Under the pieces are notes generated by a model. The model made no database searches and was not told the origin of the DNA. It saw nothing but the letters and a program-made list of their open reading frames with translations. A stretch of 64,000 nt of DNA from an uncultured virus (IMG/VR IMGVR_UViG_2623621010_000003) (taxonomy: Duplodnaviria; Heunggongvirae; Uroviricota; Caudoviricetes): the IMG/VR virus record IMGVR_UViG_2623621010_000003; one strand, written 5' to 3'. The position numbers were made by a program, and so were the translations under genes. The number at the start of each line of letters is the position of its first letter. Positions within the stretch are counted from its first letter, which is position 1. Positions 1 through 64,000 of the stretch are shown piece after piece.

Positions 1-243
1 TTAATTCAGTTTTGAAACATAAATCTCGTAATGTGGATTTGTATCCTTATTTGAAATGACTTCATCTATTACGTATTTTTCAACCATTCCATCGGGCAAT
101 GAATGGTGAAGAAAATCCCCCTCTTCAACAGGTACCTCTATGTCTTTACTAGTAATCATTATTGACTGAACGATACAATATTTTAAAACCAACTCCTCTC
201 CTGTACCATTTTTTATTAATTTTAAATCTATTCTATTCATCAC
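1..243 (-). CDS. hypothetical protein (80 aa)
   Basis: ORF track; AGGAG-like RBS upstream; no recognised family. Confidence 0.55.
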   Translation of the reverse strand: MMNRIDLKLIKNGTGEELVLKYCIVQSIMITSKDIEVPVEEGDFLHHSLPDGMVEKYVIDEVISNKDTNPHYEIYVSKLN

Positions 244-578
244 TTTAGGTCTCCTTTAAGTGATTAATTTATTCTAGATAAATCATTATGATTATTAGCA
301 TTTTGACATTAGGCTGTAAAGAAGAACTCTTTTCAGCATTAACCGATATTGTTTCATTTTGTTTATTAAATTTTACTATTTGGTCTAATTATATAAATAC
401 TAGTTTGAAAGTATAATTTTGCTTTAGATCTTTAGGAATGACTGATTATTTATGTGACTTTTACTCAGTTTTTTACTTCAAAGTATGCTATGTGTTTTAT
501 AGTACAAATCCTATTTATTTACTCATAACGTCAAACTTTCAGAGATTCTCATGATTTCATAAGTGAATTCTAGAAAGT

Positions 579-653
579 TTACGCTCTTTTACTGTAGACC
601 ATAATAGATACAGACCTCTTACTGCCACGCTGCCTAGGTTTAAGTAATTTCAT
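579..653 (-). pseudogene. N-terminal remnant of a tyrosine integrase
   Basis: Reads MKLLKPRQRGSKRSVSIMVYSKRA*, colinear with the N-terminus of the 41835-42860 integrase (MKMPKPVKRG...GKRV) and on the same side of an att copy, in the same orientation. Confidence 0.45.
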
Positions 654-861
654 ATGTACCCACCATCACAGCAAAATTGTATAAAAATTAATCACCACGT
701 TTTATTCAATGCGTTCCAACCCATTTTTGCCACAAATCCTGACACAAAATAAACTTTATTAATGAAATTAAATACAGCAATTAAAGGAGGTTAAACAAAT
801 AGAAGGCATTAAAAAAGGCTTATAAGCTACTGTTTTCACTTATAAACCTTTGATAAATATA

Positions 862-906
862 TGGTAGGCATATCCAGACTCGAACTGGAGACCTCTACGA
901 TGTCAA
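862..906 (-). repeat. att core = 3' half of tRNA-Val(GAC), left boundary of the P2-like prophage
   Basis: Minus strand TTGACATCGTAGAGGTCTCCAGTTCGAGTCTGGATATGCCTACCA (anticodon loop GAC, T-arm, CCA); identical 45-bp copy at 43005-43049; 5' half of the tRNA absent. Confidence 0.92.
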
Positions 907-1079
907 ATTCAGCGCATCTTATTTAAAAATAATGGCTTATATCAGGCTGGGGAAAATTTGGAGAATTTTCGCGATATATAGACAATGAAATAAAGTCCCA
1001 TAAATGATGATTGATCATTTAAAATACAATTTTAAGCAAATCTTAAAATAATTCTTAACTTTTGGGTATCGTTCAAAAG

Positions 1080-1360
1080 CTGTAACTAGAGTAACGATTT
1101 TTAAAAGTAGTACTTAATATATTGAAATAAATATAAATATTACCCTTAGAGATACTGTAACGATTGCGTGACGATTCTGTAACGAGTTACGATGTTTTAC
1201 TGTAACCCTCGGTTTCAAAATATATTATTTATTATCAATAATTTACTTAATTTTAAAGGCTTAGGGTTTCGCTGGGTTACGCACCTTGAGTAACCGTTTA
1301 AGTTATTGTTTATAAATTAATAAAATCTTGATTTAAGCGTTTTTTTGAAGGGGTTACAGA
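1080..1360. repeat. cluster of GTAAC/GTTAC repeats with IHF-like site; candidate replication origin
   Basis: About 10 (CT)GTAAC(GA) copies in both orientations in AT-rich non-coding DNA; TATCAATAATTTA (IHF consensus match) near 1233-1245. Confidence 0.45.
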
Positions 1361-1576
1361 ATTCGGGAAAGTCGTTTTGACCTTTGGATTCACCTACTTT
1401 TTCCTTGCTGTCTTAAAATCAGTTTTTCTTAGGTGCAGGGTTTTGCAGATTTGTCGGGATTTTTGCAGAACTGCTCTTTCCCCTGTTTTTTCTATGCCAA
1501 GCCCAGTCTATATAAGGTGTTGGGGGGAACTTTTTGTCCCGAAATTTTAAAGTGATTCCGAGACAAAAAGCCCGCA

Positions 1577-1595
1577 GGTGACGTGGGGGGTCAAC
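1577..1595 (+). other. candidate cos site
   Basis: GGTGACGTGGGGGGTCAAC partly resembles the P2 19-nt cos GGCGAGGCGGGGAAAGCAC and lies downstream of the portal gene as in P2. Confidence 0.45.
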
Positions 1596-1650
1596 CGCCC
1601 GTGTGAATCCTGAATGTGCAGGTCGCTGCACATTCGTAGGATGGTTAGGT

Positions 1651-1866
1651 TCATGGTTTTGTAGCTAGTTGCTGTCGAATCTCGTGGACTTGGAGGTGAA
1701 GGCTGCACATGATGGCATTGAACTCGTCACTTGGTATGCCATCGTCATAGTGCATGCGGGACATGGCGGAGATAAACAGCTCTAGCTTTTCTATGGAGTC
1801 ACCTACAGTTTCCAGTAGGTCTTCTAGGTCTGCTGGTGGGTTGCCTGCTTTAAGATGTGGAATCAT
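1651..1866 (-). CDS. small helical protein, paralog of 36112-36327
   Basis: Overlaps the rha stop; aligns with the 36112 protein (LE...LEL.ISA...MH.D....E..A....LH.QV..I). Confidence 0.75.
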   Translation of the reverse strand: MIPHLKAGNPPADLEDLLETVGDSIEKLELFISAMSRMHYDDGIPSDEFNAIMCSLHLQVHEIRQQLATKP

Positions 1867-2669
1867 GCTACACCTCCCAACTGTACTGCTGTTTGCTTGA
1901 ACACTATGCAGCGATGGGTTTTGTCATCTATCATGCTACGCACTGCATGACCGTGCTGTATGTAATGCGGGTATGGATAGGTACTGGCTGCTAGTTCTTG
2001 TATGAGTGCTTTGCTGTCTGGTAGTCCGTGAATGGCTGCGCAGACTTGCGGCAGGTTCAGTGCGATGTGGTCTGGCTTGTGGCTATGGTTGAGTAAGTGC
2101 AAGCCGTACTGCTGGATGGCTTCCCAAAAGTGGTGCAGGACTGCATTGTTCCCTGCGACCACTGGTACGACTGCATGTATAGACAGTGTGGTTTTGTGCA
2201 GTCGGTTGCTGAACCATGTGACTTCGACTTGGTCGAGTATGCCTTGTGCATTAGTCATGAGTTGGTTTACGGTAAGTTCTGGACTGCCTGAGTTTAGACG
2301 TACCTTTGTGCCGACTTGTATGCCCTGTTGCTCGATGAGTTGTTGGTTTTGGAGTAGTGTTGCCATGGCATTAAAGGCATTGATGAATGCGATTTTGATT
2401 TGCGCGGCTTTCTCTCCAGTAAAGCCCATAACCAAGAACATCCAACCGTCTTTGGTCATTTCGTACATCGGACGAGGTTTACCTTGTTCATCGATGTAAT
2501 TCGCCAGCTCAAAATTGAGCGCGCTAAAAGATTTTGCGCAATCTAAAGTTTCAATTGCACGTAAAACATTGGTATGTCTTTTACCAAATGCTTTAGCAAC
2601 TTTAAGGCTATCGGTTTTGATTTGTTGGTCTTGAATAAAGACAGCTTGGCTTAGGTCGAGTGCATTCAT
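1863..2669 (-). CDS. rha: Rha-family regulator fused to a DUF2158-like segment and a primase-CTD-like domain
   Basis: TDSLKVA..FGK.H..VL / YEMTKDG..FLVMGFTG.KA Rha motifs; start taken at MNALDL. Confidence 0.85.
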   Translation of the reverse strand: MNALDLSQAVFIQDQQIKTDSLKVAKAFGKRHTNVLRAIETLDCAKSFSALNFELANYIDEQGKPRPMYEMTKDGWMFLVMGFTGEKAAQIKIAFINAFNAMATLLQNQQLIEQQGIQVGTKVRLNSGSPELTVNQLMTNAQGILDQVEVTWFSNRLHKTTLSIHAVVPVVAGNNAVLHHFWEAIQQYGLHLLNHSHKPDHIALNLPQVCAAIHGLPDSKALIQELAASTYPYPHYIQHGHAVRSMIDDKTHRCIVFKQTAVQLGGVA

Positions 2670-2797
2670 TTTGCACCGCCTTTCACCCAACGGATGATAC
2701 GTACTTTTAAACTAAGTTTTTGCGCAAAGTCTGGAGAGGTTAAACGTTGGAAACAGATTTCATTTAGGCATACTGGTGCCTGAGTATTATTCTTCAT
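2666..2797 (-). CDS. small leader ORF (43 aa, icd-like position) upstream of rha
   Basis: MKNNTQAPV...VKGGAK*, ATGA overlap with the rha start; its RBS region overlaps a C4 target. Confidence 0.6.
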   Translation of the reverse strand: MKNNTQAPVCLNEICFQRLTSPDFAQKLSLKVRIIRWVKGGAK

Positions 2798-2843
2798 AAG
2801 AAAACCCTTTTGTATCAGTGTTTTCTGCTACCCCACGCCAATA

Positions 2844-2920
2844 GGGTGGCAGACTGAATGAAGTTGGCGTACCGCTACAAAAGGAAACGGTGGACAAAGT
2901 CCCATCATCCAGCCTGCCAT
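2844..2920 (-). ncRNA. c4: C4-type antisense RNA (copy 1)
   Basis: Long stem 2847-2861/2905-2919; loops CCUUUUGUA and ACGCCAA complementary to target pairs at 2979-3002 and 2806-2841. Confidence 0.75.
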
Positions 2921-3027
2921 AACAAAGTCATGACTGACCTTCAGACAAAAAAATACCGCTTTAGCAGCGGTTTGTCTGCCTTTTGTATATTCGAGACGCC
3001 AATCTCGACCACGATGTAGGTGGTATT

Positions 3028-3059
3028 TTTAGAGTAGCTTAGATACTATGAGCCGTCAA
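3028..3059 (-). promoter_or_regulatory. promoter/operator of C4-rha operon 1
   Basis: TTGACG...TACTCT; 22 bp (3028-3049) identical in reverse complement to 34713-34734. Confidence 0.6.
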
Positions 3060-3082
3060 CAATAAATAATAGGCTTAATACT

Positions 3083-4495
3083 TTGAATACAGCAGTAAAT
3101 ACAGAAGATATTTCTTATAAGTTCATTAAAGACAGTTCAGATAAAATCGAAACGCCATTTGAAAATGATTTTTGGGGACGTGAAGCATTAGCAGATCGAT
3201 TAACAGACCATGTCTCACGTATTACTGTTGGAGCCACTATCGCCATTGATGCTGAATGGGGAGCTGGAAAATCTTGGTTTGTAAATAACTGGAAAGCGAA
3301 ACTAGAACAAAATGATTTTAAAGTTATTTATTTGAATGCATTTAATCAGGATTATATTGATGACCCTTTTCTAACTATATCAATGGAAATTGCGAATTGT
3401 CTCAAAACTGAAGAAGATGACCTTAGTACAGTTAAAGAAAAAATCGGTGACGCCTATAGAGCAATATTGCCTAATTTGCCAATGCTACTCTGGTATTTGA
3501 CAACATCATTAGCAGGTATGGGTGCAATTGCTAAACCCATTGCTGATATTATTGAAACTCTTAAAGATACTGGTAAATTAGGTGAAGAAGCAGGAAAACT
3601 ACTTAATGAAAAACTACAAGAGCATCTTTCTGCACAAGTTGAAAATTACGATAAAGAAAAGAAATCGTTAGAATATTTTAAAGAGGCTTTATCTGCTGTT
3701 ACATCTAAATTAGATACCCCTTTAGTATTTATTGTTGATGAACTTGATCGCTGTAAGCCAGAATTTGCAATTCGTTTAATTGAACGTATTAAGCATTTTT
3801 TTGATATTCCGAAAGTCGTATTCATTCTTGCTGTAAATAAGACTCAACTAGAAGAATCAATTAATAATTTTTATGGGTTTACAAACACTGCAAACTATTT
3901 AGAAAAATTTATAGATTTTTCTATAATGTTAAAAAGTAAAGACTTAGATGGTAATAGATACTCTGAAATTTTAAATAGCTATAATCATGATTTCCAATTA
4001 ACTTTAGATGACATCGAAATTCATACTTACATGAATTTATGCAAAATATACACACCTAACCCCCGACAACTAATACGTATTATTAACAAGTTTTCATTAT
4101 TGAAAGATAATCTAGATAATAGAAAAAAAACATTTCTTTTTTTATTTTTACTTTACTCTGAAATGAGATTACTTGATATATACAGTGAGCAACCTTTTAT
4201 TGATCACTTCTATGATCAACATCTTAAATTTCATGAAAAAAGATTTAAACTTTATTCAAGGGACCGTAGTAACCCTCGTAGCGAAGTTGGTAAGCTATGT
4301 GATTTCCTTGACTACCATGTTTACTCACTCAAGGGAAAATCATCTTTATTTGAATTATTTTTTTATTATATAGAGTATATTAAATCATCAAATAATGATT
4401 ATACAGAATGTAAACAATCTTATTACCCTACAGTTAATACTGAAAATGACTTGATTGATGAGTGGCATAAATATGTGCATATGATTGAGGGTTAA
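3083..4495 (+). CDS. KAP-family P-loop NTPase
   Basis: Walker A IAIDAEWGAGKS, Walker B VFIVDELDRCKP, YLEKFID motif; AT-rich. Confidence 0.88.
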   Translation: MNTAVNTEDISYKFIKDSSDKIETPFENDFWGREALADRLTDHVSRITVGATIAIDAEWGAGKSWFVNNWKAKLEQNDFKVIYLNAFNQDYIDDPFLTISMEIANCLKTEEDDLSTVKEKIGDAYRAILPNLPMLLWYLTTSLAGMGAIAKPIADIIETLKDTGKLGEEAGKLLNEKLQEHLSAQVENYDKEKKSLEYFKEALSAVTSKLDTPLVFIVDELDRCKPEFAIRLIERIKHFFDIPKVVFILAVNKTQLEESINNFYGFTNTANYLEKFIDFSIMLKSKDLDGNRYSEILNSYNHDFQLTLDDIEIHTYMNLCKIYTPNPRQLIRIINKFSLLKDNLDNRKKTFLFLFLLYSEMRLLDIYSEQPFIDHFYDQHLKFHEKRFKLYSRDRSNPRSEVGKLCDFLDYHVYSLKGKSSLFELFFYYIEYIKSSNNDYTECKQSYYPTVNTENDLIDEWHKYVHMIEG

Positions 4496-4521
4496 AAAAA
4501 GGGCTTTATGCCCTCTTTTTT
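4494..4521. terminator. bidirectional intrinsic terminator
   Basis: AAAAAAAGGGC-TTTAT-GCCCTCTTTTTT between convergent genes. Confidence 0.7.
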
Positions 4522-6049
4522 AAATATAATAACTCATGAGTTCACTATAAGACTTATAGTCCATTTTATATTTTAATAAGACCAATACTGTTTCTAAATT
4601 TTTATTAGCATGTAAATCATGAAATATTTGATCAACTTCATTTATATCATTTTCTAATTTTATAATTTGCTTTTTTTCTTCTTCAAGCATGCTTTTTAAT
4701 TTATGCAAAGAAGATTCTATAGAATTTAATAAATTATCACTAAATTTACTAGCATCTTCTTTAGGCTGATTCTCTATTTTTAATATCTCTGCATTTAAAT
4801 TATCTATAATTGTTTTTTTACCAATTATCAATTGATTATTTAATGTATAAATACTACTTATAGAGCCTTTAATTACATCCGCATTATAGCTTGTCATAAT
4901 ATCATTATATTTATACTCTTTTAAAAAACCATTAATTTGGTATTTCTTTTCTGGCATGTAGTTCGCACTAGATTTAACATAACCAACTTTTTCCAAATTA
5001 ATCAAAATATTATTATAGTCAGATAAACTCATATTTTTTCTAGTAAGATAAATTTCTCTGAAATAAACCATCCACACTGCATTACCCTGATATGCATTTT
5101 TAGAATATAAATATGCATTTTTTGATAGCGTATTAATTACATTTTCATATCTCTTATAATCTATTTCCATAAATTCAAAAAAACCATATTTTTCAAAATA
5201 TAATTTGTGCTTAACATCCCCCCTCATTGACATTCCATAGAAAAACAATGCTTCATATTCATATTGACTAAGTGCAGACTTAAACATGTACATATATTTA
5301 TTTTTCTTAGAATCTGAAATCCCTTGTAGAACATCCCCATCAAATTGATCAAATCCAGAATTTATAAAATCCATTATCTGAAAGCAAATATTATAAAATC
5401 CACCCCAATAAATTATAACACCATCAAGAAAATCATTTAGATACGATTCAGCATAGTTCAATTTATAATGCATTATTCCAGCTCTTAGTGCATCTTTACC
5501 ATTATATTCCTGAACTCCTATATTTAAGTCGTTATCTAATATTTTTGGCGAAAATTTTAAGTTTGATACAATGTCATTTTTGGAACGAAATAATTCAAAT
5601 AGGACATTTTCAAAGTTTTGTATTGTTATTTGTCTTTGTTGTACTTCCAATGTTATCTTTTGAGACTCAACAATTTCTTTTTGAATTTTAATATTTTCGC
5701 CTTCTAGCCTAGCAATTGCCTCTTGATGTCTTGCAGATTCCTGTTGCGCAAGAGCTGCTTTACTTAATTCCTCGCGAGTTTCTTTTAATTCTTTAATTTG
5801 TAATCGAACAGAATAAGTTAGCCAATAAAAAGCAAAAAGTGCAAAAATTGGATTAAGAATGCCACCAAAGAAATCTCCAAATGTTCCCCATTGTTCTAGA
5901 CTTTCTGATAAAGGCACTTGATTTGTAGCAATCGCCACATAAAACAAAGCAACTAATAGTATTAAATATTTGACCAATGATCTGTGAGAATTGATATCTC
6001 TATCAATTTTTTCTAAATCATCATTGTCTTTTTTATTCATTTGGTTCAT
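4520..6049 (-). CDS. putative phage abortive-infection protein (putAbiC-like) with N-terminal TMs
   Basis: WGTFGDFFGG.LNP TM motif, coiled coil, QNFENVLFEL, KY...FKSALSQYE..LFFY motifs. Confidence 0.7.
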   Translation of the reverse strand: MNQMNKKDNDDLEKIDRDINSHRSLVKYLILLVALFYVAIATNQVPLSESLEQWGTFGDFFGGILNPIFALFAFYWLTYSVRLQIKELKETREELSKAALAQQESARHQEAIARLEGENIKIQKEIVESQKITLEVQQRQITIQNFENVLFELFRSKNDIVSNLKFSPKILDNDLNIGVQEYNGKDALRAGIMHYKLNYAESYLNDFLDGVIIYWGGFYNICFQIMDFINSGFDQFDGDVLQGISDSKKNKYMYMFKSALSQYEYEALFFYGMSMRGDVKHKLYFEKYGFFEFMEIDYKRYENVINTLSKNAYLYSKNAYQGNAVWMVYFREIYLTRKNMSLSDYNNILINLEKVGYVKSSANYMPEKKYQINGFLKEYKYNDIMTSYNADVIKGSISSIYTLNNQLIIGKKTIIDNLNAEILKIENQPKEDASKFSDNLLNSIESSLHKLKSMLEEEKKQIIKLENDINEVDQIFHDLHANKNLETVLVLLKYKMDYKSYSELMSYYI

Positions 6050-6127
6050 ATCGAATTATTAGCAAGTAGATCAATTCAAGTCACAAGTATAATTTGATAC
6101 GCAGTATCTATCTATTTATTAATACTT

Positions 6128-6232
6128 TTATTTGAGAAAATAAGTCAGTGCACAAATAAATGGACTAGCAGCAATCAAAAGAATTGCTGTCCCAACACAA
6201 AATCTTAAATATGGCGATAACATTATTTCCAT
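6128..6232 (-). CDS. small hydrophobic peptide (34 aa)
   Basis: GAGG RBS; MEIMLSPYLRFCVGTAILLIAASPFICALTYFLK; directly downstream of portal. Confidence 0.5.
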   Translation of the reverse strand: MEIMLSPYLRFCVGTAILLIAASPFICALTYFLK

Positions 6233-6254
6233 TTGAATACCTCTTAAAACTTCT

Positions 6255-7283
6255 TTATTTTTCATTCAAAAGCTTGCCACGAACTTCAGCATAAGACTTA
6301 AACGTAATGAGCTTCTGTCCTGCCCATTCATTGACTTGATCTGCTATACGGTGCTGAAGCGGAATAATTTCTGAATTCCAATGCACCTGTTCTGCTTCCG
6401 TAATTGACCCAAAACCACCCGTATTATTAGGAATAATGCCAAGTAACTGAGGTGGAGTACGCATAGCTGCCAAAATGTCATCCCGCGTAATAGACTTAAT
6501 ATGTGCAAACTCATCCTTTGCTGCCACTTCCGAAACGGGTATCAACTTAATACCATCGGGCTTACCACTCGGTGAGTACAAAAACAGATTTCTAAAATTC
6601 CCTGGTCCTTTACTGTCTTTAAGTGCCTGACGTAAATTGTTTACATCTTCTTCATTCTGCTGTGGATCGGTCAGGTACAAAATAAATCCAGCATGTGAAC
6701 CATTGTTGTAGTACTTACGACGGAACAAAGTCGCAGACTCATTTAGCCAAGCAGACTGCAAAGCCGCCAAATATTCAGGTGTGCCATACACTTCCTGATT
6801 AATATCGCACTCACGTACCTGAAAAACTGAATCTCGCTCAAAATGGTGGTACTTCCAGTTTTCCGTAATCATTAAAAACTCTTTCGGGTCTTGCTTACGT
6901 CGCATGTATTTGGCTAAAGGCGTAGTGACCTGCACCACTTGGTTAGAGCGACTTTTTATGGCTTCCACATAGCCCATACCAAACACCAAAAAGTCCATAA
7001 CCAATTGTTCAAAGGCTTTGGAAGACATCAACTTATTCGGCTTAAATGCAGAAACCAACTGATTACGTTTATAAATAATGGCGGTCGACAAATAAGGCGT
7101 AGAACGGAAAGACTTTGCCAAACCCTCTAAACTCACTGGTGGCTCATAGTAAGTACCATTCCAGTACACCTGAAACATACTCATGTAGTCATGCGTATTT
7201 AGAACAGGTTCAGGGTCACCAAAGGTAAAGGCTTGAATGGCATTATTTTGCGCCACAGCAGGCAAGTTTTGAGTTTCAGACAT
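6255..7283 (-). CDS. Q: portal protein (P2 gpQ-like)
   Basis: AFTFGDPEPVL, LNESATLFRRKYY.NGSHAGFI, KGPGNFRNLF. Confidence 0.95.
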   Translation of the reverse strand: MSETQNLPAVAQNNAIQAFTFGDPEPVLNTHDYMSMFQVYWNGTYYEPPVSLEGLAKSFRSTPYLSTAIIYKRNQLVSAFKPNKLMSSKAFEQLVMDFLVFGMGYVEAIKSRSNQVVQVTTPLAKYMRRKQDPKEFLMITENWKYHHFERDSVFQVRECDINQEVYGTPEYLAALQSAWLNESATLFRRKYYNNGSHAGFILYLTDPQQNEEDVNNLRQALKDSKGPGNFRNLFLYSPSGKPDGIKLIPVSEVAAKDEFAHIKSITRDDILAAMRTPPQLLGIIPNNTGGFGSITEAEQVHWNSEIIPLQHRIADQVNEWAGQKLITFKSYAEVRGKLLNEK

Positions 7284-9067
7284 TAGAATATTTCCATTGC
7301 AGCAGTATTGTGGACGTTACGCCCTTCCAGTGGTTCATTGGCAAAGACATGCATACACGCCCAAGCAAGGTCGGCATGCCCGACTTCCTCCGAACGTGTG
7401 GCTTCAAAAGTGAATTGACGACCTGAACCAGTCATGGTCTTTTTAATGGCCATAAAGCTTTGCGCGACATCGGTCCAGCCTGCATCAAACTCAAAACGCC
7501 CTTGATGCACCACATCCATAGCTTTGAGTACCAACATGGTTTTAACTTCGACCGAATAGCTAAAGGTGGTCAGTGCTGGGAAGAACTGGCGTACCAATTG
7601 GGCTACGCCTGTTCCCATGCCTGTAGTGTCTAAACCTATGTAGGTCACACGGTAGTTTTCACAGACTTTTTTGATGTAAGCCGCCTGAGCCTGAAAATCC
7701 ATGCCTTTGAATTGATGACGTTCCAGTAAGCGGAATTTTGGGTAATTGATGGATGGCGGTGCGATGACCACTAAGCCTGCGGTATCACCTGTTTCGGCAG
7801 GGTCATAACCGACCCATACTTCCTGATAGCCAAATGGACGCAGTGCCAAAGGTTTAAAGTCTCTGTCCCAGAGTACCCATGAGTCCACCATGCACGGTTG
7901 CATGACTGAAAGTGGAAAGACTGAATGCCCATCGTCCATGAACATACACATGAGCAAGTTGGCAAAACTTTCTGCCGAATACTCAAAGCGTAATTCATCA
8001 ATATCGAACAGGTCGCAGCCACCGCGTTCGGCATCTAAAATGGTGACAATCTGTCGCCAAATTTTGTCTTCACACAGTCGACCATCTTTTAAGGCTTCAT
8101 GGCTGACATCAATGTTTAGGCGTTTGTCTTTAGCTCTGCCTTTGTTAAAGATTTCCCCTGTCCAGAAGTTATAGGCTTCGTGGCTTTTTGAAGATGGTGT
8201 GGAGAAATAGGTTTTGCGCCAGCGTTTATGCATTGCCATACCAGAAGCAACTTTCTGTAAGGTCTGGAAGCCATGCACCCAAAAGTATTCATCGAAATAA
8301 AAATTGCCGTGGAAGCCCTGAGCAGTTTTGGCGTTGGTGCCTAAGAATATAAGTTCTGAAGGTGGACCTTCTTCAAAGTTAAGGACGATTGGATCGCCTT
8401 GTAAATCCAGATCAATCGACTCCGCGGCAAAGGACTTAATGTAGGATTTGAAAACATGTGCCTGTGCTTTGGAGGCAGAAAGGAAAATCTGATTGCCCCC
8501 GCCTGTAATGGCATCGACAAAGGCTTCACGTCCGAAGTAATAGGTTGCCCCAATTTGGCGGCTTTTTAAGATATTGCGTGAACGCTGATTTTTAGCTTTG
8601 AACCATGTGCGTTGGTAGTCGAATAGCCCTTCTTCAAAATCTGCCTGAACCTTTTCAATCATTGCCTGAGTAATGAGATTACGCTTCGGCATCTTCTTCG
8701 GTTTGGCATTACGGTTTTGAATTTTTGGGTTAATGTCGGCTTCATTACCGCCATCGGTCAGGTATTTTTCGCGTCGTGCGTATTTGTCTTTTTGACGTTC
8801 TAACAGGTCGATTTCTTTAAAATCGCCTGGTGTTTTTTTCTCTAGCAAATACAAGGTACACAGACGGGCTTCGAGTGCCTGAGCTGCAATTCCTTCAGGT
8901 GCGTCTTTGTCCCATTCATCACGGGCTTTCCATGAGTGAACGGTCTTTTCATTTTCCTGAAGGTATTCAGCAATACTGCTAATACGCCAACCCATCCAGT
9001 AAAGGAACTTTGCCTTTACTCGGTTATCAAATGTTAGCTCGAAGCGTTCGGTGTCAAATGTATTCAT
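7283..9067 (-). CDS. P: terminase ATPase subunit (gpP)
   Basis: ILKSRQIGAT, YFDEYFW, GYDP, GHADLAWA; start at MNTFDTE. Confidence 0.95.
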   Translation of the reverse strand: MNTFDTERFELTFDNRVKAKFLYWMGWRISSIAEYLQENEKTVHSWKARDEWDKDAPEGIAAQALEARLCTLYLLEKKTPGDFKEIDLLERQKDKYARREKYLTDGGNEADINPKIQNRNAKPKKMPKRNLITQAMIEKVQADFEEGLFDYQRTWFKAKNQRSRNILKSRQIGATYYFGREAFVDAITGGGNQIFLSASKAQAHVFKSYIKSFAAESIDLDLQGDPIVLNFEEGPPSELIFLGTNAKTAQGFHGNFYFDEYFWVHGFQTLQKVASGMAMHKRWRKTYFSTPSSKSHEAYNFWTGEIFNKGRAKDKRLNIDVSHEALKDGRLCEDKIWRQIVTILDAERGGCDLFDIDELRFEYSAESFANLLMCMFMDDGHSVFPLSVMQPCMVDSWVLWDRDFKPLALRPFGYQEVWVGYDPAETGDTAGLVVIAPPSINYPKFRLLERHQFKGMDFQAQAAYIKKVCENYRVTYIGLDTTGMGTGVAQLVRQFFPALTTFSYSVEVKTMLVLKAMDVVHQGRFEFDAGWTDVAQSFMAIKKTMTGSGRQFTFEATRSEEVGHADLAWACMHVFANEPLEGRNVHNTAAMEIF

Positions 9068-9111
9068 GCGCCAATTAAAGCAACGCACTTTACACAATGC
9101 TTGATTTGGCT

Positions 9112-9134
9112 TTTGTAGCATCCCCTCTTACAAA
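9112..9134. promoter_or_regulatory. Ogr-type late-promoter box (P side)
   Basis: TTTGTAGCATCCCCTCTTACAAA (TGT-N13-ACA dyad), 5 copies in this prophage. Confidence 0.75.
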
Positions 9135-9244
9135 GAAGGTTTATTTAAAAGTTTGGATAACGTTGGCAATAGCTGTAAGGATTGGAGCAAGTTTGGATTT
9201 GTAAAACAAATTAAAACATTGAATTATATTAAATAAAAAGTTAA

Positions 9245-9272
9245 ATTACGTATAACGTGCATTATGTTAATG
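9245..9272 (+). other. XerC|XerD (pdif-like) site
   Basis: ATTACGTATAA-CGTGCA-TTATGTTAATG matches the 11-6-11 dif consensus. Confidence 0.85.
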
Positions 9273-9275
9273 CTT

Positions 9276-9686
9276 CTAATTGGCTTTGAAACTATATCCA
9301 AAATTTATGTGATCTAGATCTGTTTCATCAGTAAATAAAATCCCTAATACATATTTAAATCTTTCATATCTATCATAAATAGTTGGAATTCCCCAATCTT
9401 CATCTACGGTATATAATTCATGTTCTTTCAAAATAGAAAAATTATCCCAATCAGAAACAATCATTAATTGTGTGATCCTCATAACACCCCATAAAACATT
9501 TCGAGGAATCGGTGTATTCTTTGGATAATGAAAGTTGATACTTAATAAATCTTTTTCTAATTTCCAGTATTCAAGATCAGACCAAACACAGTAATCGAGC
9601 CACAAACCTATAAATGAATTAGGGTCATATATTCCTTCACCTAAAAAAGTTATATTTCTATTAAAGTTTTCAAACACAGTATTCAA
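9276..9686 (-). CDS. Imm41-like polymorphic-toxin immunity protein (moron)
   Basis: F.RN...YD..SFIG...W...EYWKLE motif pattern recalled for Imm41; AT-rich; no toxin nearby. Confidence 0.6.
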   Translation of the reverse strand: MNTVFENFNRNITFLGEGIYDPNSFIGLWLDYCVWSDLEYWKLEKDLLSINFHYPKNTPIPRNVLWGVMRITQLMIVSDWDNFSILKEHELYTVDEDWGIPTIYDRYERFKYVLGILFTDETDLDHINFGYSFKAN

Positions 9687-9739
9687 TCTCCAATTCTATT
9701 CATATTTACATCATATGTGCCATTTCGTGTAGTTTTACT

Positions 9740-9767
9740 ATTTAGCATAATGGCGATTATACGAAAT
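9740..9767 (-). other. XerD|XerC (pdif-like) site, inverted relative to 9245
   Basis: ATTTAGCATAA-TGGCGA-TTATACGAAAT. Confidence 0.87.
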
Positions 9768-9887
9768 TTTTAAGCTGCCTAAATTGTTATCGTTTTCAAA
9801 TTAACATTATTGATCAAATCACATATCTCTTCCAAAGAAATAAAGGTTTGATTCCTCAATTTTGACACATTCAAATCATACTTCCTT

Positions 9888-9910
9888 TTTGTAGCATCCC
9901 CTCTTACAAA
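9888..9910. promoter_or_regulatory. Ogr-type late-promoter box (O side)
   Basis: Identical to 9112-9134. Confidence 0.75.
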
Positions 9911-9988
9911 TCCAATTTATTTACTAATCCCGTCGGACTTTTAATGATGCTCATTATTTGATGAGTAAATTCCAGAACGGTTAAACAC

Positions 9989-10810
9989 ATGACAAATAAA
10001 TCTAAGTTCTTTCGTGTTGCAGTCGAAGGAGAAACTATTGATAAGCGCGTGATTGAACGCTCTTGGATTGAACAAGCTGCAAAAAACTACAACCAGTCTG
10101 TATATGGCGCTCGTATTTGGGTTGAACACTTACGTGGTGTCATGCCCGATTCTTCCTTCCGTGCTTATGGTGATGTACTTGCTGCAAAAGCCGAAGAAGT
10201 CGACATTAACGGTGAAAAGAAACTGGCATTGTTTGCACAAATTGATGCAACTGCCGACTTGGTCGAAATGAACAAAAAGCGTCAGAAGATTTTCACCAGT
10301 ATTGAAATTGACCCGAACTTCCAAGGCAAAGGCGAAGCCTATTTGGTGGGCTTGGCTGTGACCGATTCTCCTGCCTCTATTGGCACTGAAAAATTGAGCT
10401 TTTCCAGTATGGTTGCCAAATTTGGTGAAAATGCTGAAAAGAATGTCTTCTCCATTGCTGAAGAAACCCACATTGAATTTGAAGATGACAGCAAAGGCTT
10501 ATTTGCAGGAATGGTTCAGAAGTTCAGTGACCTGTTCTCCCCGCAAATTGAACAACAAGGTGCCGAAGCCAAACTGAACTTTACTGAAGTCAAAAAAGTA
10601 CTCGAGCAAATTGCAGAAACCTTTGGCAAGCAAAGTACGGCTTTCTCAAAAATGCAGCAGGAACTGAATGAGCTGCAAACCAAGTACAGCGAACTTGAGC
10701 AAAAGCACAATGCCCTTTCAGATTCATTCAATCATCAACCTGACCCAAATCATCACAAGCGACCTGAAAGCACTGGGCATTCGGGCAGTAATGCTGCTGT
10801 TGTTTATTAA
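9989..10810 (+). CDS. O: capsid scaffolding protein (gpO)
   Basis: KFFRVAVEGETID.R, YGARIWVEH, YLVGLAVTDSPASIGTE. Confidence 0.95.
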   Translation: MTNKSKFFRVAVEGETIDKRVIERSWIEQAAKNYNQSVYGARIWVEHLRGVMPDSSFRAYGDVLAAKAEEVDINGEKKLALFAQIDATADLVEMNKKRQKIFTSIEIDPNFQGKGEAYLVGLAVTDSPASIGTEKLSFSSMVAKFGENAEKNVFSIAEETHIEFEDDSKGLFAGMVQKFSDLFSPQIEQQGAEAKLNFTEVKKVLEQIAETFGKQSTAFSKMQQELNELQTKYSELEQKHNALSDSFNHQPDPNHHKRPESTGHSGSNAAVVY

Positions 10811-10827
10811 TACGGAATTCTTTAATC

Positions 10828-11838
10828 ATGCGTAACGATACACGTAAAAAGTTTAATCACTACATGGGCGAAGTCGCCCGCATTAACGAAGTGGACAGTG
10901 CAGCGGTTCAGTTCACTGTTGCCCCGACGCCTTCACAAAAGCTTGAAGAAAAGATTCAGCTTTCTAGCGAATTTCTGGGTCGTATCAATGTCATTGAAGT
11001 GGTTGAAGCGACAGGTCAAGCCATTGGTCTTTCTGTAAATAGCACCATTGCAGGTCGTACTGATACCACAGGTGATGCCAAACGTAATCCATCCGATCCG
11101 ACAGGTTTATCGGCAAATACCTATGCCTGCCAAAAGACCGACTTCGATATTGCCTTGCTCTACTCAAAAATTGATGCCTGGGCAAAGTTTGCTGACTTCC
11201 CTGAAAAATGGGCAGGTGCTTGTGCCAAAGCCATTGGTTTAGACCGCATCATGATTGGCTGGAATGGGACAAGCATTGCAGCAACCACCAACCGCAACAC
11301 CAATCCATTGCTGCAAGATGTCAACGAAGGCTGGCTACATAAAATTCGTACCCGTAGCCCTGAACGCAACATGACCGAAGTTGTAGTGGGTTCAGGAAAA
11401 ATCACCGTTGGTCCTACAGGTGACTATAAAAACTTGGATGCCTTGGTCAAACAGTCAGTTGATAGCTTGATTGATGAAGTACATCAAGATGCGACTGACC
11501 TTGTAGTGATTTGTGGTCGTTCATTATTGAACGATAAAAACTTTGCCATTTTGAACCAAGACCAAGACAACCAAAACACACTTGCGGGTCAGGTTTTGGT
11601 AGGTCAAAAACAGATTGGTGGCTTACCAGCAGTTCGCGTGCCGTTCTTCCCAGACAATGCCTTCCTGATCACCTCTCTCGACAACCTGTCTATTTACTAC
11701 CAAGAAGGTGGCAAACGTCGCTTCATTCGTGAAGAACCTGAGAAAAACCGTGTTGCTGACTATCAATCAAGCAACGAAGACTATGTGATTGAAGCCTATG
11801 AAAAAGTGGCTTTAGTTGAAAACATTGAAGTCCTGTAG
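10828..11838 (+). CDS. N: major capsid protein (gpN)
   Basis: ALDRIMIGWNG-like, NPLLQDVNEGWL, IGGLPAVRVPFFP, LDNLSIY. Confidence 0.96.
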   Translation: MRNDTRKKFNHYMGEVARINEVDSAAVQFTVAPTPSQKLEEKIQLSSEFLGRINVIEVVEATGQAIGLSVNSTIAGRTDTTGDAKRNPSDPTGLSANTYACQKTDFDIALLYSKIDAWAKFADFPEKWAGACAKAIGLDRIMIGWNGTSIAATTNRNTNPLLQDVNEGWLHKIRTRSPERNMTEVVVGSGKITVGPTGDYKNLDALVKQSVDSLIDEVHQDATDLVVICGRSLLNDKNFAILNQDQDNQNTLAGQVLVGQKQIGGLPAVRVPFFPDNAFLITSLDNLSIYYQEGGKRRFIREEPEKNRVADYQSSNEDYVIEAYEKVALVENIEVL

Positions 11839-11845
11839 GTGATCT

Positions 11846-12529
11846 ATGAACCATGCACGTAATCACTTCCTTCGCGTTTTAGCAGAGAAATCTGCTAAGG
11901 CGGATGCCTTTGGAGCAACCCGCCAAGATGCTTCCGTTTACCAACTTCAACTGGCTGAACTAAAAAACGATAAATCACTGCTTTCACACATTAAATCGGA
12001 TGAAAGCCGTGCTGATGCAAAAGCCAAACTGATTCCAAAATACCAGCCTTATGTCGAAGGCATTTTAGCTGCCAATCAAAAGGTGGAAGACGAAGTTGTC
12101 ACCACTATCATGCTGTGGTGTTTTGATGCTGGCATGTTCGAGCAAGGCTTAAAAATAGCTGTGTTTGCTTTAGAGCATGGTTTGGATATGCCCGATTCCT
12201 TTAGCCGTGATACTCCAAGTATTGTGGCAGAAGAGATTGCCAATGCAGCTTTGAGCAAACTGAAAGCGGGTGACGTATTTGATTTAAATATTTTGCTTCA
12301 AGCGGAACAGCTCACTGAAAGCTATGACCTGCACGACCCAATTCGCGCCAAGTTGTACTGTGCAATTGGCAAGATTTTTCTCTCTGTCGAGAACTATGCG
12401 CCTGCCATTGAGTACATGAAAAAAGCCATTGCCAAGAAAGACAATGTCGGCTGTAAGCAAGACCTTGATCGTGCTGAAAAGCTCTTGGCCAAACAATTAG
12501 AGGAACAGCAAGCTGCTGCGTCTTCTTAA
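11846..12529 (+). CDS. M: terminase endonuclease subunit (gpM)
   Basis: LIPKY.PYVEG, MLWCFDAG, RAKLY, VGCKQD; gene order. Confidence 0.9.
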   Translation: MNHARNHFLRVLAEKSAKADAFGATRQDASVYQLQLAELKNDKSLLSHIKSDESRADAKAKLIPKYQPYVEGILAANQKVEDEVVTTIMLWCFDAGMFEQGLKIAVFALEHGLDMPDSFSRDTPSIVAEEIANAALSKLKAGDVFDLNILLQAEQLTESYDLHDPIRAKLYCAIGKIFLSVENYAPAIEYMKKAIAKKDNVGCKQDLDRAEKLLAKQLEEQQAAASS

Positions 12530-12618
12530 CCTGTGCCCCCCGCACCTGGTCGGCATGATGGGGATGACAAAACTTTTAAGTTGTTGTTCTGAACCATCAT
12601 CCACCGACCACCTAGGAT

Positions 12619-13077
12619 ATGACGATGACTGGTTTTAGCTTTAATGCCCCAACCACCACACCAGATGAGCTGATTGTGAATGATAGCTTCTTTCCCAATC
12701 TGCAATTGAACCTGATCCGTGAATCCGTGCGCTTAGATGGCAGTGTTTCTAATGCTCGTCTGAAAGATGCAGCTATCGCAGCCATATTGGAAATTAACGA
12801 CCAACTACGCGCACTCAAATTTAAAGCGGCAACGCTCAACGAACTTGCAACATCCACGATCGATGGCAAACCCAACACTGAACTGTTGTATTTACGGGCA
12901 GTTCATTCAGCCATTGCCGCAGACATTAATGAAAAATATCGAAGCTATGACAGCACCAGTGATGCTCAGAAACGTGCTGAACAATTAGCACCGACCATTG
13001 ATGACCATCGACGTAACTTACGTTGGGCTATCCGGGACTTGTTGGGGACAAGTCGCTGTACTGTGGAATTGATATGA
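12619..13077 (+). CDS. L: head completion protein (gpL)
   Basis: FFP, RLDGSV, YRSYD, RWAIRDLLG..RCTVELI. Confidence 0.92.
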   Translation: MTMTGFSFNAPTTTPDELIVNDSFFPNLQLNLIRESVRLDGSVSNARLKDAAIAAILEINDQLRALKFKAATLNELATSTIDGKPNTELLYLRAVHSAIAADINEKYRSYDSTSDAQKRAEQLAPTIDDHRRNLRWAIRDLLGTSRCTVELI

Positions 13078-13283
13078 AAAAAGTGAAGTCTGTTCAGGGG
13101 GACACGATTGATCTGATCTGCTGGCGTTATTACGGTCGCACTGCGGGTGTCACAGAAACTGTATTGGAATATAACCCTGATCTGGCTGAACAAGGACCAA
13201 TACTCACGCTGGGCACAGAAGTGATTTTGCCTGATATCCCTACGCAACAGCAGACAACAAAAACAATTAACTTATGGGATTAA
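13074..13283 (+). CDS. X: tail protein X
   Basis: QGDTIDLICWRYYG...NP.LAE.GP...INLWD. Confidence 0.92.
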   Translation: MKKVKSVQGDTIDLICWRYYGRTAGVTETVLEYNPDLAEQGPILTLGTEVILPDIPTQQQTTKTINLWD

Positions 13284-13285
13284 GC

Positions 13286-13645
13286 ATGCCTGAACCAACT
13301 GCTACAACCACCACCGCAACAGCCCTCAGTCTAAGTGCTGTCTCCATTCTGCCCTTTATTAACGGCAATGCCTTACTGGGCGCTGTATTGGGTGCTGCAT
13401 TTATTGCGACCTATGAAAAAGACTTATCGGCATGGCAACGTTTACGCACCATGTTGCTTTCGACAGGTATTGGCTACTTACTTGCCCCTGAAATTACCAG
13501 TCGAACCTTTATCACCAGTGATGCCACTGCTGCCCTGATTGCATCGACCTTCTCTCTGTTCATTTTGGTGAAGGCCGTAGATTGGGTAAAGGCATCCAAA
13601 CTTTCTGACATTTGGAAAACTTTTCGAGGTGGAGGTGCCTCATGA
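13286..13645 (+). CDS. putative holin
   Basis: Multi-TM, MPEP..., lysis cassette position. Confidence 0.7.
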   Translation: MPEPTATTTTATALSLSAVSILPFINGNALLGAVLGAAFIATYEKDLSAWQRLRTMLLSTGIGYLLAPEITSRTFITSDATAALIASTFSLFILVKAVDWVKASKLSDIWKTFRGGGAS

Positions 13646-13914
13646 TCGAACTCTTATTTCAAACCATTGCTGTTTTAGCCTATCTCTTTTGTGGTGTTCG
13701 TATTGTCTGCTTTAGCCGTGATGAAACATCATTTCACCGTGGCTATTCTTGGCTTGCAGCTTTACTGATTGCCTCATTCCTTGGGCAGTCTGTGCACATT
13801 CTTTTCTTTAAAGATCCTGTCACCCTATGGGATGCCATCTTCGCCATATTACTTGCCCTGATTGTGCTACGGAGTCGCGGTAATGTTGCCAAACTGATCT
13901 GGAGTCCATCATGA
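13642..13914 (+). CDS. phage holin-family membrane protein
   Basis: 3 TM segments, [16 protein letters not shown]-terminus. Confidence 0.7.
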
Positions 13915-14765
13915 AATTATTGAAGTTTGGAGCTAAAGGTTCAGCCGTTTCTGAGCTACAGCAACTCCTGATTAAACACAGCATGAAGGGGAAAAATAAC
14001 AAGTTACTTTCTGTGGATGGTGATTTTGGCGAAAGCACTGAATATGCCGTGATTCAATTCCAGAAGAAGATAGGCATTAAAGTGGATGGCATTGTCGGGA
14101 ATGCAACACTCAATGCCCTCAAAGGTCTAGACATCTCTAAGCACTTAAAAGATGAGGACTTAACGACTGGTGCAAAACGTCTAGATGTCCCTGAAATTGT
14201 CATTCGCGCAATTGCTGAAGTTGAAACACTTGGTGATGGTTACTTGCCTGATGGTCGACCAAAAATTCTATTTGAACGTCACCGTATGTATTTCTATCTC
14301 AGCCAGAAACGTGGAAAAGACTTTGCTGACCAAATGATGAAGCAGTACCCCAATGTCGTGAACACCCAGACTGGTGGCTACCATGGCAATGCTGCTGAAT
14401 ACACCCGTTTGACTTTGGCCAAACAAATTGATGAAGACTGTGCCCTAATGTCTGCTTCTTGGGGACGTTTTCAATTGATGGGTGAAAACTGGAAAGACCT
14501 TGGCTATTCATCTGTACAAGAATTTATCAAACAGCACTATCAAAGTGAAAGCCTACAGTTTGAAGCTTTTCTACGTTTCTGCGAGTTCAAGTCAGGTACG
14601 GTCGCTGGCAAAAAGTGGACTTTACTGGAGGCATTACGCCAGGAGAACTGGGATGCTGTATTTAGTCTGTATAACGGTCGCAATTATAAAAAACTCGGCT
14701 ATGACACCAAGTTTCTTCGCGTTATGAACCGCCTAGATCCTAGCAATCAGAGCAATGTAGCATGA
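13911..14765 (+). CDS. endolysin: PG-binding domain + N-acetylmuramidase (DUF3380-like)
   Basis: VDGDFG..T..AV..FQ...[32 protein letters not shown]. Confidence 0.92.
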
Positions 14766-15292
14766 AAAAGCCCAATAACCTTCGAGAGTATTTGGTGAGC
14801 CATCTGAAGTTTCTTCAGGATAATCCAGACAAACTCAGCATGCATATTGAAAGTGGTCGCTATCGTTCTACCCTTGCCAACGGCTACGGCATGGAAAGCA
14901 TTTCTCCTGTGAAGTTCATTATTCAGGACTTCACGGGGGATCCCGACTTGATTGCCTTCTTGCTATTTCAATGGCTGCGGGTGAATCAGTCTGAATTGCT
15001 CGCCAATTTAGACAAGAACAAGAATGCTGTGAAGTTTGAAGCTGAATTTCTGGACAATGACAAAGCCGATGTGATGTTTGAATTTGAGCTGACAGAACGT
15101 GTGATTATTCAAAGACAAGACAATGGCAGCTACAATTTTTCTTATCCTGATGAACCTCAATATTCACCAGCATTGCCCGTGACCGAGTGTGAAATGGCCG
15201 ATGAGCAAGGCAATATTCTAGCAACATGGACCAGTATTGAGCCTTCTAATACTGTTGCACTTGAAATGCCTTTGGCAAAAAAACCTCAGTGA
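14762..15292 (+). CDS. R: tail completion protein (gpR)
   Basis: MKKP..LR, NPDKL, WLR.NQ.EL, LTERV. Confidence 0.88.
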
Positions 15293-15300
15293 GTTAAACC

Positions 15301-15741
15301 ATGCGTGAAAACTTAGATAATTTGGTTAAATACCTGACGCCATTACTGAATAAACTCAGTGATGGCGAAATGTCTAAACTGAATAAAAAAGTCGGTGCAG
15401 ATTTGAGACAGAGCCAACAACAACGGATTGCGGCTCAACTTAATCCCGATGGTTCTAGCTATACTCCAAGACGGTTACGAGACGGTAAACGGATCCGTCG
15501 CAAAATGTTTACCAAATTACGTGCTCAACGTTATTTCAGAAACTTCTCCAATGCCGACAAAGTCAGTGTTGGGTTTTTAACTAATGTCGTTTTTGTGGCA
15601 CGTATTCATCAAGAAGGTTTACGTTCTCGCGTCAGTCAAAATGGCCCTACTATTACCTACCCCAAACGTGAACTGTTAGGCTTCACACCAACTGATATTC
15701 AATTGATTGAAGACTCTGTAATGCGACACTTAAAAACTTAA
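15301..15741 (+). CDS. S: virion morphogenesis protein (gpS)
   Basis: LRQSQQQRIAAQ.NPDGS.Y.PR, ARIHQ.G, YP.RELLG. Confidence 0.9.
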   Translation: MRENLDNLVKYLTPLLNKLSDGEMSKLNKKVGADLRQSQQQRIAAQLNPDGSSYTPRRLRDGKRIRRKMFTKLRAQRYFRNFSNADKVSVGFLTNVVFVARIHQEGLRSRVSQNGPTITYPKRELLGFTPTDIQLIEDSVMRHLKT

Positions 15742-15768
15742 CTTTGTCGCTAAAATGAAGAAGTTCTA

Positions 15769-15791
15769 TTTGTAATATCCCCTCTTACAAA
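15769..15791. promoter_or_regulatory. Ogr-type box upstream of V
   Basis: TTTGTAATATCCCCTCTTACAAA. Confidence 0.75.
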
Positions 15792-15835
15792 TTGCCATTA
15801 ATGCAAGACACACAGCCTTAACGCAAAGTAGGCAC

Positions 15836-16465
15836 ATGAGTGCTGAAATCCATCGTCGCTTAGAAAATTTGATCCGTTTAGGTCGAATTAAAAGCGTTAC
15901 CCCTGCTAAACCTTTTCATACAGTCACTGTCGATCTAGGCGATATCGTGACTGATGAATTACGTCTATTCAATCTTCGTGCAGGTGCAGACCTGAGCCAT
16001 GACTTACCTAGTATCAATGAAGAGTGTGTGGTCTTTAGCCCTACAGGTGAGCTGACGCTCGGCATTGTTTTGGTGGGTTTAAATAATGAAGCGTTTCCCA
16101 CTCCGTCATTGAATCCCAACATCAAATTAAGAGTTTATGAAGATGGTGCCATGATCAGCTATGACACAGCCAACCATTCCTTACAGGCAATTCTTCCGAA
16201 TGGCAGTACTGCCATTCTCACCGCAACTGGAGGAATTACCGTGAATGGTGACACCACCATCAATGGAAATCTGCAAGTGAATGGCAGCACAGCAATGACT
16301 GGCAATAACACCGTAGGCGGTAGCCAACTCGTTCAAGGCAGCAGCCATTCTTCAGGTAACTTTAGTACCGAAGCTGATGTAAAAGCTGGAAGCATTAGCC
16401 TGAAAAATCATAAACATGGTGGGGTTCAAGCGGGTGGCTCTGATACAGGAGTATCCAAAGCATGA
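15836..16465 (+). CDS. V: baseplate spike (gpV)
   Basis: RRLENLIRLG, YEDGA.ISYD, C-terminal H.HGGV. Confidence 0.93.
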   Translation: MSAEIHRRLENLIRLGRIKSVTPAKPFHTVTVDLGDIVTDELRLFNLRAGADLSHDLPSINEECVVFSPTGELTLGIVLVGLNNEAFPTPSLNPNIKLRVYEDGAMISYDTANHSLQAILPNGSTAILTATGGITVNGDTTINGNLQVNGSTAMTGNNTVGGSQLVQGSSHSSGNFSTEADVKAGSISLKNHKHGGVQAGGSDTGVSKA

Positions 16466-16806
16466 TGTCACGTGAAACTGGTCAAAGCCTTGATGTGATT
16501 CCCCATATCAAACAATCCATTCAAGACATTCTCTTTACCCCAATTGGTAGCCGCGTGATGCGTCGTGAATATGGCTCCATGATTTTCAAACTGATTGACC
16601 AACCCTTTAATGACGCTGTGCGTCTGCAAGTCATGGCAGCCAGTGCTACAGCCATTATGACTTGGGAAGACCGAGTCAAACTGACCAGTGCCAAGTTTTC
16701 CAAAGCCGAAGATAGTCGCTTCCAGATTGACCTAGAAATGCAGCTCGTCGGTACAGATCAAACCAAGAAACTCTCTATTCCTTTAAATTACGGGTCTTCG
16801 CTATGA
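16462..16806 (+). CDS. W: baseplate protein (gpW/gp25)
   Basis: HIKQSIQDIL.TPIGSRVMRREYGS. Confidence 0.93.
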   Translation: MMSRETGQSLDVIPHIKQSIQDILFTPIGSRVMRREYGSMIFKLIDQPFNDAVRLQVMAASATAIMTWEDRVKLTSAKFSKAEDSRFQIDLEMQLVGTDQTKKLSIPLNYGSSL

Positions 16807-17708
16807 GTGTTGATTTTTCGCAATTGATTCAACCAGATATCATCGAAGAAATTGACTTTGAAGCTCTATATACCGAGCGTAAAGAAGCACTTATTCAGCT
16901 CTGGCCAAGCGAAGAGCAACCCTCTATTCGCCAAACGCTGACACGTGAAAGTGAACCTCTGGTTAAACTGGTTCAAGAAAACTGTTATCGGGAAATGATT
17001 TTACGGAATCGGATTAATCAGGCTGCTCGTGCCCTGTTATTGGCTTATGCAACAAAAAATGATTTAGACCAACTCGGCGCTAACTTCAATGTTAAACGTC
17101 TAGTTGTTTCTCCAGCCGATAATTCCACTACACCACCAACTGAAGCTGTCATGGAATCAGACGATGCTTTCCGTGAACGGATTCAACTGGCTTTTGATAC
17201 CTTATCTGTTGCAGGACCTGAAGCAGCTTATAAGAAATTTGCCCGTGATGCCGATGGTCGTGTCGGTGATGTTTCAGTGGTTTCACCTCAACCAGCCTAT
17301 GTCACTTTAACCATTTTACAAGCGGACTCTTTGACTGGAGCTGCTTCTCCAGAACTGGTTCAAATTGTCACAAATGCGGTGACCGCAGAAGATGTTCGTC
17401 CTATTGGTGATCGTGTAACTGTTCAATCGGCTTCAATTATTAACTATGCCATTAATGCCAAACTCTACATTGGCAAAGATCCAGAAGCAGCAACGCTATT
17501 GCAACAAGCAATTGCCAATGTAACTGCCTACGCCACCAAACAAAAACGATTAGGTAGATCCATTCGTATGTCTGCAATCTATGCAGCTTTACATATTGAT
17601 GGTGTAAATCGAGTCGAATTGATTAGCCCTACGGCAGATGTTGTATTAACACCTGCCCAAGCATCCTATTGCACCAGTATTTCAGTAATGATCGGAGGGG
17701 TTGAATGA
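16803..17708 (+). CDS. J: baseplate protein J
   Basis: SEPLVKL, RINQAARA, LSVAGPEAAY, VRPIGDRVTV. Confidence 0.94.
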   Translation: MSVDFSQLIQPDIIEEIDFEALYTERKEALIQLWPSEEQPSIRQTLTRESEPLVKLVQENCYREMILRNRINQAARALLLAYATKNDLDQLGANFNVKRLVVSPADNSTTPPTEAVMESDDAFRERIQLAFDTLSVAGPEAAYKKFARDADGRVGDVSVVSPQPAYVTLTILQADSLTGAASPELVQIVTNAVTAEDVRPIGDRVTVQSASIINYAINAKLYIGKDPEAATLLQQAIANVTAYATKQKRLGRSIRMSAIYAALHIDGVNRVELISPTADVVLTPAQASYCTSISVMIGGVE

Positions 17709-18235
17709 GCCAATTACTCCCTCCGAATAGCACTCAATTCGAGCGAAATGTCACAGCAGTCACATCACAAAATAGTGCCTTATCTGTAGCAATCAAAACA
17801 CTGGCTTCCATCGATGATGCGCCAGATCCATTTTTATCATTTCTTGCTTGGCAGTATTCAGTCGACTCATGGGACACCAGTTGGCAACCGTCATTACAGC
17901 GTCAACTAATTAAAAAATCCTTTCGCCAACATCAAATTAAAGGAACGCGTCAGGCGGTTCGTGAAGTACTGGCACAGTTTGGCTATCAGTGCATTTTCAA
18001 AGAATGGTTCGAAGCCACCCCGATGGGTACACCAGGAACTTTCACCTTAGAACTGGATCTCAATGGTTTGGAACTGACCGAGGACACCTATGCCGAAGTG
18101 AATCGGCTTGTGAAAGATGCAAAGCCTGCCAGTCGGCACCTCACCAATTTAATTATTAACGTTCAACCCATCTGTATTCCGCGAGTTGCTGTCGGCACTC
18201 ATGGCGCGGAAACAGTCACAATTTATGTCGAGTAG
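17705..18235 (+). CDS. I: tail protein I
   Basis: LLPPNST, LAWQYSVDSWD, KGT, DAKPASRHL. Confidence 0.93.
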   Translation: MSQLLPPNSTQFERNVTAVTSQNSALSVAIKTLASIDDAPDPFLSFLAWQYSVDSWDTSWQPSLQRQLIKKSFRQHQIKGTRQAVREVLAQFGYQCIFKEWFEATPMGTPGTFTLELDLNGLELTEDTYAEVNRLVKDAKPASRHLTNLIINVQPICIPRVAVGTHGAETVTIYVE

Positions 18236-18238
18236 ATT

Positions 18239-21166
18239 ATGGCAGCAACCTACAAAGGTATTTTAACCAATAACGGTAAAGCACTGATTGCCAGTGCAAC
18301 CCTCAATAATAAAATCAACTATTCTCATATTGCGGTTGGGGATGGCAATGGCTCAGTGCCTACGCCTTTAGAAACGCGAACTGCATTAGTTAATGAAAAA
18401 GCTCGTATCGCTCTCAATGTCGTCGAGATCAATCCAAACAACACCAATCAAATCGTCTGTGAAGCTATTATTCCTTCAACTACAGGTGGTTTCTATATTC
18501 GTGAACTTGGGCTTTATGCAGGTTCAACCATGGTGGTGAATGCCAACTATCCACCCACCTATAAACCTTTAGCCGATGAAGGTGGCGCACGTGAAATTGC
18601 GCTGAAGCTCGTTATTAATATTCAAAATGCTGAAGTTATCGCACTCTATTTAGATAATTCATTAATTTACGCGACTAGAGCATGGGTCGATACCAATTAT
18701 CTTCGTCGTAATGAATTGGTGGATAATCTGACCACCAGTGATTCAACGAAACCGTTGACGGCAAAACAAGGTAAGGCACTTCAAGACAATAAATTAGATA
18801 AGACTGCAAATGCTGTAAGCGCAGAAAAACTGAGATTATCGGGCGATAAACACCTGACAAGTACAACATCAGGTTGGGTGAAGTTTGCTACCGCTAAAAT
18901 TCTGCAAAGCGGTGAAAGTGTCAGAATCGATTTTACGGGTGGTCAAGGTTACAACGCAGGATTAGTCGCACAATGTGCTATTCAGAGCATTGTATTGCGA
19001 TCAGGTAATGGAACGCCTGCGACAGGTATGAATTGCGTCTGGTATACAGTTGATGGCCTCAATAACTTTTTGAATGTTGGGTTTGTCGCATTAGGCTCAG
19101 ATAATTATGAAATCTGGATTAATGCAGCAAGTTACATGCGTGTTCAATGGGTGGCATTTGTGAGTTTAAATTCACAGCTTGATATTAACCCACAAGTTGT
19201 ACAAGTGAACGCTCCCGATAATTTAGTTGGAGCAACAAATTACATTTTGCCTCGTATAAGCAGTAATGTTGCTTCTGCAAGTAAATTACAAACAGCTCGA
19301 ACGGTCAGTTTCTCTGGTGCTGCCACGGGTTCATTCAACTTTGATGGTTCAGTAAACTCGTCCTGTATTCTAACCCTTGCCAATTCTGGCGTGGTTGCGG
19401 GGACTTATGCATCCACCATTCAAATTCCATTCATTACGGTAAATGACAAAGGGCAAATCACAAGTTTGTCACAACAGAACATCCGTTCAGCTTCAGTTAC
19501 CCAAAGCGGTGTAGTTCAACTGAATAACACATTGACCAGTACCGCTACAGATCAAGCATTAACTGCTGCCCAAGGTAAAGCACTTCAGGACAGCAAATTA
19601 GCAAATAGTGCCAATCTGTCAGATTTAGCAGATGCTACAACTGCAAGAACAAATTTAGGGCTGGGTTCAGCAGCAACATATAATATTGGGACTTCCGGGT
19701 CTGCGGTACCATTACTGAATGCAACAAATAAATGGGCACCTCAATCGATTAGCGCTTCATACCCTTCATTACGTCTCGAACTAGCAAATGTAAATGAGGG
19801 TTCAACCAGTAAATGGTGGGGGATTGAAGCTTCAGGTACTGGAGATGCGTCTAGCTGCTATGTATGGAGACGTTCTGAACCAAGTAATAATACAGGTCAA
19901 ATAGTTGTTTATTTCCCTTTAGCATCGGGCACACTTGCGCTGACCAGTTCAGATATTACAGGCAATGCAGCGACCGCAACCAAACTTGCTACAGCACGGA
20001 CAATTAATGGTGTCAATTTTGACGGTTCAGCAAACATTACAATTGCTGATGCTACAAAGCTTGCGTTGACAGGCGGTACGGTTACAGGTGTAACGACTTT
20101 TAATGCCTCAATTACACTTAAAAGTGGGATTAACTCAGCGGTGGCGGTCAGCTTTCTTAATTCTGGTTCTGCTCAAAATATTAATGTTGGTGGCTTATTA
20201 GTATCGAACTCATATTCAGATGCATCATTAGTACCAGTGAATGGGATCTACGCTAAAGGTGATATCAAGACCATTGGGTCTATGTATGCCAACAAATTCG
20301 AAGGAGATCTTACAGGCAATGCCGCGACTGCGACCAAACTTGCAGCAACGAAAAATATCAATGGCACTCCATTTGATGGTTCTGCTGATATTAATATTAG
20401 TAATCTTCCTGCGGATATTACTATTGGGAACGGTAATACCGAAGGTTATAACTTATTAAAATTCGGCAACTACAATAAAATTTCTGGTGCAGGCTATGCA
20501 CAATATTTACATACAGGAAAATGGAACAGCACTAATAGACAAATTGGTCTGAGTTTGGCCAACGATGTAGGCGCTACGATTTCTACACTTTTTCTCGGTG
20601 AAGATGGTGCATATTTTCATAACGGTACTGCTTATAAGCTTGCGCGTTTAGTTGACAATGTTGCGAGTGCAACAAAATTAGAAACAACGCGCACCATTGG
20701 CGGAGTCAATTTTGATGGTACGGCCAATATCAATTTACCTGGTGTAAATACGACAGGTAATCAAAACACCACAGGTAATGCTGCAACAGCCACCAAACTG
20801 GCAACAGCCCGAACCATTGCCTTAACTGGAGCTGTCACAGGTTCGGCTACTTTTGATGGCTCAGGCAATATTTCTATCGATACAGTTGGTTTAGGTGTTG
20901 GTCAGACTTGGCAAAACTTAACAGCAAGTCGTTCACTTGCGACTACGTACACCAATTCTACAGGTAAACCCATCATGGTATCTGTCGCATGGGAGCAGAG
21001 TAACCAAGGTGAAATGACGCTTACAGTTGGTGGAGTTGCTGTAGATCGAGGTCGTCAAAACCAAGTTGGTGGTGGTGCAGCAGTTCAGGCCATTGTTCCA
21101 GCAGGTTCAACCTATAGTGTGACAAGTACAGCCAACACCATCGCATTCTGGTCGGAGTTAAGATAA
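18239..21166 (+). CDS. H: tail fiber protein (gpH-like)
   Basis: AVGDGNG, GGFYIRELGLY, P.TYKP N-terminus; repeated GNAATATKL.TART...FDG motifs. Confidence 0.92.
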   Translation: MAATYKGILTNNGKALIASATLNNKINYSHIAVGDGNGSVPTPLETRTALVNEKARIALNVVEINPNNTNQIVCEAIIPSTTGGFYIRELGLYAGSTMVVNANYPPTYKPLADEGGAREIALKLVINIQNAEVIALYLDNSLIYATRAWVDTNYLRRNELVDNLTTSDSTKPLTAKQGKALQDNKLDKTANAVSAEKLRLSGDKHLTSTTSGWVKFATAKILQSGESVRIDFTGGQGYNAGLVAQCAIQSIVLRSGNGTPATGMNCVWYTVDGLNNFLNVGFVALGSDNYEIWINAASYMRVQWVAFVSLNSQLDINPQVVQVNAPDNLVGATNYILPRISSNVASASKLQTARTVSFSGAATGSFNFDGSVNSSCILTLANSGVVAGTYASTIQIPFITVNDKGQITSLSQQNIRSASVTQSGVVQLNNTLTSTATDQALTAAQGKALQDSKLANSANLSDLADATTARTNLGLGSAATYNIGTSGSAVPLLNATNKWAPQSISASYPSLRLELANVNEGSTSKWWGIEASGTGDASSCYVWRRSEPSNNTGQIVVYFPLASGTLALTSSDITGNAATATKLATARTINGVNFDGSANITIADATKLALTGGTVTGVTTFNASITLKSGINSAVAVSFLNSGSAQNINVGGLLVSNSYSDASLVPVNGIYAKGDIKTIGSMYANKFEGDLTGNAATATKLAATKNINGTPFDGSADINISNLPADITIGNGNTEGYNLLKFGNYNKISGAGYAQYLHTGKWNSTNRQIGLSLANDVGATISTLFLGEDGAYFHNGTAYKLARLVDNVASATKLETTRTIGGVNFDGTANINLPGVNTTGNQNTTGNAATATKLATARTIALTGAVTGSATFDGSGNISIDTVGLGVGQTWQNLTASRSLATTYTNSTGKPIMVSVAWEQSNQGEMTLTVGGVAVDRGRQNQVGGGAAVQAIVPAGSTYSVTSTANTIAFWSELR

Positions 21167-21579
21167 TGAAATACTTTAAGAACCCTACAGGTGAAGTCTA
21201 CGCATTCGAAGCAGATGGTTCACAAGATGATTTAATTACAGATGAATTTGTAGCAATGACCACAGATGAAATTGATCGCCATCTCAATCCACAAAACTAT
21301 CTCAGTGATGAAGAAAAAGAACAACTTCGACTGGCTCAATTCCAATCACTCACCCGTCGTCAGTTTAAATTGGCATTATTGGAAAATAACCTACTCGAAA
21401 CCGTCGAGCAGACCATCAATACAATTGAAGATCCAACCCTCAAGACCCGTATTCAAATTGAATACAACGAATCAGAACGGTTCGAACGTAGTAATCAATC
21501 TGTTCAATATATGCTTGGATTTCTGAATTTAACTGCTAAGCAAGTCGATGAAATGTGGTTTTATGCCTCTACTCTCTAA
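21166..21579 (+). CDS. tail fiber assembly/chaperone-like protein
   Basis: MKYFK...EVYAFEADGSQD; LTRRQFKLAL; follows the fiber gene. Confidence 0.65.
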   Translation: MKYFKNPTGEVYAFEADGSQDDLITDEFVAMTTDEIDRHLNPQNYLSDEEKEQLRLAQFQSLTRRQFKLALLENNLLETVEQTINTIEDPTLKTRIQIEYNESERFERSNQSVQYMLGFLNLTAKQVDEMWFYASTL

Positions 21580-21586
21580 ATTCGAA

Positions 21587-21609
21587 TTTGTAGCATACCC
21601 TCTTACAAA
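21587..21609. promoter_or_regulatory. Ogr-type box upstream of FI
   Basis: TTTGTAGCATACCCTCTTACAAA, followed by hairpin 21607-21634. Confidence 0.75.
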
Positions 21610-21682
21610 ACCCCACGCTTAAAACGTGGGGTTTTATATGCAAGCCTTTTGTTGAACTAGAACATCAACAAAAGGTTGCCCT

Positions 21683-22858
21683 ATGGCATTAGATGAATAT
21701 CACCACGGTGTCCGAGTTGCAGAAGTCAATAACGGTACACGTTCCATCCGAACGGTGGCTACCAGTATTATTGGCTTAATTGCAATTGCTTCAGATGCCG
21801 ATGCTACGCTGTTTCCACTAAATACACCTGTGCTTGTCACCAATATCCAAAGTGTAATTGGTAAAGCTGGTGTACTTGGTACATTAAAATCTTCACTACA
21901 AGCAATTGTCGATCAGACTAACACCACCGTAGTGGTAGTCCGTGTAGATAGTGCACAAACCGAAGCAGAACAAAGCTCGCTTGTCATTGGCACCACCACA
22001 GCAGCAGGTCAATACACAGGCTTAAAAGCTTTGCTTACAGCCAAAGCAAAACTTGGCGTCACCCCTCGCCTCATTGGTGCACCAGGACTTGATACCCAAG
22101 CTGTGACCACTGCACTTGTAAGCACTGCACAAAAGCTACGCGCATTTGCTTATGCATACGCCTATGGCTGCGAAACAAAAGAAGAAGTGGTGGCTTATCG
22201 TGAATCCTTTGCGGCCCGCGAGCTTATGCTCATCTGGCCACAGTTCATTCGCTTCAACACGGAAACCTCCCAAAACGAAGCCATTTCCCCTGTGGCTTAT
22301 GCGCTAGGTCTACGTGCCAAAATCGACAACCTTACAGGTTGGCACAAAGTCATTTCCAATGTGGCAGTCAATGGTGTGGTTGGTATCAGTAAAGACGTCT
22401 GGTGGGACTTACAGCAAACAGGAACTGATGCCGACTATCTCAACTCAAATGGCATCACCACACTGATTCGTGAAGATGGCTTTCGCTTCTGGGGTTCACG
22501 TACCTGTGACACTGATGGTCTATTTCCTTTCGAGAACTATACCCGTACTGCGCAGATTATTGCCGATACCGTTGCTGAAGCACACTTGTGGGCAGTCGAT
22601 AAACCATTGCACCCATCATTGGCAAGTGACCTGATTGAAGGCATTCGCGCCAAACTCAGTGACCTGACCAATAACGGCTATCTCATGGGTGGTGAGGCTT
22701 GGTATGACGAAACCAAGAACCCAGTAGAAAACCTCAAAGCTGGTAAATTCCGACTGTCTTATGACTACGGTCCTGTTCCACCTCTCGAAGATCTTGGTTT
22801 CTACCAAATGATCACAGACGACTACCTCGCAGATTTTGGCGCACGGATCACGGCATAA
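21683..22858 (+). CDS. FI: tail sheath protein (FI)
   Basis: YHHGVRV.E, ALGLRAKID..GWHK.ISN, GFRFWGSRT. Confidence 0.96.
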   Translation: MALDEYHHGVRVAEVNNGTRSIRTVATSIIGLIAIASDADATLFPLNTPVLVTNIQSVIGKAGVLGTLKSSLQAIVDQTNTTVVVVRVDSAQTEAEQSSLVIGTTTAAGQYTGLKALLTAKAKLGVTPRLIGAPGLDTQAVTTALVSTAQKLRAFAYAYAYGCETKEEVVAYRESFAARELMLIWPQFIRFNTETSQNEAISPVAYALGLRAKIDNLTGWHKVISNVAVNGVVGISKDVWWDLQQTGTDADYLNSNGITTLIREDGFRFWGSRTCDTDGLFPFENYTRTAQIIADTVAEAHLWAVDKPLHPSLASDLIEGIRAKLSDLTNNGYLMGGEAWYDETKNPVENLKAGKFRLSYDYGPVPPLEDLGFYQMITDDYLADFGARITA

Positions 22859-22895
22859 CGCTGTGATTTGTCCGCCCCTTATTTGAGTAAAACAC

Positions 22896-23411
22896 ATGGG
22901 ACTACCAAACAAACTTAAAAACCTGAACCTATTTAATGATGCTGAATCATTAGTGGGTGAAATCGCTGAATGTACCCTACCCACCCTAGGACGTAACTTT
23001 GAAAATTGGCGTGGTGGTGGCATGAATGCTCCAGTCGCGATCGATCAAGGCATGTCTGAAGACTCTATCGACTTTGAATGGAAAGTTGGTGGACTCAACC
23101 TAACCTCAATTCGTCAATACGGCATTACCTCTGTCTCTGGTGTCTTGCTACGTTTCGCTGGTGCTTACCAACAAGATGATACGGGTGCTGTCACTCCTGT
23201 CGAAGTGGTGCTTCGTGGTCGACATGAAGAAATCAACATGGGCACACAAAAGCCAGGTGATGACACCGAGCAAACCATCAAAACCAAATGGACCTATTAC
23301 AAACTCACAGTCGACGGCAAGAAAGAAATCGAAATTGATATTTTGGCGATGAAAGAATTCGTCAATGGTGTCGACCGTTTAGAAGCGCAGCGCAAAGCCT
23401 GCGGACTGTAA
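22896..23411 (+). CDS. FII: tail tube protein (FII)
   Basis: LP.KLKNLNLF, RGGGM, LRFAGAYQQDD, TYYKLT. Confidence 0.95.
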   Translation: MGLPNKLKNLNLFNDAESLVGEIAECTLPTLGRNFENWRGGGMNAPVAIDQGMSEDSIDFEWKVGGLNLTSIRQYGITSVSGVLLRFAGAYQQDDTGAVTPVEVVLRGRHEEINMGTQKPGDDTEQTIKTKWTYYKLTVDGKKEIEIDILAMKEFVNGVDRLEAQRKACGL

Positions 23412-23473
23412 TGCCTTACCTACTGCATCGCATCATGCAGTAGGACTCTTTTCATATTCAGGAAATTATCAAC

Positions 23474-23812
23474 ATGACCACCCAACAACAAGCTGAAAAC
23501 CTAGCTGCTATTCAAAACCCAAATGAAGCCAAATACACCCTTGAAACTCCTCTTCAAGTCGGTGGGCAAACCATTACCGAAGTCATCATTCGTAAACCAG
23601 GCACAGTGGCACTTGCGGGATTGTCCCTACAAGACATTTACCGTTCCGATGTAAATGCCCTTTGCCAAGTCATTCCCAAATGTGTTTGGCCACAAATCCC
23701 TCGTGAAGCCATGCCACTGATTGACCCTGTCGATCTGGGACAAATTGCAGGACACATCATCTATTTTTTGATGCCGAAGTCGCAGCGTGCAGCGACCGAT
23801 ATCCAGTTATAG
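23474..23812 (+). CDS. E: tail assembly chaperone (gpE)
   Basis: L.TP...G...ITEV.IRKP...L.G.SL; gene order. Confidence 0.85.
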   Translation: MTTQQQAENLAAIQNPNEAKYTLETPLQVGGQTITEVIIRKPGTVALAGLSLQDIYRSDVNALCQVIPKCVWPQIPREAMPLIDPVDLGQIAGHIIYFLMPKSQRAATDIQL

Positions 23813-23946
23813 ACAGCATTCCAGATGTCATCGCAAACATCGCTCTGATCTTTCATTGGTCGCCACGAGACTTCGCAGATATGAGTTTAAGCGATTTGTT
23901 TATGTGGCACCAAAAGGCTTTAGAGCGCAACCAAACCCACGAGTAA
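23764..23946 (+). CDS. E': gpE' extension via -1 frameshift at TTTTTTG (23764-23770)
   Basis: P2-type slippery site; -1 frame gives ...ANIALIFHWSPRDFADMSLSDLFMWHQKALER...* typical of gpE'. Confidence 0.85.
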   Translation, partial: FFDAEVAACSDRYPVIDSIPDVIANIALIFHWSPRDFADMSLSDLFMWHQKALERNQTHE

Positions 23947-23961
23947 AGGTAATACCCACCA

Positions 23962-26913
23962 ATGTCGACCTTAAATTTACAAGTTCTTTTTGATGCAAAA
24001 GACAGAATCACAGGACCTATGAAGGCGATTATTGGGGGTTCACATGACCTCAGCAGCGCCTTCAAACAAACCCGTACCGAACTTAAAGCCTTGCAAGATC
24101 AGCAAGGCAATATCAACCGTTATAAAGAAACCCAAACGGCATTAGAGGCCACAGCCAATAAACTCAAAGACTATCGTGCTGAACTCAAGCAATTGCAAAC
24201 TTTACAGAAAAGTGGCAACACGCTTACAGAAGCCCAGCTCAACAAAATCAAGAATCTCGAACAAGGTATTCGTCGACTTAAATCCACCGAAGCCACTCAA
24301 CGCAGTGAATTACAGTCACACATCCAAGCCCTGCAAAAATCAGGGATAAATGTCGATAAACTGTCCAAAGGTGTAGAGCAATTAAGCGATGAAGAAAGTG
24401 CCCTGAAAGACAAAATCCACCAAACCACCATGGAGTTAAATAAACATCGCAATGAACTAGACAAAAATAGTGAGGCTCAAAAGCGTTTTGCCAAAACCCA
24501 AGCCATCCTACAAAAAGGTTCGGACTTCGCCAAAAAAGGCTTAATGGTTGCAGGTGTTGCAACTGCAACCATGACAGTACCTGTCAAACTGGCGATCGAC
24601 TATGAATCATCCTTGGCCGATGTCAAAAAGGTTTTTAACGGCACGGCAGCCGAGTTCAAAACCATTAACAATGAAATTGTAGAAATGTCGACACGCTTGC
24701 CCATGGCAGCCAAAGATATTGCGGCTATTGTCGCAGCAGGTGCACAGTCAGGCATTGCCAGTAAGGAATTGACCACCTTTGCTGAAACAGCCGTGAAAAT
24801 GGGGGTCGCTTTCGATATTTCCGCAGAAGAGTCAGGTCAATCCATGGCAGAGCTACGTACGGCCTTTCGTATGTCACAAGCTCAAGTCACCACCCTTGCC
24901 GACCAGATTAACTATCTTGGTAATAACACACCTGCCGCAGCCAAAGGTATTTTGGAAATTGTGCAACGTATTGGACCATTAGGTGAAGTGGGTGGCTATG
25001 CTGCTTCCAGTATTGCTGCTCTTGGTGCAACTTTGCGAGGCATGGGCATTCAAGAAGAAATTGCAGCAACAGGGATTAAAAACACCATGCTGGCTTTAGT
25101 CGCGGGTGAGTCTGCAACGAAAGGACAAATCGCAGCCTATAAAGAACTTGGTCTAGATTACGGCAAAGTCGCAAAAGACATGCAGCAAGATGCTAATGGC
25201 ACAACCCTCATGGTACTTAAGAAAATTGCGACCTTAGAGAAATACAAACAAGCTGCTGTACTTTCCGATCTCTTCGGCAAAGAGTCCTTAAGTGCAATTG
25301 CTCCACTACTCACCAACATGAGCGCATTGGAAAAGAATTTGGGCTTAGTAGCAGACAAAAGCAAATATGCAGGCTCTATGGAGCAAGAATATGCAGCTCG
25401 TGCAGCCACTTCTGCCAATAACATTCAATTGCTCAAAAACAGTGTCGCCGCTTTAGGTATCGATATTGGCAATGTCTTACTTCCTCCACTGAACAGTGTC
25501 ATCACCAAAGCCCGTTTATTCACCAATACCATTACAAATTGGGCAAAAGAAAACCCAATACTCGCAGCGAGCTTAACTAAGGTAGCCGTTGGAGGTGTCA
25601 TCCTACTAGGTGCAGTATCAGCATTGGCTTTAGGCGTACTCACACTGGTCGGTCCTCTGGCTATGTTAAAACTATCCATTGCCACTGTTGGCACTGGAGC
25701 TGGTATTGCAGCTTCAGCGCTCAAACTCATGTTGTTACCCATAAAAATGATTGGACTCGCCTTCCTAACAACGGGACGTATGCTACTTGCCAACCCAATG
25801 ATTTTGGCGATCACGGCCCTTGTAGCTGTAGTAGCAGGTGCTGCCTACCTTATTTACAAAAACTGGACACCAATAACCCAAATGTTTAACCAAGTTTGGA
25901 CAGGTGTAAAAAATGCTTTTAGCTCAGGAATCAGTTTCATCAAAGGTATCATTCAAAGTGTAGATACCACTTTTGCAAATAATCCTTTGCTGAATCTTCT
26001 TGTTCCAATCATCGGTATTCCTCGTACCATAATTGCAAACTGGTCTGTTATCTCAGGATTTTTCAGTGATATTTGGCAACAAATTACGAGTACTGTTTCG
26101 ACGGGTGTAAATACGTTATCAAACTATGTGAGTAGCGGGTTTTCAACTGTAAGTCAGATCATTTCTACAGCCTGGAATAACGTTAAAAATACAGCATCTG
26201 CCGTATGGAGTGGCATCAAAAACATTGTATCTACCGCGTGGAATGCACTTTGTACTATTTTCCTTACCGTCACCCCATTGGGTTATATCATTCGTAATTT
26301 CAATGCCATTGTGGCCTTTCTGACGAGTTTAGGTTCCCGTATGGTCGGTATTGGTAAAAATATTGTCGATGGTTTAATTAACGGGATCGTATCTGGCTTT
26401 AATCGTCTTAAAGGCGTATGGGAAAAAATTAATAACTACATGCCCGACTTCATGCGTAAGAAAATGGATATTCACTCCCCCAGCCGTGTCATGGCAGGCA
26501 TGGGTGGTCATATTGTCGATGGCATTGGAGTTGGACTAAATAACCGTACTCCAGCACTGCAAACCCAGTTCAAGCAAACCCTCGGCATCTTTGATACCTC
26601 CATGCCGACTGTCGGCTCAGGCATGAAGCGACCCTTTCTAGACACCGTTGGACTCACTGAAAAACCTGTACCTGCAAAGCACCTCAATGGACAAAGTGAC
26701 CGCAGCCAACAAGCGCCAAAATTCCAGCGTGTTGCTGCTATTCAAAGTCCAAGAAGTATCAGCATTACCAACAGTGACAGCATTCAAATTCACATCAATA
26801 CCAGTGGACAAGGACCACTACACAATGCCGCCAATGAAGTTCGCCAAGCCTTAGAGCAGCGCGATCGGCAGCGCAATGCTCAACTTCGTCGTATGTTGAC
26901 CGATCGGGAGTAA
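23962..26913 (+). CDS. T: tail tape measure protein (gpT)
   Basis: Long helical/TM protein, AIDYESSLADVKK, DIHSPSRVM. Confidence 0.92.
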   Translation: MSTLNLQVLFDAKDRITGPMKAIIGGSHDLSSAFKQTRTELKALQDQQGNINRYKETQTALEATANKLKDYRAELKQLQTLQKSGNTLTEAQLNKIKNLEQGIRRLKSTEATQRSELQSHIQALQKSGINVDKLSKGVEQLSDEESALKDKIHQTTMELNKHRNELDKNSEAQKRFAKTQAILQKGSDFAKKGLMVAGVATATMTVPVKLAIDYESSLADVKKVFNGTAAEFKTINNEIVEMSTRLPMAAKDIAAIVAAGAQSGIASKELTTFAETAVKMGVAFDISAEESGQSMAELRTAFRMSQAQVTTLADQINYLGNNTPAAAKGILEIVQRIGPLGEVGGYAASSIAALGATLRGMGIQEEIAATGIKNTMLALVAGESATKGQIAAYKELGLDYGKVAKDMQQDANGTTLMVLKKIATLEKYKQAAVLSDLFGKESLSAIAPLLTNMSALEKNLGLVADKSKYAGSMEQEYAARAATSANNIQLLKNSVAALGIDIGNVLLPPLNSVITKARLFTNTITNWAKENPILAASLTKVAVGGVILLGAVSALALGVLTLVGPLAMLKLSIATVGTGAGIAASALKLMLLPIKMIGLAFLTTGRMLLANPMILAITALVAVVAGAAYLIYKNWTPITQMFNQVWTGVKNAFSSGISFIKGIIQSVDTTFANNPLLNLLVPIIGIPRTIIANWSVISGFFSDIWQQITSTVSTGVNTLSNYVSSGFSTVSQIISTAWNNVKNTASAVWSGIKNIVSTAWNALCTIFLTVTPLGYIIRNFNAIVAFLTSLGSRMVGIGKNIVDGLINGIVSGFNRLKGVWEKINNYMPDFMRKKMDIHSPSRVMAGMGGHIVDGIGVGLNNRTPALQTQFKQTLGIFDTSMPTVGSGMKRPFLDTVGLTEKPVPAKHLNGQSDRSQQAPKFQRVAAIQSPRSISITNSDSIQIHINTSGQGPLHNAANEVRQALEQRDRQRNAQLRRMLTDRE

Positions 26914-27359
26914 TGCACATGATGATGGCTTTAGGATTATTTGTATTTGAACTTTCTACCGTTTCCTATCAGGATCTACAACGTACGACTGCATGGCGAC
27001 ACCCAAGCAATAACCGTGTCGGGAACACCCCTGCACATCAGTTCACAGGCAAAGATGAAGAAACCATTAACTTATCTGGAGGCATCTATCCTGAAATTAC
27101 GGGCTATCAAAACTCGTTGGATATGCTGCGTAATATGGGCGACACAGGCAAGCAATACATTCTGATTGAAGGCACAGGCAAAATTTACGGTCTGGTGGTC
27201 ATTAAAGAAGTTCAGGAAACTCGTTCCAACTTTTTCCATAATGGCGGTACCCGAAAAATCACCTTCAGTGTTTCTCTAACCATCACAGAAGATACCACCA
27301 AAAAATTGATTGGTCCTACAGGTCAGGCATTGTTGAGTTTAGGAGGCTTATTCCTATGA
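26913..27359 (+). CDS. U: tail protein U
   Basis: MMALG.FVF.L.T..YQ, WRHPSN.RVG, LIEGTG.IYG. Confidence 0.92.
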   Translation: MHMMMALGLFVFELSTVSYQDLQRTTAWRHPSNNRVGNTPAHQFTGKDEETINLSGGIYPEITGYQNSLDMLRNMGDTGKQYILIEGTGKIYGLVVIKEVQETRSNFFHNGGTRKITFSVSLTITEDTTKKLIGPTGQALLSLGGLFL

Positions 27360-28663
27360 GCTTCCTTCCATCAAATACACCACCCTATTCAAACCTCAGC
27401 AACTACCCGCATGCCATTTACCGCATTACTGTAAATGACATTGATATTTCATCCACCCTTGCTTCGCGTCTGATTGGACTAACCTTGCAAGACAACCGAG
27501 GCATGGTGGCCGACAGTGTTGATCTGACTTTAGATGACAGTGACCATGCGTTAGAGATTCCTTCCGTCGGTGCCGAAATGAAAATCTGGCTCGGTTGGTC
27601 AGATACAGGTCTAGTCTATAAAGGTGTTTATCTGGTCACTGGTGGTTCACACTCTGGTGCACCCGATGTACTCAGAATTTCGGCAGAAAGTACCGACCTT
27701 GCCGAAGCCTTTAGACAAAAGCGAGAACGTTCTTTCCATCAACAAACAGTCGGTGAGATATTTCAGGCATTGGCGTTTGAATATGGTTTAAAGGTATTGG
27801 TACATGCCAGTTTAAGCAGCCGTTTGGTATCACACATCGACCAGAACGATTCCGATGCCAACATCATGACCCGCATAGCCGATGAACACGATGCCATTGC
27901 CACAGTCAAAAATAACACCCTGCTTCTACTGCCGATTGGTGAAGCTCAAACCAGTTCAGGATTAAGTCTGCCCGCAGTTGAATTGGTCAGAACTGATGGT
28001 GACCAGCACAGCTACGCTTACGGTCAAAGTCACGACAAAGTAGAATGTGTAAAAGCCTATTATCACAACCCTCAAAAGGGTGAAAAACTCTATGTCGTTG
28101 TTGGCAGCCATACCGACAACCCCAAAGAGATCCGCTTTATTCATCGGGACAAAAAAACTGCTGAACTAGCAGCTTTGGCAGAGTTAAAACGCTGTAAACG
28201 TGCAGAGCTTTCGCTGTCTTATACCTTGGCAAAAGGTCGACCAGACTTAATACCTGAACAAGAGTTTTCTTTTGTGGGTTTAAAGGCACAAATTGATGAA
28301 ATTGTTTGGCTCGGCAAAACCATTACCCACGATTTAAATGAGTCTTCTGGCTATACCACTCGCATAGAGCTTGAGGTGCAATTGCCCAATGCAGATGATG
28401 TGTCTGTTTTATTTGATGACACCACTAAAATTGAGCAAGAGAAAAAGGCCAAGACTCATTCAGGGCAAAGAAAGGCGAAAAACTATAAGACCTATACAGG
28501 CGTGAAAACCTGGTATTCGGCAAAACCTAAACCACAGGTCTTAACGGTGGGTGATCAAAGCCAGCCTTTAATTTTGGTACGTACTTATAAATCTAAAAAA
28601 ACCGCACAAGTGGCAATGAAGCGTGAATGGGCACGTATTCAAAAAGCCAAAGGCACGGCATAA
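27356..28663 (+). CDS. D: tail/baseplate hub protein D
   Basis: L.DNRG..AD.V.L.LDD, HIDQ.DSDAN, GRPDL.PE. Confidence 0.9.
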   Translation: MSFLPSNTPPYSNLSNYPHAIYRITVNDIDISSTLASRLIGLTLQDNRGMVADSVDLTLDDSDHALEIPSVGAEMKIWLGWSDTGLVYKGVYLVTGGSHSGAPDVLRISAESTDLAEAFRQKRERSFHQQTVGEIFQALAFEYGLKVLVHASLSSRLVSHIDQNDSDANIMTRIADEHDAIATVKNNTLLLLPIGEAQTSSGLSLPAVELVRTDGDQHSYAYGQSHDKVECVKAYYHNPQKGEKLYVVVGSHTDNPKEIRFIHRDKKTAELAALAELKRCKRAELSLSYTLAKGRPDLIPEQEFSFVGLKAQIDEIVWLGKTITHDLNESSGYTTRIELEVQLPNADDVSVLFDDTTKIEQEKKAKTHSGQRKAKNYKTYTGVKTWYSAKPKPQVLTVGDQSQPLILVRTYKSKKTAQVAMKREWARIQKAKGTA

Positions 28664-28804
28664 AAAAAGCTGCCAGTGGTTCACAGGCAGCTATAAAGAG
28701 GGTCTATTTAAAATAACGTTATTTGATACATTTATCAATATAAAAGAACTATATTTAATACTTTTATTATACAATTAAAAATATAAACCTATAAAAGGTA
28801 CTTC

Positions 28805-29080
28805 ATGGCAAATACAAGAAATCAGAACACCTGTCCGCATTGCGGTTCTAAAGTCATCATCCGTCATTCTCACATTGAAAATGCTCTTTTAAAAACCCTG
28901 TACGGTCAGTGTCAAAACCTAGAGTGTGGTTGGACTGGTCGGGCGCATATGGAGTGGGCTGCCACTATTTCCCCTTCTGCGATGCCTAACCCTGAAGTCA
29001 TGCTTCCCCTTGCCCCATGTGCTATTGCTAAATCAGTCGTTAGCCATGACCCACGTCAACTTCGGAGTCGTCATGGCTGA
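28805..29080 (+). CDS. ogr: Ogr/Delta-like zinc-finger late activator
   Basis: CPHCGS...YGQCQNLECG...TISPSAMPNP. Confidence 0.88.
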   Translation: MANTRNQNTCPHCGSKVIIRHSHIENALLKTLYGQCQNLECGWTGRAHMEWAATISPSAMPNPEVMLPLAPCAIAKSVVSHDPRQLRSRHG

Positions 29081-29273
29081 CATTATCGATATCGCGCAAC
29101 AACGCCAGTTAGAACAAGTTCAAATTCAACCTAAAGATTATTCAAAGCCTTCTCTTACCGAGTGTGAAGAATGTGGCAATGACATTCCACCAGAGCGTCA
29201 GAAGTATGGTGCTGTGACTTTGTGTGTGGCTTGCCAGAGTAATTTAGAACTGAAATGGAGTTTATACCGATGA
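29073..29273 (+). CDS. TraR/DksA C4 zinc-finger protein
   Basis: MADIIDIAQ...CEECGNDIP.ER...CVACQ. Confidence 0.85.
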   Translation: MADIIDIAQQRQLEQVQIQPKDYSKPSLTECEECGNDIPPERQKYGAVTLCVACQSNLELKWSLYR

Positions 29274-29431
29274 TTTCTTTTGCAGTGCTGTTCATTGTTT
29301 TGTTTGTGATGGCTTTACTGGTTTTATGGATGATGCTGGATTACCAGTACATTCGTATGCAAAGCATGTTGAAACAGGAATATAGCGTAATTGAGCGTTT
29401 GACGGTAAAGGTTAAAGTCAAGGAGGTGTAA
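29270..29431 (+). CDS. small membrane protein (53 aa)
   Basis: ATGA overlap with the preceding gene; hydrophobic N-terminus. Confidence 0.55.
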   Translation: MISFAVLFIVLFVMALLVLWMMLDYQYIRMQSMLKQEYSVIERLTVKVKVKEV

Positions 29432-29512
29432 ATGTGGCTTTATCCTTTTTTAATGGGGACGTTAATCGGCTGTATTTCTGTCAGTATTTTTTTCTTATAT
29501 TTCATTAGTTAA
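29432..29512 (+). CDS. small hydrophobic peptide (26 aa)
   Basis: AGGAGG RBS; MWLYPFLMGTLIGCISVSIFFLYFIS. Confidence 0.45.
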   Translation: MWLYPFLMGTLIGCISVSIFFLYFIS

Positions 29513-29557
29513 ATCGTATTTCACTTAGCAAATCACATTCAAAAATAAAAATCACAA

Positions 29558-29580
29558 TTTGTAGCATCCCCTCTTACAAA
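29558..29580. promoter_or_regulatory. fifth Ogr-type box
   Basis: Identical to 9888-9910, not upstream of a known structural gene. Confidence 0.7.
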
Positions 29581-29698
29581 TTGAAGTCCGTGAAAAATGC
29601 TTCTTTCAAAAATAGACTCATCAGACAAAACAAAACCCCAAAGATTCAGAGTCTTTGAGGTTTCTGTATTCAATCCCTACACAACTAAGGATCAAATC

Positions 29699-29845
29699 AT
29701 GTCTGAAAGTATAGCATTAATCATCAAAAGTTTTGAGGTAATCATGGAAAAATATGGCTACTGGAAAGTTAGTATTCTCATTTTATTGTGCATGATCATC
29801 TGGCGATGTTCGTATATTATTGCAGCACTAAAATTATGGTTTTAA
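29699..29845 (+). CDS. small membrane peptide (48 aa; alternative start MEKYGYW)
   Basis: TAAGGA RBS; hydrophobic/cationic C-terminal half. Confidence 0.55.
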   Translation: MSESIALIIKSFEVIMEKYGYWKVSILILLCMIIWRCSYIIAALKLWF

Positions 29846-29902
29846 CTGCCATAAGCATTCTTAATGTTCATTTAAAAGCTCGTTTTCGAGCTTTTACATG
29901 GT

Positions 29903-30877
29903 TTACTTTTTAGCAACATCTGCAACAGACTTAGCAGCTTCTGAACTAGCTTTAAGAATTTCTGATGCTGCTTTTAAATTATTTAATAAAGCCTCATTGA
30001 TATGAAAATCTTCATTTTCAACTCTTGTAACACCAAAATACTTCGATATAAGTGATAACTTTACTTCTTCAATCTTTTCGTCTGATACACCTTTTAAATA
30101 AGGTCCCATAGCTTTTAACTCTAAAGCTGTAGACTGCTCAATCTGTGCCATCTTTCTATGTTGAGATGAACGCTTAATAAAATAAGTACAGAGCGCAACA
30201 ACAATACCAGTCATAAAAATTTTGGAGACAATAAAAAAAATTATTGACTGTGTATTCATAAGTGTTTCTAATGACTGATATTTTTCAAACGACGCATATG
30301 TAAAAATACCTGCACCAATTAGAACTGCAATAAAGAGGAGTTCAAAAAAAATTGCTAAATTAAAATTATTCTTACTGCTCGTGTTATAAATATTATAAGC
30401 CTCTAAATTTCCTTCAAAAATTTGGGCTGCTGTATAGTTTTCAATTTTACTGCGTAACACACTCACTTCATCATCAATCATCTTCTTAGCTGACATTTTT
30501 TGACTAATAAAGTTTGATGCAAAAATTTTATATTCATCTAGCCAACCCATAACATTAGTAGGTATCCATTTATCTCCATAAATAAATTTTCCATCTTTAC
30601 CAAACTTTAATTTTCTAATATGGTAAACGGATAATGAATCTAATTTCTCAGAGATATATTGATCTAATACTTCATCTATTAAATTTTTATTATCTTGCAA
30701 AAAGCTATAAAAGTCTTGGAGAGTTCTCGCACAACTATCCATTCCTGACTTGAACTCAATTTTATCATTTTCAGAATAGTCATCAGGAAAAATAACTTTT
30801 CCATCAAGAAATAACTGATAAAAACCTTTAAATTCAGTTAAAATTTGGTCCATCCTAATTTGAGAATTTAATGTCAT
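29903..30877 (-). CDS. coiled-coil + 2-TM hypothetical protein (paralog A)
   Basis: C-terminal YFIKRS..HR..A...T.LEL.A..PY...KYFG shared with 31773 and 32792. Confidence 0.75.
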   Translation of the reverse strand: MTLNSQIRMDQILTEFKGFYQLFLDGKVIFPDDYSENDKIEFKSGMDSCARTLQDFYSFLQDNKNLIDEVLDQYISEKLDSLSVYHIRKLKFGKDGKFIYGDKWIPTNVMGWLDEYKIFASNFISQKMSAKKMIDDEVSVLRSKIENYTAAQIFEGNLEAYNIYNTSSKNNFNLAIFFELLFIAVLIGAGIFTYASFEKYQSLETLMNTQSIIFFIVSKIFMTGIVVALCTYFIKRSSQHRKMAQIEQSTALELKAMGPYLKGVSDEKIEEVKLSLISKYFGVTRVENEDFHINEALLNNLKAASEILKASSEAAKSVADVAKK

Positions 30878-31025
30878 CTTAATTCTTAAACCCTAATAAA
30901 GTCGTTTCCAAAGATTTCTCTAATTTATTTAGCATCCACTAAGCCCTTCTCTTGCCCATTAATTTATCTTATTCCACCCAAAACAAATGCAAATACATTA
31001 TGCAAAAGGTAATGTATCAACCCTT

Positions 31026-31769
31026 TTAAGCAGCTTCGTCTAAAGCATTTCTTTTACTTTTATCTTTGTTAATTTTTTCTAGTTTTAAAAAATTCTGTGC
31101 AGCTTCTGGCTTTAAAAAGCCCCAGAGCACATACAAAGAGAATATGAAAACCGCGATAAAAAAGAGAAACACTACAGTGAATACACTACTTGAAATTGCT
31201 GGAGCCTGTTCTTTGTAAAGGACAGGAAGAAGTATCATTAAAATTAAAGGGCTTGCCCCAAATATATTAATAAGAATGTACCAAAATGTACCCCATAAAG
31301 AATCAGACTTTAATTTCTTCTCAGTATACTTAGGCTTTAATTTGTATAGATTTGTTTCTTCATCCTTTTCAAGATAATCTTTTCCTATTTTAAACAGCTT
31401 CACCGCTTTTACTCGGTCACGACACGACATAATAAGTGATAGCAAATCTAAATCTTTATTTTTGATATTTAGATAATTCTCAAGCTTTGAAACCTTAACG
31501 TGGTACTCCAACTCACTAGCATATTCTTTTAAAAACTCATCTTCTAAAAGCTTTTCATGCTCAGTAATTTGTTCGTTACGCTTTTTTCTTCTGTGGTCTG
31601 AATAGTCTCTTATACCTGCGACCACGCCAGATTTAGCAATGAAATAAGTAGCTGCCACCAACGCGGCAATAACAATCAAAGCATAGATAAGTTCTAGGCC
31701 ATAATTTTGTTCTAAAATTTTTAGGAATACTTGGGTCGCATCTAAGTCACCATTCAAATTAACCGCCAT
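31026..31769 (-). CDS. 3-TM hypothetical membrane protein
   Basis: ORF track; N-terminal and two C-terminal hydrophobic segments. Confidence 0.7.
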   Translation of the reverse strand: MAVNLNGDLDATQVFLKILEQNYGLELIYALIVIAALVAATYFIAKSGVVAGIRDYSDHRRKKRNEQITEHEKLLEDEFLKEYASELEYHVKVSKLENYLNIKNKDLDLLSLIMSCRDRVKAVKLFKIGKDYLEKDEETNLYKLKPKYTEKKLKSDSLWGTFWYILINIFGASPLILMILLPVLYKEQAPAISSSVFTVVFLFFIAVFIFSLYVLWGFLKPEAAQNFLKLEKINKDKSKRNALDEAA

Positions 31770-31772
31770 ACT

Positions 31773-32735
31773 CTACCCCTTCGCCTTCAACACATCAGTC
31801 GCAGCTTTCACCATTTCCGTTGTGCTTTTCATTTGGTCAGAGATCAGGTTACTCATGTCCTTATGAGTTGCGCCATCTATTTCACGGCCAAAATATTTCA
31901 ATGCGAGTTCTTTACGTACTGAAGCAGCTTCTGAAGTTGGAATACTTTCCATGAAACTTGGGTAGGCTTGTAATTCTACTTGAGTTTGGTAGTTCTGGTC
32001 GGCAAGACGTTGATAGTGAGAAGATTGTTTTAAAAAATAGGTGATTAAAGTAATACCGACTACAATTATTGAAGCCTTAAGAACCCAAAATTCAATATCA
32101 CCTAGAAAATCTGGAACTAATAACTTTTTGGCAAAAAAAGTACCTAATGAAATCGTGACAGTGAGCCCAATTGCCCAATAAAAATATGTTCTATATCCCT
32201 TTTCTAAATCACGATATTTTTGAACCGCATTATTATAAATACTTTCAGTTTTTGCATTATCAGCAATATTTCTTAATCGCATATAATGCTCTATATTAGA
32301 TTTTACCTCATTTGATCCTTTTTCTATTTCATTGACAATAACATCAATTGTGTTTTTTATACTTTTCAAATAGTCTTGATGAGCAATACTTAATAAAAAT
32401 TCTCTAATATTATCCAAAAATGATAATAAATTTCTAAAACCATCTTCAGGGAAATCCATATTATTCTCCAACCTAAAAATGGAATTTAGAAATCCTCGAT
32501 ACTCTACCTCCCAATATTTCTTAAAATTTTTCGCAGAGAATAGATTACTTTCTGTGAGAGAGATTATTTCTTCAAATCTCTCTACAATTAATTCAGCTAA
32601 AGCTTCTGAGGTTTTATAGTTACTATCTTTTATATTGACTTTTTTTCTGAATACCTCTAAAGCATTTCTAAAACCAACTATTATCAATTCTTCATCTGCA
32701 CTACTATGAACATTAGGATTTCCAAAATCACTCAC
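31773..32735 (-). CDS. coiled-coil + 2-TM hypothetical protein (paralog B)
   Basis: YFLKQS.HYQRLAD..YQT..EL.A.P.FME...LALKYFG. Confidence 0.75.
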   Translation of the reverse strand: MSDFGNPNVHSSADEELIIVGFRNALEVFRKKVNIKDSNYKTSEALAELIVERFEEIISLTESNLFSAKNFKKYWEVEYRGFLNSIFRLENNMDFPEDGFRNLLSFLDNIREFLLSIAHQDYLKSIKNTIDVIVNEIEKGSNEVKSNIEHYMRLRNIADNAKTESIYNNAVQKYRDLEKGYRTYFYWAIGLTVTISLGTFFAKKLLVPDFLGDIEFWVLKASIIVVGITLITYFLKQSSHYQRLADQNYQTQVELQAYPSFMESIPTSEAASVRKELALKYFGREIDGATHKDMSNLISDQMKSTTEMVKAATDVLKAKG

Positions 32736-32791
32736 CCCAAAACCCTCTCAAAAATTTATAAAAATCTAAAACCAAATCTATTTAAAACCAA

Positions 32792-33847
32792 TCAAGCCGC
32801 ATCTTTCGGAGCTTTATCCACCTTCGGCACTTCCACCTTTGGCGTCAAATCCTTAACAGCTTTTATAAAGTCAGTATTCGCCTTAATGTTCTCATGCATA
32901 AGGTTTTCACCGCCCGTATAGCTTTCATGGTGGATGCCATTCCCAAAGTACTTATAAGCAAGGTCAAAGCGAATTTTTTCTTTCATTTCATCAGGCATAC
33001 CTTCCATATAGCGTGGAAGTGCATCAAGTTCTTTTGCTGTGCGGTAAGCATCATCAGCTAAACGACGGTTCATAAATGAACGCTTTAAAAGGAATGCTGC
33101 AAGTGTTGAGGATAAAATAAGTATCGAAATTTTCTGCACATAAAATGTCGGTGTATGATTGCCATAGAATTGCTCAGCAAACTTAAACTTAAATATTGCT
33201 GTATCAATCTCTGCATACCAACCGAAAAAATAAAGAAATAGAAATGCTAGTGCTATGTAAAATGCGATCTCATAACGTCTTGCTAACTTTTTGAATTTTT
33301 CAGAATCATCTTCAAATATTTCATGTACTTTCTTATTTTTTAAGTCATCAGAGATAATATCAACCTCATGAATTTTATTCAAAAGTTGTATTTGATCTCT
33401 TTTAAGTTTTTCTATTAGATTTTCTGCATCTATCCTATACAATTCAAAATCTTTAACACTTTTCTCTTTTAATAAAAAATTGGTAACATCATATAGATTA
33501 GAATCGATTTCACTAATTATTTCTGACCATTTTTCACTTTCATAGTCCTTTCTTTTTATAATTTTATCTGCTTCATTAATAATACTTTCATTATTATTAA
33601 TTTTAACTAAAATAAATTTTGAAGAAAAATAATCAATTACTTCTATTTTATTTATAATTTCTATTGCATTATTAAAATTTACGAGTATTTCATCCTTAAA
33701 ATCTCTAAGTGCTTTTAAATCATCGGGATGTGGTACATTTAGATTTTTTAGTAATTCAACCATAATTAACGAGAACTTGTGCAATTGCTTATCAAGTTTT
33801 TCTTTACATTCAATAATTGTTAAATCAATTTTCTGGTCTACACCCAC
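32792..33847 (-). CDS. coiled-coil + 2-TM hypothetical protein (paralog C)
   Basis: FLLKRS...RRLADDAYRT..EL.A.P.YME...LAYKYFG. Confidence 0.75.
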   Translation of the reverse strand: MGVDQKIDLTIIECKEKLDKQLHKFSLIMVELLKNLNVPHPDDLKALRDFKDEILVNFNNAIEIINKIEVIDYFSSKFILVKINNNESIINEADKIIKRKDYESEKWSEIISEIDSNLYDVTNFLLKEKSVKDFELYRIDAENLIEKLKRDQIQLLNKIHEVDIISDDLKNKKVHEIFEDDSEKFKKLARRYEIAFYIALAFLFLYFFGWYAEIDTAIFKFKFAEQFYGNHTPTFYVQKISILILSSTLAAFLLKRSFMNRRLADDAYRTAKELDALPRYMEGMPDEMKEKIRFDLAYKYFGNGIHHESYTGGENLMHENIKANTDFIKAVKDLTPKVEVPKVDKAPKDAA

Positions 33848-33885
33848 CCCAAAACCCTCTCAAAACTATAAATATTTAAAAAATT

Positions 33886-34680
33886 TCAATCTTCAAAAGC
33901 ATCATCAACTTCTGGATAATTTTTAACTAAATGATCACGAACAGACTTAGACGTACTAAACACATCACCCGTCCAGTTATCTCTTAATTCAATTACACGC
34001 TCAGACTTAAAAGTTCGTTCACCTTCTGCCGTATCTGCGACAAAATACCAGCGATTATTTCCCCACTCTTTTTGCACACCAGTTACATCAATGAATCTTG
34101 TAGTTACTTTCCCAAATCTATCTTTATAATCAAGCTCATACCGATATAAAGCCGATAAATCCACACCTGAACGTTTTTTAACTTCATGATGGAATTCATC
34201 TTCATCATTACTATCAAATTTTGGAATTTCATTCCAAGGCTGATAACTTGGACTACTTGGTGAAACATAAAGTGTCGGCTCTTTATAACTTGGAATCTCA
34301 GGTACTTTTTCAGGTACGCTTTCAGGAATATTTTGAGGTTTTGCTTGCACACTTACCTTATTATTTTTATCAATATTAAATTTTTTCTTGCTTCCATATC
34401 TAAGAAAAAAGAACGCAGCAACCATACCAATCAAATATAGAATCGCATCTACATCACTTTCTTTTGGCATAGTTTTCTTAGGTATTACTATACAAAGCAT
34501 AATGAATATGATTAATGTAATTACAAACCAATATAAGAGAATATTTCCTCGTGATAGTTGCTGATGATTAATAGTCAAAAAGAAATGTTTTGGTTTAATT
34601 AGATAATAAAATAAAGAAAAAATAAAAATAGAAAAAACACCCACAATAAAGTCAGCTAGATATAGCACTTTCCCACCCAA
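33886..34680 (-). CDS. membrane protein with C-terminal WYL-like domain
   Basis: 3 N-terminal TMs; L.Y.D..G..T.R.I...ERTFK.ER.I pattern. Confidence 0.6.
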   Translation of the reverse strand: MGGKVLYLADFIVGVFSIFIFSLFYYLIKPKHFFLTINHQQLSRGNILLYWFVITLIIFIMLCIVIPKKTMPKESDVDAILYLIGMVAAFFFLRYGSKKKFNIDKNNKVSVQAKPQNIPESVPEKVPEIPSYKEPTLYVSPSSPSYQPWNEIPKFDSNDEDEFHHEVKKRSGVDLSALYRYELDYKDRFGKVTTRFIDVTGVQKEWGNNRWYFVADTAEGERTFKSERVIELRDNWTGDVFSTSKSVRDHLVKNYPEVDDAFED

Positions 34681-34701
34681 TTCACAATTTTTTATAAAGT
34701 A

Positions 34702-34734
34702 TTGACTCCCTTATAGTATCTAAGCTACTCTAAA
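34702..34734 (+). promoter_or_regulatory. promoter/operator of C4-rha operon 2
   Basis: TTGACT...TACTCT with ATAGTATCTAAGC core shared with copy 1. Confidence 0.6.
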
Positions 34735-34846
34735 TTTACCACAGCAAAATCTGTGGTCAGGCCTAGGAAACCTGCATAATCTAACAGGCGTAAAAAAGTC
34801 CGCCCATGCGGCTATTTTTTTGCGTAAAATTCGGCTACGCCTTTTT

Positions 34847-34921
34847 TGGTAGGCTGGATGAGGCAGCTTCGCGCTGGCCGTTACTGTTAGAACGGTTTTC
34901 CTAGCCTTGTTCAGTCTGCCA
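34847..34921 (+). ncRNA. c4: C4-type antisense RNA (copy 2)
   Basis: Same stem scaffold as copy 1 (TGG.AGGCTGGATGA / TTCAGTCTGCCA); loops CUGUUAG and UUUCCUAG match targets at 34763-34787 and 34930-34970. Confidence 0.75.
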
Positions 34922-34979
34922 CCATTACCCTAGGAAAGTGATGGTGTCAGGTTTAAAACTTGACTAACAGGACAAGCCA

Positions 34980-35174
34980 ATGAAAACATTCGCTTCTACG
35001 CATTCGTGCACTCAAAATAAAGTACAAGAACACACCCCCATCTACGATCTAAACGCGTACCTCCTACGCCAAAGAAAACTCAAACACCAAAAGCTACTCA
35101 AAAACTTTGTCGAAACCTCAGTATTTATAAGCATGGCTGCCATGACCTTCTCCATTCTATTTTGGGGAGCATAG
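34980..35174 (+). CDS. small leader ORF with C-terminal hydrophobic segment
   Basis: RBS overlaps C4 target CTAACAG; precedes rha. Confidence 0.6.
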   Translation: MKTFASTHSCTQNKVQEHTPIYDLNAYLLRQRKLKHQKLLKNFVETSVFISMAAMTFSILFWGA

Positions 35175-35176
35175 TC

Positions 35177-36004
35177 ATGAATGAACTCATCGACATCGAA
35201 CATGCGGTCTATATACAAAACGACCTCATCAAAACTGACAGCTTAAAAGTTGCCGAATACTTTGGTAAGCACCATAAAAACGTTCTACAGAAAATTGAAA
35301 ACCTAGAATGTACGCCTGAATTTACATCAGCTAACTTTTCAGCTCATGTTCAAAACATTGGAATTGGTAATACGGCAACCCGTGAATCTAAATATTATGA
35401 AATGACCAAAGACGGCTTTATCTTTTTGGTCATGGGTTTTACAGGCGCAAAAGCCGCCCAAATCAAAGAAGCCTACATTCAAGCCTTTAACCACATGGCA
35501 ACCCAACTGCAAAACCAACACATCTGCGGGGATGATCTAAAAACAGGTGCCATCGTCCAACTGGTGTCGGGCGGTCCACAACTCAGTGTTAGCCAACTCC
35601 TGACGAATGCTCAAGGCATTATCGAAACTGCCGAAGTCCTTTGGTTTCATCAGCACAAACTACAAAAGGAAATTGTACCTATCGCCTGCCTGTGTCCGTT
35701 GGGTGCATCACCAGTGCTACAAAACATCTGGTCGCTCATTTACGACTACGGCATAGACCAACTCAACCACAGTGCAAAGCCCAACACCATTGCACTAAAC
35801 CTCAGCCAATTGCTTGCCTGCATTCCAACTTTACCACCCAAAAAGCAACTTATGCAGCAGCTAAAAACCAGTACTGCGCCATTCCCCCAGTGTATAGACC
35901 ACTCTGTCGCTGTGCGTAGCACCATTGACCGTTCACTGTACCGATGCTTCGTATTCCAAAGTAGCGCAAAGCCACACAGCACCTTGCTTATACAGCAAAC
36001 TTGA
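35177..36004 (+). CDS. rha: Rha-family regulator, paralog of 1863-2669
   Basis: Rha motifs; same three-part architecture; start at MNELID. Confidence 0.85.
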   Translation: MNELIDIEHAVYIQNDLIKTDSLKVAEYFGKHHKNVLQKIENLECTPEFTSANFSAHVQNIGIGNTATRESKYYEMTKDGFIFLVMGFTGAKAAQIKEAYIQAFNHMATQLQNQHICGDDLKTGAIVQLVSGGPQLSVSQLLTNAQGIIETAEVLWFHQHKLQKEIVPIACLCPLGASPVLQNIWSLIYDYGIDQLNHSAKPNTIALNLSQLLACIPTLPPKKQLMQQLKTSTAPFPQCIDHSVAVRSTIDRSLYRCFVFQSSAKPHSTLLIQQT

Positions 36005-36111
36005 ATTAGTTACATATTCATATTGTAGTGCGACATTACAGGTCGCACTACCCTATATTTCGGTACAGATTTTTTAGAAAATAAACCCATGATCAATAGA
36101 CAGGGGGAGCA

Positions 36112-36327
36112 ATGCATTCAACAATCGAAATTAACAGCCATAAAGATATGACTGCCGAACAAATACTGGAAGAAATTCAATACCCACTTGAAAACTTAGA
36201 ACTTACGCTTTCAGCACTTACAAAAATGCATTTAGACCACCCACTTACGGGTGAAGAGTTAACAGCTCTTTTTAACACGCTGCACTATCAAGTCGAGCGG
36301 ATCTCCAAAGCGGTACAGAGCAAATAA
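36112..36327 (+). CDS. small helical protein, paralog of 1651-1866
   Basis: GGAG RBS; alignment to 1651-1866. Confidence 0.75.
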   Translation: MHSTIEINSHKDMTAEQILEEIQYPLENLELTLSALTKMHLDHPLTGEELTALFNTLHYQVERISKAVQSK

Positions 36328-36330
36328 AGA

Positions 36331-36355
36331 AAAACCCCAGCTTAGGCTGGGGTTT
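36331..36355 (+). terminator. intrinsic terminator
   Basis: AAACCCCAGC-TTAG-GCTGGGGTTT. Confidence 0.7.
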
Positions 36356-36469
36356 AATTTTCTAGAAAACATTAGTTACGCCAATAAATTGAAAAATGCC
36401 AAATACAGGTTTAGATTATAAATTGAACAAATAATAATCAATAAGTACAACAACACTGAGGGCTAACCT

Positions 36470-37939
36470 ATGACTTTACTTCAATTAATTAAGGACGATA
36501 AAAATATTCATGGTCAGAATGGCTATATAAATGCTATACGAAATAAAATTAATCTAGAACCAATCTCTGACATTACAGATGATCAAGGCAACCAATATGT
36601 TGATTTAGTGATGGAAGGCGGGACTGTCTGGGGGTTAGCTTTAATAGGCTATACTTACACATTAGAACAAGCTGGCATTCGATTTCTAAACTTAGCAGGG
36701 ACTTCAGCAGGATCAATAAATGCTATGATTCTCGCTTCATTAGGACAATCCTCAGATCCCAAAAGCGAAAAATTATTAAATATTTTTGACCAAATGGATT
36801 TAAAAAGTTTTGTAGATGGCGGTACTCTAGCAAATGAACTAACCAAAGATATTGAACAAAAAGATAACCCTTTTTTTGCGATGCTTCCAAAAATTATAGG
36901 ACTACTCACGCTTGGTAAATTCGGTAAAAATAAACTAGGCATCAATCCAGGAGAAACTTTTGAAAGATGGTTAGAAAAGCAATTGAGTGATAATGGTGTT
37001 ACAACTACAGCTCATCTCTTTAGAAAAATGAAAAATGAAAAATTACAAATAAGAAAGAATGCGAGAAGAATCAATCCTATCGAGGATCTCGAGCGCTTCA
37101 AGAATAATTTTCAAACCAATGAATTAGCTATTATTGCATCAGATATATCTACCGAAAGTAAAATTACATTTCCACAGATGGGATATTTATATTGGGAAGA
37201 TCCATTAAGTATTAATCCTAAAATATTTGTTAGAGCATCAATGTCTATTCCAGTATTTTTTGAGCCTGTCAGATTAGGAAATTTACCAAAAAAACGTAAA
37301 GAATATTGGAGAGCATTGACTGGTTATGATGGGGAACTACCTGATGTGGCTTACCTTGTTGATGGTGGCGTGATTTCAAACTTTCCTATTGATATTTTCC
37401 ATTCACATGACTGTATACCTTTGTGCCCAACATTTGGCGCGAAGCTAGGAATAGATAGAGATAAGCCATCTAAGATCGAAAGCATATCCGACTTTGCCTC
37501 TGCAATATTTGAAACGCTGAGACATAACAATGACTTCACTTTTTTATTTAAGAATGAAGATTACAAACTTTTAATTGCGTATATAGATACTTCACAAAAA
37601 TATTTAGCTAAAGATTCGACGGAAAATAAAAATTTCATAGAGAAAATAGTAGATAAATTCAAAAAAGAAGAATCTGATACCTTTAGTGCTCTTGATTTCA
37701 ATATGTCTAATCAAAAGAAAGCAGCATTATTTGCCTTAGGTGCAAAAGCTGCTTATGAGTTTATTTGTGGAAATGATAAATACCATGAAAACAAATATTT
37801 AACACCAATTCCTTCTGGATCAATTCCTCCATTTGATTGGGAATCATATAAAGATTTACGTAATCAATTGATTGTAGTTGATGCTGAAGAATACAAAGCA
37901 AGGAAACAAAGAATAAAAAGATTCTCTTTATTACCCTAA
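36470..37939 (+). CDS. patatin-like phospholipase
   Basis: LVMEGG..WG, GTSAG nucleophile, RASMSIP.FF, DGG catalytic motif. Confidence 0.88.
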   Translation: MTLLQLIKDDKNIHGQNGYINAIRNKINLEPISDITDDQGNQYVDLVMEGGTVWGLALIGYTYTLEQAGIRFLNLAGTSAGSINAMILASLGQSSDPKSEKLLNIFDQMDLKSFVDGGTLANELTKDIEQKDNPFFAMLPKIIGLLTLGKFGKNKLGINPGETFERWLEKQLSDNGVTTTAHLFRKMKNEKLQIRKNARRINPIEDLERFKNNFQTNELAIIASDISTESKITFPQMGYLYWEDPLSINPKIFVRASMSIPVFFEPVRLGNLPKKRKEYWRALTGYDGELPDVAYLVDGGVISNFPIDIFHSHDCIPLCPTFGAKLGIDRDKPSKIESISDFASAIFETLRHNNDFTFLFKNEDYKLLIAYIDTSQKYLAKDSTENKNFIEKIVDKFKKEESDTFSALDFNMSNQKKAALFALGAKAAYEFICGNDKYHENKYLTPIPSGSIPPFDWESYKDLRNQLIVVDAEEYKARKQRIKRFSLLP

Positions 37940-38007
37940 ATATAACAAATTGAATTTATATTAGTTTCAACCAACTGTTACTCTCACGAGAGTAACAGTA
38001 AATTTCA

Positions 38008-38349
38008 TTATTTAAACTGATTCGCGTAAGTCTCAACAAGTGAAACCAATCCCCCACGCATTTCTTCACGCGTCTGTCTGTACAGCTCTAGCAGCTTCAC
38101 TTCTTCATCAGAAAGCTCACCGCTTTTTACTGGTTGTTTGCCCCACAAAATAAACGGAATGTTAAAGCCGTGGTCTTCTAGCTTGTCCAAATAATCAGTA
38201 TTTAAAGGCTCATTATGCTTCTCAAAACGCCCAACCGAGTTCTTTTTTACCCCTAGTATTTCTGCAAGTTCGTCCTGAGTCTGTATCCCCAAACGCTTCC
38301 GTTCTGCTTTTAAACGACCACCACGAGTCAATAAATCATCATTTTTCAT
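38008..38349 (-). CDS. prophage immunity repressor (XRE HTH)
   Basis: RLKAERKRLG..QDELAE.LGV.KNSV.R.E; divergent from the early operon. Confidence 0.85.
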   Translation of the reverse strand: MKNDDLLTRGGRLKAERKRLGIQTQDELAEILGVKKNSVGRFEKHNEPLNTDYLDKLEDHGFNIPFILWGKQPVKSGELSDEEVKLLELYRQTREEMRGGLVSLVETYANQFK

Positions 38350-38441
38350 ACTTTTTCCTAAAAAAGCACTTGTAAAACACCATATTTAGTACTAAATTTA
38401 GAAACACTAAGTATCTAAGTACGATTAATGGTGATTTTCGC

Positions 38442-38633
38442 ATGACTTCAACAAACATTCAAACAAAACCAAAGCACACAGAACTAACCCAAGTACGTTG
38501 GACTAAAAAACAGCTCAAAGCCCTAAAGAAAATCGCATTCGAGAAAGACACCAAAATTGCCATCTATATCCGTGATTTTATGGTCAAGCACCATCCCGAA
38601 CTGCAAGACACCCCAAGCGACACGCAATTGTAA
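38442..38633 (+). CDS. Cro/Cox-position small DNA-binding protein
   Basis: Divergent from the repressor; basic, RHH-like pattern. Confidence 0.6.
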   Translation: MTSTNIQTKPKHTELTQVRWTKKQLKALKKIAFEKDTKIAIYIRDFMVKHHPELQDTPSDTQL

Positions 38634-38726
38634 TCAAAGCAGTTTTTATGCACATCGCATTGCTACAAAAAAGCAAAAAAGTACACAAACTCATACAGTT
38701 AAGTCGTTAAATTTTAGTGGGTCTAC

Positions 38727-41447
38727 ATGTCAAATATTAACGTTCTCATCGACGAAAAAATAAATCAGCTCTTCAGCTTTAAGCGGGTTGGAGACTGGTA
38801 TCGTCAGGGAATTTGCCCCAACTGTGGCAAGAAAGAACTCTACACACACGCAATCAATCCGCGTGTGGTCAAATGCGCCCGTCTTAACAAATGCGGCTAT
38901 GAAGAACACGTCAAAGAAATCTGTGAAGACCTATTCAAAGACTGGTCTAAAGACTTTCCACGCACCAAAGAAAACCCGCATGCCGCAGCAGACGCTTACC
39001 TGCTTCATGCACGTGGTTTAGACCCAAACCTGCTCAAAGGTTTATACACCCAAGAACTATTCAGAAATGACCTCAAATACCCAAACGAAGTCACCGCAAC
39101 CGTCCGTTTTAAACTGGCAGATGGCATTTATTGGGAACGCTTTATCGACCGTCCAGAGCGTTTTGGTCGTCAAAAAGCAAACTTCATAGGCAAATACGAA
39201 GGTCACGCTTGGACTTTAGACAAGCTCGATGCCTTGTGTAATGCACCTTCTATCTGGATTACCGAAGGCATTTTTAATGCTATTGCGCTGAGTTTTAGCA
39301 AACAGCCCAGCATTGCGACCCTTTCAACCTCTAACTATCCAAGCATTATCCTCAAGCAAATTGCCGACCGTTGTATCGAACTCAAAAAAGACCGTCCGCG
39401 TCTACGTTGGGCATTCGATAACGACAAAGCAGGCAAAAAGGCCATCAAGAAGTTTCACCTTCGTGCCTTACAGGAAAAATGGGACTCTACCGCAGCTCTG
39501 CCATCAGGTACTTTGGACTGGAACGACCTTTACCAACGCGACCAACTGCATTCCGAATACCGCGACCAGTACAAACACTATGGCGAACTGCTTATCGCCG
39601 AGTCTCCAGAGCAAGCAGGTTTGCTAATTTACAACTATAAGGATGCCCGTAGAAAAACCTTCTGGTTTAACCACAACTTTCGCTTGTACTGGTTCAACCT
39701 CGATATGGACAAATACACCAAAGAACTGGAGCGCATAGAAGCAGATCCAGAGCGTGATTTATTACTCGATAACCAAAAGCGTGAACTGGCTTTACAGCAA
39801 TGTGCTGCCGTTTCCGAAATCTGTAATCGTCAGCTCAACCCACTGTATTTTCAGCGCAATGAAATTACAGATGAGTCCTGGTATTACTTCCAAATTTTAG
39901 ACGCAGAAAAGGAAATGAAAGCCACCTTTACTGCGGACCAAATTTCGGCAAAAGGCAAGTTTGCCCCACGTTTGTTGTCGGTTCAGGTGGGTGCATGGTG
40001 GACAGGTAATGACCATCAGCTTTTAACCTTCATGAAAAACCAAACCGAGCGTTTACGTGAAGTTAAAACCATCGACTTTATAGGCTACAGCAAAGAATTT
40101 AAGGCATACATTTTCAACCAACATGCCGTCTACAAAGGGCAAGTCATCGACATTAATGACCATGACTTCTACAAAGTTGGTCGTATTGAATTAAAAACTT
40201 TGGCAAACAGCCCAAATGTTCAGCTCAATCCAAAATCCACCTTTCACCCGACATGGTGGAAAGACTTTTACCGTGTCCGTGGCGCAAAAGGACTCATCGC
40301 CCTGGCGTGGTGGACTGGCTCATACTTTGCCGAACAAATTCGTGCTATGCACAGCTCTTTCCCTTTTATCGAAATTGTCGGGGAAGCAGGTGCAGGTAAA
40401 TCACGCCTCATTGAATTTATGTGGAAGCTCTCAGGTCGACCAGACTATGAAGGTTTCGATGCCAACAAATCCACCAATGTCGCGGTGTACCGTAATTTCG
40501 CCCAAATCTCTAACTTGCCAGTGGTACTTATTGAAGGTGACCGCAACGACCAAAACGGTAATGCTGTCGGTAAACCCAAGTTTTCATGGGATGAACTGAA
40601 AGATGCATACAACGGTCGTGCCATTCGCTCTAAAGGGCTAAAAACCGCAGGCAATGAAACTTACGAGCCGCCTTTCCGTGGTGCCATCATGATTAGCCAA
40701 AACACTGCTATTCAGGCATCCGAGGCTATTCTGACCCGTACTTTACACCTCTATTTCGACCGTAAAGGACAGTCGCTCGAAACCAAACGCATTGTTGATG
40801 AACTCGACCGCATGAACATTGAAGATGCCTGCACTTACATGACCCATTGCCTACGTCATGAAACAGCTTTTCTTCAAACCTATGCAGAGAAGCTCGATCA
40901 AATAGAAAAAGAGTTCCATAACAACGGCATTACCCATACCCGTATTGCGCTATGCCATGCCCAAGTTTCAGCCCTGATAGATGCCTTGGCAAAGCATGTT
41001 TTGCACGATGTTCTAGACCTTGAAGATGTCTGTGCGGCCAAAGACATGCTGTTCGATATGGCACATGAACGCGTGAAACAGCTCAATGGAGATCATCCAC
41101 TGGTTGAACAATTCTGGGACGTTTACGAATACCTCAATTCAAGCCGTTCTAGCGACTTCTCGATTAACCATTTTGACCATGATGCGCACCAAATTGCCAT
41201 CAATCTAAACGAAGTCTACAAAGTTGCTGCCAAAAACTATCAGCAGCTCCCAGACATCAAAGAAATGAAGAACCTTTTGACCTCCAGCCGACGCTATAAG
41301 TTTGTCGATAAAAGCCGAGTCGTGAAAAGCCACCGCTACCCTGCGGACGAAGTCAAAAACGCACTGGAAGACCGAACCCTGCGCGAACACACCGTTCGCT
41401 GTTGGATATTCCAAAATCCTGCCATTTCAGGAACACCCAACTCATGA
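38727..41447 (+). CDS. primase-helicase replication protein (Zn finger + Toprim + P-loop)
   Basis: CPNCGKKELY...C.RLNKCG; ITEGIFNAIA; AFDND; GEAGAGKS. Confidence 0.88.
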   Translation: MSNINVLIDEKINQLFSFKRVGDWYRQGICPNCGKKELYTHAINPRVVKCARLNKCGYEEHVKEICEDLFKDWSKDFPRTKENPHAAADAYLLHARGLDPNLLKGLYTQELFRNDLKYPNEVTATVRFKLADGIYWERFIDRPERFGRQKANFIGKYEGHAWTLDKLDALCNAPSIWITEGIFNAIALSFSKQPSIATLSTSNYPSIILKQIADRCIELKKDRPRLRWAFDNDKAGKKAIKKFHLRALQEKWDSTAALPSGTLDWNDLYQRDQLHSEYRDQYKHYGELLIAESPEQAGLLIYNYKDARRKTFWFNHNFRLYWFNLDMDKYTKELERIEADPERDLLLDNQKRELALQQCAAVSEICNRQLNPLYFQRNEITDESWYYFQILDAEKEMKATFTADQISAKGKFAPRLLSVQVGAWWTGNDHQLLTFMKNQTERLREVKTIDFIGYSKEFKAYIFNQHAVYKGQVIDINDHDFYKVGRIELKTLANSPNVQLNPKSTFHPTWWKDFYRVRGAKGLIALAWWTGSYFAEQIRAMHSSFPFIEIVGEAGAGKSRLIEFMWKLSGRPDYEGFDANKSTNVAVYRNFAQISNLPVVLIEGDRNDQNGNAVGKPKFSWDELKDAYNGRAIRSKGLKTAGNETYEPPFRGAIMISQNTAIQASEAILTRTLHLYFDRKGQSLETKRIVDELDRMNIEDACTYMTHCLRHETAFLQTYAEKLDQIEKEFHNNGITHTRIALCHAQVSALIDALAKHVLHDVLDLEDVCAAKDMLFDMAHERVKQLNGDHPLVEQFWDVYEYLNSSRSSDFSINHFDHDAHQIAINLNEVYKVAAKNYQQLPDIKEMKNLLTSSRRYKFVDKSRVVKSHRYPADEVKNALEDRTLREHTVRCWIFQNPAISGTPNS

Positions 41448-41522
41448 AAATACAAAACAACAGTAAATATAGAAACTTAACTCATGCACAATTCAGAACA
41501 GTGGTACACAAGGGAGGCATAA

Positions 41523-41801
41523 ATGGCTGAGTACGTGATTACGGTTGAAGCAGACCGAGCACCTGAAATTTTACTGGGTCAAAAACTCTTTGGTGGCAAA
41601 GTCACAGCCCTAAATTTAGGTAAACGTAAACTCGTATCTGCCTCAGAACTTGCCGAAAAATATGGCTTATCCAACACCACAGTCCGAACCAAACTGGCAA
41701 CCATTAACCAGGGAACTTGTGGCAAACATTTATATGACCCTGAACTGGCAGATGCCATGCTGTCCAAAACCTCCCGCACCCACAGACGCAGAAAGGAATA
41801 A
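41523..41801 (+). CDS. putative excisionase/HTH protein
   Basis: ELAEKYGLS..TVR HTH; convergent with the integrase. Confidence 0.55.
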   Translation: MAEYVITVEADRAPEILLGQKLFGGKVTALNLGKRKLVSASELAEKYGLSNTTVRTKLATINQGTCGKHLYDPELADAMLSKTSRTHRRRKE

Positions 41802-41834
41802 GAAAAACCAATTAATCACCCGCCTAGCGCGGGT

Positions 41835-42860
41835 TTAATTATGCCTGTTAAACGCTTCCACCAAATCATCCGCATTGGGGTTGTAGTAAGTATTCACCAA
41901 CACATCAATTTTCTTATGTCCAGTAATCTTGGCCAACACTTCTACAGGCAATTTTCTAACCCGAACCATCCGCGTAATGGCTTCATGTCGGGTATCGTGA
42001 AAATGCAGACCACTTAAACCCACCGCTTCCTTTCGTCTTTCCCACATTAACCGAAACGCATTTTCAGACTGCGGAATCACCTTTTTACCATCATGCTTAA
42101 TCAAATCCAACAATGCCCGCGCTTCTTCAGTCAAAGGTACATTGCGAGGCTCACCATTCTTGGTTTTCGGCAGGTGAATATGATGCTCATGCACATCTTT
42201 CTTTTGTAGCGTAATTAATTCACCCCGACGTACAGCCGTTTCCAAAGCAAACAAAAATCCCCATGCGACATAATGCTGTGGCAAAACTGGAGTTTCCCCC
42301 ACTTCATAATCCAACGCTTTCAGCATTAACTCAATTTCAGACTTATGAATACGACGCGATCGCGCTTTTGGCTTCTTCGGCTTGGTAATCAGCATCCATG
42401 GGTTTTCATCGATTAGAAACAGCTCTTTTTGTGCATAAGTAAAAATAGCACTATAAAAAGAGATCTCTTTTAAAACCGTATTCGCCCCAACCTCTCCAGA
42501 TCGGCGGTTGCGCCAGTTGGTCAGTTGCTTTGGAGTAATGTCATGCACAGACGTACCCGACAGAAAACCAAATTTTTCATCAAATATACCAAGCTGACCT
42601 TTAATCCAACTGCGGGAACTTTTAGACTCTTTATATTGGCCAACATGCTCGTAGTAGTGATCGACCAACTCTCTAAACGAAAATTTAGGCTTAATCCCTT
42701 GCTCTTCTTCTCTGGTAGCAATTTTGGACTCTAATATTTTTTTCGCAGCCCACTGTTCACATTCTCGACTGGTGTCACGGGTGCAAGATACACGTTTTCC
42801 ATCAATTTGAAGCTGAATACGGTAAACATCGCCTCTTTTAACGGGCTTTGGCATTTTCAT
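41835..42860 (-). CDS. int: tyrosine integrase
   Basis: ETAVRRGE, TKNG, FHDTRHEA, TGH, YY catalytic residues; adjacent to att. Confidence 0.95.
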   Translation of the reverse strand: MKMPKPVKRGDVYRIQLQIDGKRVSCTRDTSRECEQWAAKKILESKIATREEEQGIKPKFSFRELVDHYYEHVGQYKESKSSRSWIKGQLGIFDEKFGFLSGTSVHDITPKQLTNWRNRRSGEVGANTVLKEISFYSAIFTYAQKELFLIDENPWMLITKPKKPKARSRRIHKSEIELMLKALDYEVGETPVLPQHYVAWGFLFALETAVRRGELITLQKKDVHEHHIHLPKTKNGEPRNVPLTEEARALLDLIKHDGKKVIPQSENAFRLMWERRKEAVGLSGLHFHDTRHEAITRMVRVRKLPVEVLAKITGHKKIDVLVNTYYNPNADDLVEAFNRHN

Positions 42861-43004
42861 TGGTGCAATTCTTGGTGCATTTCTGGGGAAGTTTATTAAT
42901 TATTTCTACTATTTTTTAAAATATCTAGGCAAAACAACAAAACTCAAACCATAAAAAAAGGGCTTACAAGTCGTTGAAATTGCTTGTAAACCCTTATTTT
43001 GTCT

Positions 43005-43049
43005 TGGTAGGCATATCCAGACTCGAACTGGAGACCTCTACGATGTCAA
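43005..43049 (-). repeat. att core = 3' half of tRNA-Val(GAC), junction between the two prophages
   Basis: Identical to 862-906; no tRNA 5' half adjacent. Confidence 0.92.
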
Positions 43050-43288
43050 TATCAAGCTATAACCTGATATAAGCCATTGGAATATAACAATTTGATAGGT
43101 TATTTTTGAGCTTTTTTTAGTCAAAAATTTACCCAACTAGACCCAATAAAATCAATAATTTAGCACTTCATTTCTCTACAACTTTTTAAGCCTTTTCCCT
43201 GAAATGCTTAATAGTAAATTTATCTTATATGTCACTTTGGCAGAGCTATAACGCACCTATAAAAAACCGCCCTTTCAGGCGGTTATTT

Positions 43289-44110
43289 TTACTTGATTAG
43301 GCTGTACCTTTCATGCGGTAAAGTCTTCAACTCAAACATGTGTTGGTAGTCATACGCTGGCAGTTCTACATTGTGCTTTTTGCATAGATCCGATATGGCA
43401 TAGGTCATATAGAACATATTGTCATGCAGCATAGACACCAGTAACGGATTGAGTTTTGCCAATGCTGGGCTATGGGTATTCCACCATGCCTGAAATAGTT
43501 TGGCTTGCCCGCAGAGTATTTCTATAGATTGGTTTTCATCTATATGAATATCCCCTTTTGCTTTAATCTGCATGGTTTCTAGGTAGTCCACAGCGTCTTG
43601 AAAGTGCATCGCCAAAAGTTCGCTATAACGTGGGATGCGGAAGTGCTTGTTATGTCTAGCCCAGAGTTCGGTGCGTTTCTTTGTGCTGCCCTCACAACGT
43701 CGGTCGACGATTTCTTTGAGTATGGCTTGTTGCTCTGCGTTGATTTTTACTCGTGTGTCGATTTGCTGTTGCAGTGACTCTTTGTCCAGTACATCGAGTA
43801 CCCATTTACGGAATTCTTTGGCGACTGGTGTACGAGCAAACATAGCGATTAGGTGACAACCACGTAGGGAAAAGATGCGAGCCTTTATTACTAAATTCGA
43901 GGTGCTCAAATTGACCACCTCGGGAGATTCAATAATTTTCGTCATTTTTGATGTGAACTCATCTGCATAACGATTGAAAATTTTAGTAACAGATCTCGTA
44001 TCAGCATATCCTAAAGCTGTCGCCAATTCTGTTGATGTTAAATATGACAGACCATCTTGTACGATTGGTGAAAAATTTACTTCGTTAAAACTTAATGTTA
44101 AACTGCCCAT
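43289..44110 (-). CDS. Bro-N antirepressor-like protein
   Basis: RIFSLRGCHLIAMFARTPVAKEFRKWVLDVL. Confidence 0.85.
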   Translation of the reverse strand: MGSLTLSFNEVNFSPIVQDGLSYLTSTELATALGYADTRSVTKIFNRYADEFTSKMTKIIESPEVVNLSTSNLVIKARIFSLRGCHLIAMFARTPVAKEFRKWVLDVLDKESLQQQIDTRVKINAEQQAILKEIVDRRCEGSTKKRTELWARHNKHFRIPRYSELLAMHFQDAVDYLETMQIKAKGDIHIDENQSIEILCGQAKLFQAWWNTHSPALAKLNPLLVSMLHDNMFYMTYAISDLCKKHNVELPAYDYQHMFELKTLPHERYSLIK

Positions 44111-44186
44111 AGTTCATATCTCGCTGATTTGACTACACTAAAGCCCTTGCCGTCCAAAGTTCGGGCTTTTTTGTTGTCTGCTAATT

Positions 44187-44342
44187 TCATGCTTTCGCAT
44201 TCTCTTGTTCTTTCAAAAATTGCTCAACAGCCTTATTAATAAGATAGTTCATGGAGCGCTTATCTTCTTTTCCGTAACTTTTAAGCTTTTCATGCAAATC
44301 GCTTTGTAATCGAGCCTTTACGTATACAATTTTTTCTTTCAT
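44187..44342 (-). CDS. Arc-family ribbon-helix-helix repressor
   Basis: VKARL..DLH.KL......RSMN.LI; start taken at MKEKIV. Confidence 0.75.
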   Translation of the reverse strand: MKEKIVYVKARLQSDLHEKLKSYGKEDKRSMNYLINKAVEQFLKEQENAKA

Positions 44343-44358
44343 ATCAACCCTTGATAAT

Positions 44359-44445
44359 GCCTCACTTTGTGGCATTTAAATAAATATAGCCACACTTTGT
44401 GGTAATGTAAATACTTAACACAAAATATTTACCACACTTTGTGGC
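44359..44445. promoter_or_regulatory. three operator repeats CC(A/T)CACTTTGTGG
   Basis: Quasi-palindromic copies at ~44359, 44389 and 44431 between divergent RHH genes. Confidence 0.7.
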
Positions 44446-44457
44446 ATTGAGGTTTTC

Positions 44458-44925
44458 ATGAGTAATCAAACTGATCACACCATAGTTAGATTGCGTGTAC
44501 CACCTGAATTAAAAAAGCAAATAGAAGAATCATCTGAAAATAATAATCGCTCACAAAGTGCTGAAATGGTTGCCCGCTTAGAGGATAGTTTTCTAGTATC
44601 AGACAGTACAGGCAATTCCCAAGCTGATATAAAAATCATTCCATTGCATAACGGGAAAAAACGTGTGATTTATGGGAAGTTACTGAATACATTAGATTTA
44701 GACTACACCCAACCGCTCAGCGACCTGAAAATCGATATCGAGCTGGCACTTGCGACTTTAAGCCGCTCCTCTATTTGGAAAGCATTCCAATTTCTGACTA
44801 AAGACGTAATTGTTGTCCAAGGCAATAACCATCTAAATATTGTGGACAATGGTAAGAAAGGTTTAGGTTGGCTAGTTGTGGAAGACCACTATGTCAACAC
44901 ATCAAAAAAAAATGATGAAAGCTAA
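44458..44925 (+). CDS. Arc/Mnt-family repressor
   Basis: VRLRVPPELK..IE.....NRSQSAEMVARLE.SF. Confidence 0.8.
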   Translation: MSNQTDHTIVRLRVPPELKKQIEESSENNNRSQSAEMVARLEDSFLVSDSTGNSQADIKIIPLHNGKKRVIYGKLLNTLDLDYTQPLSDLKIDIELALATLSRSSIWKAFQFLTKDVIVVQGNNHLNIVDNGKKGLGWLVVEDHYVNTSKKNDES

Positions 44926-45048
44926 GTTAAGTTAATTTTTAGCGTTAAAGCGAAGTTAACTTTAGTAGTGGGAAGAATATCGGCTATTGGTACTCGATTC
45001 CTAGAAGTGTAAGTTTTAGGGATTAAAAAAAGCACCGTAAGGTGCTTT

Positions 45049-46572
45049 TTATGTATAGTTACTGCCAAATAATTCATCTGAATCTAAACAGCACTTTTTG
45101 TACTTTAACTCTGAGCCACAATGACATTTATCATTTCTGCCTTTTTTTACTTTAATTCGAGAATCATGATTTCTAGCTACATCTTTATAATTTGTAAATT
45201 CTCTGAAAATATGTTGTTCTTTTCTTAACTTCTCAGCAGTCTTTTTCTCTTTATAAGGTAATATCTTGGGATATTCAAACAAATAAACTCCCTCACTTCT
45301 ACCTTCTGAACCTAATGGTTGAGTGGCAAGTACTATCACCTTTGTATATTTGGGGTTTAAATATTTTGCAACTAAGCCATATCCATGTGAATAAGCATTT
45401 CTTTTAACTACATATTCCTCAATGCTTTCATTTTCATCTTTCGGTAATAATAAGAAAACATACAATAAATCCTTATATGGAATTGGCTCAATAATTCTAC
45501 CACTTCGTTTATTTGTTGGTACATTTATAAACTTTTCTTTGAAAGCATCAGTCAGCAATGCTCTAAAACTTATGTTTTCAGATGCTAACGTTCTCACTGC
45601 TACTTCGTGAGATGCTAAATCAAGTTCTGCACCTTCCCCAACTTGAGCTGTTACTATTCCATCTGAGAACCTAGTAATTAGCTCCTCCCAATATTTACTT
45701 TTCTCAATTAATATTCTTCTAAGTGTACAATTATAGGAATTTTGATAGGCGTCCCATTCATCTTCTCCTATAAAAACAGCGTTGTCATTTGAAAGTGTAT
45801 ATTGCTTAATTTCATCGAAATTAAATTCATTTCGAGCTAACAAAGATGGTTCCTGAGATAAATAAAATGCTAGAAAATTTTCCTCTCCCATTGAGCCACT
45901 TAAATTATATTTTCTTATGAAAATTTCTTTAAAAGTTAAATAATGTAAGAAATCGGAAATAGTTCCTGTATTTTTAATAACAAGATCTATGGAGTATTCA
46001 TCAAATACGTGCACAAATGTTTTTTCAGTATTAAAATCGTTTAATGTAAATGGCTTTTCCATAACATCTTTTTCTTCCAATGCGTACATATGCACAAATG
46101 TTCCTGAGCTTCCCTCAGCAAACTGGCTAAAATATTTTTTTGCAGGTTCTAATGTATTTTTTGTTAAAGCTACTAGATGAATCTCTAAATTTTTGTTGCT
46201 CAGATCAAATGGAAATTTATTTTGGCATTTTTTATCTAAAAAAACCCTATGAGGATTATTTCTTATCCAGCTTTCTGCTCCATACAATTGATTTATAGAT
46301 TTTTTAACAGAATCTTTATACCATCTTTTCCATGATGTATTTACGTCTTTATTTTCATTAAATTTATTATCTTTGTCTGAAAAAATTATAATTTTATTTC
46401 CAAAAGCAACGATAGCATCACATATTTCAACTCCTTCATTTTTAGTTAATAAATTTCTATCATTACATGGTCCAACATATGACCATAAAGATAAAAAAGT
46501 ATCATTTAATAATTTAGACATTTGTCTTTCACTGTCTGTAACCCCTTCACTTTTATAAATAGGCTTAAGCAT
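45049..46572 (-). CDS. SEC-C motif protein with putative NERD/PD-(D/E)xK-like N-terminal domain
   Basis: EICD.IV.FG..IIIFS.K; C-terminal GRNDKCHCGS..KYKKCC. Confidence 0.65.
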   Translation of the reverse strand: MLKPIYKSEGVTDSERQMSKLLNDTFLSLWSYVGPCNDRNLLTKNEGVEICDAIVAFGNKIIIFSDKDNKFNENKDVNTSWKRWYKDSVKKSINQLYGAESWIRNNPHRVFLDKKCQNKFPFDLSNKNLEIHLVALTKNTLEPAKKYFSQFAEGSSGTFVHMYALEEKDVMEKPFTLNDFNTEKTFVHVFDEYSIDLVIKNTGTISDFLHYLTFKEIFIRKYNLSGSMGEENFLAFYLSQEPSLLARNEFNFDEIKQYTLSNDNAVFIGEDEWDAYQNSYNCTLRRILIEKSKYWEELITRFSDGIVTAQVGEGAELDLASHEVAVRTLASENISFRALLTDAFKEKFINVPTNKRSGRIIEPIPYKDLLYVFLLLPKDENESIEEYVVKRNAYSHGYGLVAKYLNPKYTKVIVLATQPLGSEGRSEGVYLFEYPKILPYKEKKTAEKLRKEQHIFREFTNYKDVARNHDSRIKVKKGRNDKCHCGSELKYKKCCLDSDELFGSNYT

Positions 46573-46672
46573 TTTTTATCTACAATAATTTTAGTTAAAA
46601 CAAATATATATTTTTTTTAAAGTTATTCAATATGTATTTTTTTTAAGATAAAAGCGCCTCACGGCGCTCTAC

Positions 46673-46957
46673 TTATGCAAAATTCTGAACCAATTTCTTT
46701 ATGACTGGCCGTTGACGTTGGCTGGCATTCCATAAATCATGCTGCATCTGCAAATTCAGCCAAAACTCTGGAGAAGTTTCCAAAGCCTCGCTTAAACGAA
46801 TTGCCATATCTGCTGAAATACCTGTATGGCCATTCAAAATACGAGATAGATTTGCACGAGTAACGCCTAGTGCTTGAGCTGCCTCCGTCACAGGAGTTTC
46901 ACCAATGTATTCCCGTAACATTTCACCAGGATGTGGTGCATTAAACATCATATTCAT
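46673..46957 (-). CDS. higA: HigA antitoxin
   Basis: HPGEML, LGVTR..LS.I.NG..GIS.DMAIRL, PEFWLNLQ. Confidence 0.93.
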   Translation of the reverse strand: MNMMFNAPHPGEMLREYIGETPVTEAAQALGVTRANLSRILNGHTGISADMAIRLSEALETSPEFWLNLQMQHDLWNASQRQRPVIKKLVQNFA

Positions 46958-46978
46958 CTTAGTACTCCTGCGCTGGGC

Positions 46979-47260
46979 TTAGTGATAGTCCAGATAATCC
47001 ACAATGTAGACATCACCATCTTCAAATTTAAAAATTACCCGCCAATTACCGTTTACAGTCAGCGACCATTGATCTTGTAGATTTCCACTTAACTTGTGCA
47101 ATCGCCAATTGGGTGGAGTTCTTAGATCATTCACTGTAGAGGCAGCATGTAACGCTGCGAGGATTAAACGTAATTTGGCAGAATGCGCTGCTTGAATACC
47201 TGCTGTTGTACCAGTTTGGAAAAAAGCCTGAAGACCTTTATGTTTAAAACTCTTAATCAA
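46979..47260 (-). CDS. higB: HigB toxin (RelE family)
   Basis: IKSFKHKGL, LHKLSG, WSLTVNGNWRV.F.F, DYLDYH. Confidence 0.93.
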   Translation of the reverse strand: MIKSFKHKGLQAFFQTGTTAGIQAAHSAKLRLILAALHAASTVNDLRTPPNWRLHKLSGNLQDQWSLTVNGNWRVIFKFEDGDVYIVDYLDYH

Positions 47261-47340
47261 GCTTTAGCATCCATTCGTATAGCGTATATATACAATATAC
47301 ACCACCTTAAAAAATATGTATAGCCGATAAACCCCATATA

Positions 47341-47406
47341 AAGATAAAGTGCCCCACGGCGCTTTATTTATGCAAAATTCTGAACCAACTTCTTAATGAT
47401 TGGTCG
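47341..47406 (-). pseudogene. duplicated higA 3' end plus terminator
   Basis: Diverged copy of 46645-46711, encodes RPIIKKLVQNFA*. Confidence 0.7.
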
Positions 47407-47463
47407 AACCCAATCCATGATGGTTTCAAATAAGATATTGATGCTCAATGTAAAATTTCAAGA

Positions 47464-47491
47464 ATTTTGCAGAAGGTGTATTATGTTGATT
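47464..47491 (+). other. XerC|XerD (pdif-like) site
   Basis: ATTTTGCAGAA-GGTGTA-TTATGTTGATT. Confidence 0.75.
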
Positions 47492-47520
47492 TTAGGAATT
47501 ATTAATTTTAAAAATTACTT

Positions 47521-48030
47521 ATGCTCAAAGCTTTTATGCTAGTTGTCGTGTTAATTTCAACTTCTATCAATAATCTATCGCATGCAGAGACCAATACATT
47601 GAAGGAAAATATGATATTAGAACCATTTATATTTGAAATTGGTTCTAATTTTTCAGATATTCAAACTAAATTCAGCTTAGAAGCAAAGACTTCAGGAGTA
47701 AATTTCATTAAAGAATCAAACTGGTACAGATTAAAAACACCTGTAGGATTTATTTCCCTTCAAGAGTGGAAAGGTAAACTTCATTCTATTGCTTATGAAA
47801 TTGATATAGATGATGTAGAAACAAAAAAGAAATTAATAAACTATCTATTTGAAAAATATAAAAATAATTTTGAATGGGTAGAACGGGTTGATAATGGGTT
47901 TTATATTTCATATGAATCATCTAATGATTCTATCCAAGGAATCCATGCTTATTCATTAGGAACAACTATTTCTTTTACTAGTAATGAAATTAGAAAAGCT
48001 GAAACAAAGGTTCGATTTCCAAATCTTTAA
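47521..48030 (+). CDS. exported hypothetical protein (cassette 1)
   Basis: Signal-peptide-like N-terminus ending SHA; AT-rich; between pdif sites. Confidence 0.65.
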   Translation: MLKAFMLVVVLISTSINNLSHAETNTLKENMILEPFIFEIGSNFSDIQTKFSLEAKTSGVNFIKESNWYRLKTPVGFISLQEWKGKLHSIAYEIDIDDVETKKKLINYLFEKYKNNFEWVERVDNGFYISYESSNDSIQGIHAYSLGTTISFTSNEIRKAETKVRFPNL

Positions 48031-48045
48031 TTTGTGAAACCAGTT

Positions 48046-48073
48046 ATTTAACCTAATGGAGCTTATTCGAAAC
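48046..48073 (-). other. XerD|XerC (pdif-like) site
   Basis: ATTTAACCTAA-TGGAGC-TTATTCGAAAC. Confidence 0.72.
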
Positions 48074-48223
48074 TGGCATCATTTCGAGGGCTTTTTTTCA
48101 TTAACCCACTACACACCTACGGCGATATGAACATATGCAAATGATCATAAAGAAGCCATGATAGTGCGCTGAACCCATTATGGATTCATATAAGATATTG
48201 ATGCTTAATGTAAAAGTTTAAGA

Positions 48224-48251
48224 ATTTTGCATATGGTGTATTATGTTGATT
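48224..48251 (+). other. XerC|XerD (pdif-like) site
   Basis: ATTTTGCATAT-GGTGTA-TTATGTTGATT. Confidence 0.75.
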
Positions 48252-48334
48252 TTAGAGAAGTTTAAGAGTCAATACTAATGTAATTTATTAATCCTTTATT
48301 TTTAGGCTAATCAAGATATTCGAGTTATGTAGAT

Positions 48335-48631
48335 ATGAATGATGTAAGAGATGGGTTGTTGCTCTTGGAAATGGATGAAAATAGTCTAGAAAAATATACA
48401 TACTCCTTGAAAGATATGAGGAAAGTAATCATTTATGCGCTTTCTGAAAGCGTATCAAACTATTGGCCTGAATTAGCTTTAAACTGGCTTCAAAAAAAAC
48501 CTGAATATCTTGATAGTGATGTTTTATATTGGATTGATAATCTAATTAAGGATAAAAATAATTATTCTCAGAAGGTTAGACATCTGGCTACAAAGATACG
48601 TAAGAATTTTTTGGAAATACCTAGTACATAA
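48335..48631 (+). CDS. small helical hypothetical protein (cassette 2)
   Basis: ORF between pdif sites; YWPELALNWL motif. Confidence 0.65.
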   Translation: MNDVRDGLLLLEMDENSLEKYTYSLKDMRKVIIYALSESVSNYWPELALNWLQKKPEYLDSDVLYWIDNLIKDKNNYSQKVRHLATKIRKNFLEIPST

Positions 48632-48652
48632 TTATGAGTGATGTATAGGCTC

Positions 48653-48689
48653 CTTTAACATAATGGGCAATATACGTATTATGTTGGTT
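48653..48689. other. XerD|XerC site overlapped by a second XerD arm
   Basis: CTTTAACATAA-TGGGCA-ATATACGTATT then TTATGTTGGTT at 48679-48689. Confidence 0.62.
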
Positions 48690-48714
48690 AAGCCCCATTT
48701 AAAGAACAAAAATC

Positions 48715-49140
48715 ATGTGTGAATGCCAATCTGTAGGTAATTTTTTTGTATGTCCGACTAATTTTTCAGATATTTTTAGCCATAACTACAATATAAAAGA
48801 TAGGTTTCCTCGTTACATAGTTGAAGATACTCCATGTGAGGAAGCACAACCAGAATTTGATTATGGTGAGTTTTATTATGTTTGTGCTGAATGTCAGCAA
48901 CCGTGGTATTTTGAATGTTATGCAGAAACGCCAACAAGTCCTATTTTTGGAATAAAACTTCTAGATATAAAGAAAACACTAAACCAAAATCAAATAAACA
49001 GTATTAAACAGTTCTTGGTTGTTTTAGCTCATGAGGGCTTTTCAGAAAGTAAGTGTATTCATCAGGGATGTCTGGACTATTCTCTTAATGGCATTAAGGT
49101 ATGCCTCAATCATTTTGGCTATAAATTTAGCCCCCATTAA
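48715..49140 (+). CDS. Cys-rich hypothetical protein (cassette 3)
   Basis: CxC, CxxC, C..C..C..H clusters; between pdif sites. Confidence 0.65.
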   Translation: MCECQSVGNFFVCPTNFSDIFSHNYNIKDRFPRYIVEDTPCEEAQPEFDYGEFYYVCAECQQPWYFECYAETPTSPIFGIKLLDIKKTLNQNQINSIKQFLVVLAHEGFSESKCIHQGCLDYSLNGIKVCLNHFGYKFSPH

Positions 49141-49148
49141 GAATATCA

Positions 49149-49176
49149 ATTCAACCTGATGGCGATTATTCTAAAT
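49149..49176 (-). other. XerD|XerC (pdif-like) site
   Basis: ATTCAACCTGA-TGGCGA-TTATTCTAAAT; same spacer as 9751-9756. Confidence 0.65.
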
Positions 49177-49180
49177 GCCC

Positions 49181-49471
49181 TCACTTGAGGGCTTCTACCA
49201 TAGCACCATACTTCGTCTTACAGTCGTTATATTTAGCAACTGTATCAATCGACCAAAGCATCACATCTTTACCCTGCCCAGACTCTAACTTTTGCAAATC
49301 CGCACAAGGCTCAAGGAGGTTCGCTGGAATCGTTGGTGATAAGTGAGTTGATTGCTGACACCCCATCATCATCAAAACAATGCTGCTGATACACAGGACG
49401 ATCAATGATCTTTTGCACTTCACGTGTAACTGTTTCGACTTGCACACGTTGCTTTGATTTTTCAGCTTCAT
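49181..49471 (-). CDS. o-spanin (Rz1-like lipoprotein); start uncertain
   Basis: Lipobox-like MMGC, IPANLLEPC, Y.DC; overlaps the Rz gene. Confidence 0.7.
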   Translation of the reverse strand: MKLKNQSNVCKSKQLHVKCKRSLIVLCISSIVLMMMGCQQSTHLSPTIPANLLEPCADLQKLESGQGKDVMLWSIDTVAKYNDCKTKYGAMVEALK

Positions 49472-49688
49472 AATCTGAACTCACTTTATTGATTTGATCT
49501 TGTTTGGCTGCCAGGGCTTTTAAGTGCTTCTGTTCAATTTCCTGCACTTTGGCAATGCACTTGGAATCGGCTTCTTTCAACTGCCCAGATAAACGATTGG
49601 TGTATGCAATTTGGCAAACCCATAAAACAAAAAAGACCGCTATTGCGATCCATGTTTTGAACTTCCATAAGGCTATAAGTATCGGCAT
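49311..49688 (-). CDS. i-spanin (Rz-like)
   Basis: N-terminal TM, coiled coil, RPVY..CFDDDG. Confidence 0.75.
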   Translation of the reverse strand: MPILIALWKFKTWIAIAVFFVLWVCQIAYTNRLSGQLKEADSKCIAKVQEIEQKHLKALAAKQDQINKVSSDYEAEKSKQRVQVETVTREVQKIIDRPVYQQHCFDDDGVSAINSLITNDSSEPP

Positions 49689-50191
49689 TACTGTGCCCCC
49701 ATGCATTTTTCATAACGCTCAACTTGTCGAGTCCAAACGCCATAACAGTTGTTAGATCTAATACTGCAGTCACGCTTGGCAACGTATTTCCATTTCAAAA
49801 GTGACTTACATGCAGCAACGTATTGCCCTGCTTTCAAGTTTCGAAGCATGGAAGATTGATTCCAATTGGCTTGGCCAAAGTTGTAGGTGAAGTCGAGATA
49901 CACGTCATATTCAACTTGAGACAACTTCACACCAGGCATAGATTTACGAAAAGCCACTTCATCTTTGGCCACATGTGCCTTTGCCCATTCCAAAGCTGTT
50001 TTGCGCGTAATCGGTGGATCAGTCATTTTGATTGGCTGACTATTCGGTTTTACTGTTGAGCCAATCCCTTGAGTCACTACCCCGCCTGAGTCCTTATATG
50101 GCTTGGCAGAGTAGCCTTCATGCAATTCTAGGGACGTAAAAAAAGCAGCCGAAGCTGCTAATCCCATCACCCAATATTTAGTCTTTGACAT
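49688..50191 (-). CDS. GH24 lysozyme endolysin with SAR-like N-terminus
   Basis: HEG.....Y.D..GV.T catalytic triad; FTYNFG. Confidence 0.9.
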   Translation of the reverse strand: MSKTKYWVMGLAASAAFFTSLELHEGYSAKPYKDSGGVVTQGIGSTVKPNSQPIKMTDPPITRKTALEWAKAHVAKDEVAFRKSMPGVKLSQVEYDVYLDFTYNFGQANWNQSSMLRNLKAGQYVAACKSLLKWKYVAKRDCSIRSNNCYGVWTRQVERYEKCMGAQ

Positions 50192-50453
50192 TGCACTCCC
50201 CGTTTAATTTGCGCTTTTCTAGTTCATGTATTTCTTGCTCACGTTGATCTTTACGTTTCTGAAATTGGCGATTCGATAGGAAATTCATGAAGCTAATAAT
50301 CAAACCAGCCAAACCAATTCCAACACCAATTAAAAAACCCCAGTCCCATGTTGCTGCCCAGGACACAAGTGTTACCCCTGTGCCTGTTGCTGTAGTAACT
50401 TTTCCTGCAATCGCTGCTGAAGTTTCAGCAACTGCAGTTGTTGTTTCAGACAT
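50178..50453 (-). CDS. holin
   Basis: TM segment, charged C-terminus, upstream of the endolysin. Confidence 0.7.
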   Translation of the reverse strand: MSETTTAVAETSAAIAGKVTTATGTGVTLVSWAATWDWGFLIGVGIGLAGLIISFMNFLSNRQFQKRKDQREQEIHELEKRKLNGECNVKD

Positions 50454-50530
50454 GTTATTCCCCGAATTTTTGACATAAAAAAAGCCCCGATGTGGGGCCT
50501 GCATAGTTTTGGCTCGTATAAAAGATTCAA

Positions 50531-51514
50531 TTACTCAAAAAGACCACTCATATATTCAAATATAAGCTGCTGATCAGTTGCGTTTGGTATTTTATCAACC
50601 ACCATAGCACCATAGAAATTTCCTACAAATGGAAATGATCCTGAAGGTGAATTTAGCAAGGTTAAAACACTAGCTGGATCATTAAAATCAATAGTATTCG
50701 CTTCAAATTCTCTATTACTAATTGATGTCAAATCCTCCTTAATTACAGGGATATTGTTAGTGACAGAAGGGGTTTGAGAAATTACAAAAACAATATTCTT
50801 ATTTAATGTTGGTGGTGCTGCAGATAAATATTTCGATGTATAAGTTGCTCCAGATGAGAGACTTCTTGAGCATTGAAATAATGTCGTATTTTTAAAAGGA
50901 ACTGTTGTTCTATAGTCGAAATATATAGCACATGCAACATTCGCGGCAGTTGATGGCTCTCCTGTTGAAGCTATTACTTGAGCTGTTGATGGACCTGTTA
51001 CTTTTATCGCCAAAACAATGTATTTATTTTTATCCCTCTCGTGTAAAAATCTCCACTTTGTTTTGTTTGTATCATTCAGCTTTAATACTGAATTTGCACT
51101 GGTTAGATGGTTACCTGTTTTTGGTGGCTTGGTTGAAGATGTAACCAGCATTGCAGCTTCTTTTCCTGCCTTACTTGGTATCGATAATACATTGCCGCTA
51201 CCATCAAGTATGGCATCTTTTACTATCCATGCATCACCTACTGATGCATTTGATAATATCCAATTCTTTAACCAATCGACTGTTGTAAACGTTGACTCCG
51301 AACTAATCTTTTCATTACTACCTCGAACAGCTCCAATCCTAAAGAAATAGTTTTTATTCTCCTCAATTGTTGAGTCTGAATAACTTGTTTCAGTTATCCC
51401 TGTAACAATTGGAGGTGGAAGTCCATTTATAGGCGTAGAAATTTCATATCTATAGTAATTGAAGCTATGAACTAGACCATCGACATGCCAACTTAAATCA
51501 ACTTTTTTACTCAT
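50531..51514 (-). CDS. tail-associated/receptor-binding-like protein (FN3-like N-terminus)
   Basis: LSW...YYRY...Y.D...YFFRIGA pattern; last tail-operon gene. Confidence 0.55.
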   Translation of the reverse strand: MSKKVDLSWHVDGLVHSFNYYRYEISTPINGLPPPIVTGITETSYSDSTIEENKNYFFRIGAVRGSNEKISSESTFTTVDWLKNWILSNASVGDAWIVKDAILDGSGNVLSIPSKAGKEAAMLVTSSTKPPKTGNHLTSANSVLKLNDTNKTKWRFLHERDKNKYIVLAIKVTGPSTAQVIASTGEPSTAANVACAIYFDYRTTVPFKNTTLFQCSRSLSSGATYTSKYLSAAPPTLNKNIVFVISQTPSVTNNIPVIKEDLTSISNREFEANTIDFNDPASVLTLLNSPSGSFPFVGNFYGAMVVDKIPNATDQQLIFEYMSGLFE

Positions 51515-54243
51515 ATTTCATTCACTATCGCAGTTAAGTTATAAGGGGCACTGAAGAAAGTAGAAAGCTCAACAATATGATTGAAATATTGGTACGAGTC
51601 ATATCCCTCTCTCGTTGTTTTTAAAACAATTTGCACCGATCTCGTGGCTGGCTGCATCGAGGACATTGGCAGTGTATAACTGCTCGACCCTGTTACATTG
51701 ACGGCATTACTTGCAAGAACCAGATTGGCTTCATCTAACTCAATCAAGGTTAAATAGGTCTGTGTATTTGCCTCTATCGCAACTCCACTCTCAAACCAAC
51801 CAAGAATTTCACCACCTGTTTGTTGTGATCGATTTCGGTCCACCCATGTCAAAATTAGATCCGTCTCAATTTCTATTGGGAAATATTGACCATTAATTTT
51901 CACATTTGCTGGTGGGTATGGTCGTATAGCACGTGAATGTATAGTGACTGTTTGAGTATCAGAGCCAGATAAATCTAAAATGCCACTTGGTGTCGTACTC
52001 AATGCTTTTACATCTATGGCTTCTCCCAAGGCATACTCAGTCGAATCTACAGCAACAAAATCATCAGCAAAGAATAAAACACTATCATCAGCATGGATTT
52101 TCGGGATTGTATCCAACGCACCGCGCTTTACTGTTAATAACTTAGATGCTGCATCAAAACCTTGAAACACCATAATTTCATTGTTTATAAAGATTTGACT
52201 TCCAATTCGAACAGAAGCCAAGTCTCCAACTTTTTTGACAATAAATGATGATGCAAGTCTGTCTATTGATTGATCAAGTTGAGCTGTTTCACAGTACTGA
52301 ATTACTGCTGAATTTTCATATCCAGTGCCAGCATCTGTATGCATTTGAGCATTCAATGAGTTATTTTGAGAACGTTGTGCTACGACAGCAACATAGCCAG
52401 AATCTGGATTAAAAGCTAACTCATCATCTACTGTACGTTGCCCATGAGCTTGTACAGCTTCAAAATACGATAACTCAAAAGCTTTAAATAAAATGGGTTG
52501 CGGTGGCAATGGTGTCACATCAATCTTGTCATCAATGACCACACTAGATGTTAATTCATCAGAAAATGGTACAACTTCAACAAAATCAATACTGACTGTA
52601 TTGTCTATCCCATCACCCAGATTAATATTCATAATCCGTACCGGCAGATCAGCAATGCCTTTTCTGGACCAATTCAATTTTACGATGTCATAGCGGTTCC
52701 ACTTACGTGCCTGATTATGGCCAGTCGTAAAAGATCCTTTCCAACACGGTGTTGTGAATTGTTTGAGCTTCCATTGCGCTACGACTGCAGCATTACGCTG
52801 ATTCATAAAATATGGAAAATCTGAACTCTCAGCATTGACCCGACCTTGCATATTTTTGATGGATGCATTTTCAGAAATTGAAAATGATGCATTTTTAATA
52901 TTATTGCGATCGTAATAACTCACATTGAGTTGATTCACAACATCATCTGCATTTTGGACTTCAAATGAGATAGATTTAATCTTACTTTCAGCAAGTGTGT
53001 GAATTTCATCTTCTTTAAACCAGTCGTCACGAAACAGTACCATTTCATATAAGCCTGTTTGACGATTGACTCGAATCCCCGCTTCAATGTGCGAACACAA
53101 TTCATTAATGGCATCAATGCATGATTTTTCAGTAATCGCCCATGAAATTCCCAAACCTTCATCCCAAACTCGATCAGCAGCTTTAACGAAATTAGCAACA
53201 TTGACATTATGTTCAGGCTTATTCATTGCTGTATCGTCGGTCAGGATCTCACGGATTTTATGGATCGGATTGATGTCACCAGAATTGGCATAAATTGGGG
53301 TTTGATGGTTATCTAGATTATTGATCACAAAATCATAATTAAACTTAAAGCGACCATCAAAACCATATTTCCCATGCATATCTAAACCAATATCAGTCGC
53401 AGATGAACGACAAATATAGGTCACGCGTCTTGCTTTAAATCCAGAAGTATTTGGATATTCACTACTTACATCTTCTTCTGTATGTTCAAAAATCTCGAGT
53501 CCAGGCGGAACATTGGTATCCATTTCAACTGTGTGATACGTAATCAAATAGCTTACTTTTATAAACTCGAATTGTAAAAATCCAGAGCCTTGCACGCGAT
53601 TCAAAATAGATTGCTTATAGTTACTCACATCGCCTTGGGCATCGTTTGAACCTGAACCATCACTTAAAGGTAATCCCCTAAATAATTCATCTCTCAAATA
53701 TCCAATTTCAAGATCAGCAAAATAGTAAGTAAAAGTTTGATATGGGACATCATTATTGATTTCAAAGTTATTTTTATAATCTACAATATTGGTTAAATCT
53801 GGAACTTCTGCTTTAGCTTCATACCATTGCGGACCGTAATCATTCTTAATGTGAATTCGCTTTGGCCAAAGCAACATTTCTTTCATGTAGCCTGAATTGC
53901 CTAGATAAAAATCTTCAAATGCAAGATAGGATTGAAACGGATAAGCCAATGGTGGTAAGTCATTTTCAGCAAGATAATCTGTATAAAAAGAGACTGGCAT
54001 AGGATTGGCTGTGCCATAACGTGCATGGATTTGCCCAGTAACACCGCCCTCATTTTCCCCAAATAAATTTGGTTTATTGATCATTCCAACATCCAGCGGA
54101 TTACCCTGATCATCAAGTAATGGGATTGCCCATCCACGCTTATCAAAATTAATGCCCAGCAATTTTTCAATCGGATTACCAATAAACAAAAGAAAATTGG
54201 CAAAGTATTGATAGCCTGTGACTTGCTTACTGCTCCCGCCCAT
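51511..54243 (-). CDS. tail tip/host-specificity protein
   Basis: MGGSSKQVTGY.Y, NLFG..EGGV.G, RGALDT.P, RA.RPYPP. Confidence 0.8.
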   Translation of the reverse strand: MGGSSKQVTGYQYFANFLLFIGNPIEKLLGINFDKRGWAIPLLDDQGNPLDVGMINKPNLFGENEGGVTGQIHARYGTANPMPVSFYTDYLAENDLPPLAYPFQSYLAFEDFYLGNSGYMKEMLLWPKRIHIKNDYGPQWYEAKAEVPDLTNIVDYKNNFEINNDVPYQTFTYYFADLEIGYLRDELFRGLPLSDGSGSNDAQGDVSNYKQSILNRVQGSGFLQFEFIKVSYLITYHTVEMDTNVPPGLEIFEHTEEDVSSEYPNTSGFKARRVTYICRSSATDIGLDMHGKYGFDGRFKFNYDFVINNLDNHQTPIYANSGDINPIHKIREILTDDTAMNKPEHNVNVANFVKAADRVWDEGLGISWAITEKSCIDAINELCSHIEAGIRVNRQTGLYEMVLFRDDWFKEDEIHTLAESKIKSISFEVQNADDVVNQLNVSYYDRNNIKNASFSISENASIKNMQGRVNAESSDFPYFMNQRNAAVVAQWKLKQFTTPCWKGSFTTGHNQARKWNRYDIVKLNWSRKGIADLPVRIMNINLGDGIDNTVSIDFVEVVPFSDELTSSVVIDDKIDVTPLPPQPILFKAFELSYFEAVQAHGQRTVDDELAFNPDSGYVAVVAQRSQNNSLNAQMHTDAGTGYENSAVIQYCETAQLDQSIDRLASSFIVKKVGDLASVRIGSQIFINNEIMVFQGFDAASKLLTVKRGALDTIPKIHADDSVLFFADDFVAVDSTEYALGEAIDVKALSTTPSGILDLSGSDTQTVTIHSRAIRPYPPANVKINGQYFPIEIETDLILTWVDRNRSQQTGGEILGWFESGVAIEANTQTYLTLIELDEANLVLASNAVNVTGSSSYTLPMSSMQPATRSVQIVLKTTREGYDSYQYFNHIVELSTFFSAPYNLTAIVNEI

Positions 54244-54418
54244 TTTTTACATACTCCACAACTTGCTGCGCCATTGCATCATTGGTCTGCTCGACAATTT
54301 CGAGATCAATTCCATTTTCTAGAAAGTCTTTCCAATCCCAACCTTTGGACAAAAAAAATGCCCGCGATCCGCGAGCACACATCTGGGTTTTACGTAAATC
54401 AGACATATAGATTTTCAT
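54227..54418 (-). CDS. tail assembly protein
   Basis: C.RG.RAFF...G.DW.DFL.NGI motif. Confidence 0.7.
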   Translation of the reverse strand: MKIYMSDLRKTQMCARGSRAFFLSKGWDWKDFLENGIDLEIVEQTNDAMAQQVVEYVKNGREQ

Positions 54419-54663
54419 TACTTACCTGACTTGGATTTGATCGGCATGGTTCGTTGCCCCCAAATATGCGTCATGTTGCCGTACATATGAGGACTGCCTG
54501 CAATGTCAGAAAATGAAGTGCCTTCATCTGCAATCGTTCCATCCAGTTGATTAGCCTCTTGCTTATTTTTCTTTTGCATTTTGCGCATGGTGTAGTAGCT
54601 ATATGCTGCCGTAGCCACCATCAACGCAAGCATGGCGTAAATTACCCAAGGTGCAATAACCAT
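54418..54663 (-). CDS. small tail-tip protein
   Basis: TM + ADEG....I.G; tail operon. Confidence 0.65.
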   Translation of the reverse strand: MVIAPWVIYAMLALMVATAAYSYYTMRKMQKKNKQEANQLDGTIADEGTSFSDIAGSPHMYGNMTHIWGQRTMPIKSKSGK

Positions 54664-54673
54664 TTGACTCTCC

Positions 54674-55591
54674 TCATTTAATTAATTGCGTATAAATTGG
54701 GTTGCTATTCGGAATAAATGGATGCCCAGCAAACCGTAAATTATTGGCAAATTTCTCATGACACATTTTCAAAGACTGATCACAACCTGGTGCGACTCGG
54801 ACGACATCACCGACTTGTAAACCAATATGTTGCCGATACAACTTGGCACCCGTACCTGATCCTGTAATCAGTAATGTGTGCACACCATCTTTGACCAATA
54901 ATCCGAGATACAGATAGCCATCTGGGTAGGTTTTGGTTTCCATCACTGGATCACCATCTTGATAACTAGGATTCCCTTGGCCATCAAGAACTGGGGTTCC
55001 TTCACCATCTAAGACAGGAACTTGCTCAAAGATAGGATCGCCATTCTCATCGACAACTTGAGTCGGGTTAACTGTGAATGAAATGTTCAAATCGCTAATC
55101 GCAGTAACGGTCACATCAAAAGACCATTGTTCAAAAGAAAGACCACAGAAGCGGTCATAAATTGAATTTGGGCATGTGGCCTGAAACTTCCGCGTTAGAA
55201 TATTGCGGTTTAAGTAAGACTCCCCAGTCTCACAGACCAAAGTCATCGTATCTGCAGATTCATCAAACTTGGGCTGCGTTACACGTCCTTTGTGCAAGAC
55301 CAGCGTTTCGTTATTCAAAAGCTCTAAGATGGTGATCGTTATCCCACCATAGAATATCTTATTGATGAATACTGCTTTAAGGTCGTCCCCATCCTGATTA
55401 AGCAAATTCATTTGCGGAAAAGTCACTTCGGTATCACATTTATCAATGCTTTCATCTTCAATCACAGTACGTTGTAAGCCACGAACTGGAAGGTATTCAA
55501 TACTGTTATGGACCACAGTTTTACGTGCACTGGTAAAATTCCAAGTCTTATCCCCATGCTTAAGCTGATACAGCTCGACACGTGTTTTCAT
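54674..55591 (-). CDS. BR0599/DUF2163-family tail protein
   Basis: CP..IYD..CG; PGCD.S...C..KF.N..RF.G.PFIP. Confidence 0.85.
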   Translation of the reverse strand: MKTRVELYQLKHGDKTWNFTSARKTVVHNSIEYLPVRGLQRTVIEDESIDKCDTEVTFPQMNLLNQDGDDLKAVFINKIFYGGITITILELLNNETLVLHKGRVTQPKFDESADTMTLVCETGESYLNRNILTRKFQATCPNSIYDRFCGLSFEQWSFDVTVTAISDLNISFTVNPTQVVDENGDPIFEQVPVLDGEGTPVLDGQGNPSYQDGDPVMETKTYPDGYLYLGLLVKDGVHTLLITGSGTGAKLYRQHIGLQVGDVVRVAPGCDQSLKMCHEKFANNLRFAGHPFIPNSNPIYTQLIK

Positions 55592-56796
55592 GAAGATAAC
55601 TCCGTTATTGGCACCGTGACTTGTGTGATTCCAGCACCTAAAAACTGAAATTCAATTTGATCCGCGTCAAAGCGATGTAGACCTAAATAACAGACCTTTT
55701 GAATATCGCTCACGGGCACATTCAAAGCGGGTGAAACCGTCAAAGTCGTTGCTGTTTTTGCTGTAATTGCGTGTGCTGTCCAAATATCATTGACCTTGAC
55801 TGCAATGTGCTTTCGGTCCGCTTCTAGAATATAAGCAGTATCTGTATTCAGTACGTTATAGACCGTGCCTGTGTTGGTGATATGCAAATGCTTTTCATAC
55901 AACGGCATCCAAAATGCTTTTAAACGTCCCATTCTCCGAAATAAGAAACGACGGTATTCATGAAATTCTGACCAGTCTTTCAGCACTGACTTAAACGGTT
56001 TTATGTAACGTGGCTTGGCATGATGGGTAAATTGCTGAAATCCACCAATCGTTCCATCCACAATGCTTTGCTGTTGAGTCAAGGTCATTTCTAAAGAATC
56101 GCCATCTAGACGCAGCGGATTGAAGTAAATGTCGTCGCCCAAGTATTGCATTGGTTCATCACCATCATGTTCTGGCAAATCCTCAGCAATCACACGAAAG
56201 ACCACCGAAGCATTGGACCAGAAGCCACCCGAATTGAGTGAGGCATCGCCATCAATAATGCAGATCCGTAAAGGCATAATCACTGCATTGGTTACCGTGA
56301 TATTTGCTGAAAGTCGAAAGCCATCCTGATATTCAGTTTCTAAAGGCTGAATCACTTCATTGGTTTCAGGATCTCGGATTTCCTCTTGGGTGATGATGTA
56401 ACGCCCGATCTCGGTAATTTCGACCACCTGAACACCTTCACGACTCTCTATAAAAGCGAAACCGACTTTTAAGTCGGCTTGAGTATTTGATGTATCCAGG
56501 ATAATAAAATCATCCTCAGCAATATCAGGAATGCTACGTTTCACCTGTCGCAGAGGTATGCCCCAGTAGTTTCGTAAATTGGCATACAACATATGGAACA
56601 TGTCACCCATGGCTTTCTGCATTTGCACGTACTTAAAGCTCAGGATCTGCCGTGGTGCATCTCGCAATGCATTACGCTCTTCACTCCCATCAAATGATTC
56701 GTGAACTTCAGTTAAGAACTCAAGCCGTTCAGTAGATTCAAGTAGAGGGCAATTTGTTAATACATGCACCTCACCATATGCTGTTTGTATTTTCAT
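55588..56796 (-). CDS. distal tail-like protein
   Basis: E.LEF.T.V....G.E.R.ALR..PR; GR...FW.P. Confidence 0.7.
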   Translation of the reverse strand: MKIQTAYGEVHVLTNCPLLESTERLEFLTEVHESFDGSEERNALRDAPRQILSFKYVQMQKAMGDMFHMLYANLRNYWGIPLRQVKRSIPDIAEDDFIILDTSNTQADLKVGFAFIESREGVQVVEITEIGRYIITQEEIRDPETNEVIQPLETEYQDGFRLSANITVTNAVIMPLRICIIDGDASLNSGGFWSNASVVFRVIAEDLPEHDGDEPMQYLGDDIYFNPLRLDGDSLEMTLTQQQSIVDGTIGGFQQFTHHAKPRYIKPFKSVLKDWSEFHEYRRFLFRRMGRLKAFWMPLYEKHLHITNTGTVYNVLNTDTAYILEADRKHIAVKVNDIWTAHAITAKTATTLTVSPALNVPVSDIQKVCYLGLHRFDADQIEFQFLGAGITQVTVPITELSS

Positions 56797-56858
56797 TTTG
56801 TCCTCAAATATTAGGCAATAAAAAACCGCCCATTTGGACGGTCAAATACAGTATTTAA

Positions 56859-57206
56859 TTAATCAAAAAGTTCTGGATAATCCGTCAGTGCTCTTAAGCA
56901 AGTTGCGTTTCTGCCAGTTTCTTCCAGTTCACTTTTGGTTGAGAATATACCAACACGAGTTGCATTCCCCATTGTGGTTTCACCATATTGAGCTATACAT
57001 TGTTTGCTCATTTGGAAAATAGCTTCAGCAACTTCGCTGTTCGCGCTTTCTTCATCAAGGTTACATTGTGATTTGATAGTCATCATATAACCTAAGATAT
57101 CTGCATTATCCTTACAATCATCTAAAGTTAGATTATCCAAATCCAAAGCCCATGTATTCATAGCTATTAATGCTAATAAAGTAGTAAATATAGCTTTTAG
57201 TTTCAT
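56859..57206 (-). CDS. exported small protein (moron in the tail operon)
   Basis: Signal peptide, 4 Cys, own terminator near 56820-56842. Confidence 0.65.
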   Translation of the reverse strand: MKLKAIFTTLLALIAMNTWALDLDNLTLDDCKDNADILGYMMTIKSQCNLDEESANSEVAEAIFQMSKQCIAQYGETTMGNATRVGIFSTKSELEETGRNATCLRALTDYPELFD

Positions 57207-57333
57207 TTCACCCTCTTCAAAAAATTATTTTTTTCATGAATTTTCAAACAGATGAATCATACTAAAAACTATATTCACTAGCCATAGGTTTACCCAATAT
57301 CCCCCTAATATTGAAAATTGCCTAGAACGGTGG

Positions 57334-60300
57334 TTACCGTTTCGCATAGCCAGTTCGTTTCATATGATAAAGAAAGGCTTTTTGACCGTCTGGGCTATAT
57401 AGAAGTTCTTTTGCTTCATCCTCATTTTTAACCATAATGACTCGCAATTGGTTATCGATGACTTGTTTCTGTGACTGAGTAGCCTGCTCACGATAACCAT
57501 TCATTTTGGAACTTTGCATATTCAGGACTTTAGGAGCATCAAGGACCAATCCTCCATCTGCAAAACCATTCTTAATAGACTGGCGTAAAGCAAAGAACCC
57601 TGCTGGACCACCCAATGCTGCAATTTCTTCTTGCGTCAAGACACCTTCACCACGGTGAACAATACCAGCAGGCTCATACTTACCACCATAACCAGTGAAG
57701 CCACCACCTGCAAAGCCTTGAATAGCCATCGATGAAATAGTTGCCAAAGCAGGTACTAATGCAGTCATGACAGCCATACCGCCTGCGAACTTTTGCGGTA
57801 AGGTCATTGCACTTGGATCAGCAAATGCCTGTGTATATGCAGTCCAAGCCGCAACTACTGAAGATGCAACAGAAAATGCCTGCTGCATGGCAAACATTGT
57901 TCGGTATGAACCAGACTGCTCACCTGCACTATCTTTGACTGATTGAGTCAGTTGTGAAAATGTATTTTGTCCATTCGACAAAAGCCCTTGCCACATATCC
58001 AATTGCTGTTGGTACTGATCCAAAGCCATTTGCTTTGTACTGGCAAGGTAATCAGCATCCAAAGCCTTCATGTTTTCAAGATGGAGCTTCTTGGCTAACT
58101 CAATTAGCTCATAGCGCTTTTCAACCTCATCAGGTGCACCATATTCATTCCCAATTTGATTAACGCTATTTGTATAGCGGTCAAATTCAGCAGATTTAGC
58201 CTGCTTTGACGTAATACTTAGGCTTGTATTCTGATATTGAAGTGAGTTCTTGCCATACTTACTTACAACACCAAATAAAGAAATTGCATCCTCAGCATTT
58301 GCTAATTGCCCAAGTAAGTCATTTTTTGATGTATCGAACTTTTCCTTTTGGGCACGGCGATAGTTTTCAACATCCTCTTGATAAGCGATCTTTTGCTTTT
58401 CTGTATACTCCTTGATAGCAGTCTGATCACCTGCGAATGCTTTTTGAATAAGAAGCAACTTCTCCTTATTATCTTCAGCCATTTGCTCTTCTTCAGTGAA
58501 GTAAATTTGCATAACAGATTTTCTTCGTTCTTCTGCTTGCTTTTTTTCCTCCTCGATTTCGGCTTCGGTATCTTTGACTAATTCAACAGCAGCTTTAGCA
58601 TCTGAAACAGCTTCGGCATTGCCTTTATATCCAAGTACCGAAACATGTAAATGCCCACCTGTGGCTCGTGAAGATTTCTGCTTATACTCATCCAAAACAC
58701 GAATAACAAAACCATAGCTCTTTGCAAGTTTTTTAAGCTCCGCTACGGTTACAGCAGATTTAGCTGAATCGGCAATAGTGAAGTCAAAAGCATTTCCTGT
58801 CGCATGCTTGCTATTTGTTCCTTTGTGGTAGGTATCATTGAATGCGGTAAATCTCTTTAATTCATCTCCAAGTTGTTTTTGAGCCAGGTGTGCAAAATCA
58901 GCTGTATACGCTCTGATTTGCCCTCCTGCGATTGATTCAGCAGATTTAATTCTTAAACCACTGAGAGCTGAAGCACCAACCAACTTATTCAGCTTTTCCT
59001 GTGATTCAACTTGTTTGCGGTTTGATTCTTCAATTTTCTTCTCAGACTCTTCACGCGCCTTGGTTTGTTGTTGAAGCTTATAGCCTGCCTCAACTTGTTT
59101 AATTTCTTGAGCAGATAATGAAGCTCCTATAAAACTCAGCCCAGCGTTTTGTCGATAATCGGCAAAATATTCTGCCTTATCTCGACTCCAACCAGCAGCC
59201 ATATTCGCATCAATATAATTAGCTTTAGCAACTTGATCCTGAATATCCTTTAGCGCCTCTCGTTGCTTTTGGGTTAAGATTGAAAATGCACTAGCCTGAT
59301 CAACAATTGATCTGATATTTTCTTGATTTATTTTAGTACTTTCTTTAACTTTACCGTTATATGCAGCAAGGATAGATTTTGCATTATTGACTGCATTAGA
59401 CTCTTTGCCAACTGCCTCTGACTTACTATCAATACTTGATTTTGCAGCATTACTTACTGTCATCAAGCTATTAACTGCTGTAGCCAACTGATTTGAACTA
59501 ATTTTACCTTGTCGATACTGTTCGAAAAGTTGAGAGGCAATCTCACGGTCTTTTTCCGAAACTTGAGAATTACGTGTGATTGCATCTATAAGCCCAAGAA
59601 GCTCATTTCTTTGTTCTCGATAAACTTTATTGGCCTCGTTAAGTTCATCAGTTGCTTTTCGAGTGAGTACACGCTTCTGAGTGGCATCCAGCTTTTCATA
59701 TTCTGCTGTTAATTCAGCAATCGATTTACCCTGTGTACTTAAAGATGGATCTAAAGAATCGCTAGACTTTTTCATATACAGAAATGCTGCTCCAGCAGCA
59801 ATCCCCTGAACAGCTAGCATAGCTAAACCAGTTGGTCCACCAAGAAACGCCATTGCCCCCTGAAGCATCCCCATACTAGCTGCAGTTCCGGTAGCCCTAC
59901 CTTGAAGTGCCATTAATGATACTTCCATTACCCCTGCACGAATTGCAGCCATAGTAAATGTGCCTGCTAAAATTGCCCCCTGAACAACTAACTTAGTTGC
60001 TATCGCAGCGGTTAGTGCAAGAGCTACCGATTTAATATCATCCATATTATCGGATACAGTTTGAATTACTGGTACAACAGCATTCACAAAAGTCGCTTGC
60101 AAGCCTTCCCATTGTAAATTTAATAACTGGACATTTTCTTTAGCCAACACAAGGCTTTGAATCATATCATCTGACAAAATTGCATTGGCTCTTTCAGCAG
60201 CATCCCCCCATTTATTAAAGCCTTCACCACCATTTTCAAGCAATGGAATAAGCAGCGACGAATCAGAAATGATCGCTTCCATATAAAACTTCATATCATT

Positions 60301-60816
60301 CTGGGTAGCATTTACTTTTTGAAGCGAGTTGTAATACAACTGTAACGCCTCTGGACCTGAAAGTTTCTGAAATTGCTGAATGGTTACGCCAACTCTTGGG
60401 GCAATATTCTCAAAAAAGTCCGCCAATGGACCTCCACCAGATTGATGAAAATCACCAATACGATCCTGCATATCTTTCATTTTGTCTGCAAAAGACTCCA
60501 TTGAGATACCTGCTGTTTCAGCACCTTTTGCGTAATATTGGAAATCTCTAAAAGTAGTATTTGCCAATTGTGCAAATTTCTTAATATCACTGCCTGTTTG
60601 AATCGTTTGATCAGCAAAAGCAACTAAACCACCTACTGAAATTCCTGCGACAGCTGCGCCCAATGCAGTCGCAGCCACAGTTGCAACGCTAAAACTGTCT
60701 GCAATATTATTGCTTGAATTTCTTGCTTGACGTTCCGCTCTTGTCATTGGCCCAGTAAAACTCCCAATTCGTGCGACTAAATCTAGGGTTAGTCTGCCCA
60801 GTGAAGCTGCTGCCAT
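57334..60816 (-). CDS. tape measure protein
   Basis: SLGRLTLDL N-terminus; GFAGGGFTG.GGKYEPAGIVH.GE C-terminus. Confidence 0.9.
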   Translation of the reverse strand: MAAASLGRLTLDLVARIGSFTGPMTRAERQARNSSNNIADSFSVATVAATALGAAVAGISVGGLVAFADQTIQTGSDIKKFAQLANTTFRDFQYYAKGAETAGISMESFADKMKDMQDRIGDFHQSGGGPLADFFENIAPRVGVTIQQFQKLSGPEALQLYYNSLQKVNATQNDMKFYMEAIISDSSLLIPLLENGGEGFNKWGDAAERANAILSDDMIQSLVLAKENVQLLNLQWEGLQATFVNAVVPVIQTVSDNMDDIKSVALALTAAIATKLVVQGAILAGTFTMAAIRAGVMEVSLMALQGRATGTAASMGMLQGAMAFLGGPTGLAMLAVQGIAAGAAFLYMKKSSDSLDPSLSTQGKSIAELTAEYEKLDATQKRVLTRKATDELNEANKVYREQRNELLGLIDAITRNSQVSEKDREIASQLFEQYRQGKISSNQLATAVNSLMTVSNAAKSSIDSKSEAVGKESNAVNNAKSILAAYNGKVKESTKINQENIRSIVDQASAFSILTQKQREALKDIQDQVAKANYIDANMAAGWSRDKAEYFADYRQNAGLSFIGASLSAQEIKQVEAGYKLQQQTKAREESEKKIEESNRKQVESQEKLNKLVGASALSGLRIKSAESIAGGQIRAYTADFAHLAQKQLGDELKRFTAFNDTYHKGTNSKHATGNAFDFTIADSAKSAVTVAELKKLAKSYGFVIRVLDEYKQKSSRATGGHLHVSVLGYKGNAEAVSDAKAAVELVKDTEAEIEEEKKQAEERRKSVMQIYFTEEEQMAEDNKEKLLLIQKAFAGDQTAIKEYTEKQKIAYQEDVENYRRAQKEKFDTSKNDLLGQLANAEDAISLFGVVSKYGKNSLQYQNTSLSITSKQAKSAEFDRYTNSVNQIGNEYGAPDEVEKRYELIELAKKLHLENMKALDADYLASTKQMALDQYQQQLDMWQGLLSNGQNTFSQLTQSVKDSAGEQSGSYRTMFAMQQAFSVASSVVAAWTAYTQAFADPSAMTLPQKFAGGMAVMTALVPALATISSMAIQGFAGGGFTGYGGKYEPAGIVHRGEGVLTQEEIAALGGPAGFFALRQSIKNGFADGGLVLDAPKVLNMQSSKMNGYREQATQSQKQVIDNQLRVIMVKNEDEAKELLYSPDGQKAFLYHMKRTGYAKR

Positions 60817-60912
60817 AACTTTTCCTCAGGCAATAAAAAACCTCCTGAAGGAGGCTGTCTTTATTTATGATGCTCTATCTAGGAGCAGGAGAAACCAACC
60901 TAAGCTGATTCC

Positions 60913-61230
60913 TTACCCCGCACCAAAATTAGCTTCCATATATTCTTCAAGAGATATTTCCTTACGCTGTTCATTTGGCATGAAGTCATAAGGATCTACT
61001 TCCTTGTGAATCTTCAAGCTAGTGTAATGCGCTGTCCAGTTACCAAAAGCATGTTCGAGCCTACGCCCAAAAAATAAAGAGCCATACTTTTTACGGTAGG
61101 CTCTCCAAATGTTTAGTTCAGCATTGTTTATGTTTGCTTGCGCTTCTTCGATGGTACTTCCACCGATTCCGTTGAGGACAAGTTCGCACCAGAATTCATT
61201 TCGCTCGAATTCTTCTTCGGTGACTTTCCC
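60913..61230 (-). CDS. gpT-like extension of the tail assembly chaperone via -1 frameshift
   Basis: GGGAAAG slippery heptamer (61224-61230) as in lambda G-T; open -1 frame FWCELVLNGIGG.TIEEA...YGSL. Confidence 0.82.
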   Translation of the reverse strand, partial: GKVTEEEFERNEFWCELVLNGIGGSTIEEAQANINNAELNIWRAYRKKYGSLFFGRRLEHAFGNWTAHYTSLKIHKEVDPYDFMPNEQRKEISLEEYMEANFGAG

Positions 61231-61658
61231 GTAAAGTTGTTCACCTTGTCAGCTTCTTGATATACCGCATCAATGAACTTTGGATCAGAAGTATATACAT
61301 CAGTAAGTGAAGTGAAAAACGGCGTTCCTTTCCCATCTTCACAAATCGAACCAATCAAACGTGAAGCGACCAAACGACTACCATTGATTTCTTTTAACAC
61401 TGGGTCATCTGGGTTTGTCACGACATCCCATTCAAAAGCCTTTGCTACTTCTTGCTGAGCAATGAATGAAAGTCGCTTAATAAAGACCTGTCCTTCAAGT
61501 TCAACTTCATCACCGACAGTCATCTCCGATTTACTCGTAAGCTCTTTAAGGTCTTCAAGGTTCTCTTCTGTAGCAAATACCTTCCATGTTACTGTTCGCT
61601 CAATTGGCGCACCACTTTGGGTAACTTTTCGAAGGGCTTTAAGATTTGTTTTAGCCAT
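61128..61658 (-). CDS. tail assembly chaperone (gpG-like)
   Basis: Between tail tube and tape measure; ICEDG.G.P.F. Confidence 0.8.
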   Translation of the reverse strand: MAKTNLKALRKVTQSGAPIERTVTWKVFATEENLEDLKELTSKSEMTVGDEVELEGQVFIKRLSFIAQQEVAKAFEWDVVTNPDDPVLKEINGSRLVASRLIGSICEDGKGTPFFTSLTDVYTSDPKFIDAVYQEADKVNNFTGKSPKKNSSEMNSGANLSSTESVEVPSKKRKQT

Positions 61659-62125
61659 TATGGAATCACTCGCGGGGTTGTGATGACAGCGGATGTACGT
61701 ACCAAGGTGAAGGTGTAACCAATTAATGAGTCCTGTTCAACGGTTGGTGCTGCTGGGTTTAAGTAGCCTTGGAAAGACCACCAAATTCGTGTTTCAGGTA
61801 GATCAATACCTGTCGTAACATCATAAGTTGGCGGTGTTTGGTTATGACTGGAACCAACATACCACTCAACCTTTTCACCAGAATCAGCTAACGCGATAAG
61901 CTGTAAATGGCTTGCGTTTTCATCATCTAGGTCAATCTTAATGGAACCTTCACCAGGATCTCGTAAACCGCGCTCATAATCCTTCGTGTCTGAATCCAAG
62001 CAAGTTGCATCAATCTTAGAAAAGGAATCCTCTCCAAAAGTAAATGCTTTAGGGCAACTGAAGCGTACAACTGCACCTGCGATAACAGCAAATACTTGCG
62101 TACGTTGCGCTTTAATACGTGCCAT
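61658..62125 (-). CDS. major tail tube protein
   Basis: IDATCLDS..K.Y..GLRDPG. Confidence 0.85.
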   Translation of the reverse strand: MARIKAQRTQVFAVIAGAVVRFSCPKAFTFGEDSFSKIDATCLDSDTKDYERGLRDPGEGSIKIDLDDENASHLQLIALADSGEKVEWYVGSSHNQTPPTYDVTTGIDLPETRIWWSFQGYLNPAAPTVEQDSLIGYTFTLVRTSAVITTPRVIP

Positions 62126-62194
62126 GAGTAGCTACTCCTCTTTTTAGGCATAAAAAACCGCCCTTTAAGGCGGTTAAGTTGGAAAATAAATCTG

Positions 62195-62566
62195 TTATCT
62201 GTTTAACCACCAATTCGCATCAAACCCACGTCCAAAAACATTAGTATCGAGAATTCGCTCAAAATGGTTGGGGTGAATACTGGTTACATAACAATATGGT
62301 TCAAGTGCAGTACGAATGGCTGCTCGAATATCAGAAGCACGCTTTTGACTGCTGTCATAAACCACGATCTGGAATGAGACATGATCAATATCCGCTGCAC
62401 AGTCCAAGTTGTTTTCAGGATTTGCAGTCACAACTGACCAAACTGCATAAGGATATGTTGTGCCTGTTGGTGCAATATCCTCAAACACTTTTAAGGGGTT
62501 ATTCCCTAGTAATGCTGTGACATTTGAATCTGCTTTTAATGTTGGAACCACTGGAAGAATATTCAT
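62195..62566 (-). CDS. tail completion/terminator (DUF3168-like)
   Basis: AP....PYAVW.V....PEN.L; gene order. Confidence 0.8.
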   Translation of the reverse strand: MNILPVVPTLKADSNVTALLGNNPLKVFEDIAPTGTTYPYAVWSVVTANPENNLDCAADIDHVSFQIVVYDSSQKRASDIRAAIRTALEPYCYVTSIHPNHFERILDTNVFGRGFDANWWLNR

Positions 62567-63054
62567 AGTTTTGCAAGTTCCTTATCGAGCTCAGTACTAA
62601 AGTTCTGTGCAAATGAATCTGTCACAGCCTGAATATTGTTCTCTAAAGCAGGTCGCATAAATGGGGTTGGTGGTTGTCTGGATGTACCAAACTCTAGAAA
62701 TCTCCAATAAAATACGCGGCCATCAGTTTGGTAAGACTGACCTACTCTGCCTGATCGTCTATTTTGAGCATTGTTTGTATATGGAGTTCTTGCCCCACCA
62801 CGGACACCAACTCGCATAACCACAGTATTTTTGTCCCTAGACTTGCCAGGCTGCATTACAATTTCTTTATAGATTTGCTCTGATGTACTTGGATCATCTA
62901 AAGTCTTTGCATTGTTACGTGCTGCATCACGGACAATTGCCATAGCTTTACGCGCTGAACGCCTTGCAGCATTTTTTGCTAAACGTGGATTAGCCAAGGC
63001 TCTGAGCTTTCGCTCAATTTCATCCATCCCCGTTATTTCAACCTCAACAACCAT
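62563..63054 (-). CDS. HK97 gp10-family protein
   Basis: FYWRFLEFGTS.....PFMRPA. Confidence 0.88.
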   Translation of the reverse strand: MVVEVEITGMDEIERKLRALANPRLAKNAARRSARKAMAIVRDAARNNAKTLDDPSTSEQIYKEIVMQPGKSRDKNTVVMRVGVRGGARTPYTNNAQNRRSGRVGQSYQTDGRVFYWRFLEFGTSRQPPTPFMRPALENNIQAVTDSFAQNFSTELDKELAKL

Positions 63055-63057
63055 GGC

Positions 63058-63384
63058 CTACTCCATTACTGCAAGCTCCAACGTCATGTAGATCTTACCG
63101 TTCTCATTGTCAGGCTTAGGCGGCGAAACAATCTGAAAGGTGTATCCATCCCAAAGCACGCGCATTTCTGTGGTGATATCACTACGTTTACGTAGTTTTA
63201 AGCGTGCTGTAGTTTGTGAACCAGCAGCCTTGGCATTGATTGAGTCTTTAACTGATAAAAACTCAACCTTAGCCCAAAGCTTTTTGAACTCAGCCCACAT
63301 TTCTGTTTCGTAGTTGTTTTCATCGTAAGTGCTGGTTTTATTTTGGATCGTGACTCGGTGGCAGAGTTCTTGGGTTAAGTCCAT
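63058..63384 (-). CDS. head closure protein (head-tail adaptor)
   Basis: L.HRVTIQ, W.....WA.V, DIT..MRV. Confidence 0.85.
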   Translation of the reverse strand: MDLTQELCHRVTIQNKTSTYDENNYETEMWAEFKKLWAKVEFLSVKDSINAKAAGSQTTARLKLRKRSDITTEMRVLWDGYTFQIVSPPKPDNENGKIYMTLELAVME

Positions 63385-63387
63385 AAA

Positions 63388-63675
63388 TTAAACTCCCATT
63401 TCTCTGAATTTTTGCAACAATGACCAATAAGCCTGTGGTTTATCGTCTAAGCTTCGGCTGTAACGGTACTGAACAAAGATAAGGCGTGCAGAATCTAATG
63501 CTTCGTTATCAACCAAATCTGTTTCATTGATACGGTCTGCTTCATCAGCAATAATCTTGCGGTCTAGATCATTCTGAATTACGACGTTGGCTTCAGCAAT
63601 CCAGTCCTCTATAAGATCATCTTCAGTGTCATCGTCTACTCGACAATGCTTTTTAGCTTTCTGTAGATCGATCAT
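63388..63675 (-). CDS. head-tail connector (gp6-like)
   Basis: L..AK.HCRVD...EDDLI. Confidence 0.85.
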   Translation of the reverse strand: MIDLQKAKKHCRVDDDTEDDLIEDWIAEANVVIQNDLDRKIIADEADRINETDLVDNEALDSARLIFVQYRYSRSLDDKPQAYWSLLQKFREMGV

Positions 63676-63853
63676 CTGGTTTCACCTGCTTGGCTGGTGT
63701 TTTCTTAACTTTTGGCTCAACTACTTCAGAAGCTTCCGCTAATACCCCTTTAGCAACTAAATGCTTTACATCATTAGGATTGGCTTCTCGTTGTTCACCT
63801 GTACGATAGAATTTATCGCCATAGTGCTCGCGCTTAACTGTATAAATTGCCAT
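63653..63853 (-). CDS. small phage hypothetical protein
   Basis: ORF between capsid and connector. Confidence 0.65.
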   Translation of the reverse strand: MAIYTVKREHYGDKFYRTGEQREANPNDVKHLVAKGVLAEASEVVEPKVKKTPAKQVKPDDRSTES

Positions 63854-63899
63854 TTTAAACTCCAGAAATAAGGGGCTAAATGCCCCTTATTTAAATCGA

Positions 63900-64000
63900 T
63901 TAAGGTACAGGAACAATGTCACCATAGATGAATGCTTCAGGACGATACACCGCCAAAGCCAAGCGCTCTTCAGCAAGAATTGTTACCAAGTTTTTGATGA
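63900..64000 (-). CDS. HK97-type major capsid protein, C-terminal fragment
   Basis: KNLVTILAEERLALAVYRPEAF.YG*. Confidence 0.85.
   Translation of the reverse strand, partial: IKNLVTILAEERLALAVYRPEAFIYGDIVPVP

Follow-up and report, generated by a model that had tools for sequence, protein, structure and literature searches.

A 523-bp unit bounded by two inverted XerC/D (pdif) sites lies in the terminase-scaffold (P-O) interval of a P2-like prophage, where it encloses a single minus-strand gene of the Imm41 immunity family and retains the final 20 codons of a gene for an Ntox21 rRNase toxin, the latter being what is new here. Taking the explanation as a whole, we think it on balance probable that this element is an Acinetobacter D-type dif module which carries an orphan antitoxin and travels as a passenger (moron) of the prophage. 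The window, meaning the whole stretch of DNA analysed, is 64,000 nucleotides (64 kb) long, and orphan is used here for an Imm41 gene with no toxin partner within it. The host of the prophage would be Acinetobacter, since the named Imm41 homologs and the nearest prophages come from that genus. The features of the interval are as follows.

7283 to 9067, minus strand: terminase ATPase subunit (P2 gpP-like), the left anchor, by Pfam Terminase_6N/6C/Terminase_5.
9112 to 9134, unstranded: late-promoter activator box, copy 1 (TGT-N13-ACA), before the terminase gene, by position.
9141 to 9196, minus strand: truncated 3' end (about 16 codons) of a gene for a 46-aa hydrophobic peptide, intact in sister phages, by comparison with L001.
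9191 to 9244, unstranded: plasmid-backbone-type flank outside the left dif site, resembling the stretch downstream of repM-orfX in Rep_3 plasmids.
9245 to 9272, plus strand: left pdif site (C|D), with C arm ATTACGTATAA, spacer CGTGCA and D arm TTATGTTAATG.
9276 to 9677, minus strand: orphan Imm41 immunity gene (PF15592), 133 aa, GTG start.
9683 to 9745, minus strand: Ntox21 toxin gene remnant, the last 20 codons and stop, by similarity to the C-terminus of the G120 toxin.
9740 to 9767, minus strand: right pdif site (D|C), made up of ATTTCGTATAA, the spacer TCGCCA (read C to D) and TTATGCTAAAT.
9768 to 9870, unstranded: right flank, absent from sister phages, by sequence comparison.
9888 to 9910, unstranded: late-promoter activator box, copy 2, before the scaffold gene, by pattern.
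9989 to 10810, plus strand: capsid scaffolding protein (P2 gpO-like), the right anchor, by Pfam Phage_GPO (E 5.3e-91).

Both 28-bp sites are built as 11-6-11 and lie inverted with their XerD arms inside, giving the C|D-gene-D|C polarity, and the pair of near-consensus sites around one gene, that an earlier note on this DNA had described. The left site departs from the pdif consensus at 3 of 22 positions and the right site at 1 of 22, with the ATAA-N6-TTAT core intact in both (9245 and 9740). Scoring used arms that we take to be the consensus and that agree with the plasmid sites in loci L019-L023. The pdif table in the available text of PMC10486904 agrees with these arms as well. Across 30 block shuffles of the window no pdif site with three or fewer mismatches arose, and the initial pattern search gave 5 matches in the window compared to 0 in 100 shuffles. 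At 4972-4999, inside the AbiC-like gene of the portal-side cargo, an XerD arm without mismatches stands beside an XerC arm with 4, a combination in the chance range for the window. The Imm41 stop codon (9276-9278) is close to the left site, as had been observed, at a distance of 3 bases from the D arm rather than the 4 first given, and at the other end the inner 6 bases of the right site (9740-9745) double as the toxin codons Leu-Asn. The cargo has a GC content of 0.29, against 0.46 and 0.43 for the flanking genes.

The cargo protein, previously called Imm41-like, matched Pfam PF15592 well above the curated cut-off (E 6.6e-21; 74.9 bits against 26.9) and has 20 homologs at 52-99% identity, with S21, F22 and W32 conserved in a 33-row alignment. 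As 133 aa is the length of most homologs, the GTG at 9677 is the likelier start, in place of the TTG at 9686 that had been suggested. An AlphaFold model (mean pLDDT 89) was mostly helical. A PDB sequence search gave no match and Foldseek nothing at E 0.001 or better, while VIA-align reached a best Z of 5.8 with generic helical bundles, by which a known fold is neither identified nor excluded; the structure searches returned no solved Imm41, and the solved E. cloacae immunity protein was absent from their matches. PHROGs held no family for the gene. In viral contigs a single-protein query found no Imm41 relatives and an alignment query one distant locus (L071, 31%) without dif sites. The Imm41 family was matched in 6 of 247 genomes of the genus, 4 of them above the cut-off, and these four comprise two module copies, a CDI locus and a different Imm41 in G133, so that three of the four sit in dif modules.

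The toxin remnant ahead of this gene is identical to the C-terminus of the G120 toxin at 17 of 20 residues (E 1.8e-7) and supplies the GGAG ribosome-binding motif for Imm41. It contains neither the D-x-D-x-H nor the K catalytic residues; in the E. cloacae CdiA tip, which cleaves 16S rRNA, these are D203, D205, H207 and K214 according to the available text of PMC9086364. As the remnant begins downstream of the equivalent motif, toxicity is impossible, and in one module copy a stop codon falls within it. The Ntox21 profile matched 4 of the 247 genomes, with five matches in all, two of which are inside the module directly upstream of Imm41 (G024 and G125). Of these Acinetobacter genomes only one showed the whole domain and 3 others gave partial matches, and the toxin threat may therefore be rare.

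Intact partners were found at two loci. At L067 (genome G120) an ORF of 669 aa, in which a haemagglutinin repeat and a VENN motif accompany an Ntox21 domain (E 2.3e-29), lies in a CDI-type array immediately upstream of an Imm41 that is 50% identical to the window gene, and at L069 an Rhs-like ORF with Ntox21 (E 1.5e-32), whose DPxG we take to be an Rhs-like motif, lies upstream of a 54%-identical Imm41. These are the nearest intact cognate immunity proteins, at only 50-54% identity. The Ntox21 tip matched PDB 4ntq_A weakly (E 0.0014). Homologs of Imm41 stand directly downstream of Ntox21, Ntox29 or ART toxins at L067, L069 and L071, an arrangement repeated by the remnant in the module, and the available text of PMC3482391 lists Imm41 as an Ntox21 neighbour in polymorphic toxin systems. 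The search for a cognate toxin upstream of homologs elsewhere, which the earlier note had recommended, thus ended at Ntox21 of CDI and Rhs type, and with it the donor and the likely target of the antitoxin are identified. Several other Ntox21 proteins of 114-140 aa (P0048-P0055, P0058, P0062, P0064 and P0066) have an apparent N-terminal signal peptide and no CDI/Rhs body, and are possibly secreted toxins of small size.

Relative to the toxin stop the cut is 20 codons upstream, at the point where the toxin word TTAAAT coincides with the end of the XerD arm. Of three native-type toxin ends compared, those in plasmid L019 and in L069 have TTAAAT at this junction and that in G120 has CTTAAC; upstream of it, identity falls to 5-6 of 22, and TTAAAT occupies 15 of 2846 positions in such DNA. 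We infer from this one junction, which is not a rule, that the module was made when a pdif site joined a toxin locus across a 6-base overlap. Xer strand exchange takes place in the spacer, and for that reason microhomology accounts for this junction better than normal Xer chemistry does.

An Imm41 protein search matched 3 of the 247 genus genomes and 3 metagenome loci. Among these, G024, G125 and L068 each contain a unit that is likewise 523 bp long; between the sites it is 95% identical to that of the window and in the 60-bp flanks only 22-37%, identity ending at the sites. A unit of constant length in unrelated flanks is a mobile D-type dif module, and the identity of the element as a pdif module, as well as the mobility claimed for the cassette, are thereby borne out. 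As G024 and L068 share flanks, the copies represent two independent loci besides the window, both chromosomal, and their spacers differ. The exact 523-bp module was absent from 72,556 plasmid records, and the only Acinetobacter plasmid record with the gene was pYH12138-1, in which a 68%-identical copy starts at a C|D site of a pdif array, in a larger module. The G125 copy occupies the following slot, its neighbours having been named by reading translations.

G125:C2, about 73700 to 74250 (L329-L334): chromosomal slot in the interval between a nucleosidase-like and a rutR-like gene.

Six relatives compared at this position differed in content: G127, G146 and G209 have other cargo between two dif-like sites, G011 an insert and one site, G178 an insert without a site, and G090 is empty. 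The kinds of cargo seen at the position are Imm41, a 121-aa protein of unknown kind, a 300-aa sensor-like gene and DUF4238. Judged by these alternating contents, the slot shows swappable D-module behaviour.

Further dif-bounded cargo was seen in passing. On a 12.3-kb contig of G133 (L113, G133:C6:1-12338) there are 19 dif-like positions, and most modules enclose a single small gene; among 11 cargo proteins that were scanned there is one Imm41 and one Imm44, most are without family and several are of immunity size, and one module has a stop codon inside the XerD arm. This contig is a candidate poly-immunity dif array. Plasmid L021 carries in a D module a gene of SMI1/KNR4, an immunity superfamily. 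A SMI1/KNR4 dif module is called functionally unknown in the available text of PMC12907356. In a 72.9-kb viral contig, 2.4 kb with lipase-like and dehydrogenase-like genes (L230:2501-4903) lie between inverted dif-like sites with the spacers CGCGTA and TCGCCA, possibly another phage-borne dif module.

The placement of the module between P2-type terminase and GpO scaffold genes was confirmed by Pfam, and terminase homologs align from the ATG at 9067. The window has five copies of a 23-bp box (at 9112, 9888, 15769, 21587 and 29558), 100 shuffles giving 0; its copies precede the terminase, scaffold, baseplate and sheath genes, with the fifth at 29558. P2 has four late promoters with TGT-N12-ACA in the available text of PMC3931495, an Ogr/Delta activator gene is present at 28805, and from its position the box is taken to act as the late-promoter activator site.

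The P-O interval measures 140-147 bp in six near outgroups (86-95% terminase identity), with one box copy in each of the three outgroups compared in detail. In four sisters (at least 98% terminase identity) it measures 609, 609, 1094 and 1236 bp, contains 2-3 boxes and has small hydrophobic-peptide genes as cargo. Among 79 viral loci only 6 had an interval above 400 bp, and it measured 147-213 bp in 28 of 30 genus loci, numbers that count loci and not independent phages (L001=L024=L072=L116, L002=L025=L073=L124, L026=L117, L027=L118). The size comparison left out L008 (wrong interval) and L018 (without terminase), and L181 has no scaffold gene. No dif-like site with five or fewer mismatches was found in the P-O interval of the 79 viral loci, the 30 genus loci or the four sisters, and the sister intervals contain no Imm41. 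The gene is accordingly not part of an invariant core, and the different genes between conserved dif arms that the earlier note had looked for at this position were not found, in a sample with few members of the clade. As cargo in the sisters varies without dif sites, the slot is variable and is not defined by such sites. A strict dif pattern matched at least 113 loci in viral contigs; among the matches listed, 5 had more than one site, one was similar to the window (at siphovirus lysis genes) and none was at a P2 P-O interval.

In the sisters (L001:4765-6000, L002:4907-6000, L026 and L027) the P-O cargo consists of tandem arrays of two to five genes for 43-60 aa hydrophobic peptides, with repeated late-activator boxes at the borders. 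In the window, a small gene of similar kind comes after the fifth box (29558), at 29597-29845. It may be at these boxes that cargo is joined in by recombination.

On its left side the window follows L001 at 95% over the first 129 bp of the interval and then breaks off within the hydrophobic-peptide gene, whose intact homolog in L001 matches phrog_23357, a family with no assigned function. The adjoining plasmid-type flank is 79% identical to L020 over 85 bp and 78% identical to L023. None of 2000 shuffles of the 56 bases outside the left site reached the score for L020, L021 or L023, and 1625 of 2000 reached that for L022, which is thus at chance level. In contigs from separate runs the match starts at 9191, and the sister allele parts from the window at 9193 (run X5), so that phage and plasmid sequence share 3-8 bases at their join, which lies outside the dif site and in the middle of a phage gene. 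Plasmid backbones are described in the available text of PMC13141974 as C modules flanking D modules, and a single D module as unable to excise without a cointegrate.

Identity to the sister phages resumes at 9871. The right flank (9768-9870) had no convincing match in plasmids, the 247 genus genomes, viral contigs or the other loci compared: matches of 21-44 bases in 21 of the 247 genomes were at chance level, and there was one 19-base match to an unrelated phage. The capture account consequently covers only the left junction. Illegitimate recombination events occur in transformable Acinetobacter. The module probably entered by such a capture of a plasmid piece, and not by Xer action at a phage site, because the join lies outside the dif site and truncates a phage gene, where Xer would cut inside the site. 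Xer entry into a native phage dif site was rejected on the same grounds, about 54 bp of plasmid backbone lying outside the site.

The proposed course of events begins with the module being cut from an Ntox21-Imm41 locus, by which the toxin died and the antidote kept a ribosome-binding site, as the remnant records. The 523-bp unit moves between replicons as a D module, to judge from the copies compared, with host XerC/D presumably providing cointegration and resolution as the literature describes for such modules. This phage clade had by then duplicated its late-activator box, opening an expandable slot between terminase and scaffold, as the outgroup and sister intervals indicate. We regard these three steps as close to certain. 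Next, and quite likely, a piece of a Rep_3 plasmid comprising the module and about 54 bp of backbone would have joined the slot by short-homology illegitimate recombination, a capture that would have replaced most of the resident small-peptide genes. The arrangement would then have been inherited by, or have recombined among, related phages. At least half of the module words were present in 9 of 24 listed runs, RNA runs containing only 0.04-0.10 of the words, and two runs from two studies among the four compared (X3 and X6, neither flagged as a possible source) cover 8300-10700 in one contig without gaps. X3 differs at 9 positions in 2401, all in the terminase gene, and X6 at 77, at least 35 of them in the terminase gene at 8333-8969, with 0.84 of the sampled module words present; the pattern fits inheritance or recent spread among related phages. 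Finally, Imm41 expressed in the lysogen may neutralise the 16S-rRNase Ntox21 tips delivered by the CDI/Rhs systems of neighbours. Protection of the lysogen is plausible, and we give this last step an even chance. Orphan cdiI genes are thought to be protective against foreign toxins in the available texts of PMC3482391 and PMC9086364.

The alternative that survives best, which we consider possible without favouring it, is that the module is a neutral passenger, captured by chance, poorly expressed and not protective, which persists since the slot tolerates inserts. A scan for sigma-70-like promoters returned 2 sites where 6.7 were expected, which is not above chance. The rarity of the cognate toxin in the genus sample, the varied inserts of 0.5-1.1 kb that the sisters tolerate and the junk-like stop in the toxin remnant of one copy all agree with it. 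Against this, the Imm41 frame is intact in all four module copies and its pN/pS is 0.28-0.42 relative to the three other copies, below 0.5 in each case, at about 20 changes per pair, which suggests purifying selection that is only moderate. The retention of module words in X6 in spite of its terminase differences fits recent spread, and the predominance of dif modules among the over-cut-off Imm41 genes of the genus (three of four) also counts against a neutral passenger.

Unlikely, in our judgement, is a live Xer exchange slot, in which a plasmid piece with two pdif sites was captured once and D modules have since been swapped by XerC/D, for instance during circular phage replication, Imm41 being the current module. 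Both window sites keep the ATAA-N6-TTAT core, which the available text of PMC11705084 links to catalysis; the equivalent chromosomal slot has different cargo between dif-like sites by genome; module copies differ in their spacers; and sites resembling the right one occur in 438 plasmid records, 245 of them at 95-99%. Against it, in a sample that is thin for this clade (four sisters), neither the 79 viral nor the 30 genus loci have a dif-like site in the interval, X3 and X6 carry the same module, and the sole viral match to the right flank is an unrelated phage.

The earlier note had further proposed that the right site could recombine with one at 49149 in a neighbouring siphovirus, which has five dif-like sites at 47464-49176, and that the two phages draw on a common cassette pool. 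The spacers of 9740 and 49149 are indeed identical. The 49149 site is degenerate, with 5 mismatches and a D arm that starts TCAG instead of TTAT, and a site diverging in the ATAA-N6-TTAT motif failed to support catalysis in the available text of PMC11705084, which also reports (T/C)CGCCA spacers from plasmids, a class to which the 245 closely matching plasmid records bear witness. The two sites are in direct orientation 39.4 kb apart, recombination between them would delete these 39.4 kb, most of the P2-like prophage included, and the cargo genes of the two phages have no common sequence match and no common family. Direct trading of cassettes between the neighbouring prophages is thus very improbable and was rejected; what stands of the pool is a genus-wide stock of dif modules on plasmids and chromosomes, on which both phages draw, while a special link from phage to phage finds no support. 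About 100 bases before the two C|D sites of the siphovirus cassette array (47380-47500 and 48140-48260) look repeated, and a stretch resembling them flanks the G024 module copy (70% over 107 bp).

Weakest of all, and scarcely credible, is a role of the gene in phage defence or superinfection exclusion like that of P2 hotspot cargo, for which the anti-phage hotspots of P2-like phages (PMC9122126, available text) and the KAP NTPase and AbiC-like genes beside the portal of the same prophage might speak, since the published hotspot is gpA-gpQ and not P-O, the gene is linked by its toxin remnant to an Ntox21 locus and has no PHROG match.

The prophage itself lies between two partial tRNA-Val copies, one at about 860-907 and the other at about 43002-43049, and has its own tyrosine integrase. 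Both of these attachment repeats consist of the 3' half of tRNA-Val(GAC) only, and a tRNA scan of the window called no intact gene, which suggests a tandem stack of elements at this tRNA. Another copy of the Imm41 module, that of the L068 island, likewise adjoins tRNA-Val(GAC). Outside the left attachment repeat, window positions 1-581 repeat part of the P-O cargo of L001 (an 80-aa gene) at 77% identity, with a decayed scaffold-promoter region at 503-581, and are probably the remnant of an earlier P2-like prophage. Low-GC cargo is also present at 3083-6049, 29903-34680 and 36470-37939, with genes for a KAP NTPase and an AbiC-like protein (on the portal side), four to five membrane proteins that fall in no clear family, and a patatin-like phospholipase.

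Beyond the window, we tentatively propose that the dif-module system may act as a genus-wide library of stolen antitoxins, run by host XerC/D and carried between species by prophages, with captured sites still swappable. Modules would be minted from CDI/Rhs loci where an AT-rich word matches the end of the XerD arm, and stocked in plasmid arrays and chromosomal slots. The pointers to such a library are the window junction, the three of four genus Imm41 genes in dif modules and the G133 array, and if it exists it would be a recombinase-free counterpart of rAID-1, with the toxin scar as the first readable record of the birth of a dif module. In Acinetobacter, genes for resistance to carbapenems, macrolides and tetracyclines are spread by dif modules, and the available literature on these modules treats their movement rather than their first formation. 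From the scar the donor locus can be named and the cut placed to within 6 bases, so that the birth of modules could be tested on the hundreds already known. Interbacterial immunity would likewise be a function class for dif cargo that is often listed as unknown, and since a tailed prophage can carry an intact pdif pair, dif modules may also pass between species in phages, a route so far unrecognised.

Dif modules including chromosomal ones, the cited Proteus prophage case and the orphan immunity arrays of rAID-1 are already on record in the sources available. The literature covered, which included few subscription papers and no supplements, held nothing on immunity cargo in dif modules, on dif modules of P2-like phages or on module formation; supplementary module tables of PMC13141974, PMC9455709 and PMC6449649 could already list the window module. 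Membership of the IMEX elements was rejected, as the prophage has its own tyrosine integrase and tRNA-Val-type attachment repeats and the dif sites are internal.

Among known systems, the variable hotspots of P2-like phages (PMC9122126, available text) are alike in placing low-GC accessory DNA between conserved genes and in varying between close relatives. They differ in that the published one is gpA-gpQ with anti-phage systems, whereas the slot in the window is gpP-gpO with a box duplication, confined in this sample to one Acinetobacter clade. The Ntox21-Imm41 pairs, including E. cloacae CdiA-CT (4NTQ), resemble the module in that the remnant and the L067/L069 toxins are Ntox21, and differ in that the window Imm41 has left its cdi/rhs locus. 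The rAID-1 clusters of Bacteroidales, as described in the available text of 10.1101/471110, share orphan immunity genes to contact-dependent toxins, low GC, boundaries of repeated recombination-type sequences and a tie to an XerD-family recombinase. In rAID-1 a recombinase of its own lies 5' of at least two co-directional genes and protection has been shown, whereas the window has one gene between inverted host-type dif sites and is known from sequence alone. Membership of rAID-1 was rejected, as the module neighbours terminase and scaffold genes, has no XerD-like recombinase and contains a single immunity gene.

The closest likeness is to the D-type dif modules of Acinetobacter Rep_3/OrfX plasmids (available texts of PMC13141974, PMC11705084 and PMC6449649), with which the window shares inverted 28-bp 11-6-11 sites with XerD arms inside, plasmid-like spacer classes, one small accessory gene and recurrence in unrelated flanks. 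Chromosomal copies of dif modules are described in the available texts of PMC6449649 and PMC12907356, the former also citing an OXA-58 module in a prophage dif site of Proteus, and published cargo, in the sources available, comprises resistance, toxin-antitoxin, metal and metabolic genes. In contrast, the module in the window lies in a P2-like prophage between two late promoters, with no adjoining C module and no backbone beyond about 54 bp, and its cargo is a polymorphic-toxin immunity gene together with a scar of the donor locus.

Follow-up and report, generated by a model that had tools for sequence, protein, structure and literature searches.

A gene array bounded by XerC/XerD-type sites beside the lysis genes of a prophage suggests gene exchange between Acinetobacter phages and plasmids by means of host Xer enzymes

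Background

IMEX elements, e.g., CTX-phi-type phages, integrate at chromosomal dif via the XerCD recombinases of their hosts. Dif modules bounded by pdif sites were reportedly described on Acinetobacter Rep_3 plasmids by Blackwell & Hall in 2017. These modules are a main route for accessory-gene reshuffling on Acinetobacter plasmids, and have so far been treated as a plasmid feature with a few chromosomal copies.

The passages of Blanchais et al. 2025 (PMC11705084) on which we draw state that A. baumannii XerCD bind and cleave most plasmid sites (xrs), that xerC-dependent cointegrates form between replicons at sites with near-identical central regions, and that the enzymes do not excise such cassettes; binding was poor and recombination absent at xrs107, a highly degenerate site. 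Beyond plasmids, the sections of Mindlin et al. 2019 (PMC6449649) cited here report chromosomal dif modules and additional chromosomal dif sites in Acinetobacter, and those of Bonnin et al. 2020 (PMC7280188) report a XerC/XerD site in a Proteus mirabilis prophage that was 'empty' in one strain and held an OXA-58 module in another (also Girlich et al. 2017, as cited in PMC6449649).

Here, we analyzed a window, i.e., the whole stretch of 64,000 nucleotides from an uncultured virus (IMG/VR IMGVR_UViG_2623621010_000003), in which three small genes lie in an array at 47464–49176 between sites of this kind. A sequence-only reading of the same DNA had proposed the array as its top candidate for an undescribed system, which was too strong, since chromosomal dif modules (PMC6449649) and the Proteus prophage OXA-58 site (PMC7280188) are, from the cited portions of those papers, already in print.

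Results

The array is located inside a siphovirus-like prophage, in its accessory arm, with the Rz1 terminator on one side and the attachment repeat on the other. This prophage location had been read from the letters, and both the repeat and the backbone homology of relatives agree with it. The attachment-site repeat (50 nt, 96% identical), with copies at 43005–43054 and 862–911, forms the boundary at which the siphovirus-like prophage ends and a P2-like prophage begins, and the two prophages stand in tandem. Matches to the repeat at 100% identity were found in A. baumannii chromosomes. Of 80 IMG/VR relatives, 7 have the attachment core ~1–4 kb past the endolysin, as do 4 of the 32 relatives from genomes. 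We read the letters of the repeat as a tRNA 3′ piece, a candidate that was rejected, ARAGORN and Rfam having found nothing.

On the right, the array adjoins a lysis cassette with a holin-like gene (50178–50504), an endolysin (49688–50191), Rz (49311–49706), and, as the last conserved gene, an Rz1-like spanin gene on the minus strand (49181–49471; PHROG and Pfam matches). The homology of the relatives' backbone ends at 49165–49185, at the Rz1 hairpin, which is the outer edge of the last site of the array (S5), and this site ends 4 nt before the Rz1 open reading frame (ORF), the same gap as noted previously. On the left, a HigB/HigA toxin-antitoxin pair on the minus strand (46651–47406; higA at 46673–46957, NCBIfam HigA, 7.4e-27; higB at 46979–47260, Pfam HigB, 5.8e-28) is bracketed by a 61-nt direct repeat (46651–46711 and 47346–47406) that includes the higA 3′ end. 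Distant blastn of 46600–47470 against plasmids returned only a 113-nt match with 74% identity, present in 59 plasmids, for which the example pD36-4 was uninformative, and megablast of 47300–49300 and 43200–52000 against the phage collection gave no match. The absence of a xer gene from the window also held: no XerC or XerD was found among the 57 window ORFs scanned with Pfam, and the sole tyrosine recombinase (41835–42860) scored 28 bits against NCBIfam XerD, for which the cut-off is 329.6.

Both strands of the window were scanned against the canonical 11-6-11 site taken from plasmid loci L001–L003, with mismatches given as XerC arm + XerD arm (22 arm positions in all). The scan recovered, to the nucleotide, the five sites of the sequence-only reading, each with the architecture of dif-module sites (11-nt XerC arm, 6-nt central region, and 11-nt XerD arm). 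S1 (47464–47491, plus strand, C/D; 3+1 mismatches; central region GGTGTA) forms the outer (left) end of cassette 1, and S2 (48046–48073, minus strand, i.e., D/C on the plus strand; 2+2; GCTCCA in the minus-strand reading) its inner end. Cassette 2 lies between S3 at its left end (48224–48251, plus strand, C/D; 3+1; GGTGTA) and S4 at its right end (48653–48680, minus strand, D/C on the plus strand; 3+2; TGCCCA in the minus-strand reading). The fifth site, S5 (49149–49176, minus strand, D/C on the plus strand; 2+4; TCGCCA in the minus-strand reading), abuts the Rz1 terminator hairpin with its XerC arm and has a poor XerD arm (4 mismatches). The extra XerD arm that had been noticed at S4 is present as an orphan XerD-like arm (48679–48689, plus strand), which faces cassette 3, is fused to the S4 XerC arm (last 2 nt overlapping), and lacks a separate spacer; this bare XerD arm is all that cassette 3 has as its left site. 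As in dif modules, the sites stand in inverse pairs with inward XerD arms, S1/S2 around cassette 1 and S3/S4 around cassette 2; cassette 3 is bracketed by the orphan arm and S5, and an Imm41 gene elsewhere in the window by sites at 9245 and 9740. S1–S4 each have 4–5 mismatches out of 22 and S5 has 6, compared with 0–2 in most plasmid sites.

Chance matches in A+T-rich intergenic DNA could in principle produce such sites, as the consensus is A+T-rich and the region has only 31% G+C. Dinucleotide shuffles (2000 of region 47300–49300 and 200 of the whole window) nevertheless placed the sites far above background, in a comparison of the kind proposed with the sequence-only reading. In the region (GC 31.4%), 3 sites with ≤4 mismatches, 4 with ≤5, and 5 with ≤6 were observed versus shuffle means of 0.003, 0.032, and 0.27, respectively, and 0 of the 2000 composition-matched shuffles reached the observed count at any threshold; in the whole window (GC 39.5%), 5 sites with ≤4 mismatches were found versus 0.04 expected, a number equaled by 0 of 200 shuffles. 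Moreover, canonical sites occupy the same places in plasmid homologues. Together, the shuffles and these homologues rule out a chance origin of S1–S5, to which we assign next to no probability.

The array also contains repeated backbone DNA. An 84-nt direct repeat (47412–47495 and 48172–48255, 89% identical), missed in the sequence-only reading, includes S1 and S3, which are themselves direct repeats with the identical central region GGTGTA. The ~52 nt outside the S1 XerC arm (47412–47463) form the first copy of a backbone flank that is also found outside a site in the A. tandoii prophage described below (L203). The S2–S3 spacer (48074–48223) is free of ORFs and consists of a remnant like the end of Rz1 (~48074–48100) and a second copy of the flank (48172–48223); in the alignment, this remnant, which resembles the Rz1 3′ end plus terminator, is abutted by the XerC-arm side of S2.

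The three genes are co-oriented plus-strand ORFs with XerD arms facing each of them, as had been described, and when promoters and terminators were scanned for, promoter-like sites were less numerous than in shuffled sequence and no terminator was detected. The cassette 1 gene (47521–48030) encodes 169 aa with a signal-peptide-like N-terminal stretch. Its cassette is 91% identical at the nucleotide level to A. lwoffii pNL2 over 47454–48016, with homology beginning at S1; the pNL2 copy is interrupted at its right end by an IS66 element, and the module comparison thus concerns the left end only. The protein is represented in 21 protein clusters, all named ones being from Acinetobacter, has no Pfam (E≤0.01), PHROG, PADLOC, or NCBIfam match, and is unrelated by BLASTP to the 188-aa L203 protein. 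Cassette 2 is 90% identical (nucleotides) to two A. johnsonii plasmids, pAJ4131 and pAJ14, over 48221–48676. This similarity starts in S3 and stops in S4, both plasmid sites being canonical, and S4 aligns with the D/C site that closes the module in both plasmids. The cassette 2 gene (48335–48631) encodes 98 aa predicted to form an all-helical repeat protein (61 protein clusters; AF2 model with pLDDT 86.4), for which Foldseek found no PDB match at E≤0.001 and searches found no Pfam (E≤0.01), PHROG, or NCBIfam match and only a weak PADLOC match (PDC-M02B, E 0.0095). An Atlas lead to HEAT/DUF5071 was too weak to use.

The cassette 3 gene (48715–49140) encodes a Cys/His-rich protein of 141 aa with 78% amino acid identity to a site-flanked gene on a plasmid of Acinetobacter sp. 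ESL0695 (locus L084, sites at 3946–3973 and 4688–4715). The plasmid gene is preceded by a full C/D site, and DNA similarity to cassette 3 starts ~9 nt inside the XerD arm; the left ends of the two modules are common and the right ends differ. The protein has 42 representative relatives, and its residues C57, C60, C114, C119, C130, and H133 are nearly invariant. Its AF2 model (pLDDT 89) had no PDB match at E≤0.001 in Foldseek and none at Z≥2 in VIA-align, and the protein had no Pfam (E≤0.01), PHROG, NCBIfam, or PADLOC match; a zinc-ribbon family was matched by 1 of 30 relatives (E 0.0034). The only lead to an immunity family, Imm27, came from an Atlas cluster (score 0.90; Imm27 in 16% of its members) and was too weak to use.

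Modules of this array are thus also present in other replicons, with similarity that stops at both sites of cassette 2 and at the left site of cassette 1, and the central region of S1 and S3 is that of the site beside the rep genes in plasmid loci L001–L003. By these sequence comparisons, S1–S5 bound what we take to be genuine dif modules of the Acinetobacter plasmid type (pdif/xrs), which upholds the module identity first proposed, as cassettes 1 and 2 are 90–91% identical to plasmid modules and the homologue of cassette 3 is site-flanked.

A fourth module is located in the P2-like prophage (9245–9767), between a C/D site at 9245–9272 (1+1, CGTGCA) and a D/C site at 9740–9767 (0+2, TCGCCA in the minus-strand reading). 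Its sites are near-canonical and come in addition to the five reported originally. It contains an Imm41 gene on the minus strand (9276–9686; Pfam Imm41, 6.6e-21), a homologue of which (68% amino acid identity) sits in a site-bounded module on pYH12138-1. In relatives of the P2-like prophage, breakpoints lie 30–100 nt outside the module 4 sites.

The proposal that the cargo may serve immunity or defence found support in two other modules, through Imm41 in module 4 and weak HEPN-type matches in a related prophage; cassettes 1–3 had no family match. Such roles are our leading guess for the cargo proteins. Overall, four small module-borne protein families are flagged here, two of them with confident predicted folds and no solved relative.

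We then asked how the position beside Rz1 looks in relatives. The layout of Rz1 end, XerC arm, central region, and XerD arm occurs four times, at S5, at S2 (with the Rz1 remnant), in an IMG/VR prophage (L014), and in the prophage of A. tandoii DSM 14970 (L203), and the three whole modules at this dock (S5, L014, and L203) each carry different cargo. The L014 module (9423–10812; sites 1+0 and 1+1) holds a 402-aa HEPN-like ORF, identified by weak HEPN-type matches, and the L203 module (13311–14103; sites 2+1 and 1+0) a 188-aa ORF. The L203 site is identical to S5 in position and central region, and the flank outside it is homologous to that outside S1 and S3. Among the loci of 112 relatives, of which few have sites, clear site pairs occur only in L014 and L203; another locus (L012) has two weak 4-mismatch sites, both in the same orientation. 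In the 80 IMG/VR relatives, each of the 12 sites with ≤5 mismatches was located past the endolysin on its downstream side, in DNA that is also richer in A+T. In 18 related prophages with homology to the Rz1 end, no dif-like site was found there (best, at least 7 mismatches), and their cargo still varies, which indicates that exchange at this position needs no Xer sites. The idea that gene content changes at the sites is supported at the Rz1-side site, where related prophages and public contigs differ. As a module marker across IMG/VR, the canonical site pattern was rejected, as it matched at least 114 contigs, nearly all with a single site and many marine, and is not specific to Acinetobacter modules.

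Contigs from four public sequencing runs, in which rare variants are dropped, were compared with the window. In each of the runs X1 and X15, one contig follows the window rightward from 49160, the border between the S5 XerD arm and spacer, and keeps the S5 spacer, XerC arm, and Rz1. To the left, both contigs have other DNA, whose last 11 nt differ from the XerD arm at 3 positions. The exact 24-nt S5 junction (49160–49183) had 0 matches in viral, metagenome, and genome contigs. Larger parts of the locus were found as single blocks in X12 (46653–49122, 47 differences) and X15 (46653–49247, 49 differences), and the contigs of both runs diverge from the window left of 46653. A 41-nt contig over 47473–47508 had a depth of 1736 versus 116 in the isolate run X12. 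Contigs of X1 and X2 also leave the window after 47505–47508 into three continuations; the leftward extent of their match was unseen, and they are not counted. No S1–S3 joint or inversion was present in the contigs of the four runs, a weak test given that contigs drop rare variants, and the same contigs, with the same bias, gave no cover for parts of 44000–46650.

Discussion

We consider it probable that the array consists of three genuine dif modules held in a two-site dock of the phage, with modules swapped through cointegration by host XerC/XerD. The backbone of the phage lineage would hold one site abutting the Rz1 terminator and a second, inverted site followed by the conserved flank. The present array would then comprise two docks in tandem, dock A reading Rz1, S5, cassette 3, S4, cassette 2, S3, and flank, and dock B reading Rz1 remnant, S2, cassette 1, S1, and flank. 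Mechanistically, host XerC/XerD may join a site in the prophage to one of matching central region in a plasmid or phage, forming a cointegrate, and resolution at a second site pair would leave a swapped module behind. The sites themselves, plasmid homology that stops at them, the prophage location, and the recurrence of the dock with different cargo are observed; that Xer enzymes catalyze the exchange, which way modules moved, and whether the array is active today are what we infer, and the array may be partly fossil because its sites are degenerate. The Rz1 remnant and the two direct repeats (84 and 61 nt) count against shaping by Xer alone: they show a further contribution to the array from recombination between related phages, homologous or illegitimate.

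Taken further, this last point leads to a reading in which the modules are fossil cargo, i.e., one or more plasmid segments with dif modules recombined, homologously or illegitimately, into the prophage arm (co-resident related prophages or a plasmid being possible partners), their sites decayed, and Xer is inactive here now and perhaps always was. The 4–6 mismatches per site, the orphan arm, the poor S5 XerD arm, and the same repeats and remnant would all fit, as would the swapping of cargo at the same spot in relatives without any dif-like site and the inheritance of the block 46653–49247 as a whole, at ~98% identity, in other samples. Such a history is, however, unlikely: the dock recurs in L014 and L203 with near-canonical sites and different cargo, plasmid homology stops at the sites, and the X1/X15 variant breaks at the S5 XerD-arm/spacer border and brings its own XerD-like arm. 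An integron-like system, in which single cassettes leave as circles and re-enter at an attI-like site of the phage for active moron capture and shuffling, is far less probable still. It would explain a multi-cassette array of co-oriented genes at a fixed position, and the direct repeats S1 and S3 with their shared central region have a geometry that would permit deletion. Yet no integrase or attI/attC-type element was found, and the window's only recombinase gene, at a distance of 4.6 kb, is a phage integrase that belongs to the other prophage; A. baumannii XerCD gave no cassette deletion with inverted or direct site pairs in the experiments cited from PMC11705084; and the S1–S3 joint is absent from the contigs of the four runs (weak evidence). 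Of the integron-like use of host XerCD that had been suggested, the array and its dif modules stand, but no dedicated integrase, attI, or attC was found, and the published mode of exchange is cointegration.

Exchange at a dock through host XerC/XerD, our preferred reading, suggests that the Xer enzymes of the host let phages and plasmids of Acinetobacter exchange genes. More tentatively, and with the balance of probability somewhat against it, some temperate Acinetobacter phages may keep a dedicated two-site XerC/XerD dock beside the lysis cassette and swap modules with Rep_3 plasmids and with each other, in a pool shared by plasmids, chromosomes, and virions whose cargo (Imm41, HEPN-like, and orphan proteins) would serve as a mobile reservoir of genes for immunity and defence. 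If true, a site-bounded phage dock with modules 90% identical to plasmid ones would link plasmid and phage gene pools via a housekeeping enzyme, and would give a testable account of moron acquisition beside the lysis genes in this phage family.

Comparison with known systems

Like integron arrays, the array has ordered, small, mostly promoter-less, co-oriented cassettes at one locus. It differs in that no intI with adjacent attI and Pc, and no attC on the cassettes, was found: Pfam on the 57 ORFs found one phage integrase, and the junctions are dif-like. The recombinase would be the housekeeping XerCD of the host, and published XerCD tests of plasmid-type modules, as cited from PMC11705084, gave no cassette excision. 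With IMEX it would share a phage that exploits host XerCD, but here the Xer-type sites bound cargo within the phage, and what delimits the prophages is not the host dif but a 50-nt attachment repeat with no relation to it.

The Proteus mirabilis OXA-58 site (PMC7280188) is alike in being a dif-like site inside a prophage, empty or occupied; it differs in genus and in holding a single resistance module, and the cited part of that paper describes no array, lysis-cassette link, or family-wide recurrence. The chromosomal dif modules of Acinetobacter (PMC6449649) are alike in having pdif-like sites or whole modules away from the chromosomal dif1 site, but in the cited sections these are not placed in prophages (the word appears only for Proteus) and no recurrent phage dock is described. 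The closest systems are the plasmid dif modules, which, from the cited passages of PMC6449649 and PMC11705084, share the 11-6-11 sites and the XerD arms toward the cargo. Cassettes 1 and 2 are the same modules as on plasmids, and GGTGTA is common with the rep-adjacent site. Whereas plasmid modules carry resistance or known adaptive genes, the array carries orphan small proteins, its sites are more degenerate, and its carrier is a temperate phage, in which it occupies a fixed backbone position beside the lysis cassette.

Dif-like sites in the siphovirus-like prophage

Two prophages lie in tandem within the window. A 50-nt repeat (862-911 and 43005-43054, 96% identical) bounds a P2-like myovirus, and to the right of its 43005-43054 copy lies an arm of a siphovirus-like prophage, in which minus-strand tail genes extend leftward from position 64000, the right end of the window, as far as 51511, followed by the lysis genes (a holin-like gene, endolysin, Rz and Rz1) and then by the cassette array. 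Beyond the array come HigBA, a SEC-C-motif protein (phrog_18195), an Arc-like protein, a Bro-N protein and the repeat. Among relatives identified through their endolysin, the repeat core lies about 1-4 kb past this gene in 7 of the 80 loci from IMG/VR and 4 of the 32 from genomes, so the array belongs to the variable arm of the prophage. A. tandoii DSM 14970 has the closest named endolysin (95% aa identity). The attachment repeat might be read as the 3' end of a tRNA gene, which neither ARAGORN nor Rfam confirmed.

The window was scanned on both strands with the 28-bp module-bounding site of the plasmid loci used for comparison (11-nt XerC arm, 6-nt centre and 11-nt XerD arm), which occurs free of mismatches in three of these loci (L001 3011-3038, L002 3004-3031 and L003 591-618). 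With mismatches given as XerC arm + XerD arm, the scan returned S1 (47464-47491, 3+1) and S3 (48224-48251, 3+1) with the XerC arm leading on the plus strand, and S2 (48046-48073, 2+2), S4 (48653-48680, 3+2) and S5 (49149-49176, 2+4) with the XerD arm leading. These are exactly the coordinates proposed in the sequence-only reading, and its description of the surroundings is also borne out: the additional XerD-like arm at 48679-48689 is real, the three ORFs (cassettes 1, 2 and 3; 47521-48030, 48335-48631 and 48715-49140) share one orientation with XerD arms inward, and 4 nt separate the last site from the Rz1 ORF. Dinucleotide shuffles (n = 2000) of 47300-49300 (31.4% G+C) contained on average 0.003, 0.032 and 0.27 sites with at most 4, 5 and 6 mismatches, respectively, versus 3, 4 and 5 observed, and none of the 2000 attained the observed counts. 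The whole window holds eight sites with at most 5 mismatches, two of which (4972-4999 and 31047-31074) lie within ORFs, lack other support and are possibly chance matches.

S1 and S3 have the centre GGTGTA, and the flank of about 52 nt outside each is what remains of an 84-nt repeat once the site is subtracted. At 48655-48682, the two arms of S4 resemble a sigma-70 -35/-10 pair (10 of 12 positions) directed at cassette 3, a remark only, as sigma-70-like matches are rarer in the array region than in its shuffles. A 61-nt direct repeat (46651-46711 and 47346-47406) stands on both sides of HigBA, and each copy contains, at the higA stop region, an 11-mer that is the reverse complement of the S1/S3 XerC arm at 10 of 11 positions and has no adjoining XerD arm; HigBA may be a decayed module. 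The neighbouring 507-aa protein (45049-46572), with its SEC-C motif at the C-terminus, matches phrog_18195 over its full length (4.9e-105), and its PADLOC matches are weak and confined to that motif.

The cassettes on Acinetobacter plasmids

A search of the cassettes against plasmid dif modules, also put forward by the sequence-only reading, recovered the same modules on Acinetobacter plasmids. Megablast of 47300-49300 against 72,556 plasmids matched three records, every one from Acinetobacter. Cassette 2 (48221-48676) shares 90% identity with pAJ4131 and pAJ14 of A. johnsonii, where its gene lies between canonical sites in both plasmids; similarity extends from within the left site to within the right site, and the DNA outside is unrelated. 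Cassette 1 (47454-48016) shares 91% identity with A. lwoffii pNL2, beginning at the left site, and only this end is comparable because an IS66 element occupies the right end in pNL2. In all three plasmids, the left site is the first after the repM and DNA-binding-protein genes and has the centre GGTGTA, so that the S1/S3 centre is identical to that of the rep-proximal plasmid site.

Cassette 3 has a homologue (78% aa identity) on a plasmid of Acinetobacter sp. ESL0695, which is flanked by sites (L084 3946-3973 and 4688-4715) and adjoins an annotated SMI1/KNR4 gene. DNA similarity begins about 9 nt inside the XerD arm, and the orphan arm at 48679-48689 is thereby identified as a remnant of the left site of the cassette 3 module; the right ends are unlike.

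A recurring dock beside Rz1

The backbone homology of relatives stops at 49165-49185, which coincides with the Rz1 terminator hairpin and the outer edge of the S5 XerC arm. Among 18 relatives with homology reaching that point, none has a dif-like site at the Rz1 end (best match at least 7 mismatches), which indicates that most of the phage family has no such feature. The layout in which XerC arm, centre and XerD arm come directly after the Rz1 end was nevertheless found in four instances, namely S5; S2, whose outer side bears a remnant like the last Rz1 codons and hairpin; an IMG/VR prophage (L014); and the A. tandoii prophage (L203). In L014, sites at 9423-9450 (1+0) and 10785-10812 (1+1) bracket a 402-aa ORF with weak HEPN-type matches, with umuDC and an SRAP (SOS response-associated peptidase) gene past the module. 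In L203, sites at 13311-13338 (2+1, with the S5 centre) and 14076-14103 (1+0) bracket a 188-aa signal-peptide ORF; two IS copies lie between Rz1 and the first site, and the DNA bordering the second on its outer side is homologous to the flank of about 52 nt outside S1 and S3. Past the dock, L014 (10956-13568) and L203 (14518-17227) share one set of morons, namely umuC, a umuD-like gene and the SRAP gene.

The simplest reading of these alignments is that a backbone dock, running from Rz1 and its site to a second site and flank, occurs twice in tandem in the window. One dock would comprise S5, cassette 3, S4, cassette 2, S3 and flank, and the other the Rz1 remnant, S2, cassette 1, S1 and flank. 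Across the 80 IMG/VR loci, all 12 sites with at most 5 mismatches lie downstream of the endolysin (234 kb downstream versus 603 kb upstream; binomial p = 2e-7, A+T content uncorrected); the 32 genome loci hold two sites downstream and one upstream, which is not significant.

A fourth module in the P2-like prophage

The P2-like prophage encodes a portal, terminase, GpO scaffold, P2 capsid, sheath, tube, Ogr and an integrase (41835-42860); from 862 to 43054 it looks complete, in tandem with the siphovirus-like prophage at the shared attachment repeat. Its terminase and scaffold genes are divergent, and the space between them holds a gene for a 136-aa Imm41 protein (Pfam 6.6e-21), enclosed by sites at 9245-9272 (1+1) and 9740-9767 (0+2). 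A 68% aa homologue of this protein lies in a site-bounded module on pYH12138-1 that adjoins BrnTA and PAAR-protein modules. None of 38 relatives of the P2-like phage has sites with at most 5 mismatches, and two (L233 and L234) carry other small ORFs at this position. The relatives' breakpoints fall 30-100 nt outside the two sites, so the module entered here together with flanking DNA. Where the window carries a 37-nt motif twice, 776 nt apart, two relatives (L237 and L238) have it once.

This near-palindromic motif occurs five times (9111-9147, 9887-9923, 15768-15804, 21586-21622 and 29557-29593), upstream of P2-type late operons, and its copies look like the Ogr-dependent late promoters of phage P2. 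In relatives, small ORFs are inserted between motif copies in the terminase-scaffold gap, a hint of a second kind of cassette junction. Elsewhere in this prophage, the interval from the attachment site to the portal gene contains likely defence cargo, namely genes for a P-loop NTPase of the KAP family (3083-4495) and for a putative AbiC-domain protein (4520-6049), and the early region holds a patatin-like phospholipase gene (36470-37939; Pfam 4.3e-26).

Cargo proteins

Family libraries gave no usable matches for cassettes 1-3. The cassette 1 protein (169 aa) has a signal-peptide-like N-terminus and 21 related clusters, the named ones from Acinetobacter. Cassette 2 (98 aa, 61 related clusters) is predicted to fold as a helical repeat (pLDDT 86), with no PDB match to the model at E <= 0.001. 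In cassette 3 (141 aa), Cys/His positions are nearly invariant across 42 representative relatives, and the predicted fold (pLDDT 89) found no match by Foldseek or VIA-align. One 511-aa relative (P0090) matches cassette 3 in six stretches and is thus a tandem-repeat form of the small Cys-rich domain. From the gene company (Imm41, the HEPN-like ORF, the plasmid SMI1/KNR4 and PAAR neighbours, and a weak Atlas lead to Imm27), we would guess at immunity or defence roles. On pYH12138-1, a site-bounded module (L085 5257-7533) holds two PAAR-domain genes and two small ORFs, so dif modules seem to be a vehicle for T6SS-type toxin and immunity genes on plasmids.

Variants in public sequencing runs

In 19 runs from 12 studies, 56-72% of the sampled words of 47300-49300 were present, and contigs of four runs were aligned to 44000-52000. 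Single contigs from run X12 (3983 nt, spanning 46653-49122 with 47 differences) and run X15 (4048 nt, spanning 46653-49247 with 49 differences) indicate that HigBA, the three cassettes, S5 and the Rz1 end move together elsewhere; both diverge left of 46653, at the start of the 61-nt repeat. Another pattern appeared in one contig each from runs X1 and X15, which match the window from 49160 rightward (S5 centre, XerC arm and Rz1) and carry other DNA to the left, the final 11 letters of which differ from the XerD arm at three positions. Exchange at the site would be expected to leave a break of this kind. In X12, an isolate, a 41-nt contig over 47473-47508 has a depth of 1736 versus 116, so the stretch of S1 centre plus XerD arm is multi-copy there. 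No S1-S3 joint was seen in the contigs of the four runs, which are blind to rare events.

Exchange mechanism and comparison with known systems

According to Blanchais et al. 2025 (PMC11705084), most plasmid sites are bound and cleaved by XerC/XerD of A. baumannii, excision of cassettes occurs neither from inverted nor from direct site pairs, and near-identical centres lead to inter-plasmid recombination, yielding xerC-dependent cointegrates in 0.1-1% of the population. By extension from this plasmid work, a prophage site would recombine with a site on a plasmid or another phage whose centre matches, and the module would be swapped when resolution follows at another site pair. One centre is common to S5, the first L203 site and the site at 9740, and a second to the site at 9245 and the second L203 site. 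As the internal direct repeats and the Rz1 remnant show, ordinary recombination between related phages also contributed, and, given the degeneracy of S1-S5, the array may no longer be active.

The sequence-only reading, in which the phage captures and shuffles morons through host XerCD, is partly supported, for the presence of plasmid-type dif modules in a prophage and not for cassette excision, which PMC11705084 reports as absent in A. baumannii. Overall, the array consists of dif modules of the plasmid type, placed at a dock that recurs among temperate phage genomes, with Xer activity and cargo function putative, which is relevant to the study of Acinetobacter mobile elements and phage morons. 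Full-text literature searches yielded no account of dif-module arrays in prophages of Acinetobacter, and subscription papers and supplements may hold more. Precedents are additional chromosomal dif sites and modules (PMC6449649) and a XerC/XerD site in a Proteus mirabilis prophage that is empty in one strain and holds an OXA-58 module in another (PMC7280188).
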